A stretch of 64,000 nt of DNA from an uncultured Candidatus Saccharibacteria bacterium. GTDB lineage: Bacteria; Patescibacteriota; UBA1384; CAILIB01; JAUSJZ01. The notes beneath the pieces are model-generated. The model did not search any database, was not told the DNA's origin, and saw only the letters and a list, made by a program, of their open reading frames with translations. The position numbers and the translations under genes were made by a program. Positions 1 to 64,000 of the stretch are shown one piece after another. The stretch spans positions 1,749 through 65,748 of the forward strand of contig CAYQWZ010000002.1 in the NCBI GenBank assembly GCA_964421635.1. Reading direction: 5' to 3'. The stretch's first letter is position 1. Each line of letters starts with the position of its first letter.

Positions 1-332
1 TGGTAATCGTTGAGCGTTTAAAATTTAAGGCTCGGCTACTACATGACCTAAACGTAATGAGCTTGAAGAGTAATCAGTATTTCAGTATGCAACTAGTTGA
101 TATCTCACGGCAATTTGAAAAATGGTTGTCTTGGTCGCAGGCGCACTTAACCTTACCGGCAGAGAAAGGCATAGCCAGAGCCGGTTAGAGTGTTAACAAC
201 TTCTACCTGGGTGTGCGATTGCCTTGTTACGGCTACCGCCCCATATTGGGATAACCGCAAATTACCCTACCTTGTTTGCCAAGATTGGGTAATAGTGTTA
301 ATAAAGTCGGTAGCACACCGTACCGCCATCTA

Positions 333-455
333 ACAACTTCTGGTCGTTGACGCAGAACAATAGCACGAATGCGTACAACGTCAACTTAGATAATGGCAAC
401 ACGAACAACAACAATATGACGAATGCTAACTACGTTCGTTGTGTCAGGCAACGAG
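333..455 (+). repeat. Candidate DGR template repeat (TR1) immediately upstream of RT1. AAC/AAT-rich, translating to NNFWSLTQNNSTNAYNVNLDNGNTNNNNMTNANYVRCVRQ.
   Basis: Seen: run of Asn codons and a C-terminal YVRCVR-like end typical of DGR templates. It sits directly 5' of a DGR-type RT start. No matching VR found in the window, so boundaries are approximate. Confidence 0.45.
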
Positions 456-480
456 GGTCTCTCTCTGCCCCTTTAAAAAA

Positions 481-1563
481 ATGGAAACCTATTTTACCTA
501 CGCTAATTTATACCGTGCATATCTCGATTGCCGCAAAAGAAAATCGAACAGTCTGTACTGTTTGCAGTTTAATGAGCGACTAGAAGAGAATCTGCTTGAT
601 CTAGAGAAACAGCTACAGGCCTGCACGTACCGGCCTGGTCGCTCCATTGCTTTTATTGTGCAGAAACCCAAAATTCGCGAAATCTTCGCCGCCGATTTTC
701 GCGACCGGGTAGTTCACCATCTACTCTATAATTATCTGTCGCCCATCTTTGAAAAGACTTTCATTCATGATTCCTATGCCTGCCGGCGCGGTAAAGGAAC
801 GCATCGCGCCCGGCTCCGGCTGCAAAAATTTATGGTACAAATCGAGAGAGAGAGAGAGAGAGAGAGCGGCGCTGCGCGCCAATATTATCTGCAAATGGAT
901 ATTAAAAGCTTTTTTACTTCCATCGACCAGCAAATTCTATATGACCTAATTGTCAAAAAAGTTAAAAACGAGGAGATTTTATGGTTGGCGAAAGTCATCA
1001 TTTTTCACGACTGTGCTCGTGACATTCCACCTAAAATCCAAAGTAGCCCCAGTCTGTTCGCCCAACTGCCGGCCGATAAATCTCTCTTTACGGCCCCGCG
1101 TGGCAAAGGCCTCCCAATCGGTAATCTGACCTCTCAATTTTTCGCCAATGTGTATTTAGATCAGCTTGACCAGTTCGTAAAACATACCTTAAAAGCACAC
1201 CGTTATATACGCTATGTCGATGATTTTTTGATTATTGGAGAAGACAAGACGACGCTAACTCTGATGCGCGCTCAAATAGCCGACTTTGTCGCGCAGAAAC
1301 TGATTCTAACAATCCACCCTAAAAAACAACACATCAGACCGATAGCAGATGGTATAGATTTTGTGGGTTTTATCATTCGGTCAGATTATGTACTGTTGCG
1401 TCGCCGCGTGGTGGGTGAATGGCGCTGGCGGTTGCGACATTGCACAAACCAATACAAGTACCAGCAAATCGCGGCATCATATAACGCTCAAGCCGCCTGG
1501 GCGAATAGCCATACGTTGATTATATCTCGTACTGCTCGGCGGCAAATTTCGCCTGATCAATAA
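481..1563 (+). CDS. Reverse transcriptase, DGR-type (RT1)
   Basis: ORF 439..1563 with a likely start at M15 (atggaaacc at 481). Motifs seen: FIHDSYACRRGKGTHRA, PIGNLTSQFFANVYLD (the [I/L]GxxxSQ motif that distinguishes DGR RTs from group II intron RTs) and YVDDF (YxDD active site). Paralogous to RT2 at 35028. Confidence 0.75.
   Translation: METYFTYANLYRAYLDCRKRKSNSLYCLQFNERLEENLLDLEKQLQACTYRPGRSIAFIVQKPKIREIFAADFRDRVVHHLLYNYLSPIFEKTFIHDSYACRRGKGTHRARLRLQKFMVQIERERERESGAARQYYLQMDIKSFFTSIDQQILYDLIVKKVKNEEILWLAKVIIFHDCARDIPPKIQSSPSLFAQLPADKSLFTAPRGKGLPIGNLTSQFFANVYLDQLDQFVKHTLKAHRYIRYVDDFLIIGEDKTTLTLMRAQIADFVAQKLILTIHPKKQHIRPIADGIDFVGFIIRSDYVLLRRRVVGEWRWRLRHCTNQYKYQQIAASYNAQAAWANSHTLIISRTARRQISPDQ
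844..866 (+). repeat. (GA)11 dinucleotide repeat inside the RT1 coding sequence (encodes ERERERES)
   Basis: Seen directly: gagagagagagagagagagagag. Confidence 0.9.
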
Positions 1564-2563
1564 GTACTTGTTTGGCGTTGCCAAGAACCCCAAGCTCATA
1601 AAATGCTAAAATCGCCAATTTATACGTATTTACATTTACCGCTCGGAGAGAAAGGGGGAACGAATCGTTAGCGTAAAGCAGGGCGTTTGCCAAGATTCTA
1701 CCCGTTCGTTTATTTCCATCATTGAATGGTTGTAGATAGCAAATATAGGTAAATGCTAATAGGGTTTTTTCAAAAATGCTTTCCTTCTCATTCACAACAT
1801 CACAAAATCTTTGCAACTCATCGTTAATCTGGTGTTTATTATCTAATGGCTGGTAGACACTACCCGTAATACCGACAGCCTGCTCGCGTATATCAAATGA
1901 GAAAAGCCCTTTTGCTAAGATCTTGTGCAGATCAATAACCAAAGATGGGGTCAGTTTTTTAGAAAAGGCTTCTTTCTGGTCAGCGGTAAAATCAAGGGCG
2001 TGCTTATGATTTAAGATCATGACAGTCTCTTCCTTGCTTTTGCCCTTTCCCACTACGCCATCTTTAATTAGCGATTCAGTTTCTAGTAGTGAGTATGTAT
2101 TTCCTTCAAATTGAGATGACTTCCACGACAACTCAATTGTCATGCGTTCACGTTCGCGTCGAATGAGATCTGTTGGAGCGTTCAATAGTTTTTGCTTAAA
2201 TATCCCGTTAAATCGTTCTAGCTGCTTCACATCATCCTGAGTGAATAGAGGAAGAGAGCGTAATGTATCGAGCCGTGTAAAATCATAACGAATTGGCGGA
2301 CGATTTTCCTCACTAAATAGTTTACTTAATACTTCCTCAGAGAGAGTGACACCCGTCATTCCTAATGGGGTTGTCTGATATACCGTTGCGCGCGCCTCCC
2401 CTTTTCGAGCTACTACACCATAATCTACTAACTTACTTAAGTCGCGTTGGAGCGTACGTTCGGTGACATCTTTAAACTCCCCTCGTTCCATAATTTGGGT
2501 GAGAGTGTTCTTGCCTAAGAGAATCGTGGCAATGAGTTGTTGTTGACGATTTGTGTAGTTCAT
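1520..2563 (-). CDS. Fic family protein with N-terminal HTH
   Basis: ORF 1520..2599. The Fic motif LQPFNDGNKRTGR matches HxFx(D/E)GNGRxxR. The N-terminal region is a winged-HTH-like segment. Start is probably M13 (MNYTNRQQQ), because the upstream palindrome occupies the would-be RBS of M1. Confidence 0.75.
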   Translation of the reverse strand: MNYTNRQQQLIATILLGKNTLTQIMERGEFKDVTERTLQRDLSKLVDYGVVARKGEARATVYQTTPLGMTGVTLSEEVLSKLFSEENRPPIRYDFTRLDTLRSLPLFTQDDVKQLERFNGIFKQKLLNAPTDLIRRERERMTIELSWKSSQFEGNTYSLLETESLIKDGVVGKGKSKEETVMILNHKHALDFTADQKEAFSKKLTPSLVIDLHKILAKGLFSFDIREQAVGITGSVYQPLDNKHQINDELQRFCDVVNEKESIFEKTLLAFTYICYLQPFNDGNKRTGRILANALLYANDSFPLSLRAVNVNTYKLAILAFYELGVLGNAKQVLIDQAKFAAEQYEI

Positions 2564-2605
2564 AATGTAAGTGTACCTAGTATCCCGACATTTTGCCACA
2601 GTTAT

Positions 2606-2622
2606 CCCGACAATTTGTCGGG
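2606..2622. promoter_or_regulatory. Perfect palindrome CCCGACAATTTGTCGGG in the Fic upstream region, with extra ATCCCGACA half-sites at ~2583 and ~2570; candidate operator
   Basis: Seen: inverted repeat plus two additional half-site copies within 60 nt upstream of the Fic gene. Confidence 0.4.
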
Positions 2623-2741
2623 TTTCTTACACATTATTATCTTTATAATAAACCAGCATTAACTGATCCAACCACTTAAGAAACAGTTCAATATAAGGTG
2701 CATCAGGTCCATTCCCTGACTTTTTGAGAGGGATCAAGGTT

Positions 2742-3074
2742 ATGGCTGAATCAGATTTCTTTGGTCAATTCGTAAAGCCACCTACTTCATCTGGGGAAGT
2801 TATTCTGGATAACCTTGAAGAACACGAACTTGTTCTGGCGCCGAGAGGCGGCGGCTGTAGGATCAGATACACAGCTATTGCTGATCCCGGGAGGGTGCTC
2901 ACTGAGCCCGAAGTCATTACTGTGGCCTATGTCTTTGCCACCGCCGACAACTCTCCCTTGATGGTAGAGCATCACTGCGTGCTGGTTATACCAGCCGTTT
3001 CTTCCCTGAAATATGATATTCCGCTACTGCAAACTGGCGAGCCTACTTACATCACCATCACAGACGCAGATTGA
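2742..3074 (+). CDS. Hypothetical protein (110 aa), moderately GC-enriched (~50%)
   Basis: ORF 2724..3074 with an ATG at 2742 preceded by a GAGGGA RBS-like sequence. No recognisable family. Confidence 0.45.
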   Translation: MAESDFFGQFVKPPTSSGEVILDNLEEHELVLAPRGGGCRIRYTAIADPGRVLTEPEVITVAYVFATADNSPLMVEHHCVLVIPAVSSLKYDIPLLQTGEPTYITITDAD

Positions 3075-3164
3075 ACGTGCTGTGATCTGTTGTACTTAAC
3101 CGGAGTCAAACTTTTTTGGCTTCGTTTTTTTGTTGAGTTTGTTTATGCAATGTAAGCTAACAAT

Positions 3165-3715
3165 ATGACTGAAAAAGATATCTTAAATTTAATTCAAAAA
3201 GACGAATGGATGATGCGTGTTTTGCGTATTGCAGAAAAACAGAATCTTAAAGATTGGGTTATTGGGGCAGGATTTATTCGTAATAAAGTCTGGGACTATT
3301 TACACGAATTTGATAATAAAAAAGTCGACACTCCTGATGTTGATTTAGTCTATTTTGACCCAAATGGGAATGATGAAAAAGCTGATGAGAAATTATCTAA
3401 AAAACTAAAAAAAGAAACTAAAATTAATTGGGAAGTTGTGAATGAGTTCTACGCTCATAAATGGAATAAGATTCCACCTTATAAATCGACCGAAGATGCT
3501 CTCTCTCAATGGTGCGAAACAGCAACTGGTTTAGGCGTATATCTAAAAATAATGAACTTTATTTAGTTGCACCACATGGAATTCATGATTTAGTCAAGCT
3601 TATTGTTAGAAAAAGTCCAAAATTTCCGGGAAAAACAGAAATATTTAAAAAAAGAGTTGAGCAAAAACAATGGCTTGCAAAGTGGCCAAAGCTACAACTT
3701 ATAGATGAGACCTAG
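3165..3715 (+). pseudogene. Nucleotidyltransferase family (NTP_transf_6/DUF925-like) gene split by a frameshift
   Basis: Two overlapping ORFs, 3165..3566 and 3509..3715, in different frames together make ~183 aa. The N-terminal part reads WVIGAGFIRNKVWDYLH...DVDLVYFD. The frame change falls near an A-run at ~3545. Confidence 0.45.
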
Positions 3716-3752
3716 AGTTTTTGTTTTCGTATTTAAGGTAAAATGGAAGGTA

Positions 3753-5519
3753 ATGAAGCGATTGTTATTTGTTTTTATTTATCTTTGGTTGTTTTGGCCG
3801 GTGAGCACTTTGGCGGCTGGTATTGGATGTGAATTTGATAACTACATTACCACTTTTAATTTAAACGAAGACAGCTCTGTTTCTGTAACGGAAAAAATTG
3901 ACTTAGTCTGCCAAGACTATAACGGCATGCATGGAATTTACAGAGTTTTGCCAACCGTTGCGGCGCGGCCAGATGACAATTATAAGTCAACTAAGGTTAG
4001 GCTGGTTTCAATTACAGACGCGGAAGGCAACACTTATGACTATTCAGCCACCAACTATTCAGACACAGTGCAGTACAAAATTGGTGACACAGATATAACA
4101 ATCGACCAGCCTGCAACTTACATCATAAAATATGAGGTGCAAAACGCCATCTTTTATTCAAGCGAATTGGGTAAGGATGTATTCAATTGGAATGTGCAAT
4201 CCTTTTTAAACGATTATGCAACCAACAATGTTGCTATTGAAGTTAATTTTCCAGTTGGGCTAGACGAGCAGAATGTTCATACAAATTTGTATAGTGGATA
4301 CGCTTCGAGCGAAGCTAATCCCTCTCAAGAGAACCCTTATGCAGAAATGTTTTGGAGCGAGAATAAATTAAATATTTTTAACACTAGCGCTTTGGGGGTT
4401 GAGCAGGGCATTACTTTATTCGCCACTTTCGACTCTGGAATTTTCACCTACTATCAGCCGACATTTTGGGAGCAGTACAGCTTACTTTTTCAAATTCTGA
4501 TTGCTCTTATTATTCCTATATTTGTCGGTCGCTATCTGTATGGCATTTGGCGAAAATACGGAGATGACCCAGATGTTGTCGGCTCCATTGCCCCAGCTTT
4601 TGCACCGCCTAAAAAATTGCGACCCTTGGAGCTTGGAATACTACAAAAAGCCACCCCAACGGTTGACAACCAATTAATCACCGCCACCTTAATAGATTTA
4701 GCTGTGCGCGGGTTCATTACCATTGAAGAAGTGAAAAAAGGGCCTTTCAAAACGAAGGATTGGATAATAAAATTAAACACCAAAGCTAAACCAAAAATTA
4801 AACAGCTTCGACCTTTTGAGCAAGAGTTTTTAAACATTATACTGTCGGATTCAAAGTTGAAAGATAACGACGGTAATCAGATTATGGGGGTAGAGAATTA
4901 TCTATCCGATTCTATGAAATCCTATGCGAAAAGTACTAACGCGGTAGCCAAAAAAGCCTTCGACACGCTTAAAGAAGAAGGATTAGTAGACAAGGAAGGC
5001 AAAAAGTATCAGGCTATATTTTTGGGAATTGGCATCTTTCTGTTAATCATTTCATTTCAAATTCTATTCTTTGTTCCGAGTATTGGTTTTGCAATGTTAA
5101 CCAGTGGCATTCTGCTAGTCGTTTTCGGCGCCATTATGCCCCGTCGTACTGAAGAAGGGTCGTTCCTTTATCATGAGTCAAAAGGATTTCAATTGTACAT
5201 GAAAACGGCGGAGAAATACCGTCAGCAGTTTTTTGAAAAAGAAAATATCTTTGAGAAATATTTACCTTACGCCATTGGCTTTGGTATTGTCTCGCAGTGG
5301 AAAAAGGCGGTAGAGAAACTGTATCCTAAGCAGATGAAGAATTATCATCCGGTTTGGTATGTTGGTAGCTCAAACTTTTCGGTTTCTTCTTTCACAAGTT
5401 CAATAAATTCTATTAGTAGTTCTGTTTCGTCGAGCGTGGCCAGCTCGGGCTCAGGTGGAGTTTCCGGCGGTGGATTTTCGGGCGGAGGTGGTGGAGGCGG
5501 CGGCGCTGGTGGTTGGTAA
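3753..5519 (+). CDS. DUF2207 domain membrane protein
   Basis: Signal/TM at the start (MKRLLFVFIYLWLFWPVSTLAA), internal TM segments, and a C-terminal Ser/Gly-rich tail ending GGGGGGGGAGGW typical of DUF2207. Confidence 0.7.
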   Translation: MKRLLFVFIYLWLFWPVSTLAAGIGCEFDNYITTFNLNEDSSVSVTEKIDLVCQDYNGMHGIYRVLPTVAARPDDNYKSTKVRLVSITDAEGNTYDYSATNYSDTVQYKIGDTDITIDQPATYIIKYEVQNAIFYSSELGKDVFNWNVQSFLNDYATNNVAIEVNFPVGLDEQNVHTNLYSGYASSEANPSQENPYAEMFWSENKLNIFNTSALGVEQGITLFATFDSGIFTYYQPTFWEQYSLLFQILIALIIPIFVGRYLYGIWRKYGDDPDVVGSIAPAFAPPKKLRPLELGILQKATPTVDNQLITATLIDLAVRGFITIEEVKKGPFKTKDWIIKLNTKAKPKIKQLRPFEQEFLNIILSDSKLKDNDGNQIMGVENYLSDSMKSYAKSTNAVAKKAFDTLKEEGLVDKEGKKYQAIFLGIGIFLLIISFQILFFVPSIGFAMLTSGILLVVFGAIMPRRTEEGSFLYHESKGFQLYMKTAEKYRQQFFEKENIFEKYLPYAIGFGIVSQWKKAVEKLYPKQMKNYHPVWYVGSSNFSVSSFTSSINSISSSVSSSVASSGSGGVSGGGFSGGGGGGGGAGGW

Positions 5520-5598
5520 GATTTTGCTAAAATAAAAATGCTCGGTGTAAACTCCACCTTTGGCGGAGGATGACGCCGAGCATTAATATTGACGGCTG

Positions 5599-5766
5599 TT
5601 ATTTAGTAACCTGTTTTTTGATTTTTTCGATCTCTTTGACCGCTTTGCCTTTCAGCTCCTTAGCTTTTTTGGCGGTGCTTTCTCTATTTTTTTTATCTGA
5701 GAAAAAAACCGCCGCAGCGCCTGCTGCCAGACCGGCTAATAGATATTTTAATTTGCCCGATGACAT
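5599..5766 (-). CDS. Small (55 aa) YtxH-like protein with an N-terminal hydrophobic segment and a Lys-rich helix
   Basis: Translated by hand from the reverse strand: MSSGKLKYLLAGLAAGAAAVFFSDKKNRESTAKKAKELKGKAVKEIEKIKKQVTK. Not in the ORF track because it is under 60 aa. Confidence 0.3.
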   Translation of the reverse strand: MSSGKLKYLLAGLAAGAAAVFFSDKKNRESTAKKAKELKGKAVKEIEKIKKQVTK

Positions 5767-5799
5767 AACGATTATTTACTTATCAAATATATTATACTC

Positions 5800-6765
5800 T
5801 TAAATATCTTTCGGTTGGCTGTCTTCTTTTTGGGTTAAATACCAGCGTGCTTCCAAAGCGGCTTTGCATCCGGCGCCGGCGGCGGTAATTGCTTGACGAT
5901 ATTTCCAGTCGTTGACATCGCCGGCTACGAAAACTCCTTCAATATTAGAATGCGGCGCGTTATCTGTCTTGATGTATCCTTCGTCATTTGTGGTAATAAA
6001 ATCTTTAAATATTTTTGTATTAGGATTATGACCGATAGACAGAAAAACTCCGTCAATTTTCATCTCAGAGATTTCATTCGTTTGGTTATTTTTGACAATA
6101 ACTTTCTCTAACTTTTTATCTCCTACATATTCTGTAATCTCAGTATTAAAAAGCCACTCAATTTTTTTATCTTGGCGGGCTCTCTCAAGCATTATTTTGG
6201 AAGCTCTTATTTTTTCATCCTTACCTTTGCGAACTAGTATAGTGACTTTCTTGGCGAACTTAGTTAAGAATGTTGCTTCCTCCATGGCGGCGTCTCCAGC
6301 ACCAACTACCACTAATTCTTTATCTTTATAGAAATATCCGTCGCAGGTAGCGCAGGTATGCACTCCCTTACTTTTCAATTCTTTCTCGCCCTTAACATTG
6401 AGCCAGCGGGCAGAGGCACCTGTAGCTAAAATCACCGAGTCAGCCTCAAATTTGCCAGCACTCTTGATTGAAATTGTAAAAGGATTATCTTTTAAATTCA
6501 CTTTTTTGGCCTCGTCGTAAATTACTTCAGCTCCGTATTTTTGGGCTTGCTTAATCATATCTTGCATTAACTTTGGGCCTTGAATGCCGTCGGGAAAACC
6601 AGGAAAATTATCGACATCCGTAGTCCACATTAACTGTCCACCCGGTTCAGAACCAGCAATAACGATTGGTTTTAATTCGGCTCGGGCGGCGTAAAGGGCG
6701 GCGGTCATGCCAGCTGGTCCGGATCCTAAAATGATTAATTTGGTTTTTCTCTTTTTGCTGTTCAT
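5800..6765 (-). CDS. trxB: Thioredoxin-disulfide reductase
   Basis: FAD/NAD-binding GxGxxG motifs and the redox-active CATCDG motif are seen. Confidence 0.9.
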   Translation of the reverse strand: MNSKKRKTKLIILGSGPAGMTAALYAARAELKPIVIAGSEPGGQLMWTTDVDNFPGFPDGIQGPKLMQDMIKQAQKYGAEVIYDEAKKVNLKDNPFTISIKSAGKFEADSVILATGASARWLNVKGEKELKSKGVHTCATCDGYFYKDKELVVVGAGDAAMEEATFLTKFAKKVTILVRKGKDEKIRASKIMLERARQDKKIEWLFNTEITEYVGDKKLEKVIVKNNQTNEISEMKIDGVFLSIGHNPNTKIFKDFITTNDEGYIKTDNAPHSNIEGVFVAGDVNDWKYRQAITAAGAGCKAALEARWYLTQKEDSQPKDI

Positions 6766-6817
6766 AAATATTTTTACTTTCGTTTTTCCAGCATAGCAAA
6801 TTTAATAAATTAAACTC

Positions 6818-6846
6818 TTGACACACCCGAGCATATAGCGTAGTTT
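6818..6846 (+). promoter_or_regulatory. Candidate promoter reading toward the 23S rRNA (TTGACA-17-TAGTTT)
   Basis: Seen: a consensus -35 with a weak -10, about 270 nt upstream of the 23S 5' end. Confidence 0.3.
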
Positions 6847-7615
6847 TAATAGAGTCTAATGTGTAAACAAAATACAATCTGAATGTAGCGCGAAAAAAGT
6901 ATTTTTATTTTTTTCTCGCGCCAGACGGCGCGTTTTTGTTTCTCTAGGCATGAACATTAACAATTAATCTAATTAGTGGAATAATTATCACAATTATTCT
7001 TCCGATATAAAAAAGAAACGTAGAAACGCGTATTCATATTTACAAAAATGTAAGTCATTAATCATAATCTTCAAGCTAAGTTCGCTTAGCCTCAGAGATA
7101 GTGAGCCTCGCAAGAGGTCGAGTAAGAAATGACGTACGAGCACAAGGTGGATGCCTTGGTAGACACGACCGATGAAGGACGTCTGAGCCTGCGATAAGCT
7201 TCGGGGAGCTGGCAACAAAGCTATGATCCGGAGATTTCCGAATGGGGTAACCTATCTACTATATGTAGATGCTAGTGGGTGCGAGTCCCGCTAGACGAAG
7301 ACCTGGTGAACTGAAACATCTTATTAACCAGAGGAAAAGAAATAAATTAGATTCCGTTAGTAGTGGCGAGCGAACGCGGAACAGCCCAAACCACGTTTAT
7401 TAAATGTGGGGTTGTAGGGTAAAAGTGGAGATATCTCGTAGTGAAAAAATTAAGTTATATAACAGAAGGAACCTGGAATAGGACCGCCATAGAGGGTGAT
7501 AGCCCCGTATGTGAAATGTAACTTAACACTATGACTTTTAATCCTGAGTACCACGAAGCACGAGAAACTTTGTGGGAATCTGGGGCGATCACGCTCCAAG
7601 GCTAAATATAGTGTC

Positions 7616-7662
<47 letters not shown>

Positions 7663-8227
7663 GATGAGGGGAGTGAAATAGTATCCTGAAACCTTGATGC
7701 TTCCAAGCAAGTAGGAGCCGGCATGTCCGGTGACTGCGTGCCTTTTGTAGAATGCGCCACCGAGTTAGCCGTAGATTGCTGGTTAAGGCGATATTGCTGT
7801 AGCCATAGGGAAACCGAGTCTGAATAAGGCGAAATATAAGTAGTCTGCGCTAAACCCGAAACCGTGTGAGCTATCCATGACCAGGGTGAACCCTCTTTAA
7901 ACGGAGGGGGAGGCCCGAACCAGGAAGTGTTGCAATACTTTTGGATGAGTTGTGGATAGGGGTAAAATGCCTATCGAACACGGCAATAGCTGGTTCTCTT
8001 CGAAATATATTTAGGTATAGCCGTCAGTGTTCCTGCTTGAGGTAGAGCACTTAATGGTTGCTTTGGGTCTTCGGATCCGACACCAATAAAACTCCGAATT
8101 CAAGTTAGTCATAACTGACGAGTCAGACTGTGGGGGCTAAGCTCCATGGTCGAAAGGGAAAGAGCCCAGATCGCAAGCTAAGGTCCCTAACTAGTATCTC
8201 AGTGGAAAAGGATGTGTTATCTCCAAT

Positions 8228-8258
<31 letters not shown>

Positions 8259-9014
8259 TCCTTTAAAAAGTGCGTAAAAGCTTACTGGTCTAGCGGTTTA
8301 CCGCAAGAGATGATGCGCCGAAAATTTAACGGGGCTTAAGGTACTGGCCGAAGCTGCGAACTTGTTGAATTATTAAAATTTAGCGAGTGGTAGAAGAGCG
8401 TTCGTGTTGTTGTGAAGCAATACCTGTGAGGGGTTGTGGAACGGCACGAAGTGAGAATGGTGGCATGAGTAACGTTTCAGTCAGGTGAGAACCCTGACCT
8501 CCGAATATCCAAGGTTTCCTGGGCAACGAGAATCGACCCAGGGTTAGGCGGCCCTAAGGTGAACCCGAAAGGGGTAGCCGATGGACAGACGGTTAATATT
8601 CCGTCCCCTATTTTAGTGCAACTGTATGACGCATTTAGGTGGTAGCAAGTTCCAATGGGAATATCTTGCTGCGAACTGGGTGACTAGAAAAGTACAGGTT
8701 AAAGGCTAAAATGGACCGTACCGATAACCGACGCCGGTGGATAGGTCGAGTAGACCAAGGAGATCGGAAGAACCTTCGTTAAGGAACTCGGCAAAAAAGC
8801 GTCCGTAACTTCGGGATAAGGACTGCCAACCTAATTTATTAGGTAGGCCGCAGCGAAAGAATCCAGGCGACTGTTTAGCAAAAACACAGCTCCGTGCTAA
8901 CTCGTAAGAGGATGTATACGGAGTGACGCCTGCCCAATGCCAGAAGGTTAAGGGGAATGCTAACATTTTTTGAAGGCATGAACTGAAGCCCTGGTGAATG
9001 GCGGCGGTAACTAT

Positions 9015-9281
9015 TAAGGTTAGTAGTTATAAAATTTGGCCAAATGCTGGAAACTCTGAGTATCTTGCGCTACTATAGAATAAATACTAGTTCGGTATAT
9101 GTTCGGTAGTAAAAATGCGACAAGTGCAGACAATCAGCAGGAAAGACTCTCATATGAAAGAATCCTCAGAGACTATACGCCAAACTCCTGAATAGGAGAT
9201 GATATAGTCCGATCTGTATGGCGACATGCAGAGTTAGGCAGAAATGTCTAGCCCACTCAACTTGAGTGAGTAACAATAATG
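9015..9281 (+). mobile_element. Group-I-like intron 1 in 23S (ORF-less, ~267 nt), at about E. coli position 1917
   Basis: The exon sequence AACTAT|...|AACCGTCCTATGGTAGCG is interrupted. The 5' exon ends in U and the insert ends in G (the group I rule). Confidence 0.6.
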
Positions 9282-9315
9282 AACCGTCCTATGGTAGCGA
9301 AATTCCTTGTCGGGT

Positions 9316-9756
9316 AAATCAAGTCGGAAAAACTTGCCCGAAAGTTGCAGCAATGCAGCTTCAGTAAACTGGCTCAAAACGGTGAAGCCTAAAGTGGTTA
9401 ATCAAATTGTCATGCTGACGGTGCCACAATGGTAATACCGTGGGAAGTCTCTGCTTCGGCAGATGACCCCGTAACGACTGAGACGAAAGTCAAGACTCAC
9501 TACAGGTGGGTAATACGGCCAGCTCTTGCATAAAAAAGGATATATGAATTTTGCAGCTTACATTACCGGTTTCGTAGACGGAGAAGGGTGTTTCATAAAG
9601 AAACATTTGAATCCTCAAGTTTTAAAAGAAATCATTACGACTTCTTATAAAATGAACGATTCTGGGACAAGAAAGTTAAGCCAAGCAAAACTTCTAAGTA
9701 TCTTGTAAGATGAAGGTATAGTCTGATCCAACATGAAAGTGTTGTAACATTCAGTG
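9316..9756 (+). mobile_element. Group-I-like intron 2 in 23S (~441 nt), at about E. coli 1949-1951, carrying a LAGLIDADG remnant
   Basis: Exon CGGGT|...|AAGTTCCGACCCGCACGAATGGCG. It contains the shared core motif AATACCGTGGGAAGT...ACCCCGTAACGACTG closed by a UUCG-loop hairpin instead of an ORF. Confidence 0.6.
9526..9708 (+). pseudogene. Truncated LAGLIDADG homing endonuclease remnant (60 aa) inside intron 2
   Basis: A single LAGLIDADG motif (ITGFVDGEGCF). Too short to be a functional enzyme. Confidence 0.5.
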
Positions 9757-10304
9757 AAGTTCCGACCCGCACGAATGGCGTAACGATCTGGATACTGTCT
9801 CAACGAAGGATCCGGTGAAATTCCACTACCGGTAAAGATGCCGGTTAGATGCAGAAAGACGAAAAGACCCCGTGAAGCTTTACTATAGTTTGGCATTGTT
9901 GTATAACGATGTTTGCGCAGCATAGGTGGGAGACTTTGAAACTCTAACTTCGGTTAGATGGAGTCACCAGTGAGATACCACCTGAGTGTTGATATGCAAC
10001 TCACTCCCGGTTAAGACGGGAAGACAGTGTCTGATGGGTAGTTTAACTGGGGCGGTTGCCTCCTAAATTGTAACGGAGGCGTTCAAAGGTTTACTTGGCC
10101 AGGATGGAAATCTGGCAATAAAGTGTAAAAGCATAAGTAAGCTTGACTGCAAGACCTTCAAGTCGAGCAGATGCGAAAGCAGGATTTAGTGATCCGACAC
10201 TTACATGTGAAAGTGGTGTCGCTCAACGGATAAAAGTTACTCCGGGGATAACAGGCTTATTGCGCCCAATAGCCCATATAGACGGCGCAGTTTGGCACCT
10301 CGAT

Positions 10305-11226
10305 AATCCAAAGAAAGTCGAGAATAAAGTGACTCATAACGGTGGAGCCCTACTGTTTGTTCGGTAAATGTTTGGTATAATATACCAAATAATAGAATAA
10401 CAGGGGTAATACCGTGGGAAGTTACAAGACTGGCCATTATCAGCAGAATTGGTCTAAAATTAAAAGTTCGTTGTCGCTGAATAAACGACAGCAATCCTTA
10501 ATAATAGGCTCAATGCTTGGTGATGGCACTATGCGTATAGGCAAAAACGCAATTAATGCAAATTTCAAAGTGGAACAAGGCTTGAAACAAGAAGCTTATG
10601 TCTATTGGAAATATCGCATTTTGCATCCTTTTGTTTACACCGAACCAAAAATTAGCTATCGGTATGATAGTCAAGGGCAAAGATATCCAAAATCTTGGTG
10701 GTTTAGAACCATTAGATGCTCCCTTTTAACTGAAATATATAATCAGTTTTATACAGGAGAAGGATATCGAACAGGTAGAAAAATTGTACCTAATAATATA
10801 GTTAATTTTCTTGACCCATTAGCCTTATCAGTTTGGATAATGGATGACGGGTCATATAATAGAGGAAGAATAGATATTAGTACTTACTCATTTACTTTAG
10901 TGGAAGTAAAAATGTTAATAAGTGCAATATTTGAGAGATATGATATTCAAATGAATATGTATAAAGATCGTGATAAAGGCTATAGAATATATGCCAATCA
11001 AGATAATACTAAATCATTAATTGAAACAATCTCTCCGTTCATTATTCCTTCTATGAGGTATAAGGTGGGTTTTGTAACCCCGTAACGACTGGATCCTTAG
11101 TTCAGAAAGCTAAGGTGAAGATTCAGAATCTGAAACGATATATATTTCTGAATAACACGTCGCTGCTTGGACAACGCAGTCCAAGTAAAGGTATAGTCTG
11201 CACAGCTAGTAATAGTTGATAATGCG
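10305..11226 (+). mobile_element. Group-I-like intron 3 in 23S (~922 nt), at about E. coli 2504 in the peptidyl-transferase region
   Basis: Exon GGCACCTCGAT|...|GTCGGCTCATCGCATCC, with U before the intron and G at its end. Confidence 0.65.
10414..11085 (+). CDS. Double-motif LAGLIDADG homing endonuclease (223 aa, GTG start) encoded in intron 3
   Basis: Motifs LIIGSMLGDGTM and LSVWIMDDGSY. The ORF begins and ends inside the conserved intron core motifs. Confidence 0.85.
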   Translation: MGSYKTGHYQQNWSKIKSSLSLNKRQQSLIIGSMLGDGTMRIGKNAINANFKVEQGLKQEAYVYWKYRILHPFVYTEPKISYRYDSQGQRYPKSWWFRTIRCSLLTEIYNQFYTGEGYRTGRKIVPNNIVNFLDPLALSVWIMDDGSYNRGRIDISTYSFTLVEVKMLISAIFERYDIQMNMYKDRDKGYRIYANQDNTKSLIETISPFIIPSMRYKVGFVTP

Positions 11227-11290
11227 GTCGGCTCATCGCATCCTGGAGCTGGAGCAAGTTCCAAGGGTTTGGCTGTTCGCCAATTAAAGC

Positions 11291-11330
<40 letters not shown>

Positions 11331-11387
11331 ACTTAATCTTCTGTATCCGAGGAAGTTTGAGAGGGCTTCTCCCTAGTAAAACATTGC

Positions 11388-12152
11388 TACTTCACGAAGT
11401 AATTCGTGTTGACAATGCGGCTCATAACGGTGAAACCTTCATTATTGGCTGGTTAATACTAAGAACGTAACATAGTTTGGTCCAAAATTTGTTACAATGC
11501 TTGAGGACCAGAAAATATTAAGGCAATACCGTGGGAAGTCAATCTAATGTTAGATTTTCATATATAGCAGGTTTTCTTGATGGTGACGGGAGTTTAATGT
11601 TACAAATTAAACAACGTCCCAAAACAAAATCTGGGTATAGGTTTATGGCTACTATCTGTTTTTATCAAGATACGCGTCATGAATCTGGGCTTGTATGGAT
11701 CCAAAAAGTTCTAAAAATAGGTTATTTAAGTCGACGCAAAGATGGAATAACTGAATTAAGGATTAATGGGTTTACTCAAGTCAATGAGATATTAATAAAA
11801 ATATATCCATATATTCAATTTAAGAAAATTCAAGCAGAAGCATTAATTGAAGCAACGAATATCTTAAAAGATAAGAATGTAAATCAATTATGTGAAGCTG
11901 AGCTAGAAAGAATAGTAAAACTTATAATATTGTTAAGAAAACATAATTATAAGAGTAGCTATCGAAAAAGCTTGGTTAGTATAAGAAAAACATTAGGTTT
12001 GACCCCGTAACGACTGATCGAAAGAGAGAGTACATATTAATGTGCTAATACGCCGACTCCAATCAAAAAAGCTACAAAGATGGTTAATTAACCTAAATTT
12101 GAGTGATTGGATGAAAGTATAGTCTACGCCTTTAGAAATAAAGGATTTCGTG
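11388..12152 (+). mobile_element. Group-I-like intron 4 in 23S (~765 nt), inserted in the sarcin-ricin loop region (CCTAGT|ACGAGAGGACCGG)
   Basis: Exon continuity, a U...G boundary, and the same core motif family as introns 2 and 3 (CTCATAACGGTG..., AATACCGTGGGAAGT, ACCCCGTAACGACTG). Confidence 0.65.
11531..12010 (+). CDS. Single-motif LAGLIDADG homing endonuclease (159 aa, GTG start) encoded in intron 4
   Basis: Motif IAGFLDGDGSL. The size is I-CreI-like. Confidence 0.85.
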   Translation: MGSQSNVRFSYIAGFLDGDGSLMLQIKQRPKTKSGYRFMATICFYQDTRHESGLVWIQKVLKIGYLSRRKDGITELRINGFTQVNEILIKIYPYIQFKKIQAEALIEATNILKDKNVNQLCEAELERIVKLIILLRKHNYKSSYRKSLVSIRKTLGLTP

Positions 12153-12420
12153 ACGAGAGGACCGGGAGGAACGTGCCTCTGGTGTACCAGTTGTCATCCC
12201 AATGGCATCGCTGGGTAGCTACGCACGGCTAGATAAGCGCTGAAAGCATATAAGCGCGAAGCTAGCCTCAAGATTAGACTTCATAGATCCCTGGCAGACT
12301 ACCAGGTTGATAGGCACTAGGTGTAAGTGTGGTGACACACTCAGCCGTGGTGTACTAATAGATCATTTCATTTCTTACTCATAAAACTCACTAGTATTTA
12401 GTGAGCTCACTATCTCTGAG

Positions 12421-12452
12421 AAAAAGACCCCTATTTTTAGGTGGTCTTTTTG
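12421..12452. terminator. Hairpin plus T-run terminator downstream of the 23S 3' end (aaaaagacc...ggtcttttt)
   Basis: Seen: 9-bp stem, A-run on one side and T-run on the other (bidirectional-looking). Preceded by the 14-nt perfect palindrome TAGTGAGCTCACTA at 12399-12412. Confidence 0.45.
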
Positions 12453-12539
12453 TTTAGCGAAATCTCTTGATAATTAGTAGGATATCAGATAGAGTAGTTT
12501 TTAATGGGTGCGAATTCAGGGAGGAGAGAGGTGAGATGC

Positions 12540-12905
12540 ATGTCTGAAACAGTAGTACGGTTGGGGGTCAGAGTTCACTGCCAACTACTCGGAGGTGGTG
12601 GCTCTGCGCCAAAAGCCATCGCTGGCGAGTTTCGCGTGAACAGCGATGGCGAGCTGGCTGATGACAACGAGGTGCAGAGAGCCATCAACGCCCAAATCGG
12701 CCAGGTGGTTGAGGATTGGGTGCGTATACACAATGTCAATGTGGCTACGCTTGTGGTCACCGGTGGCGGCATGCGCATCTGCAACGGGGAGATCGAAGTC
12801 AGAGGAGAGCCACCGCAAGCGGTGGCGGACAGCATCCGCGCACTGCGCCAGCAGGAGGAGGTCAGGAATGCCGAGAGGCAGACCCTTCTCCGCGCATTGG
12901 GGTGA
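12540..12905 (+). CDS. Hypothetical protein (121 aa) in a ~63% GC island inserted between 23S and 5S
   Basis: ORF 12504..12905, with an ATG at 12540 after GGGAGGAGAGAGGTGAG (a strong RBS) and followed by a strong terminator. Opposite-strand and other-frame ORFs in this island are GC-driven shadows. Confidence 0.5.
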   Translation: MSETVVRLGVRVHCQLLGGGGSAPKAIAGEFRVNSDGELADDNEVQRAINAQIGQVVEDWVRIHNVNVATLVVTGGGMRICNGEIEVRGEPPQAVADSIRALRQQEEVRNAERQTLLRALG

Positions 12906-12954
12906 ATGGCGTTCCTGCCTGACTAGTCCAAGAATCTTTGCCTACGAGACCTAC

Positions 12955-12986
12955 GAGCGCGCCCTTCGGGCGCGCTCATTCTTTTG
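12955..12986 (+). terminator. Rho-independent terminator GAGCGCGCCCTTCGGGCGCGCTC followed by a T-run
   Basis: Seen: a perfect 10-bp GC stem, a UUCG loop, then TTCTTTTGT. Confidence 0.75.
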
Positions 12987-13006
12987 TCAAAATTTTCAAT
13001 ATTGCC

Positions 13007-13035
13007 TTGACAAACGGCTCAACATAAGGTAAATT
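13007..13035 (+). promoter_or_regulatory. Candidate sigma70-type promoter for the 5S rRNA (TTGACA-17nt-TAAATT), predicting a TSS at ~13043
   Basis: Seen: a consensus -35, a 17-nt spacer and an AT-rich -10 ending 8 nt before the 5S 5' end. Confidence 0.5.
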
Positions 13036-13043
13036 AGCTAATG

Positions 13044-13163
13044 TCTTGGTGATTTTAGCGGTGGGGGTACACCCGTTCTCATTCCGAACACGGAAGTTAA
13101 GCCCACCAGCGCCGATGGTACTTGCCGGGAAACTGGCCGGTAGAGTAGGACATTGCCAAGGCA
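13044..13163 (+). rRNA. rrf: 5S rRNA
   Basis: Conserved CCGAACACGGAAGTTAAGC core and a length of about 120 nt. Confidence 0.85.
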
Positions 13164-13206
13164 TATTTTTTTTGCTAAAAAAAGGCACATCCTTTAGAAT
13201 TAACTC

Positions 13207-13356
13207 ATGAATAATATATTTTCTCTTTTAGCCTTGGTGGTTGGTTTGGTATCCTTCTTCGTGCAAGATACGACAGCAATCTCTCTCATGGCAATCTTTT
13301 TCGTTCTGTGGGGACTGTACGGATTACTAGGCCAAGAAAGCAAAAAGGAGTAGTCT
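13207..13356 (+). CDS. Small hydrophobic protein (49 aa, two predicted TM segments)
   Basis: Hand translation: MNNIFSLLALVVGLVSFFVQDTTAISLMAIFFVLWGLYGLLGQESKKE. Below the ORF-track cutoff. Confidence 0.3.
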
Positions 13357-13377
13357 AAATTAAATAGTTTTGAGTGT

Positions 13378-13686
13378 TTGGTATTTGTTCGGTATAATAG
13401 TTTGGTGAAGAAAATTTTAAATGAGCCCAACTATTGTCAGAATTATGATCCTTCTATTCCCGTAGAAGTATATGTTTCTTTCAATGGCAATTTAGTGAGG
13501 CCTATCGCTTTTCGTTATCAGGGGCGCAATGTGCGTTTAAGAAAAGTAAATATGGTGCATCATGTTAAACGGGGGCAAAACAAGATCTACTACTTCTCTA
13601 CTAGCAATCGCCAAGCGGCCTACACTTTGAGCTTTCATACAGGCAGTTTAGAGTGGCGATTAGAAAACATTTGGCTAGAAGCATAA
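13378..13686 (+). CDS. Hypothetical protein (start uncertain). A TTGAGT-17-TATAAT promoter-like element sits at 13370-13398, so the true start is probably TTG/GTG near 13408.
   Basis: ORF-track ORF with no recognisable family. Confidence 0.35.
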   Translation: MVFVRYNSLVKKILNEPNYCQNYDPSIPVEVYVSFNGNLVRPIAFRYQGRNVRLRKVNMVHHVKRGQNKIYYFSTSNRQAAYTLSFHTGSLEWRLENIWLEA

Positions 13687-13713
13687 AAATCTGGCAACTG
13701 TTAGAATAAAGAT

Positions 13714-14286
13714 GTGAGAACAAAGATACGAACTAAAATTTATACTAAAAAGGGAGATCGAGGCAAAACTCATTTGGCCGATGGACGGGTGGTAAAAAAG
13801 GATAACTGTTTAGTAGAAGATATTGGCACGCTAGACGAACTTAATTCATCTTTAGGGCATTTATTGGCTATTGAAAATATTGATAAAAAAGATTGCGAGA
13901 TACTTTTGCGAGCACAAAACAATTGTTTCTTTTTTGGCGCAGTAGTAGCTCAAGCGCGGCCAGAAATTTTAAATAAAATACGAGCCAATTTTGCTGATGG
14001 TGACACTACTAATTTAGAACAAAGGATTGACGAGTTAACTCAAAATTTACCGGAACTAAAAAATTTTATTTTACCCGGCGGCTCAGAAGCCGCCGCGAGA
14101 GCGCATGTAGCTCGCACAAACTGTCGTCGAGCTGAGCGTCGTTTGGTTAATTTAAAGACAGAAATAAAAAGTTTAGACCAACAGATGCGCAGCTATCTCA
14201 ACAGATTATCTGATTACTTATTTACTCTAGCTCGGGTTTTCAACAAACAGGCCGGTCTAAATGATGTAATCTGGAATAAAGGATAA
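13714..14286 (+). CDS. PduO-type ATP:cob(I)alamin adenosyltransferase family protein
   Basis: IYTKKGDRGKT...GTLDELNSSLG...ILPGGSEAAARAHVARTNCRRAER matches the MMAB/PduO family pattern. GTG start. Confidence 0.75.
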   Translation: MRTKIRTKIYTKKGDRGKTHLADGRVVKKDNCLVEDIGTLDELNSSLGHLLAIENIDKKDCEILLRAQNNCFFFGAVVAQARPEILNKIRANFADGDTTNLEQRIDELTQNLPELKNFILPGGSEAAARAHVARTNCRRAERRLVNLKTEIKSLDQQMRSYLNRLSDYLFTLARVFNKQAGLNDVIWNKG

Positions 14287-14294
14287 CAAAACAA

Positions 14295-15317
14295 ATGGCG
14301 CACGACTCTGACAAAAAACAACCAGCAGTAGATATTTTAGATGATTTTTTTGCTGTCTTTAGTCGAGTCGATAGAAATCGTCGAAAAGTAGTTACCAAGT
14401 CAATTACTGAACTAGCTAAGCCAACCGCTCAATATTATGTACTAGTGGCTCTGTCAGTCATTGTTATTACACTAGGGTTGTTAATTAACAGTGAATCAGT
14501 AGTAATTGGTGGTATGCTGATTGCTCCAATTCTACCTGTATTGCAGGCGCTATCTTTATCTACGGTGCGCGGCAGCATCAGACTTTTTCACCGCTCTATC
14601 TCAACTTTAATCGTATCCTTATCTCTCGGCATCCTGCTATCTTTTTTTGTTACTCTAATTGTACCTTTCAACGGAGTTTCTGAAGCGGTTTTAGCCAGAA
14701 CGGAGCCAGATTTTCTATTTTTAGTTATCGCTTTGGCAGCTGGTCTAGTAGGGGCCATAGATATGATTTGGCCTTCTATTAGTTCATTGGCAGCAGGGGT
14801 GGTGGTAGCAGCAGCCTTGGTTCCTCCATTGGCGGTGGTGGGAATTGGTTTAGCTAAAACAGATTGGGTCATGATTTCGCAATCCTTTATTCTATTTGCT
14901 ACTAACTTAGTAGCGGTGATTTTTGCCGGTATTGTACTGCTTTTAATAGCAGGATTCAGGCCGTACCATCGAGCAGAAAGCGTGGAACTGTTGTGGAAAA
15001 ATATTTTTTGGTCAATAATTTTGTTGCTAGTGGTGGCTGTTCCTTTGGGAGCGGCTCTCTCTCATACTGCAAATAGAGAAGAACAGCACTTAGTAATCGA
15101 GCGTTCAATAAAAGATATAATGGGTTCTCAAACAGAAATTGAAAGGATTAGTATTTCTACTCATCGAGATACTTTAAATATAAAGGTGAGAGTGCTTAGC
15201 AGGGCTGAGCCAACTGACTTACAGTGGAGTGAGCTAAAAGATTATTTACACGAACAATTAGGTAAAGAGGTCTTATTAGAGCTAGACACAATTTTGGTTT
15301 CACAACGAATTTATTAA
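14295..15317 (+). CDS. DUF389 (TIGR00341) hydrophobic-domain membrane protein
   Basis: Multiple TM segments with a GGMLIAPILPV-type motif. Confidence 0.65.
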   Translation: MAHDSDKKQPAVDILDDFFAVFSRVDRNRRKVVTKSITELAKPTAQYYVLVALSVIVITLGLLINSESVVIGGMLIAPILPVLQALSLSTVRGSIRLFHRSISTLIVSLSLGILLSFFVTLIVPFNGVSEAVLARTEPDFLFLVIALAAGLVGAIDMIWPSISSLAAGVVVAAALVPPLAVVGIGLAKTDWVMISQSFILFATNLVAVIFAGIVLLLIAGFRPYHRAESVELLWKNIFWSIILLLVVAVPLGAALSHTANREEQHLVIERSIKDIMGSQTEIERISISTHRDTLNIKVRVLSRAEPTDLQWSELKDYLHEQLGKEVLLELDTILVSQRIY

Positions 15318-15350
15318 TGATATTATACTAGTAGAACTAAAAATTAGTTA

Positions 15351-16361
15351 ATGGAACAGCAACGAACCATCTGGACAGTCATCGTAACAGTAGTAGTAGC
15401 GGTGTTAGTTGTGGTGTCAATTATGGCCTTTCAATCTATTAAAGATGAAGACACGGTCATTAATCCTATTGGAGATGTTGTCCCAGAAGAATATAATCCT
15501 AACGAAGCACTAGAAGCAGATTTATCAAGCCTGCCTCCAATTAAAGAAGGTCATTATGCACTTTGGGCTATCGATGCAGATAATAATCCTTTATTAGTTT
15601 GGCAATTTAGAATTAACTCGCAGGGCTTTGTTGTAGATTTAGCAGACTTGCCTCAAAGCAGCATTGTAGTAACACCAGGTCTAGATTTAACCACTATGCA
15701 GAGTTTCTTGGTCTCTATTGAAAAAGGAGATGTAGCTGTTTCAGAGCCAAGTGCATCTGTCATTTTAAGTACAGCAAAAAAAACTAACAATAATTTTACC
15801 TTACAGTTTCCTCACGATTTTTCGGAAGCTTCGGGCAGTTTTATTTTAGCTACTCCAACCAATGGGGCCAACACGCAAGAAACATCGGGAATTTGGTTTG
15901 TTAAAATTGAAGATAACAGAGATATCGTAGCCCTTAATTTGCCCGCCAGTCCAGAAGGATGGGTTTACCAAGGCTGGGTTTTATATCAGAGCAAGCCTCT
16001 AAATATTGGTCGCTTTAAAACCCCAGAGGGCAAAGATTCATTCTCTAATTATTCCGGTCCGCGTGCCTTTCCGGCGTTTCCAGGCGAAGATTTTCTAACT
16101 AACGCTCCAGCTAATTTAGATGTTGAGCTGCCTCTCAATTTAGCTGATGGCCAAGCGTTGGTACAAATTGCTCTTGAGCCAGTAGTCAATTCTGAAGCAG
16201 GTTCTAGCAATGGCATCAACTCTGACCCAACAGGTGACGATCTTTTTGCCTTAAATATTTTGCAATCTCAAGTTCCGCAAAATATTGAGCCAAAAGGTTC
16301 AGTTGAATTACAGAATGTTTTTAATCCACCATTAGGCTCAATAAAAATTTTAACGCGCTAA
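15351..16361 (+). CDS. Hypothetical membrane-anchored protein (N-terminal TM, extracytoplasmic domain)
   Basis: N-terminal hydrophobic helix followed by a Pro/Asn-rich soluble domain. No confident family. Confidence 0.5.
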   Translation: MEQQRTIWTVIVTVVVAVLVVVSIMAFQSIKDEDTVINPIGDVVPEEYNPNEALEADLSSLPPIKEGHYALWAIDADNNPLLVWQFRINSQGFVVDLADLPQSSIVVTPGLDLTTMQSFLVSIEKGDVAVSEPSASVILSTAKKTNNNFTLQFPHDFSEASGSFILATPTNGANTQETSGIWFVKIEDNRDIVALNLPASPEGWVYQGWVLYQSKPLNIGRFKTPEGKDSFSNYSGPRAFPAFPGEDFLTNAPANLDVELPLNLADGQALVQIALEPVVNSEAGSSNGINSDPTGDDLFALNILQSQVPQNIEPKGSVELQNVFNPPLGSIKILTR

Positions 16362-16367
16362 TATCAA

Positions 16368-16904
16368 ATGAAGGGGCAAACGCATTTAATGGGAGCGGCC
16401 GCTTTAGTGGTGCCAGTAGCAGCCATAGCTGGTTCGCCGTATTTAGTGGTAGTCGGAATGATTGCCGGATTAGCACCAGACCTTGATGCTTCAGACGCTA
16501 TGCTCAAGCATTGGAGCTTTAATTTGGGCAGTCGAAAAAGTGGTTTTAAAGTTAAACCATTTTTTTTTATATCCTTAATTGCCAATATCTTTTTTAAACA
16601 CCGCGGATTTTTGCATTCGGCTTGGGCGCTGATTATATTTAGTATCGTGGCGCTTTTGTTGTCGTATATTTTTGGTTTGGCTGGCTGTTGGGGTTTTACA
16701 GCAGCAATCTTTTTAGGATATCTTTCGCATCTCATTTTAGATTCAATGACGCCGTCTGGTATTCCACTTTGGGGGAAAGAGAAATGGCATGTTTTACCAG
16801 AAAAACTGCGCATCAAAACAGGTTCATATATGGAGAATTTATTCTTAGCGGTATTCGCTTTAGTGGTACTTTATTATCTCTCCTTGAGTGTTGTTAATCT
16901 TTAG
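16368..16904 (+). CDS. Membrane-bound metal-dependent hydrolase, YdjM/DUF457 family
   Basis: THLMGAAAL...HSAWALIIF...HLILDSMTPSGIPLW pattern and four TM segments. The 16364..16816(-) ORF is its shadow. Confidence 0.65.
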   Translation: MKGQTHLMGAAALVVPVAAIAGSPYLVVVGMIAGLAPDLDASDAMLKHWSFNLGSRKSGFKVKPFFFISLIANIFFKHRGFLHSAWALIIFSIVALLLSYIFGLAGCWGFTAAIFLGYLSHLILDSMTPSGIPLWGKEKWHVLPEKLRIKTGSYMENLFLAVFALVVLYYLSLSVVNL

Positions 16905-16948
16905 TTAATCTTGGCTTTTGTATTGTAGAGTCAAAAGTAATATTAGTT

Positions 16949-17209
16949 ATGGAAGACACCATTGCAACCAAAACAATCAAAGGGGGTTCGCAGACCGTGT
17001 TCGTAGATTTGAGAAAGGCTAAGAACGAGTTCCCTTATGTCTCTATTAGTGCTCTCGGTTCAACAAAAACCGGTGAGTCGAAGAGATATTCCGTTCGTTT
17101 GTTTGGTAGTCAAATAATCGATTTGGAAAAATCCTTGAAAGATTTAATTAAGGAGCAAGATTTAGCTACTAAAATCAAAGAGCTAAACAATGCCAAAGAG
17201 CAGAAATAA
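16949..17209 (+). CDS. Small protein, possibly PUR-like (DUF3276-like)
   Basis: Weak resemblance to a single PUR repeat (FVDLRKAKNEFPYVSIS...RYSVRLFGSQIIDL). Low confidence. Confidence 0.3.
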   Translation: MEDTIATKTIKGGSQTVFVDLRKAKNEFPYVSISALGSTKTGESKRYSVRLFGSQIIDLEKSLKDLIKEQDLATKIKELNNAKEQK

Positions 17210-17384
17210 TTGTTACAAGGTGGTTACCGCTACCGACATGCGCAACCAATTCAATAAATTAATTGAAGGGGTGGTAGACGATTCTGGGCCGGTAGTGGTA
17301 ACTGTTGCCAAAAAACCTAAAGTGGCTATTGTCAATTATCAATATTTAGAAGAGTTGCGTTATCTAGCTAGCATTAACAAATAA
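17190..17384 (+). CDS. Phd/YefM-family antitoxin-like protein (start likely internal at ~17218-17236)
   Basis: VTATDMRNQFNKLIEGVVDDSGPVVVTVAKKPKVAIVNYQYLEELRYL matches the YefM/Phd pattern. No toxin gene follows. Confidence 0.5.
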   Translation: MPKSRNNCYKVVTATDMRNQFNKLIEGVVDDSGPVVVTVAKKPKVAIVNYQYLEELRYLASINK

Positions 17385-17419
17385 TTGCTAGGGTAACATT
17401 CTTTTGCGACAATAGATGC

Positions 17420-17980
17420 ATGACAAACAAAATTGTTGTTATTACTGGTGCGGCTGGCTCTGGCAAGTCCGTAATTTTCGAATCCTTAAAGAAAAGACAC
17501 AAAAGTTGGGCAGTAGTAAAATCTTATACTACAAGGACCAAGCGGCCACAAGAAGTAGATAAAAAATATATGTTTGTATCGAAGAGTGATTTTGAAAACA
17601 AAGTGCAAACAGGCGAAATTATTGAGTACGAAGAGTACGCCGGCCATTTATATGGTACTGCTAAAACTAGTTTAGAGAATGCTGTTGCTAAAGAGAGCAC
17701 TATTTTGATGCACCTAAATATTGAAGGAGCCAAATATATAAAAAAGAATTTTTCTAATGTAATAGATATTTATTTGTATGTGCCAGAAGAAGAGCTCAAA
17801 AAACGGGTCAAAAAAGATAAAACTCGCGGCCAACTTAATGAAGCTGAATACAAAAAGCGTTTTGAGATAGCAACAAAACAGAATAAACAGCGTAATACTT
17901 TTTCATACATTGTATACAATACGGCTACTATACCAGATGCAGTAGAGAAGATAGAGAAAATTATTGAAGAGCATAAATGA
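17420..17980 (+). CDS. gmk: Guanylate kinase
   Basis: P-loop GAAGSGKS and the YTTR...E..G..Y.FVS...F......GE..E..EY.G..YGT pattern. Confidence 0.8.
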   Translation: MTNKIVVITGAAGSGKSVIFESLKKRHKSWAVVKSYTTRTKRPQEVDKKYMFVSKSDFENKVQTGEIIEYEEYAGHLYGTAKTSLENAVAKESTILMHLNIEGAKYIKKNFSNVIDIYLYVPEEELKKRVKKDKTRGQLNEAEYKKRFEIATKQNKQRNTFSYIVYNTATIPDAVEKIEKIIEEHK

Positions 17981-18813
17981 GCATAATGAGATCTTGTTTT
18001 TATGGGTTTGCTTTTCCTTTATTACTGTTATTAATTGTGGGGTCAATTGCTTATACTCGGGCGAAGGAGCTAACTATTACAGATGCTGCCGAAGGCATTA
18101 GTACAGCTAAAAGAAAAATTGCTCGCAACTTGGCTGATTCAGAATATCCGGTGAATGATAATCAGATTCCTATTTTGATGTATCATTTTATTCGCGATGG
18201 TGTAGTAGTTGAGGATGATGCCATTGGCTACAACCTGTCTGTGCCAAGTACTGAGTTTGCGGCCCAAATGAGCTACCTGAAAGAGAATAATTTCACCACC
18301 ATCAGTTTTGAAGATTTTTTGAAGGGCAATTATCCTGAAAAATCTATTATCCTTACTTTTGATGATGGATACTTTGATTTTCGCGAAGTTGCTTTTCCAA
18401 TTTTACAAAAATACGGCTTAACCGCTACTATTTATATTATTACTGATCGCTTTGATGATCCTAATCATTTGTCAGAGCTTGATGTTCAGTATCTCGCCAA
18501 TAGAGGAATAGAAATTGGCTCACACTCGGCTACTCATTCAAATATGACCAATCTTTCTCGTTACGATTTACGCCAAGAGCTTTTAGGCAGTCGGCAAAAA
18601 TTAGAAAAATTAACTGGACAAACGGTTGTCAGTTTTTCTTACCCAGCCGGGCAGTACAACGATTTAGTTATAGAGATGTTAAAACGCGCCGGTTACGAAA
18701 CAGCTGTTACTACCGAAAACGGATTAGCTTCAAATCAAAATTTATTTAAATTGAAAAGAGTTCGTGTTAAGCGAGATTTATCTGTTGAAGACTTCGCCAA
18801 TTTGGTTGAGTAG
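17977..18813 (+). CDS. Polysaccharide deacetylase (NodB homology domain) family protein
   Basis: LTFDDGY and IGSHSATH motifs; N-terminal TM. Confidence 0.8.
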   Translation: MSIMRSCFYGFAFPLLLLLIVGSIAYTRAKELTITDAAEGISTAKRKIARNLADSEYPVNDNQIPILMYHFIRDGVVVEDDAIGYNLSVPSTEFAAQMSYLKENNFTTISFEDFLKGNYPEKSIILTFDDGYFDFREVAFPILQKYGLTATIYIITDRFDDPNHLSELDVQYLANRGIEIGSHSATHSNMTNLSRYDLRQELLGSRQKLEKLTGQTVVSFSYPAGQYNDLVIEMLKRAGYETAVTTENGLASNQNLFKLKRVRVKRDLSVEDFANLVE

Positions 18814-18821
18814 ACTGGTAA

Positions 18822-19982
18822 TTATTTTTTAGCTGAATTTTGGTCAGCGTCTTTAGAACCGCGTAGCGCCCCCATTTTTTTCATTAGAGCTTCGGACTTT
18901 TGTAAAATTGAAAAATCTACATCTTGAGTTTTCAGCCAAGCGACATACTCTTCTACTGCTTCTTTAGGGGTTTTAGTAGGATTCCAACCGAGTGACTTTA
19001 GTTTTGAAATATCTGAGATAGAGTGGCGGGTGTCACCAACTCGGTACTGTGCATTAGGCTTCAGTGTCCAGTCGTCTCGGCCAGTAGCGGCAGCAACAAT
19101 TTTGGCGAACTCTATTACGGTGTAACCTTTACCCCCACCAACATTAAAGTTTTCATAATTAGCTCGCTCATCTTCCATTACCGCCACATTAGCGGCTGCA
19201 ACATCATTAACATGCACATAGTCGCGTAGTTGCTGTCCATCCTCATAGATTGAAGGCTCTTCGCCCGCCAGCGCTTTAAGGGTAAACAAACGCAGCACAC
19301 CCGAATAAGCATTCTTGAAGGATTGTCTCGCTCCTTGCACAATTGAGTAGCGCATAGCGACGGATGGAATATTGTAGTTACGACCAAGTTTCAGAGCAAT
19401 TAATTCTTGAGTATATTTAGAAATTGAATACTGGTTTGAAGGATCTTGATGATCTTCACTGTTTTGTGCTGGAGTTAAACCAAGTTCAAAAGTGTTGGGG
19501 TCGCGCGGCTCCCAAATAGCGTTCTGTAAATCTTCTTCTTTGCGATCTTTAGCAAAAACTTCTTGGCCATTCTTGTTAATATATTTTCCTTGACCGTAAA
19601 CGAACTGAGAGCTGGCCACCACCACCTTTTTAATAGGTAATTTTTCGTTAACAATAATATCGTAAAGTAGGGCTGTACCTTTGGCGTTATCTTCAAAGAA
19701 ACGGGTAAAGTTTGGCAGCAGATCTTGGTAAGCAGCTAAATGGATTACCGCATCAACGCCGTCGAGTGCTTTTAGCCAATCTTTCTTGATGGCTACATCA
19801 CCCTTAATTTTCTCAATTCGTTTGTCTAAATAAGTTGGCCACTCATCGTTTTGGTGAACGGGTTCGCACAGTTTATCTAAAATGCGAACTTGGTATCCTT
19901 TTTTTAATAATAAATCGGCGGTGTGAGAACCAATAAAACCGGCACCACCAGTAATTAAAACTTTTTTAATATCATTTTTCAT
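18822..19982 (-). CDS. NAD-dependent epimerase/dehydratase family protein
   Basis: N-terminal Rossmann GGAGFIGSH and the YxxxK catalytic region of the SDR-extended family. Confidence 0.8.
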   Translation of the reverse strand: MKNDIKKVLITGGAGFIGSHTADLLLKKGYQVRILDKLCEPVHQNDEWPTYLDKRIEKIKGDVAIKKDWLKALDGVDAVIHLAAYQDLLPNFTRFFEDNAKGTALLYDIIVNEKLPIKKVVVASSQFVYGQGKYINKNGQEVFAKDRKEEDLQNAIWEPRDPNTFELGLTPAQNSEDHQDPSNQYSISKYTQELIALKLGRNYNIPSVAMRYSIVQGARQSFKNAYSGVLRLFTLKALAGEEPSIYEDGQQLRDYVHVNDVAAANVAVMEDERANYENFNVGGGKGYTVIEFAKIVAAATGRDDWTLKPNAQYRVGDTRHSISDISKLKSLGWNPTKTPKEAVEEYVAWLKTQDVDFSILQKSEALMKKMGALRGSKDADQNSAKK

Positions 19983-20042
19983 TGAGTACAGCTTACCTGA
20001 ATTGACTGCTTTTGTCTACCAATTTAGTCTATAAATAGCGCT

Positions 20043-21734
20043 TCAGTAGTAAAGATTGTGTTTTTTTGTACGCAACAGTCTTTTTTCGTTCGCACGACTA
20101 TTAAGGTATTTTTTCAAGGTTCCAGCTTCGTGTTTTTGTAACAACTCAGAAATATACTCTCCACTTAATAACTGAGGAAGGATTACATAATCGGCGCCTC
20201 GTTTATATATTTTAAGGGCTTCGCTAATTTCGCCGGCAGTGGCAATCATTAAAATTCCTTTATGAGCCTCACGAATACGCTCCGTCAGTATCAGATTCTC
20301 TTCAAGGTGAGGAATTGTTGAGATAACCATTTTAGCGTTTTGTAATTGAACGGAGTCTAATAGTTCGGAGTCTGTAGCGTCGCCAAAAATGGCCGGAATT
20401 TTTTGTTTGCGCAGATTTTCAATAATATCAGGATTAAAATCGACTACTAAAACTTCCTGTTTAAGATTTTTTAGCGTCTTTAAAATGTGAAATCCCATAC
20501 GATGATAGCCAAAGATCACCACATGATCTACAAGTTCGGGTGCACTCTCTAGGTTATATTCAACATCTTTTGGCTCAACAAATTTTAGAGCTGGTCTGAG
20601 AAATTCAAATAAACGATCAGATTCGGTAATTAAATAAGAGGAGGCGGCCAGTGAAATAGCAGTTGAAATTATAATGCTCGACAAAATCGTGTCTGGAACT
20701 ATACCAGAGCTGGCCGCCGTTATGGCCAAAATTACAGAGAATTCTGACATCTGACCCAAAGAGAAGGATGAATAAAAAGAGGTTCGCAGCTTAAATTTCT
20801 GGGCCGATAAAGATATTAGAATAATTAGCGGTTTAGCAATCAAGGCTAGGGCAGTTAGGACAGCAACTAATCCCCAAAGAATCTGTCCTTCAGGGTTAAA
20901 GCTAAATCCTAATAGAACGAAGAACATTACGATGAAAAAATCTCTTAGAGGCCGAATCTGCCCCATAATATCTATGTTGTAAGGAATAGCGGCTAGCGAT
21001 AATCCGGCTAAGAAAGCGCCAATAGCGTAAGAGAAACCCAAAGAGTAAGCCGAAATAGCGAACAAGAAACACCAACCAACAGCCGTAATAATCATCAAGT
21101 CTCGACTTTTTGCTAACCATTTGAATAAGGATGGCAGAATATATTTTGAAGCCAACCAAGCGGTAAGAAATAGTAAAATAATTTTACCTAACAGATCGAA
21201 AATCTCGAGGCTGAGATTTGAAGTATTAACTAATCCTGAGACTAAGGCTAGGGCGACGACAGCAACAATATCTTGAATTATTAGTAAGGCTACAGATAGT
21301 TTGCCGTATAAAGATTGCACATCGTTCTTCTCAGAAATAAGTTTCAAAACAACAATAGTGCTAGAAAAAGTTAGTGCTAGCCCAATAATACTAGCTTCAA
21401 CAGGAGAGAAACTAAATAATAAACCGACGGAGTAGCCCAGCGCGAAAGTCAAAACAATTTGCAAAACTGCTAAATTAACAATTTTATTACCGATAGTTTT
21501 GAGGCTGCTAAGATTTAGCTCTAATCCTACTAAAAACAGAAGAAAGGTGATGCCAATTTCAGAGAAGGTTGGCAGCAGTTCATTATGAGAAATTACCTGA
21601 TAACCAAGAGGACCCAAAACAAATCCGGCGATAATATAGCCTATTAGAGCTGGTTGTTTAAGTAATCTGGCCAACAAACCAAAAAGGCTGGCTGCAATTA
21701 AAACCAGACCCAATTCAATAAATGGTGGAATCAT
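20043..21734 (-). CDS. Monovalent cation:proton antiporter (CPA2/Kef-type) with a C-terminal RCK/TrkA-N domain
   Basis: About 12 TM helices followed by a Rossmann-like VVIFGYHRMG region. Confidence 0.85.
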   Translation of the reverse strand: MIPPFIELGLVLIAASLFGLLARLLKQPALIGYIIAGFVLGPLGYQVISHNELLPTFSEIGITFLLFLVGLELNLSSLKTIGNKIVNLAVLQIVLTFALGYSVGLLFSFSPVEASIIGLALTFSSTIVVLKLISEKNDVQSLYGKLSVALLIIQDIVAVVALALVSGLVNTSNLSLEIFDLLGKIILLFLTAWLASKYILPSLFKWLAKSRDLMIITAVGWCFLFAISAYSLGFSYAIGAFLAGLSLAAIPYNIDIMGQIRPLRDFFIVMFFVLLGFSFNPEGQILWGLVAVLTALALIAKPLIILISLSAQKFKLRTSFYSSFSLGQMSEFSVILAITAASSGIVPDTILSSIIISTAISLAASSYLITESDRLFEFLRPALKFVEPKDVEYNLESAPELVDHVVIFGYHRMGFHILKTLKNLKQEVLVVDFNPDIIENLRKQKIPAIFGDATDSELLDSVQLQNAKMVISTIPHLEENLILTERIREAHKGILMIATAGEISEALKIYKRGADYVILPQLLSGEYISELLQKHEAGTLKKYLNSRANEKRLLRTKKHNLYY

Positions 21735-21839
21735 CTATATCTATTGTAACCCAACTTTACAGGTTAAAACTACTGTAATAACACAAATTTTATAGTGGCT
21801 AGTAGAGCTAATAACTGCTTTTTTCAAAATTAGAACAGA

Positions 21840-22436
21840 TTGACAAAGAGGTGGAAAACTGTTACAATGGCTCAATTTATGGAAACTGCATTAGCTAAAA
21901 ATTTTGTCGTAGCTCCTGCCGAATTTGAGATTGCCAAACAGAAGTTTATTCAGTACAAAAATGCCTTTATTATTCCATTCGTTATAGTAGGATTAATCTT
22001 TCTTACCTTTGTTCCAGCTAGCCGCCCAATCAAATCGGCTACAGTAAATAAAACAAATATCATTCAGCTAACTAACTATCAGCGTGTAATTAACGGACTT
22101 GATCCATTAACGGAAAATCCTTTATTATCAGAAGCCGCCCGCCTAAAAGCGCTAGATATGATTGAAAAAGGATATTTCGCTCATTATTACGAACAGACTA
22201 CTCCTTGGGATTTTCTAGATAAAACAGGAGTAACTAACTGGTATCACGCGGGCGAAAACCTAGCCAAAAACTATAACGATTCAACTGCTATGGTGCAGGC
22301 TTGGATGGATAGTGAAAAACACCGTGAGAATATCTTATCAGATAATTACTCTGAAACTGGTGTAGCAGTTGTACAGGCTACTTTAAGTGATGGTCAGACG
22401 GTGAGCGTTACAGTACAGATGTTTACGGGAAATTAA
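21840..22436 (+). CDS. CAP/SCP (YkwD-like) domain protein. The start is uncertain: a TTGACA-17-TACAAT promoter-like element at 21840-21868 overlaps the first two candidate starts.
   Basis: C-terminal CAP domain (GYFAHYYE...GENLAK...AWMDSEKHRENIL). Alternative starts at 21867 or 21879. Confidence 0.65.
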   Translation: MTKRWKTVTMAQFMETALAKNFVVAPAEFEIAKQKFIQYKNAFIIPFVIVGLIFLTFVPASRPIKSATVNKTNIIQLTNYQRVINGLDPLTENPLLSEAARLKALDMIEKGYFAHYYEQTTPWDFLDKTGVTNWYHAGENLAKNYNDSTAMVQAWMDSEKHRENILSDNYSETGVAVVQATLSDGQTVSVTVQMFTGN

Positions 22437-22440
22437 AGAA

Positions 22441-22896
22441 CTAATTGCGTGGGCTAAAATAGTAATCGTACCATTCAAGTAAAGGTGATTCAGGTGCCTC
22501 TTCCTCTTCTATTTCGGTCTCAACATTTAGGGGTTCAGCTCCTTTTAGTGCGACTACCGTTTCGCCTGGTTTTTTAAGCAGTAAGCGACGACGCAGCTCT
22601 ATCTCTTGGTAAGATTCAGTTTCATAATAGGCTAATAAAGATTTTAACTTCTCTCGCTCAAGCTGCAAATTGACAATCTCTTCTCGCGCTTGGTCAATTT
22701 CTATTTTCGTCTGGTAATTTTTGTAAATATTTACTACCACAGAATAAAGGATATAAATTACTACCAGCGCAACTAAAATAAGGTTAAATATATCGAAAGA
22801 TCGAAGTTGCGCTCGCTTCCACCAAGGTTGACGCTCTAGAGGCATCTGCTCCTGATCTCTTTTAGGTCTTTTTTTAAGAAATTTTAAAATATTCAT
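22441..22896 (-). CDS. Septum formation initiator (FtsB/DivIC-like) family protein
   Basis: A single TM followed by a coiled coil (EIDQAREEIVNLQLEREKLKSLL). Confidence 0.6.
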   Translation of the reverse strand: MNILKFLKKRPKRDQEQMPLERQPWWKRAQLRSFDIFNLILVALVVIYILYSVVVNIYKNYQTKIEIDQAREEIVNLQLEREKLKSLLAYYETESYQEIELRRRLLLKKPGETVVALKGAEPLNVETEIEEEEAPESPLLEWYDYYFSPRN

Positions 22897-22922
22897 TAGT
22901 TATATTGTAGCTTTCTTTTTGG

Positions 22923-22951
22923 TTGACAAAAAGGATTATTTTTGCTAATAT
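22923..22951 (+). promoter_or_regulatory. Textbook sigma70-type promoter TTGACA-17nt-TAATAT upstream of the GC-rich secreted-protein gene
   Basis: Seen directly. Followed by the RBS GGGAGAAGGAGGA and an ATG at 22995. Confidence 0.5.
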
Positions 22952-22994
22952 TTGGTCAGCTTCGAACCTGAACACAAGGGAGAAGGAGGACGAC

Positions 22995-24212
22995 ATGCGG
23001 CGATACCTGATTGCGACACTACTGGTGCTGGCGGTGCTGGCACCGACACAGGCGGTCGATCCGGTCGAGTGGCTGATGCGACAGACTGGCGCTCGCAGTC
23101 CCGAAGAGTTGGTGGTTGATTTGGCTATCGACACCACTTTTTCCGGATTGATCGAGAAGTGTGAAATCAAGAACCCAAAGGTGAACGCGGCGTTTGATTG
23201 CGCCTTGATTGGACGCGGCGCACCGGTTGGGATTGTTCCGGCTGTGTCTGACCTGCGACGCGAAGAACAGGTCGAGCGAGCGATGGCTGAGATGCTGGGG
23301 CTTGACCCGCGTCTTGCTTTACAGAAGTTGAAAAGTGATGAAGATAGAGATCTCTCGGTCAGTGGCCCCCTGACTGCTTCTTTGATGCAAATGGGCGCTC
23401 TGGTGGTAGCAACGCCGAGAGAAGTGGAAAGAACGAGCCGAGAGCGGGCGGCGGATCGCAATAATGCGGAAGTCCGTCCTGGCTCTGTAGCGCCGCCCGC
23501 TACCATTGAGCGAGCTATCTACTATCTCGTTTGGGTCTTCGAGCCGTTGGCTGGCTTTGAGTACAACGAGTGGTATCAGCTTCTTACTCAGCGCAATGTC
23601 ATCACCTTGACATCAGAGCTGCGCGTGGCCATTAAGCTGGCCGATACAGACGTAACGGTGGCGTACATTACCATCCCTATCGAAATCCGCGAAGTGGGTG
23701 CCAACCGTGACCGCGGTCGGAGCCGACAGTACGCTTCACCGTTTCTGCATGCCATGCTGCGCAAGGCTTCTGACTATTTGGGTCAGATGTTGCATCGAGA
23801 GAATACTCTCTTGGAGCAGCTAGTGGTCGGCAAGTATCGTTATGATCCGGCGGCGGCTTCGACAATCGCTGCTGGTGAAGAAGCGGTTGAGCCTGTTTGG
23901 CCAGTGGTGTCGGGGCAAGTCCGTCCCAAACTGGTTCCGGCTCAAGGCTTGCCCCGACACCGAGTCATCGCCCAGCTAACTGGTGGCTTGACGCTCATCA
24001 GTGCAGGGCGAGCAGACGGATTGCGTGAAGGAAGCGCTGTACAGGTTGGCGGTTATGGTTTCAGCGTCTTCCGAGTAGCTGACAGCTACGCTTTCATTGT
24101 GGCCACCTCTGATAGCGTAGGAGCGCGTGAAGCGTTGCACTACGATGTGCCGGTTCAATTCATTCCGGTCGTCGAGCCGGTACCGGCACAAACTCCGGCA
24201 TCAACAGACTAG
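22995..24212 (+). CDS. Secreted hypothetical protein (405 aa) encoded in a ~60% GC island
   Basis: N-terminal signal peptide MRRYLIATLLVLAVLAPTQA. Strong RBS, consensus promoter and a strong terminator. The opposite-strand ORF 22874..23506 is a shadow. Confidence 0.6.
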   Translation: MRRYLIATLLVLAVLAPTQAVDPVEWLMRQTGARSPEELVVDLAIDTTFSGLIEKCEIKNPKVNAAFDCALIGRGAPVGIVPAVSDLRREEQVERAMAEMLGLDPRLALQKLKSDEDRDLSVSGPLTASLMQMGALVVATPREVERTSRERAADRNNAEVRPGSVAPPATIERAIYYLVWVFEPLAGFEYNEWYQLLTQRNVITLTSELRVAIKLADTDVTVAYITIPIEIREVGANRDRGRSRQYASPFLHAMLRKASDYLGQMLHRENTLLEQLVVGKYRYDPAAASTIAAGEEAVEPVWPVVSGQVRPKLVPAQGLPRHRVIAQLTGGLTLISAGRADGLREGSAVQVGGYGFSVFRVADSYAFIVATSDSVGAREALHYDVPVQFIPVVEPVPAQTPASTD

Positions 24213-24244
24213 ACATAACAAGTACTTGATTCAAAGTAGCTTCA

Positions 24245-24278
24245 AGCGGCGGGCGTTAGCCCGCCGCTCTTTTTATTT
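24245..24278. terminator. Bidirectional rho-independent terminator AGCGGCGGGCGTTAGCCCGCCGCT plus a T-run, between convergent genes
   Basis: Seen: a 10-bp GC stem, a 4-nt loop, then CTTTTTATTT. Confidence 0.7.
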
Positions 24279-24294
24279 AGCAATTTTTTTAAAT

Positions 24295-24672
24295 TTAAAG
24301 ACTACCAGGATTTGAAGCGATGTTGACAACCGTTTGTGCAATCACAACTGCCAAAACAGTAATCACAATACCGACGGCGCCATAGACTAATCCTTTTTTT
24401 GCCTCAGTATATTTCTCTTCGTTGCCGCCAGCGGTAATCATTTTGTATCCGTTAAGACCAGTAAAAACAATGGCGTAAATAGTGGCTAAAGTGAAAAGTA
24501 ATGTTAAAAGATTTAAAAGGATTACTTTTATTTCAACATCTGGGGAAAAAAAACGGTTAATATCAAAAATATCTTTCCAGTCATCATCGGTAACCTGAGC
24601 TTGTGCTTTAAGAGGAACGAGAAAAGATAAATAGATTATTAGTTTGGTAAATTTTTTCATTAGACAGTTCAT
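24295..24672 (-). CDS. Pilin-like small membrane protein, paralog 1 (VirB2/T4SS-pilin-like topology)
   Basis: Signal peptide, then two hydrophobic helices with the conserved loop motif ITAGGNEEK...AKKGLVYGAVGIVI shared across the array. Confidence 0.5.
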   Translation of the reverse strand: MNCLMKKFTKLIIYLSFLVPLKAQAQVTDDDWKDIFDINRFFSPDVEIKVILLNLLTLLFTLATIYAIVFTGLNGYKMITAGGNEEKYTEAKKGLVYGAVGIVITVLAVVIAQTVVNIASNPGSL

Positions 24673-24965
24673 ATTCCTTGAGCAGCGTTTATAACTGCGC
24701 CAACCATTACATACATTAGGGCTATTACTACTAAACCGACAATGGCGTAGGTAATCATTAGTTTAGCCTTTGTAGTTTTTTCGTCGTCTCCACCGGCGGA
24801 AATATAGGTGATGCCAGCTGATACTATTACCACAATGGCTGAAACAGTCGCAATGTATAAGAAAAGATTAATAAATAAATTAAACACCTCATTGGGGGAG
24901 TTTACAGTAAACCTAGGTAGAGTACCAAAGATGTTAAATTTTTCAAAATCATCTGTTGCTGCCAT
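24669..24965 (-). CDS. Pilin-like small membrane protein, paralog 2
   Basis: ISAGGDDEKTTKAKLMITYAIVGLVVIAL motif; 4-nt overlap with its neighbour. Confidence 0.5.
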   Translation of the reverse strand: MAATDDFEKFNIFGTLPRFTVNSPNEVFNLFINLFLYIATVSAIVVIVSAGITYISAGGDDEKTTKAKLMITYAIVGLVVIALMYVMVGAVINAAQGI

Positions 24966-25028
24966 ACATCTATTCTATCAAATAAAAACCGGGTTTATTC
25001 CACCCCGATTTTTATATGAATCTTATTA

Positions 25029-25421
25029 TTAAGCTGCTGGATCAAAGAACCCACCTCCTCCAGGTGTGCCTATTGAACCAGTAACAGCACCAACAATTAC
25101 ATAAGCTAGAGCAATAATTACTAAGCCAATAATGGCGTTAACAATTCCTTTTCTAGCACCATCTGCTTTTTCAGGGTCTCCACCAGCAGTAATATAGTTA
25201 ATACCTGACATGACAAGGTATATAATAGCCATTATAGTTGCTACCCAGAAGATAATATTCAGAACTTTTGATACAGTATCTGACAAAGAACCTGAAGAAG
25301 TTGCTGGTTGAATCGCATTAACACCACCAACTGTCTCAACACCTTGAGCAAAAGCTGCCAAAGGTGTGGCTACGACTGAAGCTACTGCCAAAGGACCGTA
25401 CATATATTTTGATAGTTTCAT
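25029..25421 (-). CDS. Pilin-like small membrane protein, paralog 3
   Basis: Signal peptide plus the ITAGGDPEKADGARKGIVNAIIGLVIIAL motif. Confidence 0.5.
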   Translation of the reverse strand: MKLSKYMYGPLAVASVVATPLAAFAQGVETVGGVNAIQPATSSGSLSDTVSKVLNIIFWVATIMAIIYLVMSGINYITAGGDPEKADGARKGIVNAIIGLVIIALAYVIVGAVTGSIGTPGGGGFFDPAA

Positions 25422-25451
25422 AACTTTTTCTACTTATTTGTAACTTATTTT

Positions 25452-25748
25452 TTAACTTACTGTATCAATAAATCCTACTAAATTTTTGGCAATCACTAGG
25501 CTCAGAGTGATGAGAACTATTCCCCAAATGCTATACATAATAGACTTTTTGGCTTTTTCGACCTGTTCTTCATTGCCCTGCGATTGCATCAATCTCATAC
25601 TATTATACACCAAAAAACCAATAGCTATGGCCCCAGCAATCAGTAACACATTGTTAATAGTCTTTGTGCCTAAATCAGTAATAACATCGACTATAGATAC
25701 CGGATTATCTTCAGGTCCAGGTGTTTTTACAATACTATTTGGATCCAT
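25452..25748 (-). CDS. Pilin-like small membrane protein, paralog 4
   Basis: MQSQGNEEQVEKAKKSIMYSIWGIVLITL motif. Confidence 0.45.
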   Translation of the reverse strand: MDPNSIVKTPGPEDNPVSIVDVITDLGTKTINNVLLIAGAIAIGFLVYNSMRLMQSQGNEEQVEKAKKSIMYSIWGIVLITLSLVIAKNLVGFIDTVS

Positions 25749-25844
25749 AGGTCCTCCTTCTTATTGAATGATTATGTAGTTGACTAGTCAAGTGTATAAG
25801 CGGTTATTGATAAATGTAAACAATAATATTTAGCTGTGGTACTT

Positions 25845-26201
25845 TTAAATAGGATTTGGAGAAATTAACTGATTAGCACCAGCTAAGGTAACAATTATTC
25901 GGGACATTACTATTACAGCTAATCCGGTGATTACGGCAATAATGGCTTGTTTAGATTTTGCGGGCCTATCTTCAGAGCTTCCCGGTAATAAATAAATTAA
26001 CCCAGCGTAAACCATTCCGGCCACGGCCAAAGAATAGCCCAACGCAATCATAAACATATATAGATCTCCACCCTCTACTACTAAAGCCGTTAAGTCTTCC
26101 AATTTTGGCGCTTGGTTGGTGCCAGTACCAGCATCTTGGGCTAAAGCAATATTAGGTAGTAAAGACCAAAGAGCAGCTAAGATATATTTTTTATTTCTCA
26201 T
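25845..26201 (-). CDS. Pilin-like small membrane protein, paralog 5 (start taken at M12)
   Basis: Signal peptide MRNKKYILAALWSLLPNIALA and the LLPGSSEDRPAKSKQAIIAVITGLAVIV motif. An ATGA overlap with the upstream gene supports this start. Confidence 0.45.
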   Translation of the reverse strand: MRNKKYILAALWSLLPNIALAQDAGTGTNQAPKLEDLTALVVEGGDLYMFMIALGYSLAVAGMVYAGLIYLLPGSSEDRPAKSKQAIIAVITGLAVIVMSRIIVTLAGANQLISPNPI

Positions 26202-27148
26202 CGTAAATATTTTATAACAAAATCTACTATCCATTTAGATAGCAGTATTATTACTGTACCGTAAACTGCCCAAGTGAGGTTCTTTTTGGCCTGTTCGGCC
26301 TGCTCATCACTATCAGCCACTAGCAGTAAAATACCAGAATAAATAATCATAACGACTAAGAAAAAGCCGGCTAAAATAAGAAGGATTTCAATAAATCTTT
26401 GAATTAGAGGAATTTCTACTCCTGCAGGTTCAAGCAAGGTGTTGATAGTATCTAGTGTAATGGTGCCGAAAATTGGTGCGCTTGGCGGAGTAAAGGTCCC
26501 TGCGCCTGCACCACCGTCAGCATCATCGTCAGCATCGTCAGCATCGTCATCAGTTGCATCTTCGTGAATGGCAACAGTCTTTATATCAATTTCTCTCGAT
26601 AAGCCACAATCATTATTACCGGCTAAAGAGAACACATTTTCACCATGGCCAAACATTAATAAAGCCATCATCTTTTTTTCGCCTGCTGACTCAAATAAGT
26701 AATTTACGCTTAGACGAACAGCCCTGTTAGTAACTGATATTTCATTACCCGATAACGAAGGAGAAACGACATCAATAGTGCTTGAGTTAGACCTTTCAAC
26801 TGTATATCTATCATAACCTTGTGCTTCATGATTTAGATTTATTGAACCAACAAACCAGTCTCCGTTGGTACCATCTGCTTGTAAATCTTGGCACGCTTGG
26901 ATTGCATTACCGCTAACATCATAATCACCAGTTTGTTTAATGAAAACCACTCTTACTTGGAAAGCTTCAGTTTCTGTTGGTGTTGGCAAGTTGGACAAAT
27001 TTACAAACGCGTTAATCTCTTTTGTCTCTGATGACGAAGCCACATTTTCAAAATAAATATTTGGAATAGTCTGAGCTAAAACAGCAGTTGGCAGTAACAT
27101 AAAAATAACTAGCCCAAAAATAAACTTTATTTTTTTATAAATTTTCAT
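26198..27148 (-). CDS. Larger pilin-like protein (316 aa) with an N-terminal extracellular domain, an acidic DADDADDDAD repeat and a C-terminal pilin-like module
   Basis: Signal peptide; C-terminal LLVADSDEQAEQAKKNLTWAVYGTVIILL motif. 9-nt tandem repeats encode the acidic stretch. Confidence 0.45.
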   Translation of the reverse strand: MKIYKKIKFIFGLVIFMLLPTAVLAQTIPNIYFENVASSSETKEINAFVNLSNLPTPTETEAFQVRVVFIKQTGDYDVSGNAIQACQDLQADGTNGDWFVGSINLNHEAQGYDRYTVERSNSSTIDVVSPSLSGNEISVTNRAVRLSVNYLFESAGEKKMMALLMFGHGENVFSLAGNNDCGLSREIDIKTVAIHEDATDDDADDADDDADGGAGAGTFTPPSAPIFGTITLDTINTLLEPAGVEIPLIQRFIEILLILAGFFLVVMIIYSGILLLVADSDEQAEQAKKNLTWAVYGTVIILLSKWIVDFVIKYLR

Positions 27149-27519
27149 GGTGTTGTTTCTATAGCAGGTGGGGTCTCTTCAAACTCTGGCGGAATTAAAC
27201 CTTGCTCAGATAAAACTGAAATGATGGTAGGGTAGAGCAGCATAAAAATTAATCCTATAACGGTGGTGGTGATGATTGTTTTGGCAGTACCGACATTATC
27301 AGGGTTAAAAGCGCCTGAAATGTACATTACTCCAGCGCCAATAATAACCAAGGTACCACCAGCCAGCACAATCTTACGCAAGTCCTCAATAATATCGTTA
27401 ATTGATTGCCATAAGTCTGTTGTGTTAGCGCCAGCACCTTGAGCGCTGGCAGGAATGAATGACGGATACAACAAAACGAACAGCAATAAAACTGCAATAA
27501 TAATTATTCTAGTCTTCAC
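27145..27519 (-). CDS. Pilin-like small membrane protein, paralog 7
   Basis: Signal peptide plus ISGAFNPDNVGTAKTIITTTVIGLIFML. Confidence 0.45.
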   Translation of the reverse strand: MKTRIIIIAVLLLFVLLYPSFIPASAQGAGANTTDLWQSINDIIEDLRKIVLAGGTLVIIGAGVMYISGAFNPDNVGTAKTIITTTVIGLIFMLLYPTIISVLSEQGLIPPEFEETPPAIETTP

Positions 27520-28906
27520 TTTGCAGTAACTTAGTAATTTGGTCGGCGGCGTTATTTAGCGATTGCAGCTCATTTTGGCCTTTTACAGTGACATTGTTAA
27601 TCATATCTTTAATGATTACATCAAATTGATTGTGTTTGCGTTTGTAAACAGTTTTAGCAGTTAGAGCCTGATTTTTGACTTCATCCCCTGAATTCTCAAT
27701 TACAGAAATAAAAGGAGAAACACTGTCGTTGATGGCTTTGGTAAAGATTGTAGTATTAGATTTTTGGGTAATGGCCAAAGCATAGTTAGTGGTAACAGCA
27801 GGGTTGACAGTAGCCTTAGTCGTCAGTACTACATAATACTCAGCGTAGTTTACAGGGTCGGATTCTGCGTACTGTTGAGGCACGGCTACAACATCAAAAC
27901 TGACTCTTTTATTGTCTTGCTTGATCTCTTCTTCAAATTCAGGATAATCTATAATCATAGCCACTTGGCCAGCTTTGAAGGCCTCACGCGAATTAGCCAT
28001 TGAAGCGTTCCAAGAATATAACTCAGAAGAAGGATTAGAGAAACTCTTCAAGAATTTTAGCGTTTCTTCACCAGGTTTTAGCTGACTGCCATCGGGCAGA
28101 GTAATGAAGTTTTCAAATAATGAAACTCGATTTTTAGCGTCCGTGATTAATCCTCCTTGCTGCATAGTTAAAAGATGAAAAATATCGTCGGCGTGTTCAA
28201 CATTAGTGCTGTTGCCAAGCGCAATACCAGCAGTAGAAATGTTTTCACCATCACGCTGAGTAATTAATTTCACTGCTTCTTTCACATCTGCCCAAGTCGA
28301 TAGCTTATTACTTAAAATTCTTTTCACTTCAGCTTTTTGAGCGTCAGTAGCATCACGATTATTTTTTTGCCAAGTAGACAAAGCGGTAGCGAAGAGATTT
28401 CGATTTTTATACAAAACCAAAGTCTGTACGGGGCCAGGGGAGCCAATAGCGCTGCCATTAACTAATAGATCTTCTTGAACGAAGGGTAAGAATTTTGCGA
28501 AATACTCAGCCGTGTTTTTTGGCCCACCTGTCTCTTCTGACTTAATAAAATTAGCAGGAACCCAAATGGCTTTATCTTTATGGTCTTGAATCCAATCATT
28601 TGGCACTATCCAAATATCTGGTCGGTCGTCGGCAGCAATTTTATCAATAGATTTCTCTTCATAAACAGAGGAATCTATAATTTCCACTACTGCATTGATG
28701 GCTTTACTTGAATTAAATTGCCCACCTAAAGATTCAATTGTTTCAGTGCGTAGAGTATTTGGTGCCCAAATGACAATAGGGTCAGTGGTGGTTACTTCTT
28801 CGGCTTGTTGTCCGCATCCTACTGCAGACACACCCAACACTAAAACAGCCGAAACCATAAAGCTCGTCATTAAGAACTCTTTTATTGAAAACCCCTTCCT
28901 TTTCAT
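27509..28906 (-). CDS. ABC transporter substrate-binding lipoprotein (extracellular solute-binding family 1)
   Basis: Lipobox-like LGVSAVGCG and a family-1 SBP-like fold, about 460 aa. Confidence 0.65.
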   Translation of the reverse strand: MKRKGFSIKEFLMTSFMVSAVLVLGVSAVGCGQQAEEVTTTDPIVIWAPNTLRTETIESLGGQFNSSKAINAVVEIIDSSVYEEKSIDKIAADDRPDIWIVPNDWIQDHKDKAIWVPANFIKSEETGGPKNTAEYFAKFLPFVQEDLLVNGSAIGSPGPVQTLVLYKNRNLFATALSTWQKNNRDATDAQKAEVKRILSNKLSTWADVKEAVKLITQRDGENISTAGIALGNSTNVEHADDIFHLLTMQQGGLITDAKNRVSLFENFITLPDGSQLKPGEETLKFLKSFSNPSSELYSWNASMANSREAFKAGQVAMIIDYPEFEEEIKQDNKRVSFDVVAVPQQYAESDPVNYAEYYVVLTTKATVNPAVTTNYALAITQKSNTTIFTKAINDSVSPFISVIENSGDEVKNQALTAKTVYKRKHNQFDVIIKDMINNVTVKGQNELQSLNNAADQITKLLQSED

Positions 28907-28913
28907 AGGCTAC

Positions 28914-29807
28914 TTACAGTTTAAGTGATTTTAGGTATTTCTTAAAGTCTTTTCCAATTTCATCGTGCTCCATAGCAACCTCGACTGCCCCTTGCATATA
29001 TAGAAGCTTGTTTCCAATATCTATGCGGCGGCCCTTAATATGCGAAGTATAAACCTTTTTGCCATCTTTAATCATGGCTTTCAGGGCGTCGGCCAAAACA
29101 TACTCGCCGCCCGAGCCTTTTTTAGGGTCAAGCGCTTTTATGTATTTAAAAATAACAGGTTTAAATAAAAAGCCGGAAACGGAAGCGAGGCGAGATTCAG
29201 TTTTGTCAGGACCCGGTTTTTCAATAATTGAGGTGGCTCGGTATTGATCACCTTCAGGCACAGTTTCCACAATGGCATATTTTGCTGCTCCTTCATCATC
29301 GGTGTCTATAGTAGCTACGACTGCATCGGCATCTGTGGCTTCATAAATTTCAATCATTTGGGCTAAGAAAGATTTTTCTCCTTTTTTGGCTATTACTACA
29401 TCGTCTCCCCATTGAACGCAAAATGGTGCGGTGCCGACAATTGGTTCTGTTTGCCAAACAGCGTGAGCGTTGCCTAACTGTTCTTTTTGGCGGGTGTAGG
29501 TAAAGTGGGCTAAATCTGAGACTTTACGAATTTGCTCTAATAAATCTAACTTGCCAGCTTTTCGCAACTTGTCTTCCAGTTCGTAGTAATAATCAAAATG
29601 ATCTTCAATAGCTCCTTGGTTGGTTGAGGTGACAAAGACAACTTCTTTAATGCCGCTTTTAACTGCTTCTTCCACAATATGTTGAATGCCCGGTTTATCT
29701 ACTAGGGGCAACATAACTTTTGGCAGGGCTTTAGTGAAAGGCAACGACCTTGTGCCGTAACCGGCTACGGGAATGACTAATTTGGTGACTTTTTCAATTT
29801 TATTCAT
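28914..29807 (-). CDS. galU: UTP--glucose-1-phosphate uridylyltransferase paralog
   Basis: N-terminal PVAGYGTRSLPFTKALPKVMLPLVDKPGIQHIVEEA signature. Confidence 0.8.
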   Translation of the reverse strand: MNKIEKVTKLVIPVAGYGTRSLPFTKALPKVMLPLVDKPGIQHIVEEAVKSGIKEVVFVTSTNQGAIEDHFDYYYELEDKLRKAGKLDLLEQIRKVSDLAHFTYTRQKEQLGNAHAVWQTEPIVGTAPFCVQWGDDVVIAKKGEKSFLAQMIEIYEATDADAVVATIDTDDEGAAKYAIVETVPEGDQYRATSIIEKPGPDKTESRLASVSGFLFKPVIFKYIKALDPKKGSGGEYVLADALKAMIKDGKKVYTSHIKGRRIDIGNKLLYMQGAVEVAMEHDEIGKDFKKYLKSLKL

Positions 29808-29822
29808 ATTTTTATTCTACTC

Positions 29823-30725
29823 CTAAATTAGGTTGTTATCTTTAATATGTTTTTTTAAGCTGGGCCCAATTTCCGGATGAGCCAACGCTAGTTCGACGAA
29901 TCCTTTGGCGTATTCCGTTTTATTACCAATATCAATGGCTCGGCCAGCTACCCGCACGGTGTAAGCGTTGTATCCGTCGTCTATCATAGCCTTTATAGCG
30001 TCGGCCAAAACTAGCTCTCCGCCAGCGCTACCTTTAGGATTTAATTTAGCAATATAGTCAAAGACTTTTGGTGTTAGCAGATAACCGTTGGTAGAGGCGA
30101 TGCGACTTTTAGTTTTTTTTGGACCAGGTTTTTCGTTGATAGCTACTACTTTTTCTAATCCGTTTGGGGTAGGTTCAACTTCAAGGATGGCGTATTTATT
30201 TGTGCCCTCGTCGTCTGTCTCAATGCTGGCTAGTACAATGTCACAATTATCGGTGTTTAGGTAGGCGTCTTTTAATTGTTGCAAAAGTGGAGTAGAGCCA
30301 TTACTTAAAACTACGCCGTCTCCCCATTGTACGCAGAAAGGCTGATCTTTAACTAAGCGTTTGGTTAGGGCAACTGCGTGAGCATTGCCAAGCTGTTCTT
30401 TCTGACGAACATAAACAAACTCAGCCAAGTCAGACACTTTGCGAATTTCTTTTAAAATTTCTGTTTTGCCTGCTGCTTTTAATTTCTCTTCGAGTTCAAA
30501 GTAGTTATCGAAGTGATCTTCTATGGAGTGTTGATTGGAGCTGGTGACAAAGATGACCTGTTTAATGCCGCTTTTTACTGCTTCTTCCACAATGTATTGA
30601 ATGCCTGGTTTATCGACTAGAGGCAACATTACTTTTGGCAAAGCTTTGGTAAAAGGAAGAGCGCGGGTGCCGTAGCCAGCAACCGGAATTACCACTGTAT
30701 CAATAGATAATCTTTTCTTCATCAA
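29823..30725 (-). CDS. galU: UTP--glucose-1-phosphate uridylyltransferase
   Basis: PVAGYGTRALPFTKALPKVMLPLVDKPGIQYIVEEA; tandem paralog of the previous gene. Confidence 0.85.
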   Translation of the reverse strand: MMKKRLSIDTVVIPVAGYGTRALPFTKALPKVMLPLVDKPGIQYIVEEAVKSGIKQVIFVTSSNQHSIEDHFDNYFELEEKLKAAGKTEILKEIRKVSDLAEFVYVRQKEQLGNAHAVALTKRLVKDQPFCVQWGDGVVLSNGSTPLLQQLKDAYLNTDNCDIVLASIETDDEGTNKYAILEVEPTPNGLEKVVAINEKPGPKKTKSRIASTNGYLLTPKVFDYIAKLNPKGSAGGELVLADAIKAMIDDGYNAYTVRVAGRAIDIGNKTEYAKGFVELALAHPEIGPSLKKHIKDNNLI

Positions 30726-30784
30726 CTATTCAGTATAACTAAAAAAAGCCCTGTTGGGCCTGTGAATATAAAGATTAAGGTTAA

Positions 30785-31222
30785 TTATTCGTCAGAATCA
30801 ATTTCTAACTTGTGCGATTTGGCTGTTTCAGATTTTGGAATCCTTACTGTTAAAAGACCATTTTTTAGGGCTGCTTTGGCTTTTTTAGAATCAACGGGGA
30901 AGGGAAGCTCAACTGTACGCGAGAAAGATCCCCAGTAGCATTCTTGCATGTAAAATCCGTCGGCGTCGAGTTGGTGAGAGTCTTCACGATTGCCTCGGAT
31001 TGTTACCTGACTGTCTGTGATCTGAATGTCTAATCCTCCTTTTTCTACTCCAGCCACGGGCGCTTTAATTACCAGTTCGTCGTTCGTTTCGTAAGCATCC
31101 AAAGCTAGCTGACCCTCAAAATCACCCATCCAATCGTCTTGAGCTATCTCTTCGACGGGTGCTGGCTGAGCAGTGTCAACTTCATCATTATTACGTCTAC
31201 TAGAAAACCATCGTGCTGTCAT
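30785..31222 (-). CDS. Hsp20/alpha-crystallin family small heat-shock protein
   Basis: Alpha-crystallin domain pattern (GLLTVRIPK C-terminal motif). Confidence 0.8.
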   Translation of the reverse strand: MTARWFSSRRNNDEVDTAQPAPVEEIAQDDWMGDFEGQLALDAYETNDELVIKAPVAGVEKGGLDIQITDSQVTIRGNREDSHQLDADGFYMQECYWGSFSRTVELPFPVDSKKAKAALKNGLLTVRIPKSETAKSHKLEIDSDE

Positions 31223-31881
31223 CTAATTCATTATCCAACTCGGACTTGTCTATCGTCAAGAAGATTACTCTTTGCACCATCGGGTTTAGCAGGGCAGCAT
31301 TAACATTCGTCTTAAATCAACTTTTTCCGCAAAATGTGGTTGAGCAAATTTGGTGTTGGCAAAAGATGGATCATCCGTTGTTACCTAGCGTGAAGGTTTG
31401 GTTTTTAGATTTCTATAAAGGAGAAATGAAGGATTTGTTAGCTAAAGCCAAGTTTGGTGGAGAATTTTCGTTGTTTGAACAAATGATTCCTAAAGATTTG
31501 CCCCTAGAATCGGCTGTTTTAGTACCTGTGCCGCAAGGTCGTTGGCGCTTTGCTAATAGAGGATTCAACCAATCTGAAATCATTGCCCAAACTTTAGCCT
31601 TGCGCCATAATTTGAAAGTTAGTAATTGTTTAAAAGATCTCTCTGGGCGCGAGGCGATGCATTTTAAAAGTCGGCAAGGGCGTTTAGCTAGGGGAAAGAA
31701 AATTATGGTTAATCGTCGTCTGGTCAGTGTACTCAAAACGAGACAGGTAGTTTTAGTAGATGACATTTTGACTACCGGTGCAACGGTCAAAGCTTGTGTG
31801 GATGCTTTAGCAGATAGCGGAATCACCGTCCAAGTGATAGTCGTTCTTGCTTATACCAAAAGAAAAAGGACAACGGTTTGA
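31213..31881 (+). CDS. ComF-family phosphoribosyltransferase-domain protein (N-terminal zinc ribbon apparently absent)
   Basis: C-terminal PRTase motif VVLVDDILTTGATV. Start uncertain. Confidence 0.5.
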   Translation: MLSSNSLSNSDLSIVKKITLCTIGFSRAALTFVLNQLFPQNVVEQIWCWQKMDHPLLPSVKVWFLDFYKGEMKDLLAKAKFGGEFSLFEQMIPKDLPLESAVLVPVPQGRWRFANRGFNQSEIIAQTLALRHNLKVSNCLKDLSGREAMHFKSRQGRLARGKKIMVNRRLVSVLKTRQVVLVDDILTTGATVKACVDALADSGITVQVIVVLAYTKRKRTTV

Positions 31882-31909
31882 CCGTGACGAAAAAACAAAT
31901 ATTAAATAA

Positions 31910-33034
31910 TTAGCGTGGTGCGTGGTATCCGCCAGGTATGCCGTTTTTTGTTAGAACGATTTGGTAAAGATCAACATTGCGAACGCGGAAAGACCCGGCA
32001 CAAGTAAGTAGATACAGGCGCCACATACGATAGAAAGTATCATTGTACTTTTCTTTAAGTTGAGGCCAAGCTGCTTCAAAATTTTTCCACCATTCCATTA
32101 GAGTCAAATCATAGTCAGCTCCGAAGTTTTGAACATCCTCAATAACAAAGTATTTATTACCGGCTTTGGTTATCTCGCTAAGAGAAGGGAGCATCGAGTT
32201 AGGAAAAATGTATTTATGTTGCCAGTCGTTATGGCCAGTTCCGTTATGTCGCCCAATTGTGTGAAGCAACAAAACGCCATCATCTTTCAAATGTTTGGCG
32301 GCTATCTTCATAAACAGTGCGTAGTTTGGTTCGTTAACATGCTCAAACATGCCGATGCTAACAATATGGTCAAACGGTTTTTCATTAAGGTCGCGATAAT
32401 CCATAAGTTTGTTGGTAACGGGCAGACCCTTACAGCGTTCGTCAGCTAGTTTAATTTGTTCTTTTGAGACGGTGATATTAGTTACATGAGCACCATATTT
32501 TTCAGCTGCGAACTTAGCAAAACTTCCCCAACCACCACCAATATCTAAAACCCGTTGTCCCTTTTTCAAATTAATTTTTCGGCAGATTAGATCTAATTTT
32601 ACCTCTTGAGCTTCATCTAAATTCATGGCATCTTTCCAGTAACCGCAGGTGTAAACCATACGTTTATCAAGCATGGCTTCGTATAGATCGTTTCCTATGT
32701 CGTAATGGTGATGACCTATAACGAAAGCATTTTTCTTGCGGCCGTAAACAAATCGAGTTTTGATTCCAGACCAGAGCAATCCTTTATTATTGAGAACTTT
32801 TTCATTTATTTTATTACGGATAATGCGTTCAATGAGCTGATCAATTCGTTTACAATCCCAATCACCACGCATATAAGATTCACCCAGAGCTAATTCTTTA
32901 CCAGTTAAAATTGCGTTAATAGCTGATTTTTCGTCGTTTACACGAATGTCAAAAGGTCGCTTGCCGTCTAATTGAATATCCGCCTTGGCTAGTAGATTTT
33001 TTATCTGATTGTATCCTTCGCTATGTTGAGCCAT
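31910..33034 (-). CDS. Cyclopropane-fatty-acyl-phospholipid synthase family SAM-dependent methyltransferase
   Basis: VLDIGGGWGSFAKFAAEKYGAHVTNIT SAM motif and the CFA-synthase C-terminal region. Confidence 0.85.
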   Translation of the reverse strand: MAQHSEGYNQIKNLLAKADIQLDGKRPFDIRVNDEKSAINAILTGKELALGESYMRGDWDCKRIDQLIERIIRNKINEKVLNNKGLLWSGIKTRFVYGRKKNAFVIGHHHYDIGNDLYEAMLDKRMVYTCGYWKDAMNLDEAQEVKLDLICRKINLKKGQRVLDIGGGWGSFAKFAAEKYGAHVTNITVSKEQIKLADERCKGLPVTNKLMDYRDLNEKPFDHIVSIGMFEHVNEPNYALFMKIAAKHLKDDGVLLLHTIGRHNGTGHNDWQHKYIFPNSMLPSLSEITKAGNKYFVIEDVQNFGADYDLTLMEWWKNFEAAWPQLKEKYNDTFYRMWRLYLLTCAGSFRVRNVDLYQIVLTKNGIPGGYHAPR

Positions 33035-33186
33035 GGTGTTTTTTTACAGCAGCTGGGGAGTAATCCTTTAGCGACTGTCTAAGCTTTATTCTAACTGGTT
33101 AGGATTTTGGGAGCAAATGGGTCCTTAATGAAATTATAGGATTATAAGAGTACTATTTCGACGGTAATAATCGACTCCAAAACAGG

Positions 33187-33215
33187 TTGACAAACCTGTT
33201 ATATCCTGCTATGTT
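33187..33215 (+). promoter_or_regulatory. Promoter-like TTGACA-17nt-TATGTT overlapped by the inverted repeat AACAGGTT...AACCTGTT, upstream of the DGR target gene
   Basis: Seen directly. The palindrome arms lie at 33181-33188 and 33193-33200. Confidence 0.45.
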
Positions 33216-33290
33216 AGTCACGATCTAAAAGGATCCATCCATGTCAGCTAGGAATAGGCCTACGCTCACATGTATGCAGGAGTGAACAAA

Positions 33291-34277
33291 ATGCAACGGG
33301 AACCAATGTCGGAAGGCGACTTGGCAGACGCCAAGCGCATACTGACTCAACCCCTGGAAGGCGTCAGCCACGAGGGGTGGCAGTTGCTCAAGACGCGGCT
33401 CAGTGGTGTCATGCAGCAGATCGGCGACATCGGCCGCGCGGTGGAGCAGGAGCTGAAGATCCAGCAACTGCTGGGTAAGTCCGTCCTGCCCCTGACCGCA
33501 CTGCCCGAGGGCGGTTACTGTCGGGCCAACACGTCGTTGGTCTACGACTTGACCAACCGGCTGAGCCTTGACGAGCGGTTCGACCTGCTGGCGGTGCTGA
33601 TGGGCAATTTCGGCATCGACCGCTCCCAGCTCGATCTGGGCGTCGCGCCCGAGGGCGAATCCGGCTGGACGACCATGCTGACGGTTAACCCCGTCAACCT
33701 GGCCACGAAGCTGGGTCTCTCGGTCGTCCTGTCCGGCCTCGACAACGCCAAGAAGGTCGCTGCGGCCGCTACGGCGTACTGCCAGATGGTTGGGCCACTG
33801 GTGCAGAATCTGCCCAAGGCTCGGCCGACGGTCAGCGACTGGCTGCAGGGCCGGCTGGAGAGCGACTACATACTGCTTGAGCCGACCGCTGGTCAGCGCT
33901 GGCAGAACGTGGCCGTGCAGGAGCCGAACCGACCGCTCGTGGTGCGCCAGATGCGGTGCAATCCTGCGACCTGGTTTGCCAACGAGAGTGCGATCTACTC
34001 CCTGTCGCCGGACAACGTCTGTCACTTCACGGCGACCGATGTACAAATCGGCGACCTAGTGAATTTCGCCTGTCTGGCGGTCACCGAACCCTGGGTCTGC
34101 CAGGGCATCGCTGCGGGCACAGCGCCCCGGATCGACATTTCCGGGTGCCGCGTGTTCGACGATGACGGGTGGTCGGACTCGCCGTACTGCTGCCAGGGCG
34201 ACGATGGGGCATGGCTCAACTGCCATTGGGCTGACGATGCCAACGGCGACTACGGTTCGTTGCTCCTCCGGGAGTAA
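33291..34277 (+). CDS. DGR target (variable) protein. GC-rich (~62%), no signal peptide, with a Cys-rich variable region at its C-terminus.
   Basis: ORF 33270..34277, with the ATG at 33291 preceded by AGGAG. The last 40 codons coincide with VR. The opposite-strand ORF 33225..34046 is a shadow. Confidence 0.75.
   Translation: MQREPMSEGDLADAKRILTQPLEGVSHEGWQLLKTRLSGVMQQIGDIGRAVEQELKIQQLLGKSVLPLTALPEGGYCRANTSLVYDLTNRLSLDERFDLLAVLMGNFGIDRSQLDLGVAPEGESGWTTMLTVNPVNLATKLGLSVVLSGLDNAKKVAAAATAYCQMVGPLVQNLPKARPTVSDWLQGRLESDYILLEPTAGQRWQNVAVQEPNRPLVVRQMRCNPATWFANESAIYSLSPDNVCHFTATDVQIGDLVNFACLAVTEPWVCQGIAAGTAPRIDISGCRVFDDDGWSDSPYCCQGDDGAWLNCHWADDANGDYGSLLLRE
34152..34271 (+). repeat. DGR variable repeat (VR) at the 3' end of the target gene
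   Basis: A ~120-nt near-copy of TR (34628-34747). All ~17 mismatches fall where TR has A (A to G mostly, also A to T and A to C). Confidence 0.85.
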
Positions 34278-34304
34278 CTTCGGTCTTCGGAACTCGAACC
34301 CTTG

Positions 34305-34318
34305 GTCCGCTCGGACCT
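34305..34318 (+). promoter_or_regulatory. GC-rich hairpin GGTCCGCTCGGACC ~30 nt downstream of VR. A candidate DGR target-recognition hairpin, absent downstream of TR.
   Basis: Seen: a 5-6 bp GC stem with a 4-nt loop in the GC-rich segment right after VR. Confidence 0.4.
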
Positions 34319-34627
34319 TGGAAACTGGACTCGCGGTCGTGCTGACGAAAGTCGGCGCGGCCGCGTTTTACATTTAGCATGTAGCGCTCGACTTGGTTCT
34401 TGAAACAAGTTACAATTAATCTTGATATTAGGTCAGTGAGCGGCAATTTAAGGATTTCCGTCACCGAAATCACGCTTCTGCCATTCAGCAGAGTTGAATC
34501 ATCTACGGATGTTTCAAGCGTCAAGGCAGTAAGGGTACTCCGTACTCAATCCAAGAATAACGCAAAATAAATAGACAGGTAGTAGATAGTACTTTGCTAC
34601 CAGTGACATAGATAGGGTTGGGTGCAA

Positions 34628-34747
34628 GTGTTCAACGATGACAAATGGTCAAACTCGCCATACTGCAACCAGAACGACGATGAGGCATGGCTCAACAACA
34701 ATTGGGCTGACAATGCCAACGACAACTACGGTTCGTTGCTCCTCCGG
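34628..34747 (+). repeat. DGR template repeat (TR), non-coding and Asn-codon-rich (translates to VFNDDKWSNSPYCNQNDDEAWLNNNWADNANDNYGSLLLR)
   Basis: Matches VR except at A positions. 10 of the 12 variable codons are AAC/AAT in TR. Followed by a stop and no ORF. Confidence 0.85.
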
Positions 34748-34754
34748 TAGTACC

Positions 34755-35123
34755 TTAGCTCAAACTTCGTATCCATCCTCCAAGCATCTTGCCGATCTCC
34801 TGCAATTGCTCCTGGAGGGTGAGATACTTAGTCATATTTAAACATTTTGTTTCGTAAGCTAAACGAACTAACAGCTTAAGCAGGTCAAGTTTGGCGCTTA
34901 GTGGTAAGAGTTGTTGTTTGCGCAAACCTTTTGGTAGACTATTAGTCAACAACAATCCTTTGAGCAAGCCTAAAGTTGTAGTCTGTAGTCTCTCACCTAG
35001 TGAATAACGTTCAACTTTCGGAAAAAGATGAATCCACAAATGCAACTGCCGATAGAAATCGAACAACTTCCCGACAATAGGAATGGGGGTAAAGCTGTCG
35101 GGGGGGGTATTCTTGGTAGTCAT
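34755..35123 (-). CDS. Avd-like accessory variability determinant (four-helix-bundle / 23S rRNA IVS protein family)
   Basis: LFPKVERYSLGERLQ...LSAKLDLLKLLVRLAYETKCLN...LQEIGKMLGGWIRSL matches the four-helix-bundle (TIGR02436-like) pattern to which Avd belongs. Opposite strand to TR and RT; its 5' end overlaps the RT2 start region. Confidence 0.6.
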   Translation of the reverse strand: MTTKNTPPDSFTPIPIVGKLFDFYRQLHLWIHLFPKVERYSLGERLQTTTLGLLKGLLLTNSLPKGLRKQQLLPLSAKLDLLKLLVRLAYETKCLNMTKYLTLQEQLQEIGKMLGGWIRSLS

Positions 35124-36170
35124 TTTAATATCAGTTTTGAGCGAGTTATTTCTTTAGAGAATTTGATTACAGCTTGGTATGAATTTCGTCGTGGCAAGAG
35201 CAAAAGAATCGACGTTCAACAATTTGCCAACAATCTAGAAGATAACATATTTGCCCTACATAACCAACTTAAAAATGGTTTGTATAAACACGATCATTAC
35301 AGTCAATTTAATATTAACGACCCCAAACCTCGTCTGATCAGCAAAGCTACTGTTAAAGACCGTTTGGTTTACCACGCCCTTTACAGGGCGCTTTATCCTT
35401 TATTCGACAAGACATTTATTTACGATTCGTATTCCTGTCGCAAGAACAAAGGAACGCATAAGGCTTTTCAACGTTTAAGAAAATTAATTTTGTCTTGCAG
35501 TCAGAACTACACCCAACCGTGCTTTGCACTCAAATGTGACATTTATCGCTTCTTTGATTCGATTGATCACAATACTTTGCTTAGTCTAATTGCTAAAAAA
35601 GTACATGACTCGAAACTACTGTTACTTATCAAAAACATCATTGATAGTTTCGAAACTTCTTCTAGTAAAGGTATGCCAATTGGCAATCTTACTTCCCAAC
35701 TCTTCGCTAACATTTATATGGATCCACTAGATAAGTTTATTAAACACAGATTAAAAGCCAAGCATTATCTTCGCTATGCCGATGACTTCTTGTTATTATC
35801 TAACTCACCAACAGTTCTTCATGGTTATCTCAAAGAGATCAACGCTTTTGTGCAAGATAGGCTGAAACTCAAGTTGCATCCTCATAAAATTAGTCTACGA
35901 AAACTGTCTTGGGGAATTGATTTTGTTGGTTATGTGGCTTTGCCTTATCAAACTAAGCCTAGAAACAAGACTGTTAAAAGAATATTTAAGAAGATTGAAG
36001 ATAATATTTACCACGAAAATATTGACGCGACGTTTAATTCTTATTTGGGTTATTTACAACATGCTGATTCAGAAGATCTGCAATTAGCACTTTTAGACCG
36101 CTGGAAATCGGTATCCCACACCGGTTATGGTAATAGATTATTGACTGACCATCGACCTTTTTACAGATAG
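35028..36170 (+). CDS. Reverse transcriptase, DGR-type (RT2)
   Basis: Motifs FIYDSYSCRKNKGTHKA, MPIGNLTSQLFANIYMD ([I/L]GxxxSQ) and YADDF. Adjacent TR/VR pair. Confidence 0.85.
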   Translation: MNPQMQLPIEIEQLPDNRNGGKAVGGGILGSHFNISFERVISLENLITAWYEFRRGKSKRIDVQQFANNLEDNIFALHNQLKNGLYKHDHYSQFNINDPKPRLISKATVKDRLVYHALYRALYPLFDKTFIYDSYSCRKNKGTHKAFQRLRKLILSCSQNYTQPCFALKCDIYRFFDSIDHNTLLSLIAKKVHDSKLLLLIKNIIDSFETSSSKGMPIGNLTSQLFANIYMDPLDKFIKHRLKAKHYLRYADDFLLLSNSPTVLHGYLKEINAFVQDRLKLKLHPHKISLRKLSWGIDFVGYVALPYQTKPRNKTVKRIFKKIEDNIYHENIDATFNSYLGYLQHADSEDLQLALLDRWKSVSHTGYGNRLLTDHRPFYR

Positions 36171-36294
36171 ACTTTGTCGTGCACAAACATTTACTCCAGA
36201 GAAGAAAGCTGGACGATTATATAATGTAAAATGACCGTCTGAACATTGCATATTACTGTGCTACTAGACGGGTCATTTGTTTTTTCCAAATTAT

Positions 36295-36371
36295 TGGTAC
36301 GCCTGACAGGATTTGAACCTGTGACCTTCGGCTCCGCAAGCCGACGCTCTATCCAACTGAGCTACAGGCGC
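36295..36371 (-). tRNA. tRNA-Arg (anticodon GCG as folded by hand)
   Basis: 77-nt cloverleaf with an encoded CCA. Anticodon loop TTGCGGA. 7-bp acceptor stem and T-arm GGTTCAAATCC. Confidence 0.65.
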
Positions 36372-36377
36372 AAAAAA

Positions 36378-36470
36378 TGGCGGAGGGTGTGGGACTTGAA
36401 CCCACAAGACGGCAATTAAACCATCTACGGTTTAGCAAACCGCTGCCTTACCAATTCGGCGCAACCCTCC
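36378..36470 (-). tRNA. tRNA-Ser (anticodon GCT), long variable arm
   Basis: 93 nt, anticodon loop TTGCTAA, encoded CCA, T-arm GGTTCAAGTCC. Confidence 0.7.
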
Positions 36471-36565
36471 ACAGGTGTCTATATCCTATTATATAGCTTC
36501 ATCATTAATACCTGAAAAACGGGCATTATTCAAGCGCCCAAAGCCCAAAAAAACAAAACAAGAGA

Positions 36566-37051
36566 TCAAAATTTAATTATTCGGTTGATAGTATCTGAGA
36601 AAAATTCTGTTCGTCTGTTTTCTTCGGGTAAATAACGGCCAATGACATCGCGCACTTTGTCGATTTCTTGATCTTGTATTAAGGCTGAGACAGGCGTGCC
36701 GACCCCTTTTCTATCAAAATCTATAGTGACATAATCGGCGTGATCGGTAAGATGGAACGATTTAAAATCTTCATAAGAGTGCTCATTATCTCCAATAGAA
36801 AAAGATTCCGGACCAATTTTTATCTGTATAGTTTCGGGCTTTTTAAAAGAAATTTTATATAAAGCAAAAGCGCCAACAACAATCATCAAAATAGTTGTCC
36901 AGTCTAATCCTTTAGCAAAATAAAGGATTACAAGCGCAATAACCACGACAATGCTGATATTCAAAAACCAGCTACCAGACTTTTTATAATAATAAAACTC
37001 TGGCGCTCGCCAAGATAGGGTGGAAACGGGTTTAGAATTACTTGCTGCCAT
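36566..37051 (-). CDS. Hypothetical membrane protein (two TM helices, C-terminal soluble domain)
   Basis: ORF-track ORF with hydrophobic segments IVVVIALVILYF and ILMIVVGAFALY. Confidence 0.5.
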   Translation of the reverse strand: MAASNSKPVSTLSWRAPEFYYYKKSGSWFLNISIVVVIALVILYFAKGLDWTTILMIVVGAFALYKISFKKPETIQIKIGPESFSIGDNEHSYEDFKSFHLTDHADYVTIDFDRKGVGTPVSALIQDQEIDKVRDVIGRYLPEENRRTEFFSDTINRIIKF

Positions 37052-37076
37052 CTGGAATTATTATAGCATTTTTATT

Positions 37077-37166
37077 TGGCGGAGAGGGTGGGATTTGAAC
37101 CCACGAGACGCGTGAACGCCTACCGCTTTTCGAGAGCGACCCATTCAACCACTCTGGCACCTCTCC
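37077..37166 (-). tRNA. tRNA-Ser (anticodon CGA), long variable arm
   Basis: 90 nt, anticodon loop CTCGAAA, encoded CCA, T-arm GGTTCAAATCC. Confidence 0.65.
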
Positions 37167-37188
37167 ATCAGGAGTAGTCTAGCTGAAA

Positions 37189-39138
37189 TTAGTTCGTTAA
37201 TAAAGTATCTTGATTCAAAATTAGGCTGCCTGTATCAAGCAAAGTGTCATTTAAATCAATTGTGTCTGGGTTGGCACCTGGTTGGCGCTGAATCAAAAGT
37301 GAATAATTTTTAGGATCAATTCTGTCGGGCAAGCGATAAGTAATCGAAGCGAATTTTTTACTAGCCACATCTGTGTTGAACCAGCCGGCGAAAACAGTTT
37401 TACCGTTCTCTTCAAGAGTTTCGTGCAGCTCGAAGGATCCTTCGGTATTCAGTAAGGTTGAGTTTTTCGGCACATAAATTCGCATGTAGTTTACATTATC
37501 CGCATCTGGCCAGACGCCGTTGCTGTGGTGAGTACGAGTTATCTCTATCGTATTTTCTAAAGGATAAGCAGCAGTTTTTTGTTTTATCTTCACTTCTTGG
37601 GTGACATTCAGGCTCGATTTACCACCACCAATATTGGCGTTATTGATGTATAAATAATCTGAATTGGTATCTTTAATTTGACCGGCGATATCTAAATCAA
37701 CGACTGCTTGCTCTGCAATTGAATTATTGAAATATAGCTGAATACTTTTTCGACTCATCGCCTCAACTAATATTTGATTAACGGCCGCTGTCTGTTCTTC
37801 ATCTAAATTTTTAATTTTGGTAAATAGTTTAGGAATAAAATCTGAAATAATTTGCTTTGGCTCATTATCAACTTTGTTGGCTTTGTTTTCGAAATATTCA
37901 ATTTCAACTTTGTACTGCACAATGTCTAGGAAATTATTTTGATCAAGCGAGGTGTCATATTCAGGAAATTCAATTGGTCCTGTGATGCGTAGCAGATCTA
38001 AAATTATAGAAGTATCGATAGCAACTACCCCGTGCGCCGGTGCGCCGTACATCTTTTGGTAAAACTCCAGTACCTGTTTGGCAGTGTCTGGGAAGGATGC
38101 ATTCCAGTTGGCGTCACGCATGGCCCAAACGGTGGTAGCTTCGCTCAAAGGATAAGGTGGCGTAATGGGGAAGCGAGCGGAAAAAGCGGTATCAGATTTC
38201 CAAACATTAGTTTGTACAAAGAAATTCTTTAAGGATAATTGGTCAAATTCTAAAGTAGCGTAACTGCCAATGAATCCGCCGGTTGGGCGGAGCTCAGTAT
38301 TATTTTGAAATAAAATTACAAAGCGGCGAGGGCCGTTGGTACCAAACAAGTCTGGAGTTTCGGAGGCTAAATTAACTAAGGCCTGAGCCTGACTGTACAT
38401 AGTCGGAATCTTGGCTTGCCAGTCCGTGATTTTACTACTTAAATTCTTTGGCAGTTTGTCCGCGTCAACTTTTTTAAAGAGCTCTTTCATAGCGGACAAA
38501 TGTCCGAGGGCAGTTTTGAAGTTCTCTTGATGCTGACTTTGCCAAACAGAAATGGCGCTAGCTTTTTTAGATATTGTATCTTCAAAACTGCCACCCTCGT
38601 CTTGAGGGAAGTCGGCGAAAGCTTGTGTTAGCGCTTCGCCGGCTAATGAAGCGTGATGTCCGATGCGCAAAAGTTGCAAGCTTTCGCGAGCATAAGGAAA
38701 GACAAATAAAGATTTTGAAATTGAATCGAGCTCTTGAAGCGCGGCGGCGGAGCTTTCAAAACTGGCCGCGGAAACATCAAACGAAGCTAGTGCTTTCTGC
38801 GGAGAGGTGAGTACTAAACTTGAGCCTTCAAATAAAGAATCAATTCCGCTGCCAGCGTGAGCTACAGCAGATTTTAGAGTTTTAGAATTAAATAAAAATA
38901 AAGATAAAACTAAAACAGCCAAAGTCAAAATGCCTAGGGCCGGAATTCGCACATGGTGAGAATAATCTTGAATGGCTACTTTGAAACTGCGTCCTCGTTG
39001 TTTGCCAAATTCCCAATCAAAATTTTGCTCGACCTTTTTTTTAGCTGTCTTAGCAACCAAATTTAGTTGCCCAGAGCCATTAGGTCGAGTTGCCCGATTA
39101 TCCTTTTTTGTGATGCCATCCATCACTCTCCTTTGCAT
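37189..39138 (-). CDS. DUF4012-like large membrane-anchored extracytoplasmic protein
   Basis: N-terminal TM and a LRPTGGFIGSYATLEF motif reminiscent of DUF4012. About 650 aa. Confidence 0.5.
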   Translation of the reverse strand: MQRRVMDGITKKDNRATRPNGSGQLNLVAKTAKKKVEQNFDWEFGKQRGRSFKVAIQDYSHHVRIPALGILTLAVLVLSLFLFNSKTLKSAVAHAGSGIDSLFEGSSLVLTSPQKALASFDVSAASFESSAAALQELDSISKSLFVFPYARESLQLLRIGHHASLAGEALTQAFADFPQDEGGSFEDTISKKASAISVWQSQHQENFKTALGHLSAMKELFKKVDADKLPKNLSSKITDWQAKIPTMYSQAQALVNLASETPDLFGTNGPRRFVILFQNNTELRPTGGFIGSYATLEFDQLSLKNFFVQTNVWKSDTAFSARFPITPPYPLSEATTVWAMRDANWNASFPDTAKQVLEFYQKMYGAPAHGVVAIDTSIILDLLRITGPIEFPEYDTSLDQNNFLDIVQYKVEIEYFENKANKVDNEPKQIISDFIPKLFTKIKNLDEEQTAAVNQILVEAMSRKSIQLYFNNSIAEQAVVDLDIAGQIKDTNSDYLYINNANIGGGKSSLNVTQEVKIKQKTAAYPLENTIEITRTHHSNGVWPDADNVNYMRIYVPKNSTLLNTEGSFELHETLEENGKTVFAGWFNTDVASKKFASITYRLPDRIDPKNYSLLIQRQPGANPDTIDLNDTLLDTGSLILNQDTLLTN

Positions 39139-39167
39139 ATATGCTCATTGTAGCCTAGAATAAGTTC

Positions 39168-40523
39168 GTGAAAAAATTTTTGTCTGGAAGTCTGGTTTTA
39201 GTTATCGGCACTTTACTGATGAGTGCCATGAACTACGCCTACAATCTGTTTGTTAACCGCGCCCTAACCGCGGCTGACTTTGGCACCTTCGCCGCAATTT
39301 TAGGAGCTTTAGCTATTCTGAGTGTACCGGTTGGGACAGTGCAGACAGTGGCCGCGCGCTACTCCGCCGACTATGCAGCCGAAAAAAACTTGGGTAAACA
39401 AAAATCTTTATTTTGTTATCTGTTTGGGCGACTGTTCATTGTAGGTTTGGTGGTGTTTATTATCTTCGCTATCTTCCCTAGTCAGATCGCATCCTTCTTT
39501 GTAGATAATCCAGAAAATTCTCTGGTAATTCCAGTGGTTCTAATTGGTCTGGCGTATATTTTTACTTTGTTAATTCCTATCAATAGGGGATTTATGCAGG
39601 GAAGACAGCAGTTTGGTGCCCTCTCGCTAAACTTTATTGGTGACTCGTTCTTTAGAATTATTTTAGGATTATCCTTCTTGCTACCTTTAGCAATGCTGCC
39701 GGCCAAAGATACTTTTATAAATGTTATGACTCAATCTTTGAAGATTGATCATTCGTGGGCAGTGGCAGCCGCGGTAGGAGCAGTAGTAGGCGGAACATTT
39801 TTAGCTTTCTTAATATCCTTTGGACCACTGGCCAATATGCTAAAAAACAAAGAGAAGAAAGCCAAAATTAATCTTTCTGAAGTCAACAAATATATTTGGC
39901 CAACATTGGCTATGTATATCTGTTTATCCTTACTGTTTAATGTCGATATAATTTTAGTCAATCGTTTTGCGGCGGTTGGCACCTCTCTTACTCCAGCTAA
40001 CGCCGGTGAGTACGCGACACTGTCGACGCTAGCCAAACTGGTTTTTTACATTACGGGCCCAATTGTGACGGTGATGTTCCCAATGATTGCCGATCGCATT
40101 AAAAAAGGTGTTAAGCATTATATGTTGCTGGTCGCCACTATGGTCACTGTTCTATTTACATCTGTGATTGTATTAGGATTATTCGCTGCCGCGCCAAGAG
40201 CTATTATCGGTTTTCTTACTCCCGATTACGTCAACGTAGCGGAATTTTTAGTACCTATGACTATAATCTTTTTAGTCTTTGGTTTGGTGAATGTATTGAC
40301 CAACTATTTCTTATCGCTGAAAGATTATTTATTCTTAGTTCCTTTAGGAGTTATGGCTGTAGTGGAAATTGTTCTAATTACACTTTTCCACAGCACAGTA
40401 GTACAAGTTATTCAGATGGTGATAGTCTCACAAACGATTTTACTTTTGTTGTTGGTCTTCATCTATGCCATGATGAAAAAAGATCAATTAATAAAAGTAT
40501 TCAAGTATAGCAATGGAAATTAA
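39168..40523 (+). CDS. Polysaccharide biosynthesis protein / oligosaccharide flippase (Wzx/MOP superfamily)
   Basis: About 12-14 TM helices, 451 aa. It is the first gene of the glycan locus. Confidence 0.7.
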   Translation: MKKFLSGSLVLVIGTLLMSAMNYAYNLFVNRALTAADFGTFAAILGALAILSVPVGTVQTVAARYSADYAAEKNLGKQKSLFCYLFGRLFIVGLVVFIIFAIFPSQIASFFVDNPENSLVIPVVLIGLAYIFTLLIPINRGFMQGRQQFGALSLNFIGDSFFRIILGLSFLLPLAMLPAKDTFINVMTQSLKIDHSWAVAAAVGAVVGGTFLAFLISFGPLANMLKNKEKKAKINLSEVNKYIWPTLAMYICLSLLFNVDIILVNRFAAVGTSLTPANAGEYATLSTLAKLVFYITGPIVTVMFPMIADRIKKGVKHYMLLVATMVTVLFTSVIVLGLFAAAPRAIIGFLTPDYVNVAEFLVPMTIIFLVFGLVNVLTNYFLSLKDYLFLVPLGVMAVVEIVLITLFHSTVVQVIQMVIVSQTILLLLLVFIYAMMKKDQLIKVFKYSNGN

Positions 40524-41463
40524 ACCGATAATTTTAGTAGCCGGCGGGGCCGGTTTTTTAGGCTCTCATTTAGTCGATGCTCTGTTACAGAAGGGTAATA
40601 GAGTAGTGGCTGTGGATAACTTTATAACGGGTAATAGGGAAAACCTAGCTCACTTAGGCAACAACGAAGACTTTAAGTTTATTGAACACGACATTATTGA
40701 GCCCCTTCCTGAATCCATTAATAAATACACATTCAACGCCATTGCTAATCTCGCCTGCCCTGCCTCCCCTATTGATTATCAAGAAAAACCAATTGAAACG
40801 ATGCGAGTTTGCTCAACTGGCATAGACAACCTTTTAATGTTGGCCAAAAGAGATAAAGCTCGACTCACCCACACTTCAACTTCTGAAGTTTATGGAAATC
40901 CTTTGGAACATCCGCAAACAGAGCAGTATTGGGGTAATGTCAATTCTTACGGAGAGCGCAGCTGCTATGACGAAGGCAAGCGTTACGCCGAGGCTTTAAT
41001 TTTCTCTTACCGCAAAATGTATGGTGTTAATACTGGTATTACTCGAATCTTCAACAGCTATGGTTCTCGTATGCGACCATCTGATGGCCGAGTGATTACG
41101 AACTTTATTAAACAGGCGCTCAAGGGTGAAGATATTACCGTTTATGGTGATGGATTACAAACTCGCTCATTTTGCTATGTTGACGACCAGATAACTGCTC
41201 AAGTGGCTATGCTCGAGTCAGACTTAGAAGGGCCGGTTAATATTGGAAATCCTAATGAATTTACTATTAAAGAATTAGCCGAGCTGGTTATAAAGTTGAC
41301 GGGCGCAAATTCAAAAATTGTTTACGAGCCATTGCCAGCCGATGATCCGCTGAAGCGCCGGCCAGATATATCAATGGCTAAAAAAGAACTTAATTGGCAG
41401 CCAAAAATTACCTTAGAGCAAGGTTTAGTGAAGATGATTGAATGGATGAAAAGTAAAGGTTAA
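40513..41463 (+). CDS. UDP-glucuronate decarboxylase (UDP-xylose synthase)-type NAD-dependent epimerase/dehydratase
   Basis: GGAGFLGSH Rossmann, then YDEGKRYAE (YxxxK); length and pattern typical of UXS. Confidence 0.75.
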   Translation: MEIKPIILVAGGAGFLGSHLVDALLQKGNRVVAVDNFITGNRENLAHLGNNEDFKFIEHDIIEPLPESINKYTFNAIANLACPASPIDYQEKPIETMRVCSTGIDNLLMLAKRDKARLTHTSTSEVYGNPLEHPQTEQYWGNVNSYGERSCYDEGKRYAEALIFSYRKMYGVNTGITRIFNSYGSRMRPSDGRVITNFIKQALKGEDITVYGDGLQTRSFCYVDDQITAQVAMLESDLEGPVNIGNPNEFTIKELAELVIKLTGANSKIVYEPLPADDPLKRRPDISMAKKELNWQPKITLEQGLVKMIEWMKSKG

Positions 41464-41465
41464 TT

Positions 41466-42878
41466 ATGAATATAGCAATTATTGGAACAGGTTATGTAGG
41501 GTTAGTGACGGGCACTGTAATGGCCGAGCTTGGTAATAATGTTCATTGCGTTGATATTTCCGAAGAAAAAGTAGCTCAATTAAAGAGGGGCGAGTCACCT
41601 ATTTATGAACCAGGGTTAGAAGAATTAATTAAACGAAATATTGCCTCTTCTCGTTTAAGTTTTACTACTAATCATGCCGAGGCGATAGCCGAGGCACAAG
41701 TAATTTTCAATGCGGTTGATACTCCGTCGGCCGATGACGGCTCAGTTAATATGAATTCAATGCAAGCGGCTAGCAACGATGTGGGCCAAGCGTTAAAAAA
41801 GCTTACATCAGAGCAAAGATTCTTTCGTGTGGTAGTCAATAAATCGACAGTACCTGTTGGCACAGCTAATTTAGTCAAAGATATTATTGCTAAGCATTAC
41901 GATGGCGAGTTCGATGTTGTTTCTAATCCGGAGTTTTTGCGTGAAGGGCAGGCGGTGAATGACTGTTTTAACCCCGATCGAATTGTTATTGGTGATGGTG
42001 ACCCAAAGTCGCGGGCGGTAATGCAAGAGCTGTATAAACCTTTCAAAGCGCCAATTTTATTTACCGATGTACAAACAGCTGAAATGATAAAATATGCCTC
42101 CAACTCATTCTTGGCAATGAGTATTAGCTTTATTAATAATATGGCTGGGCTTTGCGAAAAAGTCGGCGCTGATATTGAGATGGTTTCAGAAGGAATGAAG
42201 CTAGATAAACGCATTGGTAAGCAAGCTTTTTTGTCTGCTGGGCCAGGTTATGGTGGCTCTTGTTTCCCTAAAGATGTCAAAGGTATTGTCTCTATTGCCA
42301 AAGACCACGCCGTTGATTTAAAAATTTTACGCATGGCCGATGAAGTCAACAATGAGCATCGCCAGAACTTGGTTAACAGATTAGAACAAATTGCTGGCAG
42401 TCTTCAGGGCAAAAGGATTGCAGTTTGGGGTCTCGCCTTTAAACCAGAGACAGATGATCTGCGCGATGCCGCCTCCCAAATTGTAATTCCAGCTTTACAG
42501 GCCAAAGGGGCAGAGGTGCATGCTTTTGACCCAGTGGCGCAAGAGAAAGCGAAAGAGGAATTTCAAAATGTTGCTTATTATCAGAATCCTTATGAAGCCA
42601 TCACAGATGCTGACGGATTAATTATTTTAACTGAATGGAAAGAGTTTATTTCGCTCGACAAACACACAATGGAGAAGTTAATGCGCTCCCCTATTGTTTT
42701 TGATACTAGAAACATCTATGATCCTAAACAGATGGAAAAAGCCGGTTTTGTTTACGCATCTGTCGGCAGACCAACAGTCGGTGAATTAAAAAAGGCGACT
42801 CCCCTACCGCAAAATTTAAATTTTAATACAGAGGTGGGCGAGCTAAGACAGCGCCAAGCTAATCCTCCAAGATTTTAA
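41466..42878 (+). CDS. ugd: UDP-glucose 6-dehydrogenase
   Basis: IGTGYVGLV N-terminus and the catalytic GGSCFPKDV motif. Confidence 0.85.
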   Translation: MNIAIIGTGYVGLVTGTVMAELGNNVHCVDISEEKVAQLKRGESPIYEPGLEELIKRNIASSRLSFTTNHAEAIAEAQVIFNAVDTPSADDGSVNMNSMQAASNDVGQALKKLTSEQRFFRVVVNKSTVPVGTANLVKDIIAKHYDGEFDVVSNPEFLREGQAVNDCFNPDRIVIGDGDPKSRAVMQELYKPFKAPILFTDVQTAEMIKYASNSFLAMSISFINNMAGLCEKVGADIEMVSEGMKLDKRIGKQAFLSAGPGYGGSCFPKDVKGIVSIAKDHAVDLKILRMADEVNNEHRQNLVNRLEQIAGSLQGKRIAVWGLAFKPETDDLRDAASQIVIPALQAKGAEVHAFDPVAQEKAKEEFQNVAYYQNPYEAITDADGLIILTEWKEFISLDKHTMEKLMRSPIVFDTRNIYDPKQMEKAGFVYASVGRPTVGELKKATPLPQNLNFNTEVGELRQRQANPPRF

Positions 42879-43624
42879 TGAAATTATCTGTAATTATTCC
42901 GGCTTATAACGAAGAAGCTAATATCCAAAAAACTATTCGTACTCTGCGTGACGAGTTAGATAAGTTTAACTATGCCAAAGAAATTGTGGTTGTGGTTGAT
43001 GGCTCTCCAGATAATACTGAACAGGCGGCTAAAAAAGTGCCTTGTGGTTACTGCCGCGTTTTATCTTATAAAAAGAATCGAGGGAAAGGATACGCTATCT
43101 ATTACGGTGTGAAGCATTCTAAGGGTGATATAGTTACTTTTTTTGATGCTGGGGGAGACTTTGCTCCTGACCACATAGATCGTTTTGTAAAGATGCTGGA
43201 GGTCTTTGATGCCGATATTGTAATTGGCTCTAAAATGCATCCGGCTTCAAAAGTTAACTACCCAAAATCGCGGCGAATATTTAGTTGGGGTTGGCGCACA
43301 ATGATTAGAATATTATTTCACCTTGATGTCACCGATACACAAACTGGTTTGAAAGTAGCTAAACGCGAAGTAATTGAAGATATTATGCCCCGCGCAGTAG
43401 TCAAACAGTACGCCTTTGATTTAGAACTTTTAGTAATCGCCAAAAAACTTGGTTACAGAAGAATCTTCGAAGCCCCAGTCAATATGGAGTTCAACGATGC
43501 TGGGGGCGGAGCGGCGAACTTCAAAGCTATTAAAAATATGTTTGTCGATATGCTAGCAATTTGGTATCGACTCTACATAAAAAAATACTACGATCAGCCT
43601 CACTTCCGCCTAATTGGTAAGTAG
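42878..43624 (+). CDS. Glycosyltransferase family 2
   Basis: LSVIIPAYNEE start plus DxD region (VVDGSPD). Confidence 0.8.
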   Translation: MKLSVIIPAYNEEANIQKTIRTLRDELDKFNYAKEIVVVVDGSPDNTEQAAKKVPCGYCRVLSYKKNRGKGYAIYYGVKHSKGDIVTFFDAGGDFAPDHIDRFVKMLEVFDADIVIGSKMHPASKVNYPKSRRIFSWGWRTMIRILFHLDVTDTQTGLKVAKREVIEDIMPRAVVKQYAFDLELLVIAKKLGYRRIFEAPVNMEFNDAGGGAANFKAIKNMFVDMLAIWYRLYIKKYYDQPHFRLIGK

Positions 43625-44323
43625 TTATTTACGACCTTTGATTGTAATAAAGTGCGAGTGTCTAACATCTATGTTTCCTAACTGAACTGGCAGCGGATGA
43701 TAGCCTGATCCTTTGATTTGAATATCTTTGAAGCCGTGCATTTGGAAAAATTCTTTTAATCCTAAATAATTAAAAATAGTTTTGTGGGTCCAGGAAGACA
43801 AGTTCAAATGGCGGCCTTTCAAAACAGCTAAAGGATTACCTATTCCCAACTGTTTAGCACTAATATTAGTTAAAGAGAAGATTTGCCAACCCATAATTGA
43901 GGCGAAAATATTATGCCAGCTGCTAGCATTCTCAGTGCTCATTACTACATAACCGCCAGGTTTTAGTACGCGATAAATTTCTGAAACATACAAGTCTAAA
44001 TTACTAATATGTTCAATAATTTGATTTCCTTGAACCACATCAAAAGTGTTGGTTTTGTATGGAAGTTTTTTATTCAAGTCACCAACCTTAGTTTTAACGC
44101 CAGCTTTTTTTGCCACACTCAAGCGAGATTTTACAATATCAATGCCGTATAAATGTTTAGAGCCGACTCGTTGACCCAAAACTGTAGTCCAAGAGCCGTT
44201 GTCACAACCAAGGTCTAAAATTTTTGCTTGACTATTAATTTCGAGAAAATCTAAAATATTTCTTTTATTAAAGATCATGGCAGCCGTGGTCATATTTGAA
44301 AAAATCCTTTTTAATACTTTCAT
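43625..44323 (-). CDS. Class I SAM-dependent methyltransferase
   Basis: ILDLGCDNGSW motif I; VLKPGGYVVMS. Confidence 0.7.
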   Translation of the reverse strand: MKVLKRIFSNMTTAAMIFNKRNILDFLEINSQAKILDLGCDNGSWTTVLGQRVGSKHLYGIDIVKSRLSVAKKAGVKTKVGDLNKKLPYKTNTFDVVQGNQIIEHISNLDLYVSEIYRVLKPGGYVVMSTENASSWHNIFASIMGWQIFSLTNISAKQLGIGNPLAVLKGRHLNLSSWTHKTIFNYLGLKEFFQMHGFKDIQIKGSGYHPLPVQLGNIDVRHSHFITIKGRK

Positions 44324-44402
44324 ACAATTTAGGATATAGTATTAATTCACTTTAGTAAACCAATTTTAGTGTTATTTTTGATCTGTGTGGTACAGTAATT
44401 TT

Positions 44403-45047
44403 ATGAAAACAGATATTAAACCCTGTGTCTTTCTAGATCGTGATGGTGTCATTAACATGATGCCTGATTATGACAATCCTCCACCGGAAGGAAGGATATT
44501 TGATTCCCCGCGCTCTGTTGCTGATTTTCAGTTTATTCCTGGTGCGGCAGAGGCTATCGTGTTGCTGTCAAAGCATTTCAGAGTCTTAATTGTCACCAAT
44601 CAGCCGGGAGTTGCTTACGGAAAAATCCCAACCCTTATGGTAATTGATGATATTAACCGACATATGGTGGCAGAGATAAGAAAGCTTGGCGGTCGTATTG
44701 ATGGCATTCAATCTTGCCCATATTCACACAGGCACGAACGAATGGCAGGTGGAAAAAATAATCCTTGGTATCATGAAAATCATCCTGATCGCAAGCCTAA
44801 CCCTGGTATGTTTTTCAATCATGCAGCTACACAGGAAGCAAAAGGTTTGCCAATCGATTTCTCTTCAGCTTGGATGGTCGGAGACAGAGCCTCTGATTTG
44901 GAAGCTGGTCAGAATGCTGGTATTCCAGATAGGGGTTTAGTGCTTATTCAAGCTCCTTATCATCTTGATGAATCCTTTGAGAGTTGTTCTGTATTTCCTA
45001 ATCTGGCTGCAGTGGCTGGCTATATTTTGGCTAGCTTGCCAAAATAG
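44403..45047 (+). CDS. HAD-IIIA family phosphatase (D,D-heptose 1,7-bisphosphate phosphatase GmhB-like)
   Basis: FLDRDGVIN motif I and GDRASD motif. The ATG at 44403 is preferred over 44385. Confidence 0.65.
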   Translation: MKTDIKPCVFLDRDGVINMMPDYDNPPPEGRIFDSPRSVADFQFIPGAAEAIVLLSKHFRVLIVTNQPGVAYGKIPTLMVIDDINRHMVAEIRKLGGRIDGIQSCPYSHRHERMAGGKNNPWYHENHPDRKPNPGMFFNHAATQEAKGLPIDFSSAWMVGDRASDLEAGQNAGIPDRGLVLIQAPYHLDESFESCSVFPNLAAVAGYILASLPK

Positions 45048-45071
45048 AGCGAACCCCTCGCTCTTTTTTAT
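45046..45071 (+). terminator. Rho-independent terminator AGAGCGAACCCCTCGCTCT plus a T-run
   Basis: Seen directly after the stop codon. Confidence 0.6.
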
Positions 45072-45155
45072 ACTCTTGTATTGTTGATTCGTTCTGATAT
45101 GGTGCAAATGTCCCTTTAGGGACACGAATCTGAGCAATTAAGGAAGGAGACCACA

Positions 45156-46307
45156 ATGATTGCTAATAGGCCGATAGAAATTCGACCAGCCAATAGAGGC
45201 TACATTGGAATCGAAACAGCAGTACCAATGAGAGCCAGTTTTTCCAGTATGGATAAACCCGACTGGATTTTGAGACATGAAGCTGAAGGATGGCTATTGT
45301 CAATGGCTGTAGGTTTGCATGCTGTTGTGCGAATCCTACCCATGTTTAGCGGCCAGACCAATATCATAAAAGCAGCTGTAAGAAATGATGCAGGTGATTT
45401 GGTTACTGGTGAACAACATGTGGAAAGGGTCGAAGATATCTCTCACCCATATGTTCGAGCGGCAATGATTTTCAACAAGCTTGACAAACTGCAAGTTGAT
45501 TTACAGGGCAGCGTATCAGCTCGCATGGGTCTTGGTGGTTCGTCTGCTATGATGACCGCTTTGCAGATGGCTTGTTGGCACTGGAAGCACAACGGCCGAG
45601 TGCCTCTGCAACCGCGTGATTTAGTGCGTATTGTAAGCTATTTGGAACTTGGACCAGCGAGTAACGGATTTTCTCTTGAAGGCTCTCACGGTGTGCAAGA
45701 TGTTGTAGGGTGTCTAGCCATTAACTTAACAGGCTGTGCTATTGTGGCAATGCCTATTCAGCCTGCGGTCTACACAGCCGCTGGTGTGAGCTGGACTTGG
45801 ACTGAGCCACAGTTTGATGAAGCGGTTTATTTTAAGTCAGAAGCTCTCTCTTGGGTAGATCAGAACCTAATGATGTTCAGCATTATGCCGCGTCAAAGTG
45901 ATGCTTCAGAAAGACTGGCTGTGATGACACCTGCGAAAGGTGATGTCATCGAAACAGCTGAGCTTACTAAAGCCGCAGCTTATGCCTTGTCTGATTGTAG
46001 CTTCGAGCAATTTTCGGGCACTGTCAGAGCTGCTTGGGAACTGAAGTTGCGAATGGATCCTAACATTATTCCTAAGCAAGCTCAAGCTTTTTACAATCAA
46101 GCTAAAGCTATTGGGGTGCGCTTTATTCGCATTACTGGTGCGGGGCACGGCGGATATTTCGTTATCTTCTGTGATGATCCGGATAAGCGCCGTCGATTGA
46201 TTGAGCTTTCACTTCAAGATCCTCATGTTTGGTACAATCCAGACGCGACCATTGCCGAAAGTCCGGCTGGTGTTATGCACTTTAAGCCACCTCGGACAAT
46301 GATTTGA
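45156..46307 (+). CDS. GHMP-family sugar kinase (heptose-7-phosphate kinase-like)
   Basis: GHMP motif GLGGSSAMM and C-terminal ITGAGHGGYFVIF. Adjacent to the GmhB-like gene. RBS AAGGAAGGAGA. Confidence 0.65.
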   Translation: MIANRPIEIRPANRGYIGIETAVPMRASFSSMDKPDWILRHEAEGWLLSMAVGLHAVVRILPMFSGQTNIIKAAVRNDAGDLVTGEQHVERVEDISHPYVRAAMIFNKLDKLQVDLQGSVSARMGLGGSSAMMTALQMACWHWKHNGRVPLQPRDLVRIVSYLELGPASNGFSLEGSHGVQDVVGCLAINLTGCAIVAMPIQPAVYTAAGVSWTWTEPQFDEAVYFKSEALSWVDQNLMMFSIMPRQSDASERLAVMTPAKGDVIETAELTKAAAYALSDCSFEQFSGTVRAAWELKLRMDPNIIPKQAQAFYNQAKAIGVRFIRITGAGHGGYFVIFCDDPDKRRRLIELSLQDPHVWYNPDATIAESPAGVMHFKPPRTMI

Positions 46308-46375
46308 TCCGACCGGTTCGTCTTGCGAGCCGGTTTTTTTGTTTACAAAAATGTTATTACTGTTAGTATAATTGC

Positions 46376-47494
46376 GTGCATTTACTTATTTTAAATTGGC
46401 GCTGTCCGACTAATCCTAAATCTGGCGGGGCTGAATATATAGTTGTTGAACTAGCAAAGAGATTAATAAAAGACGGACACTCTGTGTCATGGTTTGCTAT
46501 GAGTTATGCTGGCGCTAAAGCTAGTGAGACTATTAGTGGCATAAAAGTTTATCGCGCGGGAAATCCGTTGACAGTTCAGCGGGCTGCTCGCAAATGGTAC
46601 GCCGAGCATGCAAAAGAGATCAATTTAATAATTGATCAGTACCACGGTATTCCATTCTTTGCTCCTCGTTGGGCCAAATGCCCTGTAATTTTTTATGTCA
46701 ATGAAGTAGCCGGAGAGATTGCTAAATATATGTTACCTTTTGGTTTAGGCTATCTTTACGGTTGGCTGGAGCCCATATTTATTCGCCAATACAAAAACAA
46801 TGTAGCTTTAAGTATCTCAAATTCTACTACGCAAGAAATGAAAAATCTTGGCTATAAGGGAAAAATCTTTACAATGCCGCTTGCTTGTGACACAAAACCT
46901 TTAGCTAAATTGCCAGCGCTATCTACCAAACAAAAAGATTTAACCCTGCTCTTTGCCGCTCGCTTAGTGCCTCTCAAACGACCTGACCACGCAATAATAA
47001 CAATGAAATATTTGCGTTCAAGGTATCCTCAAGCAAAATTATGGATTTTAGGTTCTGGCCAAAATAAGTACGAAAAATATTTGCACGACCTTGTTTCAAA
47101 AAACCATCTTCAAAAGAATATTAAGTTTTGGGGCTTTGTCAGTTTGAAAGAGAAACAAGAGTTAATGCAACAGGCTCATATTGTGTTAATTACTTCAATC
47201 AAAGAAGGATGGGGACTGACCGTGCCTGAAGCCAATGCCTTAGGCACGGTTGGTGTAACTTATAATATTGCGGGAGTACGAGATAGTAATGAACATCAAG
47301 AAACAGGCCTACACTCTAAAAATAGTAATCCTGCTAGTTTGGCCGCTACAATTGAGCAACTTTGGAAAGATAAGAAGTTGTATGACAAGTTAAGAAGAGC
47401 TGCTTGGGAAAAAGCAAAGACCAGAACTTGGGATAAAACATACAGCGAATTCAAAAAAGCTATTAGCTTTACTCAAAACAAAAATAGCATTTAG
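46376..47494 (+). CDS. Glycosyltransferase family 4
   Basis: N-terminal SGGAEYIVVELAKRL and C-terminal EGWGLTVPEA (GT4 EX7E-like). Confidence 0.8.
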   Translation: MHLLILNWRCPTNPKSGGAEYIVVELAKRLIKDGHSVSWFAMSYAGAKASETISGIKVYRAGNPLTVQRAARKWYAEHAKEINLIIDQYHGIPFFAPRWAKCPVIFYVNEVAGEIAKYMLPFGLGYLYGWLEPIFIRQYKNNVALSISNSTTQEMKNLGYKGKIFTMPLACDTKPLAKLPALSTKQKDLTLLFAARLVPLKRPDHAIITMKYLRSRYPQAKLWILGSGQNKYEKYLHDLVSKNHLQKNIKFWGFVSLKEKQELMQQAHIVLITSIKEGWGLTVPEANALGTVGVTYNIAGVRDSNEHQETGLHSKNSNPASLAATIEQLWKDKKLYDKLRRAAWEKAKTRTWDKTYSEFKKAISFTQNKNSI

Positions 47495-47547
47495 AGCTTC
47501 ATAAGTTGTTATTAAAAGGAACTATTGATATTGTTGTAATACAAAAT

Positions 47548-48486
47548 ATGAAAAAAGAACCTAGCTTATCAATAGTCATTCCTACTTTAAATGAAGAAGA
47601 GAGCCTGACAGAACTTTTTAATCTAATAAAAAAACGGGTCACACATTTTCAAAAAATAACGGTAATTTTTGTTGACGATGGTTCAAAAGATGCAACTTGG
47701 AATGTAATGAAATCGATAAAAACAAAAAATCGATCAAAAAAAATTAAGGTAGTGGCTATTAGAATGATGCAAAATCATGGTAAGGCCTTAGCACTACTAG
47801 CTGCTTTTGACCAGATTGAAACGGAATTTGTGGCCACAATGGACGCCGATTTACAAGACGACCCAGCGGAGCTAGACAAGATGTATCAAAAAATTGAAGA
47901 AGGATTCGATCTGGTCGTCGGCTGGAAGAAGAAGCGCTATGACCAAAAATCGAAATTAGTAGCATCAAGAATAGCCAATGGTGCCACAAAGTTTTTCACA
48001 GGTGTAAATATTCACGATATGAACTGTGGGTTGAAATTAATGCGCACAGAGGTCGCCCAATCTTTACACATATATGGAGATCTTCATAGATTTATTCCGG
48101 CTATAGCTGCTTCAAAAGGTTTTAAAGTTGGAGAGAAGGTTGTCAAGCATAAAGCTCGTAAATATGGAGTAAGCAAATATGGTGCAGAAAGATTACTAAA
48201 AAGTCTGTTTGATTTTGCCACAATACTTTTAATAACTAAATTCAGCAAAAAACCGCTTCACTTTTTTGGTCCTATTGGGCTAATTAATATTATTATTGGA
48301 GTCTTAATTTCACTGCACCTAACAATATTATGGTTTATGGGAGAAACTATTGGTACTAGACCATTACTATTATTGGGAATATTGCTAATAATCTTTGGCA
48401 TTCAAACACTTTCTATCGGTTTGTTGGGAGATTTAATAATTTCCCAAAACAATGATAAATCCTATAATATTAAGGAAGTAAAATAA
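47548..48486 (+). CDS. Glycosyltransferase family 2 (polyprenyl-phosphate sugar transferase-like, C-terminal TM helices)
   Basis: LSIVIPTLNEEESL, DADLQDDP, and two C-terminal TM helices. Confidence 0.8.
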   Translation: MKKEPSLSIVIPTLNEEESLTELFNLIKKRVTHFQKITVIFVDDGSKDATWNVMKSIKTKNRSKKIKVVAIRMMQNHGKALALLAAFDQIETEFVATMDADLQDDPAELDKMYQKIEEGFDLVVGWKKKRYDQKSKLVASRIANGATKFFTGVNIHDMNCGLKLMRTEVAQSLHIYGDLHRFIPAIAASKGFKVGEKVVKHKARKYGVSKYGAERLLKSLFDFATILLITKFSKKPLHFFGPIGLINIIIGVLISLHLTILWFMGETIGTRPLLLLGILLIIFGIQTLSIGLLGDLIISQNNDKSYNIKEVK

Positions 48487-48489
48487 ATT

Positions 48490-51105
48490 GTGAGAAAAAA
48501 TAGGAGGGAATTGTTTTGGTATTTTGTCGCGGCCTTAGCTGTTGGTTCTTTTATTTTTAGAGGATTTCTCTTTAGGGAAGGCATTCTATTCGGAGGTGAA
48601 CTAAAAACAAGCGTAAATTATTGGGATTGGTTAAAGCCCTACTTCTCTGCCTGGAGTAATTCTGGCTCATATGGATTTGCTACCACTCCTTACTATATTG
48701 CTCCAGGCATGCCAGAGTTCTATGCTTACAGTCTGCCATTTATGGCGCCTTTAATTTTTATCTACGCTATTTTTAGTTCGCTATTTAGTACCAGTGGTCT
48801 TTTGATGGTGTATATCTTTACTTTCCCTCTACAGTACTTCGGAATATACTATTTGCTGCCTCATTTTGGAGTGAAAAAACACCGAGCTTTTTTTAGCTTT
48901 GTTGCTTTTTTAATTTTCGTTCTGAATCCTTACAAGGTTGAAAGTGTAAATGCCTTGGGAATGATTTATGGCATAAATCATGGCTTGTGGTTACTTTGGG
49001 TTGGAAGCCTAGCATCAATTCTCTTTAAAAAATCAAAAAAGATCTTTTCCTATAGATATTTAATCTTTATCTTTCTCACTTGGTTGGTTAGTACAGTAGC
49101 TATTGGCATGATGATAATTACCCTATATTCAGGTCTAGCTTTAGTTTTGTATGATTTGATTAATGCTCAAAAGAGTAAAGATTTTACTGGGAGAAATTAT
49201 ACATTAAAATTTTCGGCCTACACATTTCTATTAATCTTTTTAATTAATGCCAATCATTTACTGCCGACTATATTTTCAAAAATGGGTGTGTTGCAAACGA
49301 CCACAAGTAGTTATCCTTTACCAAACAAATTTATTGATGTTATCACCGTGACACACGGCTCTCAATTCGCTGGCACAGGCAACTTATTATTATGGATTAT
49401 ACCGCTGCTAGCAATGTTGGGGTTAATATTTGGCAAGTTAAGAGGCAAGATAACAATCTTGATAATTTTTTTGGCTGGTTTGATTTTAGCAGTTGGTTTG
49501 AATAATCCTTTCGGACAAATTAATAGTTTTTTGTATAACTATGTGCCTTTCTTCGATTTTGGACGATCCGCTCACAGGTTTATCGTGTTAGTTGTTTTAG
49601 CCTATTCACTAGGTATCACTTCTTTACTTTATAGAATGAAAAATTTCAAATTAGTCAGAATGATTTCTGCGGTTGGCTTAATAATCGCTATGCTGTTTAT
49701 TATTTATCCTAGTATATTTTCTGGTTATGTAAATAAGAATTTGACTGTGGTTGAGCCGCCACCAGAGTATTTTCAGCTTAACGACTGGCTAAAAGATAAC
49801 GGCTATCAAGAACGGCCGGTACTTTTTTTGAGCCCTCTATATAAGTCATCCGTACAAGTTTATAGCTGGATGACAGAGAATGCTTACCTTATCCCTTATG
49901 ATGCAGTTTTTAATATGCCTACCGATAATGTTGGAGGATTCAAAAATGCAATTAGCCCAGCAGCGAGATTCCACAACTATTTGAGTAGACAAATTGTGAC
50001 TAATTCGGAGTTGGCAACTAACATGATAGAAACTGCCGGTGTTGAGTTAGTGATTTTGGACAATAAAATGACTGATCCTGAGTTTCTAGTGGCAGCTCAA
50101 AAGATATTGGACGCTAGTAAATGTTTCAGTAGTCAAAATTCGGTTGAAGGATTTAGCATTTATAAATATCAAAAGCAGCAAAATGTTGAAGGAGTTGATT
50201 TATTAGTGGGGAGTTTACAAACTTTAAGCCTTTCTAATGTTAGCCGTAACTATATTTTTCTAAATCAGGCAGAAAATAAACCGCTTGAGATATTGAAGCA
50301 ATGCCCAAAATGTCGAGTTGTATTTGATGAGAAAGATATTCAAGAATTAGTGTTTAATCAGCTAGTAGGTAAATATGAATTAAATCCTATTATTAAATTA
50401 CAACCAGATCTTTTACTAAAGGGTGGTTGGGTAAAATCTGGTGATTTACACATTCCAACTACTGAACACGGAATTTTCTCTTTGGGCAAAAATCCTGTTG
50501 GCACAGCGGCAGTAGGCAAATTTAGTTATCAAACAAATAGTGTAGATACTAGCCAAGATCTAGTTTTGTTAATAAGATATCTCAAGAGTCCTGGTAATAA
50601 TAGTACACTAGTGATAAAAAATGGAGCTGAAGTAATTGGTGAGCTGAATTCACATAGTTGGTATAGTCAGTATCAAAATGCTAAATTTGAAATTTCTGCT
50701 AATCAGTTTGATCGGTTGATTTATGAAAAAAATATAGTAGCAGAAATGGGTGGAAATATTATTGACGCAACCCTGTTGGTACCAAAAGATGTATATCAAA
50801 ATACTCAAACTCAAATCATGGAAGTTCTAGCTGATATGAAAGTGATTAATAACATTGATGAGCTAAAAGATATCAATACAGAGGTTGTCGAAGGATTTTC
50901 TAAAAGATATATCTCTTACAACTTAGATTGGCAAACAAGAGGAGATAAAATTGCAGGCAATTATTTTGCTACAGCTACCCTGACAGGAGCCGATATTGAT
51001 AATATGAATTATCCGTTAAGAATGTGGTTTATTCTTGGTTGGTTAATTCTTATTTTGACTTGGACATTCTTGATCTCAAAAACCATTTATGAAGAAAAAA
51101 ATTAA
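48490..51105 (+). CDS. Very large polytopic membrane protein (871 aa), putative GT-C-like glycan transferase or polymerase
   Basis: About 12+ N-terminal TM helices, then a large extracytoplasmic domain and a final TM. Paralogous in architecture to 60449 and 63402. Confidence 0.5.
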   Translation: MRKNRRELFWYFVAALAVGSFIFRGFLFREGILFGGELKTSVNYWDWLKPYFSAWSNSGSYGFATTPYYIAPGMPEFYAYSLPFMAPLIFIYAIFSSLFSTSGLLMVYIFTFPLQYFGIYYLLPHFGVKKHRAFFSFVAFLIFVLNPYKVESVNALGMIYGINHGLWLLWVGSLASILFKKSKKIFSYRYLIFIFLTWLVSTVAIGMMIITLYSGLALVLYDLINAQKSKDFTGRNYTLKFSAYTFLLIFLINANHLLPTIFSKMGVLQTTTSSYPLPNKFIDVITVTHGSQFAGTGNLLLWIIPLLAMLGLIFGKLRGKITILIIFLAGLILAVGLNNPFGQINSFLYNYVPFFDFGRSAHRFIVLVVLAYSLGITSLLYRMKNFKLVRMISAVGLIIAMLFIIYPSIFSGYVNKNLTVVEPPPEYFQLNDWLKDNGYQERPVLFLSPLYKSSVQVYSWMTENAYLIPYDAVFNMPTDNVGGFKNAISPAARFHNYLSRQIVTNSELATNMIETAGVELVILDNKMTDPEFLVAAQKILDASKCFSSQNSVEGFSIYKYQKQQNVEGVDLLVGSLQTLSLSNVSRNYIFLNQAENKPLEILKQCPKCRVVFDEKDIQELVFNQLVGKYELNPIIKLQPDLLLKGGWVKSGDLHIPTTEHGIFSLGKNPVGTAAVGKFSYQTNSVDTSQDLVLLIRYLKSPGNNSTLVIKNGAEVIGELNSHSWYSQYQNAKFEISANQFDRLIYEKNIVAEMGGNIIDATLLVPKDVYQNTQTQIMEVLADMKVINNIDELKDINTEVVEGFSKRYISYNLDWQTRGDKIAGNYFATATLTGADIDNMNYPLRMWFILGWLILILTWTFLISKTIYEEKN

Positions 51106-51982
51106 ACAACTACTCTCTAAACTCATTTATTTATTGTTCGCTTTTTTTGTTGTCTATTTTTTATATAAATTTTCTTCTGAAATAATTAATAATCGGTATT
51201 ATCTTCAATGGCCAAGTTTTGCTCTCAGTCTAATTGCCATGATGGTAGGATATGTCATTTATGTTTTTGCTAATTATATATATTTAGTTTTACCTGAAAA
51301 GAAGATTAGCTACTGTCTTTTTGCAAAGAAATATCTTAAAAGTAGTTTAGTGAGATATACGCCGGGGAATGTCTGGGCTTTTCTAGTTCGTTACAAAGAA
51401 TTTAAAAAACTCGGGATATCATCGAACAGAATTATCGCTTCTATTATATTTGAAATGATGACAATGGTTTCTGTTTCATTTATCTTTGTTGTTGTTAGTC
51501 AAGTAAATTACAGCCTTGCGTTAAGATTGGGAACAGCAGTTATTATAATCTTTGTTCTCTTTTTGGTATCTGATAAATATTTGAAGAAAATATCAGATGC
51601 AGTAATTCCTAAGCTTAAAATGAATAAAATTCCAGCTGTGAGCCTAGGTAAGTTTTTGCTGTTATTTTTGACCTATATCCTAATTTGGAGTTTTTGGGGC
51701 TTAAGTTTTTGGTTGATGATTAAAGGATTCGGCTTCTCCAATTCATATCTGTCTGCTACTTATATTTTTGCTTTCTCCTGGTTAATAGGATATTTAAGCT
51801 TTATTGCACCATCTGGAATGGGGGCACGAGAGGGCGTTATGATACTGCTGCTAAATAATATGGGAATTAATACAGTTTTCTCGACTACCATTAGTCTTTA
51901 TTCAAGGTTAATTTTTGCTTTAGCTGAAATAATATTATTTGGTGTTGTTAATTTATTGAGTTTATTTAAAAAACAGTCCTAA
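51089..51982 (+). CDS. Lysylphosphatidylglycerol-synthase-TM-like / flippase-like domain protein (UPF0104)
   Basis: YTPGNVWAFLVRYKEF motif and about 8 TM helices. Confidence 0.6.
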   Translation: MKKKIKQLLSKLIYLLFAFFVVYFLYKFSSEIINNRYYLQWPSFALSLIAMMVGYVIYVFANYIYLVLPEKKISYCLFAKKYLKSSLVRYTPGNVWAFLVRYKEFKKLGISSNRIIASIIFEMMTMVSVSFIFVVVSQVNYSLALRLGTAVIIIFVLFLVSDKYLKKISDAVIPKLKMNKIPAVSLGKFLLLFLTYILIWSFWGLSFWLMIKGFGFSNSYLSATYIFAFSWLIGYLSFIAPSGMGAREGVMILLLNNMGINTVFSTTISLYSRLIFALAEIILFGVVNLLSLFKKQS

Positions 51983-52050
51983 AAAGCTTTTTTGCTGGTA
52001 TTTAGAGTCCCTTTTTGTTATGGTTTTAACAGATAAAAAATATATGTTTT

Positions 52051-53076
52051 ATGGCTAAAAAATATCCTACTATTAGCATTGTTATTCCAACTTTGAACGC
52101 GGGCGAAATTTTAGATAAGTGTTTATCTTTCGTGGCAGCCCAAGATTATCCTAAAGAAAATATTGAAATTATTATTGCTGATGGTGGCTCAGATGATAAC
52201 ACCAAAGAAGTTGCCCAGAAGTATGGCGCCAAGGTTTATCACAATAAATTGAAGACGGCTGAAGCTGGTAAAGCGGTTGGTGTGAAGAAGGCGAAGAACG
52301 AGATAATCCTTCTTTTAGATTCAGATAACTTTATTCCAGATACTACTTGGATGAAGCGAATGATCGAACCTTTTTCTGATGCGGAAGTTTTAGGTTCAGA
52401 GCCTTTGCATTTCGATTACCGATCGACTGACGGATATCTAACGCGCTACACAGCACTTTTAGGAATGGGCGACCCAATGGTTTACTTTACGGGCAACTAC
52501 GACCGCTACTCACATCTGTCGGGTCGCTGGACAATGCTCAAAGTTCCTTTCGAAGATAAAGGAGATTGGTTGAAATTGACCTTATTGCCAAAACGCGTAC
52601 CAACTATTGGTGCTAACGGCTTCATGATTAGAAAATCTTTCTTTAGCGACCACAAGCTTGGTGATTATCTATTTGATATCGACCTTATTGCTTTAGCGGT
52701 TGAGAAGAAACCTCTAAAGTTTGCCAAGGTGAAAGTCGGTTTAGTTCATGTTTTTTCAGGCACCATGAGTACTTTTATTCGTAAACGCCGCCGCATGGTT
52801 AAAGATTATCTTTTCTATCAAAAATCTGGCCTGCGCACTTATCCTTGGAGCGATACCAATAAATTTGGTCTAGCTATGTTCGTTATTTACACCGTACTGA
52901 CTGTGCCAACAATTTTGCAGTCTATTAAAGGATTTATTAAAAAACCCGACAGCTCTTGGTTTATTCACCCTATTGCTTGTTGGGTGACCCTTTGGGTTTA
53001 TGGTACTGAATTTATTAAAGCCAAAATTTGGGGCGCCGAAATTGAGACTAGAAAAAACTGGAAGCAGACTAGTTAA
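52051..53076 (+). CDS. Glycosyltransferase family 2
   Basis: ISIVIPTLNAGE and DGGSDDNT DxD region. Confidence 0.8.
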   Translation: MAKKYPTISIVIPTLNAGEILDKCLSFVAAQDYPKENIEIIIADGGSDDNTKEVAQKYGAKVYHNKLKTAEAGKAVGVKKAKNEIILLLDSDNFIPDTTWMKRMIEPFSDAEVLGSEPLHFDYRSTDGYLTRYTALLGMGDPMVYFTGNYDRYSHLSGRWTMLKVPFEDKGDWLKLTLLPKRVPTIGANGFMIRKSFFSDHKLGDYLFDIDLIALAVEKKPLKFAKVKVGLVHVFSGTMSTFIRKRRRMVKDYLFYQKSGLRTYPWSDTNKFGLAMFVIYTVLTVPTILQSIKGFIKKPDSSWFIHPIACWVTLWVYGTEFIKAKIWGAEIETRKNWKQTS

Positions 53077-53077
53077 G

Positions 53078-53788
53078 ATGAGTGAGCGAAAAAAGTATAC
53101 TGGTCTTTTAGCTAATCCTCATAATGAGGCAGATACTTTTAAATTGGTCGGCCGAACAAAAGAGGCTTATGAATTGCTTGATGCTCAAGAGTCTGATGTA
53201 ATTTTAGATTTAGGATGTAAAGGCAGCTGGTTAGAGAATCTTTTACACGACAAAGTAAGAAAAATTGTTGCTACAGATTTAGACGAAACCTATATTCAAC
53301 ATAATCAGAAAACCAATAAATATGAGAATGTTGAGTACCAGGTAGCTGATGCGACAAAAAAATCAGATTTTCGAGCCAACAGTTTTTCAAAAGTTGCCCT
53401 GCTAGAGGTTATTGAGCATGTGCCTGAAGATACAGAGTTTGACATGATTGAAGAGATTCATCGCGTGTTAAAGCCACAAGGTATCTTAATTTTAACTACA
53501 CCGCGTTACAACTGGTTATCAAATTTGTTTGATCCGGCTTACTGGTTAATTGGTCATCGACATTACCGTGAGCAACAAATATATAAATATTTATCTGACG
53601 CTGGTTTTTCAGATATCAAAATTTATATAAAAGGTAGATTTTTTGATGCCTTCGCCGTGTTTACTTACTATTTCTTGAAAATATTTAAACTCGACAAATT
53701 AACACATGACACAATGATTGCTTGGGTGCAGCGTGAGTACGACCGCGGCGCTGGTTTTAATCATATAATAGTTAAAGCACAAAAATGA
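53078..53788 (+). CDS. Class I SAM-dependent methyltransferase
   Basis: ILDLGCKGSW motif I. Internal start at M27 with an ATG at 53078. Confidence 0.7.
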   Translation: MSERKKYTGLLANPHNEADTFKLVGRTKEAYELLDAQESDVILDLGCKGSWLENLLHDKVRKIVATDLDETYIQHNQKTNKYENVEYQVADATKKSDFRANSFSKVALLEVIEHVPEDTEFDMIEEIHRVLKPQGILILTTPRYNWLSNLFDPAYWLIGHRHYREQQIYKYLSDAGFSDIKIYIKGRFFDAFAVFTYYFLKIFKLDKLTHDTMIAWVQREYDRGAGFNHIIVKAQK

Positions 53789-56160
53789 ATAAAGATTGGC
53801 AACAACAAATAAATCAAATAAATCAAGCCTTTGAAAAAGGTAAGAAAAGAGCTTCTGTTGTTGTGCTGGCTACCCACGCTACGCAACTCTATGGTCCACC
53901 TGACGCTTTAGTCGATTTTATTAAAGAAAAGAAAGTGTCATACTTTGTCATAATTAAACATCCGCTAGATATAGGATTAAACAGAAATAGAGAAGTCTTT
54001 ATTTATAAAAAAGGAGTGTTGGTTGATCATCAAAAACACAGAGAGAGTAGAACTAATGTGCGCCAATTCATTAAGGATGTATCCTTCACCAGAAGTGTTG
54101 TAAAAAACACTCTTAAACAGACTGGAGTAATTGACTTATATATTGGCGCTAATCCTCTAAACTTCTTAGCGGGCTCACTAGCTTTACCAAAAAGAAAGAT
54201 TCGAAATTGGGTTTTCTATTCAGTTGACTACTCTCCAAAAAGATTTGATAGCTTGGTACTAAACGGTATTTATCGATTTTTAGATGATTGGGCCGCTCGT
54301 TATGCTGATTGGACTTTCTCTGTTAGTAAGCGCGCTATTGAACAAAGAGTAAAAACGGGCGGAGCGGCACGGGAACGCATGGTGCATACGCCAAACGGGG
54401 TAGTGGAAGATTTACCAAGCGCACAGAAAAATTCTAAAAAACCATCAGCAGTTTATGTCGGTACACTTTCGTTAGAGAAAGGAATTCAAGATGTTATTAA
54501 CGCTTGGCAGAAAGTTCAAGGTGAAATTGAAAATGTTGAATTGAAAATTATTGGCAGCGGAAGTGATGAGAAAAAACTGCAACAAATTGTTCGAAAGAAT
54601 AAATTATCTAACAGCATAAAGTTTCTAGGACAACTACCACACGATGAAGCAATTGCGGAGGTGGCAAAATGTGATGTCGGAATTGCCCTATATAATAATC
54701 GTGATTCATACACAAAGTATTGTGATCCAATGAAGGTTCGTGAATATCTGGCTTCTAATGTAATTCCGGTTGTTTCAGATGTTCCTGAGATTGCTCAAGA
54801 AGTGGCTAAAAATAATGCTGGCGAAGTTATTAACAAAGACCAAGATATTGTACAAGCGCTAATTAAGGCATTGAAGAATCCTCAGAAATATCAGGCGGGA
54901 ATAAACAAATTAAAACAGGGCAATAGCTGGAACGAGGTTTTTTCTAAAGGATTCAAACGCGGGGAGATAATTTTCACCAAAAGACCATTCAGAAGAATTT
55001 TAGCAACCCTTTGGAATCCGGGTGAAAAAGAGATTGCCGCCGGAGGTTTTCGCCGCTGCCACGAAATTTTAAAACGCTTTACCCAAGAAGATGGAGTGTT
55101 AATGGTGGTCGATGCTAATCCTTCTATTATGAGAGGCGAGGAAAGCGACCATCTAGTAATTTTCAACTATCAAATTCCCCGCTGGCTGAAGCGCTTTGAA
55201 AAAACTTTTTATAATGTTGAGCGAGTAATTGAATGGCTTGTTTCAATGTGGAAGATCTTTTATATAGGATTCAAACTGCGTCGTTACTACGATTTAGTTT
55301 ATGTTCCTTTCTCAGAAATTATTGTAACTTCATTTGGCGCTGGGCCGCTAAAGTGGTTTGCCAAAAAGAGAGTTGTCTTTTGTAATGAGAACACCGACCC
55401 AAAATGGATTACCAGAACGCTAAATAATTGGTTGCATAATCATATTGATCGCTCTTATACAATTTCAGACGATTTAGCTTCGGGCTTAATTAATTTTGGA
55501 ATGAAGGGGCCAATGGTTATTAACTATACCGGTCTTGATGTATCCTTGCTTAAAAAAATTAAAGTCAGTGTGAAAAAATATGACGCTATCTTTATTGGTC
55601 GCCATACAGAGAGTAAAGGAATTTTTGATTATGTGAAAATGCTGCCAATAGTGACTAAAAAATATCCTGATTTCAAATTTGTTTCAGTCGGCATTACTCC
55701 GCCCGAAATTAAACGCGATTTGGTGGTGCAGCTTAAAGAGCTAAATGTGGAAGATCATTGGGAATTTATGGGCGTGGTTTCTGAGGAAGAGAAGTACAAA
55801 TTTATTAAGCAGTCGCGAACTGTTTGGTTTCTATCAACCCTAGAAGGATGGGGAATAGTGCCGCAAGAAGCGTTAGCCTGTGAAGTGTTACCTCTTTGCT
55901 ACGACATTCCGGTTTATAAAGAAAGCATTCGAGAGTCTCGCTCAGTTGTTTTTGTAAAGCCAAACGATTATCAAGCAGCCGCACGAGAGGCAATTAAGCT
56001 AATGCAGATGAATAAACAGACGGCGATAGAACTGCAGCATGAGGGAGCTTTGTTTGTGGAACGATTCGACTGGGAAGTTGTGGCCAAAAGAGAGTTTGAT
56101 GTAGTAAACGGAATTGAGTTAGGCCGCACGCCAACTGAAGAATTTAAACTGTTAAATTAA
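53785..56160 (+). CDS. Large two-module glycosyltransferase (GT4-like domains)
   Basis: Two Rossmann-like GT-B modules; EGWGIVPQEALA motif near the C-terminus. Confidence 0.65.
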   Translation: MNKDWQQQINQINQAFEKGKKRASVVVLATHATQLYGPPDALVDFIKEKKVSYFVIIKHPLDIGLNRNREVFIYKKGVLVDHQKHRESRTNVRQFIKDVSFTRSVVKNTLKQTGVIDLYIGANPLNFLAGSLALPKRKIRNWVFYSVDYSPKRFDSLVLNGIYRFLDDWAARYADWTFSVSKRAIEQRVKTGGAARERMVHTPNGVVEDLPSAQKNSKKPSAVYVGTLSLEKGIQDVINAWQKVQGEIENVELKIIGSGSDEKKLQQIVRKNKLSNSIKFLGQLPHDEAIAEVAKCDVGIALYNNRDSYTKYCDPMKVREYLASNVIPVVSDVPEIAQEVAKNNAGEVINKDQDIVQALIKALKNPQKYQAGINKLKQGNSWNEVFSKGFKRGEIIFTKRPFRRILATLWNPGEKEIAAGGFRRCHEILKRFTQEDGVLMVVDANPSIMRGEESDHLVIFNYQIPRWLKRFEKTFYNVERVIEWLVSMWKIFYIGFKLRRYYDLVYVPFSEIIVTSFGAGPLKWFAKKRVVFCNENTDPKWITRTLNNWLHNHIDRSYTISDDLASGLINFGMKGPMVINYTGLDVSLLKKIKVSVKKYDAIFIGRHTESKGIFDYVKMLPIVTKKYPDFKFVSVGITPPEIKRDLVVQLKELNVEDHWEFMGVVSEEEKYKFIKQSRTVWFLSTLEGWGIVPQEALACEVLPLCYDIPVYKESIRESRSVVFVKPNDYQAAAREAIKLMQMNKQTAIELQHEGALFVERFDWEVVAKREFDVVNGIELGRTPTEEFKLLN

Positions 56161-57173
56161 TGCAAAGAGTTAAGTGTTTTATTTGCGGTCAAAAAAAGAA
56201 TAAAGTCTTGTTTGAATTGAAGAAGTCACAACAGGGTGAGACTTTTCAAATTGGCGAATGTTTCGTTTGTGGGCATGTTTTTATGGATCCGCGGCCGACT
56301 ACGAAAGAACTGGTCAAATATTATGCTCAAGATTATCATTACGATGGTGATTTTTACAATGAGGTGTTTGCCAAACAAGCGCTTGGTTTTTATAACGAAA
56401 TTAAATCTTATCTGAAGCCAAAAAGTACAATCATCGATATTGGTTGTTCAAAAGGATACTTGCTCAATTTTGCTAAGCGAGCCGGTCATAAGGTGCGCGG
56501 AATTGAAATATCTAGCGACGCGGCTATCTATGTAAAAAAGAATTTTGACATCGATGTTTTGGTTGGGCCAGTTGAGAAGCAAAAAATAAAAGCTAAATCT
56601 GTAGATGTCATTACCGCTTTTGATTTAATTGAACATCTGCCGAATCCTAAAAAAACAATTTCACAAATGTTTGAATGGCTAAAGCCTGGTGGCCAGATGA
56701 TTATAGATACCCCAAACTTCGATTCAATTTACCGCAAAATTTCACAAGATCGCTGGGTTGGTTTTGACATGCCTTTTCATATTCACCTATTTCGCAAGGA
56801 GACTTTGGTGCGCGTACTGAAAGAAATTGGTTTTTCTGAAGTTGTTGTCGAAACATCGCATTTTAATTTATTTTCTCGCGAAGGATTCGTTCGCAGCAAA
56901 GCGTACGGTTTATTAGTACTGGCGGTGAAGTTTTTGCGTTTATCGAATATGTGGGAGCGTGCACAAAAGCATTATTTAGTGCAGCCCGTAGCACACGAAA
57001 ATATGAAGATGAATAAATCAGATGAGCCAGCCAAAGAGAGTGGCTATCGTGATCCTAAAATTAGTTTTATAGATATTTTAGAAGCCGGCATCAACGCTCC
57101 TTTTAACTATTATTTTGGCAAAAAACTTTTATGGGGCGATGGCCTTCGAGTAATCGCCAAGAAACCTATTTAG
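56160..57173 (+). CDS. Class I SAM-dependent methyltransferase with an N-terminal Cys4 zinc ribbon
   Basis: CFICGQ...CFVCGH, then IIDIGCSKGY motif I. Confidence 0.7.
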   Translation: MQRVKCFICGQKKNKVLFELKKSQQGETFQIGECFVCGHVFMDPRPTTKELVKYYAQDYHYDGDFYNEVFAKQALGFYNEIKSYLKPKSTIIDIGCSKGYLLNFAKRAGHKVRGIEISSDAAIYVKKNFDIDVLVGPVEKQKIKAKSVDVITAFDLIEHLPNPKKTISQMFEWLKPGGQMIIDTPNFDSIYRKISQDRWVGFDMPFHIHLFRKETLVRVLKEIGFSEVVVETSHFNLFSREGFVRSKAYGLLVLAVKFLRLSNMWERAQKHYLVQPVAHENMKMNKSDEPAKESGYRDPKISFIDILEAGINAPFNYYFGKKLLWGDGLRVIAKKPI

Positions 57174-58041
57174 TACTCTTTTCCAAATCCATTATTATAC
57201 AGGTCTGGAAATGCGGATGAAGAGGTAGTTTATCGATAAGCGAATCTAGTAGAATCATTGACCCAATAACAAATGGGGATTTTTCGAACAAAGGTAGTCC
57301 TCCATAAAAACTTGAGCCAGTAAATTTTTCAATTTCAAAATTTGTTTGTTTGACAATGCGTTTCCACTGCACAGCACCGTAAACTGAAATATGGGCTTCT
57401 TTATCCCAATCGACAAAATCAAAATTTTCTCCTTTGCCACCATGTCGAGCAAAACCAGTGTTGCGTGAATTTTGCATATTACTCTCAGCTTTTTTTGGCA
57501 GCAACTTGTGCAGGACAAATTTTTGGAAGGATTTTTCATTAGGAGTCGAAACAATAGCATGACCGCCAGGTTTTAAAATGCGATAAACCTCGTTTAGCCA
57601 AGCGACAGGGTCTTCAACATGTTCAATTAATTCAGAGGAAATAACAACATCAAATGAATTATTATCGAAAGGTTGGCCTTGATTGGCATCAACAACTCTA
57701 AATTTGGTGTTATTTTCTTTTCTTTTATGAGCAAAAAAACGAGCTTGGGCAATTGCTCCTTTTGAAATATCCGTTCCAGTTTTTTCTACCGAAATGTTGG
57801 AAACTTTAGGTAACATGAATAAATCTGTACCAATATCACAGCCAATATCTAGCACTTTTGCTTGGCGTTTATTTTGATTTTTTAATTTATTTAGAGCCCG
57901 TAAATAAAGATTATGAATTTTGGTCTTTAATCTGCGAGAATGATAAACCTCCCCAACCATCTTGTAGTAGGATATTCCTTCACCTACAGATTCTGTTTGA
58001 TAGTATTGATCTGCCTTTTTACCTGATTTTTTATTTTGCAT
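57166..58041 (-). CDS. Class I SAM-dependent methyltransferase
   Basis: VLDIGCDIGTD motif I; ILKPGGHAIVST. Confidence 0.7.
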   Translation of the reverse strand: MQNKKSGKKADQYYQTESVGEGISYYKMVGEVYHSRRLKTKIHNLYLRALNKLKNQNKRQAKVLDIGCDIGTDLFMLPKVSNISVEKTGTDISKGAIAQARFFAHKRKENNTKFRVVDANQGQPFDNNSFDVVISSELIEHVEDPVAWLNEVYRILKPGGHAIVSTPNEKSFQKFVLHKLLPKKAESNMQNSRNTGFARHGGKGENFDFVDWDKEAHISVYGAVQWKRIVKQTNFEIEKFTGSSFYGGLPLFEKSPFVIGSMILLDSLIDKLPLHPHFQTCIIMDLEKSTK

Positions 58042-58116
58042 GGTGTTTTTCTATTACAGCAACCAACATACCGACTCTTGGACATTTTGGCAAGTTCTGC
58101 CACTATATATAGGTAT

Positions 58117-59328
58117 ATGCGCATACTATTTTCCCCAGCTCATTACTATGTTTCAGATAAGCGCGGTTCCGAGCCGTCGTGGCCTTATTATGCAATGGAA
58201 GCTTTAGCCAAAGAAGGGCATGAAGTATGGGCAGTGTGCGGAGTGGCTGATTTAAAAAACAAACTAAATAAGGATATAAATTTATATCCTATATTTGGCA
58301 CTTCCCGAAGTGAAAACGCTTTTAAAGAGTTTGGCAACAAACTGCGTTTTTATAAACGAGTCCAAATAATGTCTACTAAAATTTTGCAGGAGCAAGCTGC
58401 TAAAGGTCATCCAATAGATATTGTGCATCATTTTGCGCCAATTAGCCCAAATTCGCCAAACCTGTTGGCTATCAAAAAATTATCGCAGCCTTTTACTATG
58501 GGGCCAGCTATGAAACCGCCAGACGACGAAGCTGACTTAGCCACTGCGTTGGGAACCAAAGACGACTGGAAATTAAAAATTGTAGATAGCGGATTAAAAA
58601 TTGTTAGTGGCTTTGCCAATAGACTGTACAAGAAAACCTTGAAGAGAGTTGATCATCTGTTTGCTGTCACAACTGAAGCACAAAAATATTATCAGCAAGA
58701 ATTACCAAAAGATAAAGTGACAATGGTGCCAGCTGGAATTGATGTTTCTAAATATTTAAATACTTCAAGTATTAAGCATAATCCGGAGATAATTTTAGCT
58801 CTTTGCTATTTAATTAAGCGTAAAGGCATTGATGTTCTGCTAAAGGCTTTTGCTAAGATTTCCAAATATCATCCTCAATCTAGAATATGGATTGTCGGTA
58901 ATGGCCCTGAAGAAGATAATCTAAAACAATTGGCCGAAGAGTTAGGAATCGCTAAAAAAGTTCGTTTTTGGGGATTTATCGATAACAAGCAGGTGTCAAA
59001 GTATTACGCCGAAGCTGGAATATTCGTATCGCCAACCAGAAATGAACCTTTTGGCCAAACATTCCTAGAGGCTATGGCTGCTGGTTTGCCTGTTTTAGCC
59101 ACCAAAACAGGAGGTATTCCTGACATTGTGACCAAAGATGTGGGTAAAATTTTCGACATCGACGATGTCGACACCTTAGCTAAATATTTAGATGAAATAT
59201 TAGGCAATAAGTCGGTGCAAGCAGATATGGGTAAAGCCGCAGTGGCGCGAGTAAAACAAGTATACGATTGGCGAGTTATAATGAAGCAGTACGAAACAGT
59301 TTGGAAAAAGTTATTAAACAAAAAATAA
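58117..59328 (+). CDS. Glycosyltransferase family 4
   Basis: Start taken at MRILFS (ATG 58117). C-terminal EPFGQTFLEAMAAGLPVLAT GT4 motif. Confidence 0.75.
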   Translation: MRILFSPAHYYVSDKRGSEPSWPYYAMEALAKEGHEVWAVCGVADLKNKLNKDINLYPIFGTSRSENAFKEFGNKLRFYKRVQIMSTKILQEQAAKGHPIDIVHHFAPISPNSPNLLAIKKLSQPFTMGPAMKPPDDEADLATALGTKDDWKLKIVDSGLKIVSGFANRLYKKTLKRVDHLFAVTTEAQKYYQQELPKDKVTMVPAGIDVSKYLNTSSIKHNPEIILALCYLIKRKGIDVLLKAFAKISKYHPQSRIWIVGNGPEEDNLKQLAEELGIAKKVRFWGFIDNKQVSKYYAEAGIFVSPTRNEPFGQTFLEAMAAGLPVLATKTGGIPDIVTKDVGKIFDIDDVDTLAKYLDEILGNKSVQADMGKAAVARVKQVYDWRVIMKQYETVWKKLLNKK

Positions 59329-60449
59329 TGAAGATTTTATTTTATAGTCCGGTTCATCTGATGCATGGTGGAGGATGCGAACGATGGCATATAGATGTTT
59401 TAAATAGATTTAAAAATACTTACCAACATCAGGTTCGTTTAATTACAGGTGATTTTGGTGGTAACGATTTACCAAAAAGTGAAGTTAAAAAACGGCTTAA
59501 TGGAATTGATTATCAAATTATTAAAACGAAAAAAGTTTGGGGTGGAATTGCCCGTGTGCCTAATGAGGAAGGACGAAAAATTATTGAGGAAGCCGTAAAA
59601 GAAGCTGATGCCGTACATTTTATTTTTGGCTTTTTTGGGCAAGACAGCATGATGAAAAGATTGAAGAGAAAGTATGGCACTAAAATTGTGGCCGGTATTC
59701 ATGCGCCATTATTTTATGAGAACAAGTCTCACAATCTTTATGTGGCTTTATACTCTCGCTTTTTTACTATGCCAAAATTCGATGGTTTTATGGCTCTGAA
59801 TCCTGGTGAATATAAAATATTAAAAAAATGGAATTTACCAAACGCACACTTTATTCCCAGCGGAGTAGACGTTAACAAGTTTGTAGCTAAATCTGAATTA
59901 CGAAAAAAAGATACATTAACTTTTTTGTTTGCTGGTCGCTACGAAATGCAGAAAGCTCCAGATATTGCTGCAAAAGCTATCACTAAATTTATAGAAAAGA
60001 CTGGCGCCAAAGATGTTCTATTTAATTTTATTGGGTCAGGGTCAATGGAGAAATATATTAGTGAGATAGCAGAAATTTACCCCAATCAAGTGAAAAACAT
60101 TGGTTACTCAACACAGCCGGTACCATTCTTTCAGGCCTGCAACTTATTCTTTCTACCATCTCGCCAAGAACCGTTCGGATTAGTAGTGGTAGAAGCAATG
60201 GCCACTGGAGCCCCTGTTTTGGCCTCGAAATCTGAGGGCCCAACCTTAATGGTGACTGAAGGCAAAACAGGATATTTCTTTGAAGAGCTAACCAGCAGTA
60301 GTGTGGCTAAAACATTAACCAAAGTTTACGAGCTGTGGAAGAAGGATTCGAAGGTTTTTGAGAGAATGAAAAATGCAATGAGAAAACAGGCAGAGAAATA
60401 TTCTATTGATGCATCCGTAGAGAAAATGAATAAAAGATTTTTCACTTAA
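59328..60449 (+). CDS. Glycosyltransferase family 4
   Basis: MKILFYSPVHLMHGGG start overlapping the previous stop (TAATG). EPFGLVVVEAMATGAPVLAS motif. Confidence 0.8.
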   Translation: MKILFYSPVHLMHGGGCERWHIDVLNRFKNTYQHQVRLITGDFGGNDLPKSEVKKRLNGIDYQIIKTKKVWGGIARVPNEEGRKIIEEAVKEADAVHFIFGFFGQDSMMKRLKRKYGTKIVAGIHAPLFYENKSHNLYVALYSRFFTMPKFDGFMALNPGEYKILKKWNLPNAHFIPSGVDVNKFVAKSELRKKDTLTFLFAGRYEMQKAPDIAAKAITKFIEKTGAKDVLFNFIGSGSMEKYISEIAEIYPNQVKNIGYSTQPVPFFQACNLFFLPSRQEPFGLVVVEAMATGAPVLASKSEGPTLMVTEGKTGYFFEELTSSSVAKTLTKVYELWKKDSKVFERMKNAMRKQAEKYSIDASVEKMNKRFFT

Positions 60450-63385
60450 TGAAGTTGGGGCAAAAATTTTTAAAATTAAAAAAAGAGAGGCCGGGTTTTT
60501 TATATTTCTTGTTTTATCTGTTTTTGGCTTCGGTGGCATTCTATAGATGGTTTTGTCCAGGCGTCATTGCTTATGGTGACTGGTATTTTTTAAATTCAAA
60601 ATTAATAGGTGAGTTTGCATTTTGGCCAAGATTATTTGAGAGTGCCTATGGCATTGGTTCATATTTAGGATTATCTTTGCACGGCTCACCAATAGGTTCA
60701 ATCTTTGGTTTTATCTATATTTTGACGGGGTTAGACTTCGCTTTTTCAAGCGTGATATTTTATTATGCAACTGCGGTTATTATTGGTTTTTGGGGAATGT
60801 GGTACTTGGTTCGCACTTTGGGCTATTCGAGAAGAACATCTTTTCTTGCTAGTTTAATTTATCTATTCAACAGTTATTTCATGGTTTTAGTTATTGGTGG
60901 TCAACTTTTAGGTGGAGTATCTTTTGGATTAATTCCTTGGGCAATACTGTTCTTTAACAAATGGTTAAAAGAACTTAAATTGTATTATTTGTTTCTGCTT
61001 ATTATTCTTTCTACAGTGCAGATTATTTATGATCCGCGTTATTTTGCTTTCACATTAATTATCTGTTTGGTATGGTTTTTAGCTAATCTATCCTCTATTA
61101 AAAAAAGTAAAAATTTTTTTTTAAGATTCATTCTTCAAGCTTTTCTTCTTATCTTGTTCATGCTGTTAGCTAATGCTTTTTGGTTATATGGTTTATTTGG
61201 AGTTAGCACTGGTTCAGTAATAGTATTACAAGGATACGACAATGTTGGTTGGGTTTCTGCTCTAAGCTATTCGAATGTCGCTCATGCGGCACTGCTGCAT
61301 CACACTTGGTGGCCGGGCTGGTCTGAGGGGGCTCAGTATAATCCTGAGATAATGAATATCTTTTTACCTCTATTTGTCATTATTGGAGTATTGTTTGAGA
61401 AGAAAAATAGAAAAATTGTCTACGGTTTGTTCATTCTAGCTTTGGTTGGAATATTTTTAGCAAAAGGCAGTAATGAACCTTTTGGTGAATATTATTTGTG
61501 GGCGTTTGATCATGTCCCTGGTTTTAAATTATTTAGAGATCCTTCTAAATTCTTTACCCTAATTGCTTTTTCGTACAGTATTTTATTCGCTCTTGGTGTG
61601 AAGAACTTATTCTCTATGTTAACCAAGAAGTTTAAAAAATCAAAAGCAGTGCCAATTACTTTTTGGATTATTTTGACAGTGTGGTTTGTTTACACATCTT
61701 CTCCACTCATGACGCAGCAAGCAAAGGGTACATTAATTAAAAACGAACTTCCAACAGAGGTCTCTGAATATATAAAAAATAGAGAAGATAGTAAAGAATG
61801 GTATCGAGTGCTGTGGCTACCTCGCATTTATCGTTTTCCATATTTAACTCAAATGCACCCAACCTTAGATGCCAACACTATGAAATATACTCAGTGGTCA
61901 TCACTGCCCTTTATAGAGAACGATATTGAAGATCTTCATCTGAATCCTTTTTTCCCTTATTTGCTAAAGACAAATGGCATAAAGATAGTCGCGATACCGG
62001 GAGATATAAAAAACGATATCTATCGCTACAGCAAGAAAACACAGTTAGTGTTTGTTGAAGAGCTGAAAGAAACAAATTATTTTAAAGAGCCAGATGTTGT
62101 AACAGATATCTACGGGAAAGATACTTATTTCTTTGTTCTAAAAGATCAATTGCCAGGTTATATTTATGATTCTCAAGAACTAATACTGACAGATAATAAA
62201 AACTCATATTTCTATCTAAGTGAAGCTCCAATTCATAATGGTTCAACCAAGACAGTAATTACAAATCAACACACCTCCTTAGGTTTAGATAATGAAGTTT
62301 ATAAGAACGCCTTTAATGTAGCCCAGCGTATTTATCTAAATCCTTCTACTAACTATGAAAAGTTAGCCGAAGGTGAGTTAAGTTGGAATATACTAGTTGC
62401 TGAAAATAATAATTATATAGTGTCTATACCAACAAATATTAATTCGACGAATTATAGTATTAATGGTCAGGATACAAAATGGGAACTAAAAACAGAAGAT
62501 GATAGAAGTTATTGGCAAACGGAAGTGTTTTTAAATGAAGGGATAAATGAATTGAAACTAAACTTAGAAAATATTTCTCAAACTGATTCAATCGTACCGG
62601 CAGTAAATTCTGGGTCATCACTATGGCAAAATTGTGCATCAGCTCCAATAGATCAATACGCGGCATTTAATTTAAAAGAAGAATACATTACAACTTTTAA
62701 TAGTTTGGGAACGGCACCATGTCTGAGATACAATATCGATGAAGAACGCTCGCAAGGGGATTTTGTTTTAATAGTAAATTCTGAAACTAAAGGTGAAAAT
62801 TCAATAATAGAAATAACTTTTGATCCTCGATATGGCCAAGAGTATAATATAAAACCATCGAATAATGGTGTTAATCAATATTTGGTATTTAACAGTGGTG
62901 AAGTTGAATATGAGAAATTGATATTTAAAATAAAAAATGATCTTAAAAAACATACTGATAAAACTACATACAATAATATTAAATTTGTACAAATTAGTTC
63001 AAAAGCAGGAATTTTAGACTCTATAATCTTAGAGCCAAAAGATCGGCCGAAATTATCGGATGTAGAAATTCAGTTGAAAGATATACAAAAAGAGACAGAG
63101 AAATATTTCTTAATCAGTGGCAACAGCGAAGGAACCTTGATAACTCTAAATTCTTCGTATGACAAGAACTGGGCCCTCAAGCATATTTCTAGCCAGACTA
63201 TAATTAGGGATAGTTTTGAGAGTGGTTTTGGTCTGACCAGTTTTGCGGTGCCAGCAAACTTAAATGGCGAGTTTGTGATTTACTATCAGCCAGCTTGGAA
63301 GTTATTGACTGCTAGTTTTGTGTCTTTAATAACAATGATCTTGCTAGTCGTCGTCGCAATTAGATTAAAGAAAAAGGCTGTTTAG
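60449..63385 (+). CDS. Very large polytopic membrane protein (978 aa), paralog of 48490 and 63402
   Basis: N-terminal multi-TM domain with a GDWYF motif; about 600-aa extracytoplasmic domain; C-terminal TM. Confidence 0.5.
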   Translation: MKLGQKFLKLKKERPGFLYFLFYLFLASVAFYRWFCPGVIAYGDWYFLNSKLIGEFAFWPRLFESAYGIGSYLGLSLHGSPIGSIFGFIYILTGLDFAFSSVIFYYATAVIIGFWGMWYLVRTLGYSRRTSFLASLIYLFNSYFMVLVIGGQLLGGVSFGLIPWAILFFNKWLKELKLYYLFLLIILSTVQIIYDPRYFAFTLIICLVWFLANLSSIKKSKNFFLRFILQAFLLILFMLLANAFWLYGLFGVSTGSVIVLQGYDNVGWVSALSYSNVAHAALLHHTWWPGWSEGAQYNPEIMNIFLPLFVIIGVLFEKKNRKIVYGLFILALVGIFLAKGSNEPFGEYYLWAFDHVPGFKLFRDPSKFFTLIAFSYSILFALGVKNLFSMLTKKFKKSKAVPITFWIILTVWFVYTSSPLMTQQAKGTLIKNELPTEVSEYIKNREDSKEWYRVLWLPRIYRFPYLTQMHPTLDANTMKYTQWSSLPFIENDIEDLHLNPFFPYLLKTNGIKIVAIPGDIKNDIYRYSKKTQLVFVEELKETNYFKEPDVVTDIYGKDTYFFVLKDQLPGYIYDSQELILTDNKNSYFYLSEAPIHNGSTKTVITNQHTSLGLDNEVYKNAFNVAQRIYLNPSTNYEKLAEGELSWNILVAENNNYIVSIPTNINSTNYSINGQDTKWELKTEDDRSYWQTEVFLNEGINELKLNLENISQTDSIVPAVNSGSSLWQNCASAPIDQYAAFNLKEEYITTFNSLGTAPCLRYNIDEERSQGDFVLIVNSETKGENSIIEITFDPRYGQEYNIKPSNNGVNQYLVFNSGEVEYEKLIFKIKNDLKKHTDKTTYNNIKFVQISSKAGILDSIILEPKDRPKLSDVEIQLKDIQKETEKYFLISGNSEGTLITLNSSYDKNWALKHISSQTIIRDSFESGFGLTSFAVPANLNGEFVIYYQPAWKLLTASFVSLITMILLVVVAIRLKKKAV

Positions 63386-63401
63386 AGCTATAATAAATGT
63401 G

Positions 63402-64000
63402 ATGAAAAAACATAACAATACAAAAATCCTGGCTATTCTTTTTGTTTTATTTATAGCTTTTTTAGTATTTTGGCCTTGGTTCCAGCCAGGTTTCTTAAGC
63501 AATGGAGACTGGTGGCACATTTTGCCTAGTCGGGCCCGTGAATATTTCAACAATTTATTAATATGGGATGCCGCTCGTGCTTTAGGCTCACCTTTATCTA
63601 ATAGTACTGCTCATTATGGTATTCATTATATTTATGGATTACTACAAGAGTACTTTAGTATCTCGACATCTGTCACTGCCAGAATTTTTTGGTTCATACC
63701 GTTTATTGTTTTCTCCTTAATAAGCGGATGGCAGCTAGGAAAATATTTTACTAAACGCATTATTGGTAGTGTCATTGGGGCTATTATTTTTACTTTTAAT
63801 ACTTTCGCACTTACGACTATTGCTGGTGGCCAAATGACTATTGCTGTTAGTTACGCTATTGCACCTTTAAGTGTAATTACTTTTTTAAGATTAGTTGAAA
63901 CCAAACAAAAAAAATACGCGTATGGTTTGGCTTTGTTAGTAGCTGTGCAAGCAATCTACGATGTTCGCATGCTAGCCATTGCGGTATTCTCAGGTTTCTT
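63402..64000 (+). CDS. Third paralogous large membrane protein, 5' partial (runs off the window end)
   Basis: Hand translation: MKKHNNTKILAILFVLFIAFLVFWPWFQPGFLSNGDWWHIL..., sharing the GDW(Y/W) N-terminal motif. There is no stop before the window end, so it is absent from the ORF track. Confidence 0.45.
   Translation, partial: MKKHNNTKILAILFVLFIAFLVFWPWFQPGFLSNGDWWHILPSRAREYFNNLLIWDAARALGSPLSNSTAHYGIHYIYGLLQEYFSISTSVTARIFWFIPFIVFSLISGWQLGKYFTKRIIGSVIGAIIFTFNTFALTTIAGGQMTIAVSYAIAPLSVITFLRLVETKQKKYAYGLALLVAVQAIYDVRMLAIAVFSGF

Follow-up and report, generated by a model that had tools for sequence, protein, structure and literature searches.

The window analysed here (the whole stretch of 64,000 nt) encodes at its left edge a reverse transcriptase, RT1, preceded by a template repeat, TR1, and the locus raises the question of which target such a diversity-generating retroelement (DGR) could diversify, given that the window holds no matching VR. 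The first-pass annotation had described the element as an orphan or remote-target DGR. We found that window positions 1–1563 are the downstream two-thirds of a complete, canonical DGR, and that RT1 itself carries a microsatellite that is a candidate slipped-strand ON/OFF switch. To this reading as a whole, that is, a complete canonical DGR with a putative slipped-strand switch in RT1 and the window copy ON, we assign a probability of roughly 85%.

RT1 (360 aa; window 481–1563, plus strand) belongs to the DGR subclass of RTs, as had been proposed from its sequence: it matches Pfam RVT_1 (E=1e-17), carries the motifs LPIGNLTSQ and YVDDF, and is 39% identical to RT2, the other DGR-type RT of the window (E=1e-65). 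Its best solved relative is 8ub7_A ('Reverse transcriptase', 328 aa, E=3e-43), which we take to be the BPP-1 bRT-Avd-RNA complex, whereas solved group II intron and retron RTs are matched only at E ~1e-12 or weaker. An identity as a group II intron or retron RT was rejected, as maturase and En domains are absent and the scores against the NCBIfam group II, retron and DRT models are far below their cutoffs, in libraries that hold no dedicated DGR-RT HMM.

An adenine-tolerant scan of the whole 64-kb window on both strands detected no match to TR1 of at least 30 nt, in agreement with the first-pass annotation, and since no VR lay inside the window the contig was extended upstream, as that annotation had suggested. 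The parent contig (L001) matches the window over 7,468 of 7,468 nt and encodes, in this order, a 751-aa target protein, bAvd, the TR and the RT, which is the canonical DGR cassette. The target gene (L001 7033–9288, window −2487 to −232) is located directly upstream of the Avd gene, and its 3' end contains the cognate VR (L001 9162–9285, window −358 to −235). The first-pass annotation had placed the target either before the start of the window or at some distant site; the former proved correct and the latter did not. The full bAvd gene (L001 9322–9708, window −198 to 188, plus strand) encodes 128 aa and is recognised by PF22296 (Pfam bAvd, 42.4 bits, cutoff 40) and by NCBIfam DivGenRetAVD (E=2e-13, with a score under the cutoff of that model). 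Only its 3' end, comprising the last 62 codons and the TAG stop, falls within the window (1–188, with frame +3 open from the window edge to the stop at 186–188), and this truncation explains why the gene had been overlooked and RT1 described as having no Avd gene next to it. The Avd-TR spacer (189–324, plus strand) includes an inverted repeat at 261–293, with 14-nt arms (ATTACCCTACCTTG and CAAGATTGGGTAAT, 86% complementary) and a 5-nt loop; a permissive Rfam search of the VR-Avd-TR-RT region returned no family. On the other side of the cassette, a Fic-domain gene (1520–2599, minus strand; Fic E=6.5e-14) is convergent with RT1, and the two share 44 nt at the 3' end of RT1. Related cassettes in L013/L014 and L063 adjoin Fic genes as well. 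The UvrD-type gene of the sibling strain L011, a landmark for sizing the DGR-containing indel relative to that strain, is absent from the window.

VR, Avd and TR were found together on five independent contigs (L001, L002, L007, L008 and L010), and an identical RT1 protein is present on five contigs. That RT1 and TR1 lack an adjacent target and act on a distant VR or on none, as a 64-kb window without a VR had seemed to indicate, can practically be discarded, since a VR differing from TR1 only at adenines occupies the 3' end of the gene in front of Avd, 235–358 nt before the window begins, and only a chimeric L001 could rescue the idea, against five independent contigs carrying VR, Avd and TR. 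With the canonical target-Avd-TR-RT arrangement, both the orphan or remote-target designation and the supposed lack of Avd fall. The apparent orphan is thus a canonical cassette that the window boundary happens to truncate, a caution for window-based scans.

The template-like segment previously marked at 333–455 is a genuine TR, although its exact bounds are 325–448 (plus strand, 124 nt). TR1 contains 43 adenines (~36% A) and 15 AAY codons, and 41 of the 43 adenines occupy codon positions 1–2; none of its A-containing codons can be converted to a stop, and ~10^24 protein variants are possible. All 18 mismatches between TR1 and the VR on L001 are at TR adenines (P=3e-10), comprising nine A to T, seven A to G and two A to C substitutions. 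The VR extends to the stop codon of the target gene and lies 683 nt upstream of the TR. Homology between TR and VR runs on to ~453 with a single non-A difference, a CAA codon in the TR corresponding to the TAA stop in the VR. The end of the pair is probably IMH*/IMH-like: the last 28 nt of the alignment are free of substitutions, then comes this one T/C difference, and the sequences diverge after ~453. No GC-rich inverted repeat or hairpin was found downstream of the VR; such a repeat occurs in only 34% of DGRs (PMC5758913). The 3' core that the first-pass annotation had seen to be common to TR1 and TR2 is present in the sequence, and action of TR1 on VR2 or of TR2 on VR1 is ruled out by at least 41 non-A mismatches.

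Among the consensus contigs, four assemblies share one VR and a fifth (L009) has another. The L009 VR differs from TR1 at 22 positions, 21 of which are TR adenines and one is not, and a comparison with the L001 VR gives 16 differences, 15 of them at TR-adenine sites. These differences count as a probable sign of past DGR activity. The target scaffold of L009 just upstream of the VR is only ~69% identical to that of L001, and the 1,117 nt downstream are identical; as the scaffold has diverged too, L009 stands for another allele or another strain, as opposed to simple diversification within a population. A related cassette (L013) has its own TR/VR pair, again with differences at adenines only. 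Scanning with a pattern in which each A of the TR may be any nucleotide gave 0 matches in GTDB genomes and, in JGI metagenomes, the known contig alone, and revealed neither a remote VR nor another variant of the VR. Additional remote VRs may exist elsewhere in the genome.

The 751-aa target consists of an N-terminal membrane anchor, 237-nt repeats at the DNA level and a DUF1566/Lcl_C-type C-terminal domain, which the VR overlaps, and is predicted to be surface-exposed. The C-terminus matches Pfam Lcl_C with E=2.7e-7 and 31.3 bits, below the 34.9 cutoff; PF07603 is present in most homologues of the target. A profile of this domain matches PDB 8q4e_A ('HbP1', E=4e-10), and the target C-terminus, compared with the PDB as a single sequence, matched nothing. 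An AlphaFold model of the domain, built from a 19-sequence alignment, had a pLDDT of 44, at which fold-search matches would be meaningless. The domain contains a ~70-aa insertion common to only three homologues, and its Y-V-R-C-V-R ending is common to many DUF1566 homologues. The earlier guess of a CLec-type VR would be consistent with the DUF1566/Lcl_C match. The closest named relatives of both RT1 and the target are Patescibacteria/'bacterium' MAGs.

Inside RT1, at 844–865 (plus strand), there is a pure (GA)11 microsatellite, the sole dinucleotide repeat of at least five units in the 64 kb. It encodes ERERERE in the loop that leads from the GKGTH segment, in the region of motif 2a, to motif 3. 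A change of one unit in either direction leads to stops 10–33 codons downstream of the tract; RT1 is in frame across it, and the window copy is therefore ON. Pure GA tracts occupy the same RT site in relatives, with 5–17 units that leave the gene in frame or in the +1 or +2 frame. At the protein level, 12 of the best 120 full-length homologues listed have (ER)n of 6–11 aa at this site, and the DNA underlying (ER)n in homologues was pure GA of 5.5, 16 and 17 units. Among the matches listed, ~17 protein clusters are in frame (ON) and ~27 out of frame (OFF), a ratio taken from two differently sampled sets of the best 120. At least 31 truncated OFF fragments were detected, covering both alternative frames, and their tails are +1 or +2 readings of motif 3.

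Close relatives differ in the tract itself. Homologue pairs that are 97–100% identical differ in tract frame or length, and both OFF frames are present within one 100%-identical lineage. In one lineage, a (GA)11 form found in three independent assemblies and a (GA)10 form found in a fourth have flanks identical over 282/282 and 254/255 nt. The homologous RT of L013 and L014, which agree with each other, is split at (GA)10. For the OFF alleles with DNA, both halves of the RT are free of stops in eight out of eight. One ON/OFF pair (P0148/P0271, from L064/L065) was rejected as a case of simple slippage, given an interrupted tract and a 29-nt insertion. An exact look-up of the RT1 products predicted for (GA)7 to (GA)17 in a collection of 15 billion proteins gave no match.

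The tracts are not confined to near-identical genes: RTs that share just 60–87% identity have kept pure tracts at the same site. A second, independent tract site lies between RT motifs 3 and 4 (L054, L055, L057 and L063), in other Patescibacteria and in Nanoarchaeota, and further independent tracts were detected at the 5' end of an RT and upstream of a target-like gene. GA tracts in or at RT genes occur in 4 of 12 CPR/DPANN loci and in 0 of 34 others (Fisher p=0.003). Of the features expected in a phase-variable gene, an intragenic, frame-shifting pure tract is found in RT1 itself, in the form of (GA)11; length polymorphism with ON and OFF alleles is found in the RT clade and not in the population of RT1, where every tract-spanning assembly has (GA)11. 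For frequent, reversible switching with a phenotypic effect, the OFF alleles that are otherwise intact would be indirect support. The overall pattern is consistent with ON/OFF switching of the DGR RT by slipped-strand mispairing. On balance, and with some reserve, we favour the view that the intragenic (GA)n is a contingency switch on the RT in this Patescibacteria DGR clade, arising convergently elsewhere in CPR/DPANN, with RT1 being an ON allele.

The alternative that survives best is neutral: a slippage hotspot in a tolerant RT loop would often kill a dispensable RT, so that the OFF alleles would be young pseudogenes and there would be no selected, reversible switch. An ON:OFF proportion of ~1:2 is what frame-neutral length drift predicts, an ancestral ERE (GAGAGAGAG) could seed slippage, RT1's own population lacks polymorphism, and some lineages have interrupted tracts or insertions. 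Drift of this kind, however, does not sit well with the maintenance of pure tracts at one site across RTs that have diverged to 60–87% identity, nor with independent tracts at a second RT site, at the 5' end of an RT and ahead of a target-like gene. Eight of eight OFF alleles are without other lesions, both OFF frames coexist in a 100%-identical lineage, and no other dinucleotide repeat of at least five units occurs in the 64 kb. We consider the neutral explanation possible and rather unlikely.

It is improbable that transcriptional slippage or ribosomal frameshifting keeps out-of-frame alleles expressed, the tract tuning the RT instead of switching it. Since (GA)n is stop-free in every frame, the tract can be read through in either alternative frame; the OFF frames nevertheless terminate 10–45 codons past it. 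In bacteria, homopolymeric A/T runs are known to give productive transcriptional slippage; runs of the GA dinucleotide are, to our knowledge, not canonical slippery sites. Still less credible is an origin of the tract lengths and frame breaks in assembly or sequencing errors at low-complexity sequence. Contigs L008 and L009 do end at or in the tract, and several fragments terminate inside it, but tracts of 20–34 nt are well within read length, the three-to-one recovery of (GA)11 and (GA)10 with matching flanks and the agreement of L013 with L014 are not expected of errors, and the same phenomenon appears across assemblers and sources (MEGAHIT, SPAdes, Logan and NCBI MAGs).

The cassette has the same order as the prototype DGR of Bordetella phage BPP-1 (mtd-avd-TR-brt), with a target carrying the VR at its 3' end followed by avd, TR and RT, and it shares with that system the adenine-only TR/VR differences, an AAY-rich TR and, probably, the IMH-like 3' divergence of TR and VR. 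In contrast to the phage-borne BPP-1 DGR, the RT1 element sits in a chromosome, probably that of a member of the Patescibacteria; its target, unlike Mtd, combines a membrane anchor and repeats with a DUF1566-type C-terminus, and the VR is not followed by a GC-rich hairpin. A gap of just 27 nt lies between the TR and the start of RT1, again unlike BPP-1, and any spacer RNA element must therefore overlap the RT ORF. We know of no microsatellite in the BPP-1 brt. With the Legionella-type DGRs that have DUF1566/CLec2 targets (category 'd', Wu et al. 2018, PMC5758913), the element shares a VR-bearing DUF1566/Lcl_C-type C-terminal domain, the protein ending seen in many DUF1566 homologues and a target for which surface exposure is predicted; it departs from them in the sub-cutoff Pfam score (31.3 vs 34.9 bits), the ~70-aa insertion and the host lineage.

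Another close setting is that of the CPR/DPANN DGRs (Paul et al. 2017; 'DGR clade 2, Patescibacteria', Roux et al. 2021, PMC8144416): the closest named relatives of RT1 and its target come from Patescibacteria/'bacterium' MAGs, the element is cellular, and here too one small genome has two DGRs. RT-gene microsatellites set it apart from what is described for these DGRs, as the literature searched contains no report of SSRs or microsatellites in DGR RT genes, an earlier mention in Paul et al. 2017 being possible. As in the SSR contingency loci of Neisseria, Haemophilus, Campylobacter, Helicobacter and Mycoplasma (PMC11868660, PMC3315296), the RT1 clade has an intragenic pure tract whose unit is not a multiple of 3, with ON and both OFF frames in close relatives, single-unit length differences and intact OFF alleles. 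It differs from them in that the gated gene would code for neither a surface antigen nor a restriction-modification methyltransferase, encoding instead the enzyme of a second, targeted hypermutation system, and in that the RT-tract hosts are uncultivated ultrasmall bacteria and archaea.

By analogy with the Bordetella phage paradigm, the cassette would be transcribed as an operon, and RT1 together with Avd would reverse-transcribe the TR RNA with misincorporation opposite adenines. The resulting cDNA would replace the VR, rewriting up to 27 codons of the ligand-binding tip of the putative surface protein. Slipped-strand mispairing at the GA tract may then switch the RT heritably and reversibly, turning diversification ON or OFF. 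Because the evidence consists of consensus contigs, we infer both mutagenic homing and switching.

Mutating a functional receptor without pause carries a cost, the regulation of DGRs in nature is largely unexplained, and how a good variant is 'locked in' is an open question, to which slippage in the RT gene would be a simple answer. DGR surveys that demand an intact RT ORF would miss or mis-score OFF elements, which make up ~60% of the clusters of this clade among those listed. Many uncultivated ultrasmall bacteria and archaea show the candidate switch pattern, and these are organisms presumed to rely on surface contact with hosts. If the GA tract does act as a switch, targeted hypermutation of a surface protein would itself be stochastically and heritably gated, a two-tier bet-hedging in which one hypermutable locus gates another. 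Lineages could then freeze a successful variant with the RT OFF and later resume diversification with the RT ON.

A search for proteins identical to RT1 retrieved five contigs. The longest (L001; ENA ERZ27248922 k141_246305, 17,178 bp) shares 7,468 nt with the window without a single mismatch, its positions being those of the window plus 9,520. Directly upstream of the window start, it encodes a 751-aa target protein (L001 7033-9288) and a 128-aa bAvd (L001 9322-9708), the last 188 nt of which are window 1-188. The first-pass annotation had seen no Avd beside RT1 and called the element an orphan or remote-target DGR; the missing Avd is thus an artefact of the window edge, and the orphan status gives way to a variable repeat (VR) that differs from the template repeat of RT1 (TR1) only at adenines and lies in the target gene. 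Its prediction of a target upstream of the window was correct, and extending the contig beyond position 1, as it had proposed, brought out target, VR and bAvd alike. The RT1 element is a canonical DGR severed by the window edge and, as a finding, ordinary. Just ahead of the target start codon, a strong terminator is followed by a promoter-like site (10/12 matches, extended -10 TG). From the target 3' end to the RT1 start, no hairpin resembling a terminator was listed by the scan on the plus strand, and this arrangement is consistent with target, Avd, TR and RT forming one operon. An inverted repeat at window 261-293 (14-nt arms, 86% complementary, 5-nt loop), between Avd and TR1 and some 30 nt before the latter, may be part of the DGR RNA.

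The RT1 ORF (window 481-1563) matches Pfam RVT_1 (E=1e-17), carries the LPIGNLTSQ and YVDDF motifs and is 39% identical (E=1e-65) to RT2 (window 35028-36170), the reverse transcriptase of the second DGR of the window, in agreement with the initial reading. Among solved structures, its best relative is 8ub7_A (a 328-aa 'Reverse transcriptase') with E=3e-43; group II intron and retron RTs reach about 1e-12, and the scores of all NCBIfam models for group II, retron and DRT fall far short of their cutoffs. Having a DGR-type RT, an A-only TR/VR pair, a VR at the 3' end of the target gene and an Avd, the cassette adds one more example to a familiar type of element, one that is abundant in CPR bacteria (PMC5758913; PMC8144416). 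The nearest named relatives of both RT1 and the target are MAGs labelled Patescibacteria or 'bacterium'. Four RT1 homologues of 492-613 aa (P0224, P0234, P0235 and P0242) have a MutS_I domain (PF01624) fused to RVT_1, an unusual architecture that places a DGR-type RT and a mismatch-binding domain in one protein. Three related DGR cassettes have a Fic-domain gene next to the RT, though not always in the same orientation: on the minus strand at window 1520-2599, overlapping the RT1 3' end by 44 nt, at L013 7966-9021 and at L063 1791-2666. A recurrent association of DGRs with Fic is possible.

TR1 (window 325-448, L001 9845-9968), with 36% A and 15 AAY codons, is slightly offset from the Asn-codon-rich segment first noted upstream of RT1 (window 333-455). 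With mismatches tolerated at no position but the adenines of the putative TR, a scan of both strands of the 64-kb window gave no match of at least 30 nt, as had been claimed, and one of L001 gave a single hit, at 9162-9285 (window -358 to -235), the last 41 codons of the target gene. Over 124 nt, all 18 mismatches fall at TR adenines, of which there are 43 (P=3e-10 under random placement); nine are A to T, seven A to G and two A to C, and all 18 are in AAY codons. Adenines occupy codon positions 1-2 in 41 of 43 cases, none of the A-containing codons can become a stop, and the 27 variable codons allow about 10^24 possible proteins. The homology ends at window ~453 in an IMH/IMH*-like 3' end, where a single difference not at an A sets CAA of the TR against the TAA stop of the VR. 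The 3' core common to TR1 and TR2, also noted previously, is real; since neither TR1 and VR2 nor TR2 and VR1 match (at least 41 non-A mismatches), it reflects family resemblance and not cross-targeting.

Near its N-terminus, at residues ~16-40, the target has a single strongly hydrophobic segment; its gene contains 2.4 copies of a 237-nt repeat. Its C-terminal region matches Pfam Lcl_C (formerly DUF1566) with E=2.7e-7 and 31.3 bits, under the 34.9-bit cutoff, and most of 829 target homologues carry this domain (PF07603). DUF1566-type targets form category 'd' (CLec2 VRs, Legionella-like) of Wu et al. 2018 (PMC5758913). An AlphaFold model of the C-terminal domain from a 19-sequence alignment was too low in confidence (pLDDT 44) for a comparison of folds; a profile of the same domain found 8q4e_A 'HbP1' in the PDB (E=4e-10). 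The target gene of the second DGR (window 33270-34277) is a GC-rich island, with 63.6% GC vs 39.9% for the window and 36.5% for RT2, GC boundaries near its ends and no hit in a Pfam search; it may be foreign or recently acquired. Elsewhere in the window, the 23S rRNA gene (7124-10378) contains a group I intron (8960-9231), and the 5S rRNA gene (13045-13161) lies 2.7 kb downstream of the 23S end, beyond ORFs at 10414-11085 and 11531-12010; the rRNA operon is unlinked or interrupted, as is typical of CPR-like genomes.

The same VR was present in four independent assemblies, all consensus contigs. A further contig, L009, is identical to L001 over 1,117 nt spanning the VR 3' end, Avd, TR and the 5' part of the RT, and its VR shows 16 differences from that of L001, of which 15 are at TR adenines. 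Over the 87 nt preceding this VR, identity to L001 falls to ~69%, the changes being mostly synonymous. L009 1-215, compared with L001 9075-9288, represents a third target allele, whose VR contains an abrupt boundary of recombination or homing. Two diverged scaffolds whose VRs equal TR1 at essentially every non-A position carry what appears to be the footprint of TR-templated homing in both targets. The sibling strain L011 (1-7557) is 97.6% identical to L001 3580-8253; its target homologue (P0007) has a similar C-terminus and no TR1-matching VR, and a UvrD-type helicase gene, absent from the 64-kb window, follows in place of Avd-TR-RT. The breakpoint lies inside the 237-nt repeats, and the difference is a DGR presence/absence polymorphism or a rearrangement. 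The more distant cassette L013/L014 has the same gene order and its own A-only TR/VR pair.

Within RT1, a pure (GA)11 tract (window 844-865), the only dinucleotide repeat of at least five units in the whole window, encodes ERERERE between the GKGTH segment and motif 3 (YYLQMDIKSFF). A change of one unit either way leads to a stop 10-33 codons downstream of the tract; alleles left in frame by the tract, such as RT1, are termed ON here, and the others OFF. In L013/L014, the homologous RT (72-77% identity) breaks into two reading frames precisely at a (GA)10 in the same site. Runs of (ER)n of 6-11 residues occupy this site in 12 of the 120 best full-length RT homologues and occur in 0 of 120 control proteins; the closest RT1 relative (87% identity) has only ERE between the same flanks. 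The tract DNA is pure GA in L061, L062 and L063 (5.5, 16 and 17 units), so the repeat is one of nucleotides and not a conserved peptide. With the N-terminal 121 aa of RT1 as query, short fragments were retrieved, of which 31 in 120 showed (ER)n at the site and then an out-of-frame tail; seven of these tails correspond to the conserved motif-3 region in the +1 reading and six to it in the +2 reading. Pooled clusters gave ~17 ON and ~27 OFF, a rough ratio given that sampling differed between the two lists. Tract length or frame varies within pairs that are 97-100% identical ahead of the tract. The clearest example in DNA sets L066, with (GA)10, against L067, L068 and L069, with (GA)11; neither allele is ON, and their frames differ, while the upstream flanks are identical in all pairs (282/282 nt) and the downstream flank is identical at 254/255 nt between L066 and L067. 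In the eight OFF alleles for which DNA was available, no stop codon interrupts either half of the RT.

Some RTs have a peptide such as 'SSCHSERSEESRSLERSLDSARDDNF' inserted just ahead of the tract and others 'RHCEEERRSNL'-like tails after it (P0148, P0176, P0271, P0346; L064/L065 ~570-660); the insert at this hotspot resembles a small repetitive (MITE-like) element. Independent assemblies end at the GA tract (L008 at L001 10358, L009 inside the tract at L001 ~10383) and begin in the 237-nt target repeats (L002, L007 and L008, at L001 7700-7738), which would fit heterogeneous lengths or collapsed repeats in both places.

Independently, a loop between RT motifs 3 and 4 is a second site of GA tracts: the species representatives of two Patescibacteria and one Nanoarchaeota have OFF alleles there, and a second RT of L063 has an ON (GA)28. 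In a frame-blind GTDB sample, a GA tract in or at the RT was found in 4 of 12 CPR/DPANN loci vs none of the 34 loci of other phyla (Fisher p=0.003). Other simple repeats lie around CPR/DPANN DGRs (L063 2883-2905, L032 1432-1467, L018 2079-2090, L045 490-498, L015 3960-3983): a (GA)11 ~120 nt upstream of a target-like gene, an (AC)18 that precedes an Aenigmatarchaeota RT by 2.5 kb, a C12 at the start (5' end) of a second RT, a G9 within a Nanoarchaeota RT and a (GA)12 abutting the N-terminus of a Saccharibacteria RT.

Together, a pure intragenic repeat, ON and both OFF frames in close relatives, differences of one unit between identical backgrounds, otherwise intact OFF alleles and a convergent origin of tracts at several sites make up the classical signature of slipped-strand phase variation. 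Phase variation of the DGR RT is the most likely reading, with a probability of roughly 0.55, and switching would then act on the enzyme of a hypermutation system. Two observations count against a switch: the population of RT1 itself shows (GA)11 only, and one ON/OFF pair is not explained by simple slippage. The main rival, neutral slippage at a hotspot in a permissive loop of an RT gene that can be dispensed with, is possible but distinctly less probable. It is conceivable, though unlikely, that OFF alleles are still expressed by recoding. In the literature searched, which included two surveys and did not cover Paul et al. 2017, the key paper on CPR DGRs, there was no report of simple sequence repeats in DGR RT genes, so we regard the feature as provisionally new. 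The GA tract in RT1 is a well-supported, apparently undescribed feature that opens DGR regulation to testing.

Follow-up and report, generated by a model that had tools for sequence, protein, structure and literature searches.

A protein gene lies between the 23S and 5S rRNA genes

The stretch of DNA analyzed here (the window, 64,000 nt) carries a 23S and a 5S rRNA gene that are separated by a gap of ~670 nt, and this gap is occupied by a protein gene (positions 12540 to 12905). An earlier sequence-only reading of the locus had listed a palindrome, two hairpin terminators, an open reading frame (ORF) with a ribosome-binding site, and a 5S promoter in this region, and we found all of these elements where it had placed them. 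The features of the locus, including counterparts in the related locus L007 where these helped to define them, are as follows.

7101 to 7116, forward strand: 5' strand of the predicted pre-23S processing stem (CTCAGAGATAGTGAGC), in the 23S leader
7124 to 12379, forward strand: 23S rRNA gene with several introns (Rfam matches; exon blocks align to the L007 23S gene)
12405 to 12420, forward strand: 3' strand of the predicted pre-23S processing stem (GCTCACTATCTCTGAG), in the 23S trailer
12421 to 12452, no strand assigned: predicted hairpin terminator of the 23S unit, potentially bidirectional (fold and L007 stem)
12467 to 12495, forward strand: candidate ORF promoter, TTGATA-17-TAGAGT (consensus scan, 9 of 12 matches)
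12520 to 12535, forward strand: Shine-Dalgarno region GGAGGAGAGAGGTGAG, read from the sequence, with its end 5 nt ahead of the ATG at 12540
12540 to 12905, forward strand: gene for a 121-amino-acid protein of an orphan family, P0001 (codon-position composition, homologue P0003)
12955 to 12977, forward strand: 10-bp GC hairpin followed by ATTCTTTTGT, predicted 3' end or terminator of the ORF transcript (scan, fold)
13007 to 13035, forward strand: predicted 5S promoter, TTGACA-17-TAAATT (consensus scan; hexamers kept in L007)
13045 to 13175, forward strand: 5S rRNA (13045 to 13161) plus its own T-run (Rfam, 90 bits)

When positions 6500 to 14000 were scanned, promoter-like and terminator-like sites were not in excess over shuffled sequences, and we place the elements above chance because they are conserved in related genomes. 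The spacer has no similarity or complementarity to the 23S gene, the 5S gene, or the rest of the window, and no 16S rRNA gene was found in the 7 kb upstream of the 23S gene. A search of positions 12380 to 13044 against Rfam 15 gave no match at the gathering threshold or at E values up to 1, with the sole exception of a sub-threshold suhB match over the terminator hairpin (22 bits versus 41).

The 23S unit ends with a predicted processing stem and terminator

In the whole-window search, the Rfam match to 23S rRNA stops at position 10378 because of large introns. A local scan placed positions 2655 to 2912 of the large-subunit model, corresponding to the 23S 3' exon, at 12138 to 12366, and the 23S gene therefore ends at about 12379. 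We found group I introns at 8960 to 9231 and 9306 to 9745, as well as two intron ORFs of 30 to 33% GC (10414 to 11085 and 11531 to 12010) with strong matches to the Pfam families LAGLIDADG_1 and LAGLIDADG_2. The rRNA genes of candidate phyla radiation (CPR) bacteria carry group I and group II introns and insertions encoding LAGLIDADG, GIY-YIG, and HNH endonucleases (PMC11270868). The spacer ORF resembles these insertions in its neighborhood, next to a 23S gene that has such introns and two LAGLIDADG ORFs, but differs in that it lies outside the rRNA, past the stem and terminator, is GC-rich, and has its own predicted expression signals.

Just outside helix 1 of the 23S rRNA, positions 7101 to 7116 and 12405 to 12420 are complementary at 16 of 16 positions, and the latter segment is predicted to form the 3' strand of an RNase III-type pre-23S processing stem. 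The palindrome TAGTGAGCTCACTA that had been singled out as an element of its own is present at 12399 to 12412, but it overlaps this strand and, since 12405 to 12420 is the exact reverse complement of 7101 to 7116, would be part of the processing stem rather than a separate signal. Both stem strands are invariant in L007 and hence show no covariation. Directly downstream, the hairpin at 12421 to 12452 is preceded by an A-run and followed by a T-run (TTTTTGTTT), as expected of the bidirectional terminator that the sequence-only reading had proposed after the 23S gene. Its stem is kept in L007 with a different loop, and the 81 nt from 12380 to 12460 fold with an energy of -28.2 kcal/mol (z = -5.5). 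By these features, the element is a predicted intrinsic (Rho-independent) terminator.

The ORF and the 5S gene have their own predicted transcription signals

The second hairpin, at 12955 to 12977, consists of a perfect 10-bp stem with nine GC pairs, and together with the following ATTCTTTTGT it has the features of a predicted intrinsic terminator. It had been described as a GC stem closed by a UUCG loop; the perfect stem stands and the letters CUUCGG are present, but in this register the G is paired and the loop is UUC. The stem recurs in L007 as GCGCGCCC/GGGCGCGC, closed there by a GUAA loop, and in the more distantly related locus L010 its place is taken by another perfect stem, GAGGCGCC/GGCGCCTC. 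The tails that follow the hairpin are weaker in both L007 (TTGTTCATTG) and L010 (GATTTTAAAA). The ORF is thus bracketed by hairpins of the terminator type on both sides, as had been claimed.

The predicted 5S promoter matches the consensus at 10 of 12 positions and ends 9 nt ahead of the Rfam 5S start, which would place transcription initiation 1 to 3 nt from the mature 5S 5' end. Its hexamers are identical in L007, with a diverged sequence between them, and in L010 the sequence TTGACA-17-TATCGT stands equally far from the 5S gene. This retention of the hexamers and the 17-nt spacing in three genomes, across a diverged spacer, supports the earlier proposal that the 5S gene has a promoter of its own, which is predicted to be of the sigma-70 type. 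The T-run after 5S helix I is likewise kept in L007 and L010. The candidate ORF promoter is a weaker prediction; its -35-like CTCTTGA is common to L007, where it is among the few conserved blocks in a diverged AT-rich stretch. L007 also has GAGGAGG 5 nt ahead of its ORF's ATG. Conservation of the 5S hexamers and their spacing, together with that of the hairpins, suggests that the 23S gene, the ORF, and the 5S gene form three transcription units.

In Helicobacter, Wolbachia, Rickettsia, and many CPR genomes, the 16S gene is separate from the 23S-5S pair, and in Thermoplasma all of the rRNA genes are dispersed. The locus described here would resemble these split operons in that its rRNA genes are predicted to be transcribed separately, each from its own promoter and to its own terminator. 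It differs in that the break lies between the 23S and 5S genes, rather than between 16S and 23S-5S as in most reported bacterial cases, and in that a protein gene fills the gap. We found no paper describing a 23S/5S break with a protein gene, although this does not prove that none exists; split bacterial rRNA operons in general are covered in PMC7761764.

The ORF is conserved as a protein-coding gene

The ORF also has an in-frame ATG at 12504, which would extend it to 133 amino acids. We took the ATG at 12540 as the start because the Shine-Dalgarno region at 12520 to 12535, the strong ribosome-binding site of the earlier description, serves this codon; an exact look-up of the 133-amino-acid version returned no record. 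ORFs of at least 121 codons occurred in about 10% of shuffles of the GC-rich 481-nt stretch, and ORF length by itself is weak evidence for a gene. Codon-position composition and the comparison with L007 are more informative. GC content at codon positions 1, 2, and 3 is 0.70, 0.43, and 0.66, respectively, with G at 48% of first positions. The sense-frame alignment of the ORF with L007 scores 141, compared to 28 ± 5 for shuffled sequences, and +1 is the only frame open in both genomes. We rejected an antisense gene, since the score of 101 in the -2 frame is a by-product of sense conservation and this frame is interrupted in L007.

Within a 74-codon core alignable between the genes for P0001 and P0003, pS is 0.78 and pN is 0.36, the numbers of differences at codon positions 1, 2, and 3 are 32, 24, and 46, and 25 of the 40 identical residues are encoded by different codons. 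As judged from these substitution patterns, the N-terminal ~83 residues are under purifying selection and the ORF is a genuine protein-coding gene, in agreement with the earlier reading. Conserved blocks in the protein include VRLGV, PKxIAGxF, EDW, and TGGGMxIxNG. The ORF's rate of evolution is about double that of its neighbors, and no alignment was possible over the C-terminal third.

The encoded protein belongs to an orphan family

Homologues were sought in two word-indexed protein searches and, exhaustively, in one with HMMER, and P0001 and P0003 were recovered. Among ~15 billion proteins, a scope that includes 1.84 billion cluster representatives and 5.8 billion clusters, the sole detectable homologue of P0001 is P0003, encoded at the same site in L007 and 36 to 41% identical in amino acid sequence. 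A third match, P0004, was dismissed as a low-complexity repeat protein, and searches of phage, plasmid, and IMG/VR sequences found no homologues. Sequence-profile searches against Pfam, PHROGs, NCBIfam, PADLOC, and PDB returned nothing for P0001, P0003, or the L010 ORF product. By sequence, then, P0001 and P0003 are the two demonstrable members of an orphan family that matches no known family, as the earlier reading of a protein without a recognizable family had anticipated. Like other orphan genes of CPR/Patescibacteria, this one is small and fast evolving, lacks a family, and has a tiny phyletic range; unlike them, it combines stable synteny with a persistent non-host composition and excess mRNA structure.

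Several candidate identities were considered and rejected. The ORF has no Pfam, NCBIfam, or PHROGs match to homing endonucleases (LAGLIDADG, GIY-YIG, HNH). An anti-phage defense function was set aside, since the two homologues gave only noise-level PADLOC matches, each to a different model (E values of 0.005 and 0.04). A 23S intervening-sequence or bAvd-like four-helix bundle (PF22296/PF05635) has no Pfam match and does not fit the predicted beta-beta-alpha-beta-alpha order of the protein. Finally, nothing ties the repeat pair of a diversity-generating retroelement (DGR) to the 12.4- to 13.0-kb region, and no differences were seen among the seven copies of the locus that were sampled (100% identity), which argues against a DGR variable protein or region.

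The protein has no signal peptide or membrane segment. The best AF2 model of P0001 has a pLDDT of 81.8, but the other four models reach 44 to 66 and that of P0003 reaches 53, so the fold model is unstable; the weaker P0003 model has its secondary-structure elements in the same order as P0001. Fold searches of PDB and BFVD gave no match at an E value of ≤0.001. All of the best Foldseek matches in PDB are to proteins of the large ribosomal subunit, either archaeal LX or eukaryotic eL20 (E values of 0.05 to 1.5, TM scores of about 0.3), the top match having an E value of 0.05 and a TM score of 0.33. P0001 is also similar in size to archaeal LX, but eL20/LX proteins are archaeal and eukaryotic, and P0001 shares no sequence similarity with them. 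Since the fold match is not significant, the PDB profile search found nothing relevant, and the protein is not basic, we did not assign it to eL20/LX.

These matches also bear on the broader possibility that the gene encodes a lineage-specific ribosome-associated or 5S/23S-binding protein that is made together with the rRNA. The presence of a gene between 23S and 5S in three lineages would fit such a role, and CPR ribosomes are reported to lack several standard proteins (PMC9297842). However, the predicted pIs of 5.4 for P0001, 7.6 for P0003, and 9.5 for the L010 ORF product are not consistently basic, the structural matches rest on a shaky model and are not significant, the ORF outpaces its housekeeping neighbors in evolution with an unconserved C terminus, and the predicted terminators would insulate it from both rRNA units. 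We consider this explanation very unlikely, while the persistent position next to rRNA genes could still reflect some ribosome-related role.

The gene occupies the same site in related genomes

L007 contains, in the same order, the 23S gene, processing stem, hairpin, Shine-Dalgarno sequence, ORF, GC hairpin, 5S promoter, and 5S gene, followed by the same downstream genes, and the AT-rich flanks within the spacer are shared as well. Between the window and L007, the rRNA flanks are 95 to 97% identical and the protein genes about 68% identical in DNA sequence. Neighboring orthologues are 66 to 70% identical in amino acid sequence with pS values of 0.73 to 0.85, and synonymous sites are saturated in both the ORF and its neighbors. 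A search of genome contigs with the Cob_adeno_trans neighbor found no close relative (best match, 49%), but among its results L010 proved syntenic, with a GC-rich ORF, GC hairpin, 5S promoter, 5S gene, and the same downstream synteny. The similarity of the L010 ORF to the family is not significant (BLASTP E value of 0.6, hhalign E value of 0.35), so another, distinct gene may occupy this position in L010. A metagenome scan with a 42-nt 5S pattern found only the contig of L007 itself, and a search with a 93-amino-acid neighbor recovered nothing beyond the same strain and, as a 572-nt fragment, another relative.

The sequence-only reading had interpreted the gene as a foreign one recently wedged into the rRNA operon. 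Recent horizontal acquisition from a GC-rich donor, with a composition that has not yet drifted to that of the host, would account for the atypical GC content, GC3, and Arg/Lys usage of the ORF and for its sharp compositional edges, and the window contains two other GC-rich orphan ORFs. This interpretation does not survive the comparison with relatives. The gene is at the same site in L007, within shared AT-rich flanks, and L010 has the same layout, with GC3 held at 0.66 to 0.84 despite saturation. The spacer contains no integrase, transposase ORF, or flanking direct repeat, and neither a homologue elsewhere among the proteins, phages, plasmids, and IMG/VR sequences noted above nor a donor lineage was found in any database searched. 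We therefore regard recent acquisition as quite improbable. That reading had itself named relatives carrying the gene at host-like GC as contrary evidence; relatives do carry it, at the same non-host GC, so the objection does not apply in the form in which it was put.

A second possibility is that the gene is a cassette spread between related genomes by homologous recombination, with the near-identical 23S 3' end and 5S gene serving as arms. The contrast between rRNA flanks and protein genes in DNA identity would suit such exchange, as would the lower amino acid identity of the ORF (36 to 41%) than of its neighbors (66 to 70%) and the variable content of the region, where L007 carries a sulfotransferase gene past the hairpin but ahead of the 5S promoter and L010 carries a membrane-protein gene downstream of the 5S gene. 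On the other hand, ORF divergence roughly follows host divergence, with similarity detectable in L007 and lost in L010, and exchange leaves the high GC content unexplained. We judge a recombining cassette to be distinctly unlikely. With so few genomes, vertical descent cannot be separated from exchange via the near-identical rRNA flanks. Because of the shared site in L007, the saturated synonymous sites, and the retained high GC3, the best explanation is that the gene has long resided between 23S and 5S and is not a recent insert.

GC-richness and excess mRNA folding persist across the three loci

The ORF has a GC content of 0.598, with a peak of 0.62 in a 200-nt window, so the aberrant composition noted earlier is real but amounts to about 60% rather than ~63%. 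By comparison, the GC content of the window is 0.40, and GC3 is 0.66 in the ORF versus a gene mean of 0.37. The L007 copy has a GC3 of 0.68, neighboring genes have values of 0.29 to 0.49, and the L010 ORF has a GC content of 65% and a GC3 of 0.84. The protein shows GC-type amino acid usage, with 12 Arg and 1 Lys. Composition changes sharply at the Shine-Dalgarno site and at the hairpin, and the non-coding parts of the same spacer are 28 to 38% GC, which makes GC-biased gene conversion an unlikely cause.

Relative to synonymous shuffles, the three ORFs fold with z values of -2.98, -2.5, and -4.15. The corresponding means were -0.39 ± 1.04 for 30 host genes and -0.77 ± 0.99 for 29 native genes of GC-rich genomes, and the folding excess of the three ORFs exceeds that of all 59 control genes. 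When the hairpin was included, the z values were -3.1 and -3.4 versus dinucleotide shuffles. As measured by composition and folding energy, GC-richness and excess mRNA folding persist despite saturated synonymous sites. A GC content of 60 to 65% that persists in genomes of 40 to 50% GC is not easily accounted for by mutation bias or slow drift toward the host composition, and the combination of GC and structure points to gene-specific selection on the nucleotide sequence. Two further GC-rich orphan ORFs in the window, unrelated to this one, have the same excess folding.

We also considered that the GC-rich stretch acts mainly as a structured RNA, whether in the handling of rRNA precursors or as a non-coding RNA in its own right, with the ORF incidental, secondary, or part of a dual-function transcript. 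The folding excess in all three lineages, the two z values with the hairpin included, the nonsignificant ORF length, and a GC pressure that reaches into amino acid choice are in keeping with this explanation. However, conservation is at the protein level, in the sense frame only, with third positions changing most; the consensus structure of two sequences reaches -64 kcal/mol versus about -205 kcal/mol for the single folds, and in this two-sequence comparison the terminal hairpin is the only architecture that they share. Nor was there any Rfam match with lax filters or complementarity to 23S or 5S, and the like folding of the two unrelated GC-rich ORFs indicates that the property is not tied to rRNA. 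A structured-RNA match in place of coding signal had been named as evidence against a protein gene; the ORF passes the coding tests, no Rfam model matched, and we find an RNA as the main product unlikely.

A probable small gene unit between rRNA genes predicted to be transcribed independently

Taken together, the data lead us to favor, by a little more than an even chance, a model in which a small gene unit took up residence long ago between rRNA genes that are transcribed independently, in a rare lineage that is probably of the CPR type. Under this long-residence model, the pre-23S transcript would close with its leader/trailer stem and end at the strong hairpin terminator, and the 5S transcript would start near the mature 5' end and stop at its own U-run. 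The ORF, a self-contained third unit, would be transcribed from its own weak promoter or by read-through of the 23S terminator and translated from the strong Shine-Dalgarno sequence; its product would be cytoplasmic and soluble, with a beta-beta-alpha-beta core plus a helix at the C terminus. Composition and folding energies suggest that the GC-rich, highly paired message, capped by its 3' hairpin, is under selection for a long lifetime in an AT-rich cell. The protein would be an accessory, lineage-specific factor without an obligatory role in rRNA maturation, located in the spacer because additional genes are tolerated there.

If the three-unit model is true, the 5S gene is a near-mature mini-gene uncoupled from 23S, and the usual route to equal amounts of the large-subunit RNAs is removed. 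The locus would also hold an undescribed protein family, with two demonstrable members, that has been kept next to rRNA genes across a deep divergence. Its present value is that of a well-defined puzzle rather than a discovery, and the persistence of GC and structure may inform studies of mRNA stability or expression control in ultra-small bacteria.

A more speculative proposal, which we hold to be rather unlikely, is that the lineage keeps a class of GC-rich, hyper-structured transcripts in which GC content and pairing are the selected trait. Members would include the spacer ORF, a secreted protein encoded at 22.9 to 24.3 kb, and the DGR target, and shared traits would be a TTGACA-type promoter (TTGATA, at 9 of 12 matches, for the spacer ORF), a strong Shine-Dalgarno sequence, and a perfect GC hairpin. 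Two readings of such a class are open. Its members may be messages of extreme stability in a cell that is AT-rich and poor in ribosomes. Alternatively, the spacer gene may be a two-function RNA or a product of de novo birth from a structured rRNA spacer, which would account for its orphan status, fast evolution, and position.

As to the other elements mentioned above, the sole DGR-type repeat pair in the window pairs positions 34152 to 34285 with 34628 to 34761, and a true bAvd gene lies at 34755 to 35123.

The 23S-5S spacer holds a probably long-resident coding gene

The interval between the 23S and 5S rRNA genes holds a long-resident orphan gene unit within a split 23S/5S arrangement. All of the elements that the sequence-only reading had listed for this interval are present in the window.

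Features of the rRNA region
6917-6932, GC hairpin terminator upstream of 23S
6957-6985 and 7039-7068, promoter-like sites upstream of 23S, downstream of the 6917-6932 hairpin
7124-12379 (end approximate), 23S rRNA gene, with several introns
8960-9231 and 9306-9745, group I introns in 23S (Rfam)
10414-11085 and 11531-12010, LAGLIDADG ORFs in 23S (Pfam)
12421-12452, hairpin directly after the pre-23S stem strand, A-run before and T-run after (fold z -5.5)
12540-12905, spacer ORF, Shine-Dalgarno stretch ending 5 nt before the ATG
12955-12977, second hairpin, perfect 10-bp stem
13007-13035, predicted 5S promoter TTGACA-17-TAAATT, ending 9 nt before the Rfam 5S start

The palindrome described after the 23S gene is not an independent signal. 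It overlaps positions 12405-12420, which are perfectly complementary to 7101-7116 of the 23S leader and are therefore the 3' strand of the outer processing stem of pre-23S rRNA. An alternative ORF start at 12504 (133 aa) lies upstream of the Shine-Dalgarno site. Taken alone, the listed elements are within chance expectation: when the GC-rich stretch is shuffled, approximately 10% of the resulting sequences contain an ORF of 121 codons or more, and counts of consensus promoters and terminators are at the shuffle level.

As the sequence-only reading had stated, the 121-aa product, P0001, has no recognizable family, with no match in Pfam, PHROGs, NCBIfam, PADLOC, or PDB sequences. An exhaustive HMMER search of 1.84 billion representatives returned a single true relative, P0003 (E 2.5e-7, 41% identity, 82 residues), and word-indexed protein searches yielded no further ones. 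P0003 is encoded at the same genomic position in L007-L009, contigs from related genomes, where the 23S 3' end is followed by the same stem strand, a hairpin terminator, a Shine-Dalgarno site, the ORF (59% GC), a GC hairpin, an extra sulfotransferase gene, TTGACA-17-TAAATT, and 5S. Downstream of 5S, the window and these contigs have in common a 48-aa peptide, a 93-aa protein, Cob_adeno_trans, and DUF389.

In the core of P0001 and P0003 (74 alignable codons), differences at codon positions 1, 2, and 3 number 32, 24, and 46, and 25 of 40 identical residues have differing codons. Synonymous differences (pS) in this core are saturated at 0.78, with nonsynonymous differences (pN) at 0.36; the last ~36 residues are unalignable (pN 0.68). 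A six-frame comparison scored 141 for sense versus sense, compared to 28 ± 5 for shuffles, and the only other raised score came from the phase-locked antisense frame, which is broken by stops in L007. The window ORF also has a typical coding pattern (GC at codon positions 1, 2, and 3 [GC1/2/3] of 0.70/0.43/0.66, with G making up 48% of position 1). At the sequence level, these comparisons show that selection acts on the protein, and the codon-position pattern, the pS and pN values, and the sense-frame score bear out the proposal of a real coding gene.

Age and origin of the GC-rich gene

Orthologues of neighboring genes in the window and L007 have 66 to 70% protein identity, pS of 0.73 to 0.85, and GC3 of 0.29 to 0.49. 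These pS values show that neutral sites have fully turned over since the two genomes split, and the spacer ORF has a GC3 of 0.66 in the window and 0.68 in L007. Thus, the description of a foreign-composition insert stands as to composition, but its occurrence at the same site in L007 speaks against recent insertion. Recent transfer is unlikely because of these same-site relatives, the retained GC3, the lack of homologues in phages, plasmids, and IMG/VR, the absence of a mobility gene or flanking repeat at the spacer, and the AT-rich stretches within the spacer that are common to the window and L007. Among the three genomes compared, exchange of the ORF between relatives through the rRNA flanks is possible, and these flanks are 95 to 97% identical between the window and L007.

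The architecture recurs in the third, more distant genome (L010, JAUSJZ010000037.1; Cob_adeno_trans 49% identical, 93-aa protein 67%, 5S 91%). Its ORF is 5'-truncated, with at least 133 codons, 65% GC, and a GC3 of 0.84 in a background of 45 to 52% GC, and is followed by a perfect GC hairpin of other stem sequence and by TTGACA-17-TATCGT at the same distance from 5S. It has only a GGSVKxxVRL motif in common with P0003, a similarity that is not significant; it may be an orthologue that has diverged very far, or else another gene built in the same style.

GC-richness and excess mRNA folding

For each of the three spacer ORFs, the predicted fold is more stable than those of shuffles made by exchanging its synonymous codons.

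Folding z versus synonymous shuffles
Window ORF, -2.98
L007 ORF, -2.5
L010 ORF, -4.15
30 host genes, mean -0.39, sd 1.04, minimum -2.3
29 genes native to 58-72% GC genomes, mean -0.77, sd 0.99, minimum -2.44

Two other GC-rich ORFs of the window, a putative secreted protein (22995-24212) and the target of a diversity-generating retroelement (DGR; 33270-34277), have similar excess folding (z -1.9 to -3.1) and TTGACA promoters; in the former, a strong Shine-Dalgarno site and, 3' of the stop codon, a perfect GC hairpin are also present. The spacer gene matched no Rfam model and showed neither complementarity to rRNA nor a conserved internal RNA structure. Its GC-rich stretch begins at the Shine-Dalgarno site and ends at the hairpin, and the adjoining noncoding DNA is 28 to 38% GC, which argues against a regional process such as biased gene conversion and favors selection specific to this gene, acting on its nucleotide sequence. 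The simplest idea to account for both GC-richness and folding would be a long-lived message. The arrangement is a variant on known themes, those of unlinked rRNA genes and of orphan genes in CPR bacteria, with maintained GC-richness and excess mRNA structure as its puzzling feature.

Predicted transcription units

Neutral sequence is scrambled between the window and L007, and against that background a set of signals is conserved. Conserved elements are both 23S stem strands and the terminator stem (its loop differs), a -35-like CTCTTGA block 5' of the spacer ORF, the placement of the Shine-Dalgarno site, the stem of the GC hairpin, GCGCGCCC/GGGCGCGC (loop UUC in the window, GUAA in L007), both hexamers of the 5S promoter at exactly 17 nt with a diverged intervening spacer, and a U-run 3' of 5S. 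In L010, the hairpin is kept as a structure with changed sequence, and the promoter geometry is kept. These patterns point to three transcription units: 23S, which would run from the promoter-like sites at 6957-6985 and 7039-7068 to the terminator at 12421-12452; the spacer ORF; and 5S, with a predicted start 1 to 3 nt from the mature end. Both the proposed insulation of the gene by terminators (12421-12452 and 12955-12977, stems conserved in L007) and the proposed separate 5S promoter (conserved hexamers and spacing in L007, geometry in L010) are consistent with these comparisons.

In L007 (10439-11438), a host-GC sulfotransferase gene (PF13469) is inserted between the ORF hairpin and the 5S promoter. 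Just 5' of it, TTTATTGTAACGT (10477-10489) is a near-repeat of TTTATTGTACCGT (9958-9970), 5' of the spacer ORF. The stretch 5' of the sulfotransferase gene bears a loose resemblance to the 5S promoter region as well, suggesting duplication of a promoter segment when this gene was inserted. After 5S, a 48-aa hydrophobic peptide (13207-13353; 44% identical in L010) and the family-less 93-aa protein (13405-13686) occur in all three lineages.

Predicted protein

No signal peptide or membrane segment was found in the spacer ORF proteins, whose pI values in the three lineages are 5.4, 7.6, and 9.5. P0001 contains 12 Arg residues and a single Lys. AlphaFold2, run on the two-sequence alignment, predicts a beta-hairpin, helix, strand, and C-terminal helix (pLDDT 81.8 for the best model and 44 to 66 for the remaining four); in a weak P0003 model (pLDDT 53), the elements follow one another in the same order.

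23S gene and genomic setting

The window is ~40% GC, and an Rfam scan of it found no 16S gene upstream of 23S. Because introns interrupt 23S, the Rfam global alignment stops at 10378; a local scan maps LSU model positions 2655-2912 to 12138-12366, and alignment with the L007 23S concurs, placing the 23S end near 12379. The two group I intron hits and two LAGLIDADG ORFs belong to insertions totaling ~2.3 kb, compared to ~0.6 kb at one site only in the L007 23S (6293-9841), despite 93 to 97% exon identity, indicating fast intron turnover between genomes. Insertions have been reported in 82% of CPR 23S genes (PMC11270868). The window also encodes a T4SS-type pilin, a DUF4012 protein, two reverse transcriptases, and a complete DGR, and this gene content, together with the 23S insertions, points to a CPR/Patescibacteria-type organism. 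Upstream of 23S, a block from ~6950 to 7052 is near-invariant between the window and L007, a conservation far above that of the surrounding coding sequence.

Other GC-rich and retroelement loci

The second GC-rich island (22896-24312, up to 59% GC) resembles the spacer ORF unit in cassette style and excess mRNA folding. Its ORF has a signal-peptide-like start, MRRYLIATLLVLAVLAPTQA, is 429 aa counted from the first listed TTG, has no Pfam family, and is followed by the perfect hairpin AGCGGCGGGC-GTTA-GCCCGCCGCT and a T-run. The DGR (33187-36170) is complete and apparently active.

Features of the island and the DGR
22923-22951, promoter TTGACA-17-TAATAT of the island
33270-34277, DGR target ORF, 64% GC, GC3 0.82, TTGACA-17-TATGTT upstream
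34152-34285, DGR variable region of the target ORF
34628-34761, DGR template repeat, differing from the variable region only at template A positions
34755-35123, minus strand, bAvd-like gene
35028-36170, DGR reverse transcriptase

The second reverse transcriptase gene (RVT_1, 439-1563) adjoins an opposite-strand Fic/DOC-domain gene (1520-2599), and this pair (439-2599) may be another retroelement or defense module.

Follow-up and report, generated by a model that had tools for sequence, protein, structure and literature searches.

We identify positions 33187–36170 of a 64-kb window, the whole stretch of DNA that was analyzed, as an intact diversity-generating retroelement (DGR) of the kind carried by CPR/Patescibacteria, and our confidence in this identification is high. 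In such a system a reverse transcriptase recodes the end of one protein at the adenines of a template. The architecture is B3: a target gene ending in the variable repeat (VR), a leader, the TR, an avd gene on the reverse strand, and the gene for the reverse transcriptase (RT). All the DGR features that a sequence can test are present and intact; the ORFs of RT, avd, and target are full-length, and the register of a poly-G tract keeps avd and RT both in frame. The initial annotation had read the cassette as a DGR, and our analysis bears it out through adenine-specific TR/VR differences, a DGR-like RT, a bAvd protein, IMH-like repeat ends, and a GC hairpin after the VR. In addition, the element and its relatives have in common 3 features that we could not find described in the full texts of the surveys by Wu et al. 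2018 and Roux et al. 2021: the GC excess of the target, a folded RNA before the TR, and a poly-G run in avd.

The repeat pair carries the identification. A repeat finder returns a direct repeat of 134 nt (34152–34285 and 34628–34761, offset 476, 84% identity). The VR (34152–34271, plus strand) encodes residues 288–327 of the 328-aa target, the last 40 before the final Glu, and the TR, or template repeat (34628–34761, plus strand; core 34628–34747), is intergenic and includes the IMH* at 34726–34761. An ORF overlapping the TR (34638–34841, 67 aa) lies in a different frame and is probably spurious; the TR is outside any conserved ORF. In an ungapped comparison of the 120-nt core (34152–34271 against 34628–34747), 18 positions differ, and all 18 are adenines in the TR: 15 A>G, 2 A>T, and 1 A>C. 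The TR core contains 36 adenines in 120 nt, and the chance of such confinement is P = 8.4e-12 (hypergeometric). It had been claimed from the letters that the mismatches are confined to TR adenines, and pairwise tabulation agrees, with no non-A mismatch in the core. The accompanying count of about 17 differences was right in the codon changes that it listed and short in its total, which is 18; two silent changes (tca>tcg and cca>ccg) and one aac>gac had been overlooked.

The composition of the TR is suited to diversification. In the VR frame, 21 TR codons are recodable by adenine mutagenesis, and the AAC/AAT richness pointed out earlier is real: eight AAC and two AAT are among them, besides AAA, GAY, GAG, CAG, and TAC. 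Most TR adenines fall at codon position 1 or 2 (11, 21, and 4 at positions 1, 2, and 3), only one TR codon (AAA) can reach a stop, and about 1e19 peptides are reachable through TR mutagenesis. No further match to the TR exists within the 64-kb window, and the element therefore has a single target.

An ordinary partial gene duplication beside an RT of group II intron, retron, or defence type would be an alternative to a DGR, and we regard it as effectively refuted. A duplication would not confine all 18 differences to a single base in just one of the copies (P = 8e-12). The RT itself (35028–36170, plus strand, 380 aa) carries PIGNLTSQLFAN and YADD, and an N-terminal extension of ~33 residues overlaps avd. 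Both the DGR motif [I/L]GxxxSQ, in the form PIGNLTSQ, and YADD are thus present as first described. The rival reading can point to the Pfam assignment, RVT_1, which is a generic domain, and to the top-scoring NCBIfam model, group_II_RT_mat (TIGR04416); however, the 148.8 bits of that match are half of its cut-off of 300, and the retron and DRT models fall far below theirs (retron St85 61 bits against 235; Drt2, Drt3, and Drt5 likewise). A phmmer search of the PDB gives as best solved relative 8ub7_A, a 328-aa DGR reverse transcriptase chain (E=4.8e-49, aligned from residue 34), in which PIGSLTSQLFAN aligns with PIGNLTSQLFAN and YMDD with YADD; the best group II intron RT follows 24 orders of magnitude behind, at E=3.8e-25. 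Rfam shows no intron or retron RNA around the RT, and an Avd is present. The motifs and the best solved relative support assignment of the RT to the DGR type. It is 33% identical to brt of BPP-1 (tblastn), and its nearest named relatives, at 44–47% identity, come from Yanofskybacteria, Buchananbacteria, Nomurabacteria, and another Patescibacteria MAG. A start of the RT after the avd overlap was considered and rejected, for there is no in-frame ATG, GTG, or TTG between residue 5 and residue 46.

The accessory variability determinant, avd (34755–35123, minus strand, 122 aa), has a stop that abuts or overlaps the 3′ end of the TR. The proposal of an Avd-like gene beside the RT is upheld by Pfam PF22296 bAvd (61.6 bits, cut-off 40); the NCBIfam equivalog DivGenRetAVD counts against it, at 74.5 bits just under a cut-off of 80. 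The protein is 71% identical to the Avd of L005, a contig carrying a homologue of the target, and a PDB sequence search with it returned a spurious match only. The gene lies on the strand opposite to the RT and overlaps its start, as had been noticed, and the 2 ORFs share 96 nt. This arrangement had been called unusual, and here the initial annotation was mistaken: a reverse-strand avd is the published architecture B3, TR-(avd)-RT, found in 90% of the CPR DGR set (Wu et al. 2018, NAR 46:11), and the cassette therefore belongs to an already known kind. The core order is that of B3: TR 34628–34761 (+), avd 34755–35123 (−), and RT 35028–36170 (+).

This architecture is conserved. All close relatives that were fetched have the reverse avd; gene order is the same in L005 and L012, the 2 target homologues with contigs reaching the RT (VR–TR distance 476–546 nt), and recurs in ~20 metagenomic relatives of the RT. 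The genomic context also fits a CPR genome: DUF4012 and T4SS pilin-like genes occur, and the 23S rRNA carries a group I intron. Gene order and strands are those of CPR B3 DGRs (Wu et al. 2018) and of DGR clade 2 (Roux et al. 2021); unlike in those sets, the target here comes from a very small unannotated family.

The ends of the repeat and the sequence beyond it resemble the homing sites of other DGRs. Compared with BPP-1 and the DGRs of Wu et al. 2018, the 3′ end of the VR (34250–34285, plus strand) looks IMH-like: ctacggttcgttgctcctccgg, which is identical in both copies and lacks A, gives way to a divergent tail. Non-A mismatches occur only in the final 14 nt of the repeat (34272–34285 against 34748–34761), beginning with T>G at 34272 and continuing with C>A, A>C, and C>G. 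GC-rich, A-free identity followed by non-A mismatches is as expected of an IMH/IMH* pair, and the VR and TR 3′ ends are putatively such a pair. Further downstream, a DNA fold gives a small plus-strand hairpin (GGTCC-gctc-GGACC, 34304–34317) that has a counterpart in L005. A terminator scan and folding give a GC-rich inverted repeat (34332–34369, plus strand), with a 15-bp stem and GAAA loop (34332–34365) followed by TTTT. A GC-rich inverted repeat downstream of the VR occurs in a minority of DGRs. The one found here is a candidate target-recognition hairpin or cruciform, and it also resembles a terminator of the target gene. Its GAAA loop fits the 4-nt consensus GRNA of DGR hairpins downstream of the VR (Guo et al. 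2011). Its position, 47 nt past the end of TR/VR homology, counts against this role, being beyond the 4–34 bp reported for the phage DGRs studied.

The target gene (33291–34277, plus strand, 328 aa; the ORF also opens at an ATG at 33270) is preceded by a sigma-70-like promoter pattern found by consensus scan (33187–33215, plus strand; TTGACA-17-TATGTT with a TG extension, 10/12 matches). Its family is very small and unannotated, with 11 clusters at 50% identity and no Pfam match. The structure model is weakly C-type-lectin-like, and searches with the target found no match among PDB sequences or BFVD folds. A metagenome scan with target-derived peptide patterns gave 599 pattern matches, of which 0 were confirmed.

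Relatives also support the reading as a DGR. Across them, 313 of 320 TR/VR differences are at A. A sister DGR present in 2 samples (L024 and L025) differs at 11 positions in 2833 nt, and all 11 are in the VR at TR adenines: this sister element diversifies live. The element in the window has no VR heterogeneity among L001, L002, and L004, which are 100% identical to the window and perhaps not independent, and a look-up via the neighboring orf161 yielded additional contigs, none of them with a different VR or reaching the poly-G tract. Identity of the VR in all assemblies covering it would suit a stopped DGR, whose TR/VR differences would only record earlier homing and whose target would no longer be diversified in the population. 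The same reading gains from the many related loci in which avd is out of frame at the poly-G tract, so that silent states are common in the clade. We nevertheless judge it improbable. No component is disrupted, the RT retains its catalytic YADD, and the tract length keeps avd in frame; a decaying pair would gather non-A mismatches, and the 120-nt core contains 0; the sister element's changes between samples are confined to the VR; and the identical assemblies may come from one population or project. We infer that the DGR is probably still active in this strain.

The 3 shared features call for a separate assessment. Tentatively, we propose for the clade that slippage in the avd poly-G tract gates hypermutation, that a structured RNA 5′ of the TR is used, and that target GC is held ~20 points up. 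An unlikely alternative, though one to be weighed feature by feature, is that none of them is DGR biology: the poly-G tract would reflect sequencing or assembly errors with Avd starting downstream of it, the target would be a foreign gene acquired by recent transfer, and the RNA would be no more than a promoter or attenuator region.

The RNA lies within a conserved non-coding leader (34431–34627, plus strand) between the target terminator and the TR. Just before it, a consensus scan finds 2 overlapping promoter-like sites (34388–34429, plus strand; TCGACT-17-TACAAT and TTGAAA-18-GATATT) that are conserved in L005 and form a putative promoter for the TR RNA. The leader is ~80% identical to that of L005, compared with only 59–71% for the proteins, and its RNA fold reaches −56.9 kcal/mol (z = −2.5). 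Within it, a structured element (34534–34629, plus strand), made of a long-range helix P1 and one or more internal hairpins, abuts the 5′ end of the TR. RNAalifold finds compensatory changes in 21 of its 24 pairs. A covariance model of the element, R1, matches exactly once in each of 29 sources, namely the window and 28 loci, and nowhere else in 327 kb; the matches are always on the RT strand and end at the TR start. Pairing is kept in 94.5% of cells, against 63% when shuffled and 37–49% when slid, and 17 of 20 pairs covary; these compensatory leader helices argue against dismissing the RNA. Over 33100–36300, Rfam gives no match at E up to 1.

The target has a GC content of 64% and a GC3 of 0.82 (GC 0.64 by gene), against 40% and 0.34 for the genome. 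Two other GC-rich orphan ORFs occur in the window (22923–24212 and 12504–12905); GC islands are therefore not unique to the target, which favors a foreign origin. Against this, the target exceeds by >0.2 in 18 of 22 related loci compared, with target C-termini unrelated and the RT tracking host GC; within the family the excess is maintained across saturated synonymous divergence, and the family is found only in B3 DGR contexts. A persistent force may maintain the excess, either GC-biased conversion or selection acting on codon choice. Several other ideas were rejected. Spill-over of sense-strand adenine mutagenesis does not fit four-fold sites, at which T and A are both depleted and C is most enriched. 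The excess is not a general DGR property, being absent in three phage DGR regions, L011, and L012. The island at 22923–24212 is not a second target, as it is without TR match and without similarity to the target. The tRNAs beside the RT (Arg-GCG, Ser-GCU, and Ser-CGA) do not serve the target's rare codons, given that the dominant CGG (Arg) and CTG (Leu) are left unread.

The poly-G tract (G8, 35100–35107) is read on both strands: on the minus strand it forms avd codons 6–8 (Thr-Pro-Pro), and on the plus strand Gly-Gly-Gly of the RT extension. It is the only G/C run of at least 7 nt in the 64-kb window. Related loci have a tract at the same position with a length of 7–12 nt, and in near-identical contigs tract length is the sole difference. 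Of 16 tract-bearing loci, 4 keep avd in frame; in the other 12 the frame is off by one base, and in each of these a one-base change restores an ORF of 120–137 aa. Homopolymers are error-prone, contig L014 ends within the tract, and the gene caller sets the avd start of L012 downstream of it, all of which would suit artifacts and a later start. However, among tract-less loci (14 screened, 13 avd ORFs recovered) all 13 ORFs are intact, in contrast to the frame loss, restorable by one base, in 12 of the 16 loci that have a tract. The avd ATG is conserved, as are the peptide segments that flank the tract, and out-of-frame registers also occur with short G7–G9 tracts. An exact look-up of a 94-aa avd call found no record. 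From its sequence pattern, the tract could be a phase-variation switch; with G10-type tracts, +1 frameshifting at the CCC-C prolines could instead allow read-through.

Together, these features suggest how the element may work. A plus-strand RNA would start near 34430 with a ~200-nt structured leader, followed by the 134-nt TR, and would probably continue through antisense avd into the RT gene. RT and Avd would copy the TR into cDNA with misincorporation opposite template adenines, mostly read out as A>G in this clade. The cDNA would then replace the target's 3′-terminal VR, the replaced segment being bounded by the IMH-like end and the process probably assisted by the GC-rich GAAA-loop hairpin downstream. 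In this manner, up to 21 codons would be recoded on a C-terminal, probably C-type-lectin-like, ligand-binding face of the 328-aa target. As parts of the tentative joint proposal, poly-G slippage would turn Avd, and with it mutagenic retrohoming, on or off across the population, and the 5′ RNA domain would be used instead of, or besides, the 3′ spacer of the Bordetella paradigm.

The closest known systems place these proposals in context. With BPP-1 (mtd-avd-TR-brt) the element shares adenine-specific transfer from TR to VR, a 33% identical RT with the same motifs, Avd, and a VR that lies at the target 3′ end, has an IMH-like terminus, and is followed by a GC hairpin whose loop is of the GRNA type. 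In BPP-1, avd is reportedly co-directional and upstream of the TR, and the priming RNA element (Sp) is said to lie 3′ of the TR. Here, in contrast, avd is inverted between TR and RT, so that the 3′ flank of the TR is antisense avd, which counts against the explanation proposed here; the conserved structure is 5′ of the TR, the hairpin has a 15-bp stem 47 nt from the VR, and 62% of substitutions are A>G. Another of the closest known systems is that of cellular variable proteins of DGRs that have a C-type-lectin fold (Treponema TvpA, Mtd). Simple-sequence phase variation is familiar from poly-G/C contingency loci of Neisseria, Haemophilus, and Campylobacter. The avd tract resembles these loci as a G/C homopolymer placed shortly after the start of an ORF, with a tract length that differs between near-identical genomes and with out-of-frame ORFs otherwise intact. 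It differs in that switching is predicted from sequence and in its location: the accessory gene that holds it belongs to a mutagenic retroelement, and the tract would thus gate a second, targeted mutator.

As a cassette, this adds a DGR whose target family had no annotation to a clade already catalogued by large surveys: useful and unsurprising. The GC-rich target, the 5′ RNA, and the poly-G tract weigh more than the cassette itself. To our knowledge, the cellular regulation of DGR activity is largely unknown, and a slippery avd tract would be a concrete, testable on/off mechanism for it. Mechanistic work on DGR RNA rests, as far as we know, entirely on the Bordetella element, with its priming spacer 3′ of the TR; a covarying 5′ domain in the commonest CPR architecture suggests a different RNA organization in the lineages richest in DGRs. 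A target gene kept at GC3 0.8, when the genome is at GC3 0.34, is a compositional anomaly that recurs across loci, and the excess could provide a simple marker for DGR targets in CPR genomes.

The cassette at 33187-36170 of the window is an intact diversity-generating retroelement (DGR), a further representative of the known B3 clade found in Patescibacteria (CPR). The initial annotation had proposed adenine mutagenesis between a noncoding template repeat (TR) and the variable repeat (VR) at the 3' end of a target gene (33291-34277), and this claim holds in all essentials. A repeat search of the window returns a direct repeat of 134 nt (34152-34285 and 34628-34761, offset 476). We aligned its 120-nt core pairwise and ungapped (VR 34152-34271, TR 34628-34747) and tabulated mismatches by TR base: all 18 differences fall on A, as 15 A>G, 2 A>T, and 1 A>C. 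The TR core contains 36 A in 120 nt, which gives a hypergeometric P = 8e-12 for this outcome. Non-A mismatches are restricted to the final 14 nt of the repeat (34272-34285) and follow an A-free identical stretch, ctacggttcgttgctcctccgg; judged by sequence, this stretch and the divergent tail would form the expected IMH/IMH* layout as defined by Wu et al. 2018.

Read in the frame of the target, the TR holds 21 recodable codons, 10 of them AAC or AAT, and its adenines lie nearly all at codon positions 1 and 2. A stop can arise at just one TR codon, and approximately 1e19 peptides are reachable. The TR has no other match in the rest of the window, so the element has one target there; the target itself shows no obvious signal peptide. 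In 17 related loci, which supplied 18 TR/VR pairs, A is the TR base at 313 of 320 differences; these changes comprise 194 A>G (62%), 81 A>T (26%), and 38 A>C (12%). The skew toward A>G in the clade may stem from the enzyme or from selection.

The proteins and the target hairpin are those of a DGR, and the earlier assignments of the reverse transcriptase (RT) and the accessory variability determinant (Avd) are both confirmed. The RT (35028-36170, forward strand, 380 aa) is an RVT_1 protein in Pfam; its best solved relative in a PDB search is 8ub7_A, a DGR reverse transcriptase (328 aa, E=4.8e-49), and group II intron RTs rank behind it at 3.8e-25. In the alignment to 8ub7_A, PIGNLTSQLFAN falls on PIGSLTSQLFAN and YADD on YMDD. 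The BPP-1 brt was found independently as a match with 33% identity, and NCBIfam models for group II, retron, and DRT enzymes all score far below their cut-offs. The avd gene (34755-35123, reverse strand) reaches 61.6 bits with Pfam bAvd against a threshold of 40; its score with the NCBIfam Avd equivalog model is 74.5, narrowly below the cut-off of 80. Located 3' of the VR, at 34332-34369, is an inverted repeat with a 15-bp GC-rich stem, a GAAA loop, and a T run. The loop agrees with the GRNA consensus established for target hairpins of DGRs. In the phage examples the hairpin sits nearer to the VR than the 47 nt measured here.

[quoted passage not shown] 2018), so the arrangement is the norm of the lineage and not an oddity. 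A DGR clade restricted to Patescibacteria has also been described (Roux et al. 2021), and the nearest named relatives of the RT are Patescibacteria metagenome-assembled genomes. Two of three target homologues that we looked up adjoin an RT (loci L005 and L012, the latter on a 949-kb CPR contig), and both share the gene order and strands of the window; the third, P0003, lies on a contig that is too short. Identity between L005 and the window is 59% for the target, 65% for the RT, and 71% for Avd. In L005 the whole cassette is flanked by an 88-nt direct repeat (5404-5491 and 8551-8638, 74% identity) that duplicates the 3' end of the M23 peptidase gene; this hints at insertion as a unit.

The RT occurs at 100% identity on four assembled contigs, and these match the window exactly, including the VR, for up to 17 kb. 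No VR heterogeneity was seen for this element among these assemblies, which may not be independent, and a further look-up added contigs with no new VR. The contig is present in ENA ERZ27248897, ERZ27248922, and ERZ27248936, in JGI 3300028193 and 3300028272, and in SRR8437246. Direct evidence that the clade diversifies actively in nature comes from a sister DGR sampled in two metagenomes (L024 and L025): the two differ at 11 positions in 2833 nt, and all 11 are in the VR and at template adenines (L024 2327-2425, L025 772-870).

Upstream of the TR lies a structured RNA. When the window is compared with L005, the 260 nt that separate the TR from the target terminator show approximately 80% identity, a higher value than in the coding regions. 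An alignment of 19 loci yields a consensus long-range helix, its 3' strand ending a few nt before the TR, together with internal hairpins; compensatory changes occur in 21 of 24 pairs. A covariance model seeded with 15 sequences finds exactly one match in each of 28 related loci and the window (29 in total, 14 outside the seed), in every case on the strand of the RT and immediately 5' of the TR. It has no match elsewhere in 327 kb and none in the archaeal locus L010 or the non-CPR bacterial locus L011. Paired cells amount to 94.5% against 63% in shuffled and 37-49% in slid alignments, and 17 of 20 pairs covary, figures that are somewhat inflated since the alignment is fitted to the model. The RNA occupies 34534-34629 within a conserved leader (34431-34629), which has no match in Rfam, the RT-1 to RT-19 motifs included. 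The RNA element needed for priming in the Bordetella DGR reportedly lies 3' of the TR, a position held in the window by the antisense avd. Possible roles of the 5' domain are binding of RT-Avd or determining where cDNA synthesis stops.

The target is set apart by composition. Mean GC in the window is 40%, and the stretch from the target start codon to its terminator (33291-34365) has 64%. Target GC3 (0.82) is the highest of 53 window ORFs, with a median of 0.335 and an RT value of 0.34. Its codons (CTG, CGG, GGC, and GTC) are like those of a high-GC organism, and amino-acid usage is shifted as well (Lys 2.4% vs 7.9%). Target GC3 exceeds that of the RT by +0.2 to +0.4 in 18 of 22 related loci, a comparison that takes in unrelated target C-termini and one target that is inverted and remote; the exceptions are L006, L011 (not CPR), L012 (host GC 0.54), and L040 (only +0.13). 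RT composition tracks host GC throughout. Target GC3 is 0.57-0.88 in AT-rich genomes, where RT and avd follow the host (GC-rich targets: L005, L007, L008, L017, L018, L022, L024, L030, L036, L038, L043, L045, and L046). Control phage DGR regions (n=3) have no such excess, and the full texts of DGR surveys that we searched do not mention one.

Two explanations do not account for the GC excess. An adenine-specific origin disagrees with the four-fold sites of the non-VR target, where not only A (down to 0.10) but also T (down to 0.19) is depleted and C shows the largest gain. One recent transfer disagrees with the target family, seen only in B3-type DGR settings: synonymous divergence of the window from L015 or L012 has reached saturation, and all members are still GC-rich. 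The excess may reflect a hypervariable protein throttled by rare codons, GC-biased conversion, or recurrent replacement out of a pool not yet seen. Like the 5' RNA domain, the GC-rich targets recur robustly across the clade, and neither regularity appears to have been described in the literature.

Compositional islands in the window are not confined to the target, since two orphan ORFs are also GC-rich: 22923-24212 (429 aa, GC3 0.58), which has a hydrophobic N-terminal segment and adjoins T4SS-pilin-like genes, and 12504-12905 (133 aa, GC3 0.66). Neither resembles the DGR target or matches Pfam or the TR. The window also holds DUF4012 and a 23S rRNA gene (7124-10378) split by a group I intron (8960-9231). 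In this region (7124-13161) the 5S rRNA follows only at 13045, after a gap of approximately 2.7 kb that contains a LAGLIDADG endonuclease ORF (11531-12010) and the 133-aa ORF. T4SS-like genes (TrbC/T4SS pilin, TraC-like, and AAA_10/TraG) are near the DGR both in the window (24295-24965, and upstream genes in the identical assembly L001) and in its closest relative, L005 (390-4862). Directly 3' of the RT, on the opposite strand, are three tRNA genes (36295-37166; Arg-GCG, Ser-GCU, and Ser-CGA); the two tRNA-Ser genes share a 34-nt segment that is 88% identical, and no anticodon of the trio matches the preferred codons of the target.

A poly-G tract marks the divergent avd/RT junction. The G8 at 35100-35107 is the sole G/C run of at least 7 in the window, and covers avd codons 6-8 and part of the RT N-terminal extension. 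At least 17 of 30 related loci have a tract of 7, 8, 9, 10, or 12 at this junction (L005 7429, L007 3919, L012 7870, L020 189, L022 1897, L027 159, L034 18, L036 3967, L037 1300, L038 4007, L040 4003, L058 2054, L059 95, and others), in the conserved context ccgtt-Gn-...GTTAAAAGTCAT, where CAT is the avd ATG. Length varies between close relatives: L034 (G8) and L037 (G9) align over 3284 nt with 0 mismatches and 1 gap, the near-identical contigs L058 and L059 differ in the tract, and the L014 contig stops inside it. Homopolymer error is a possible source of such length differences. The avd gene is full length from the conserved ATG in four loci (the window, L007, L037, and L059) and out of frame in 12 tract loci, where a one-base change restores an ORF of 120-137 aa in 12 of 12; all 13 avd genes recovered from the 14 tract-less loci are intact. 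Window avd is in frame at G8 (mod 3) only, and the RT keeps an in-frame ATG at both G8 and G9, or in several relatives starts downstream of the tract; the tract would therefore mainly gate Avd. Its sequence has the hallmarks of a contingency locus, or else of a +1 frameshifting site on CCC-C, and we consider it a candidate switch that would act on Avd by phase variation or frameshifting. Our literature search found no paper that links DGRs with homopolymeric phase variation. The common extras of this clade, namely the tract, the 5' RNA, and the GC-rich targets, add interest beyond a cassette of known type, and the tract offers a testable explanation for the regulation of DGR activity.
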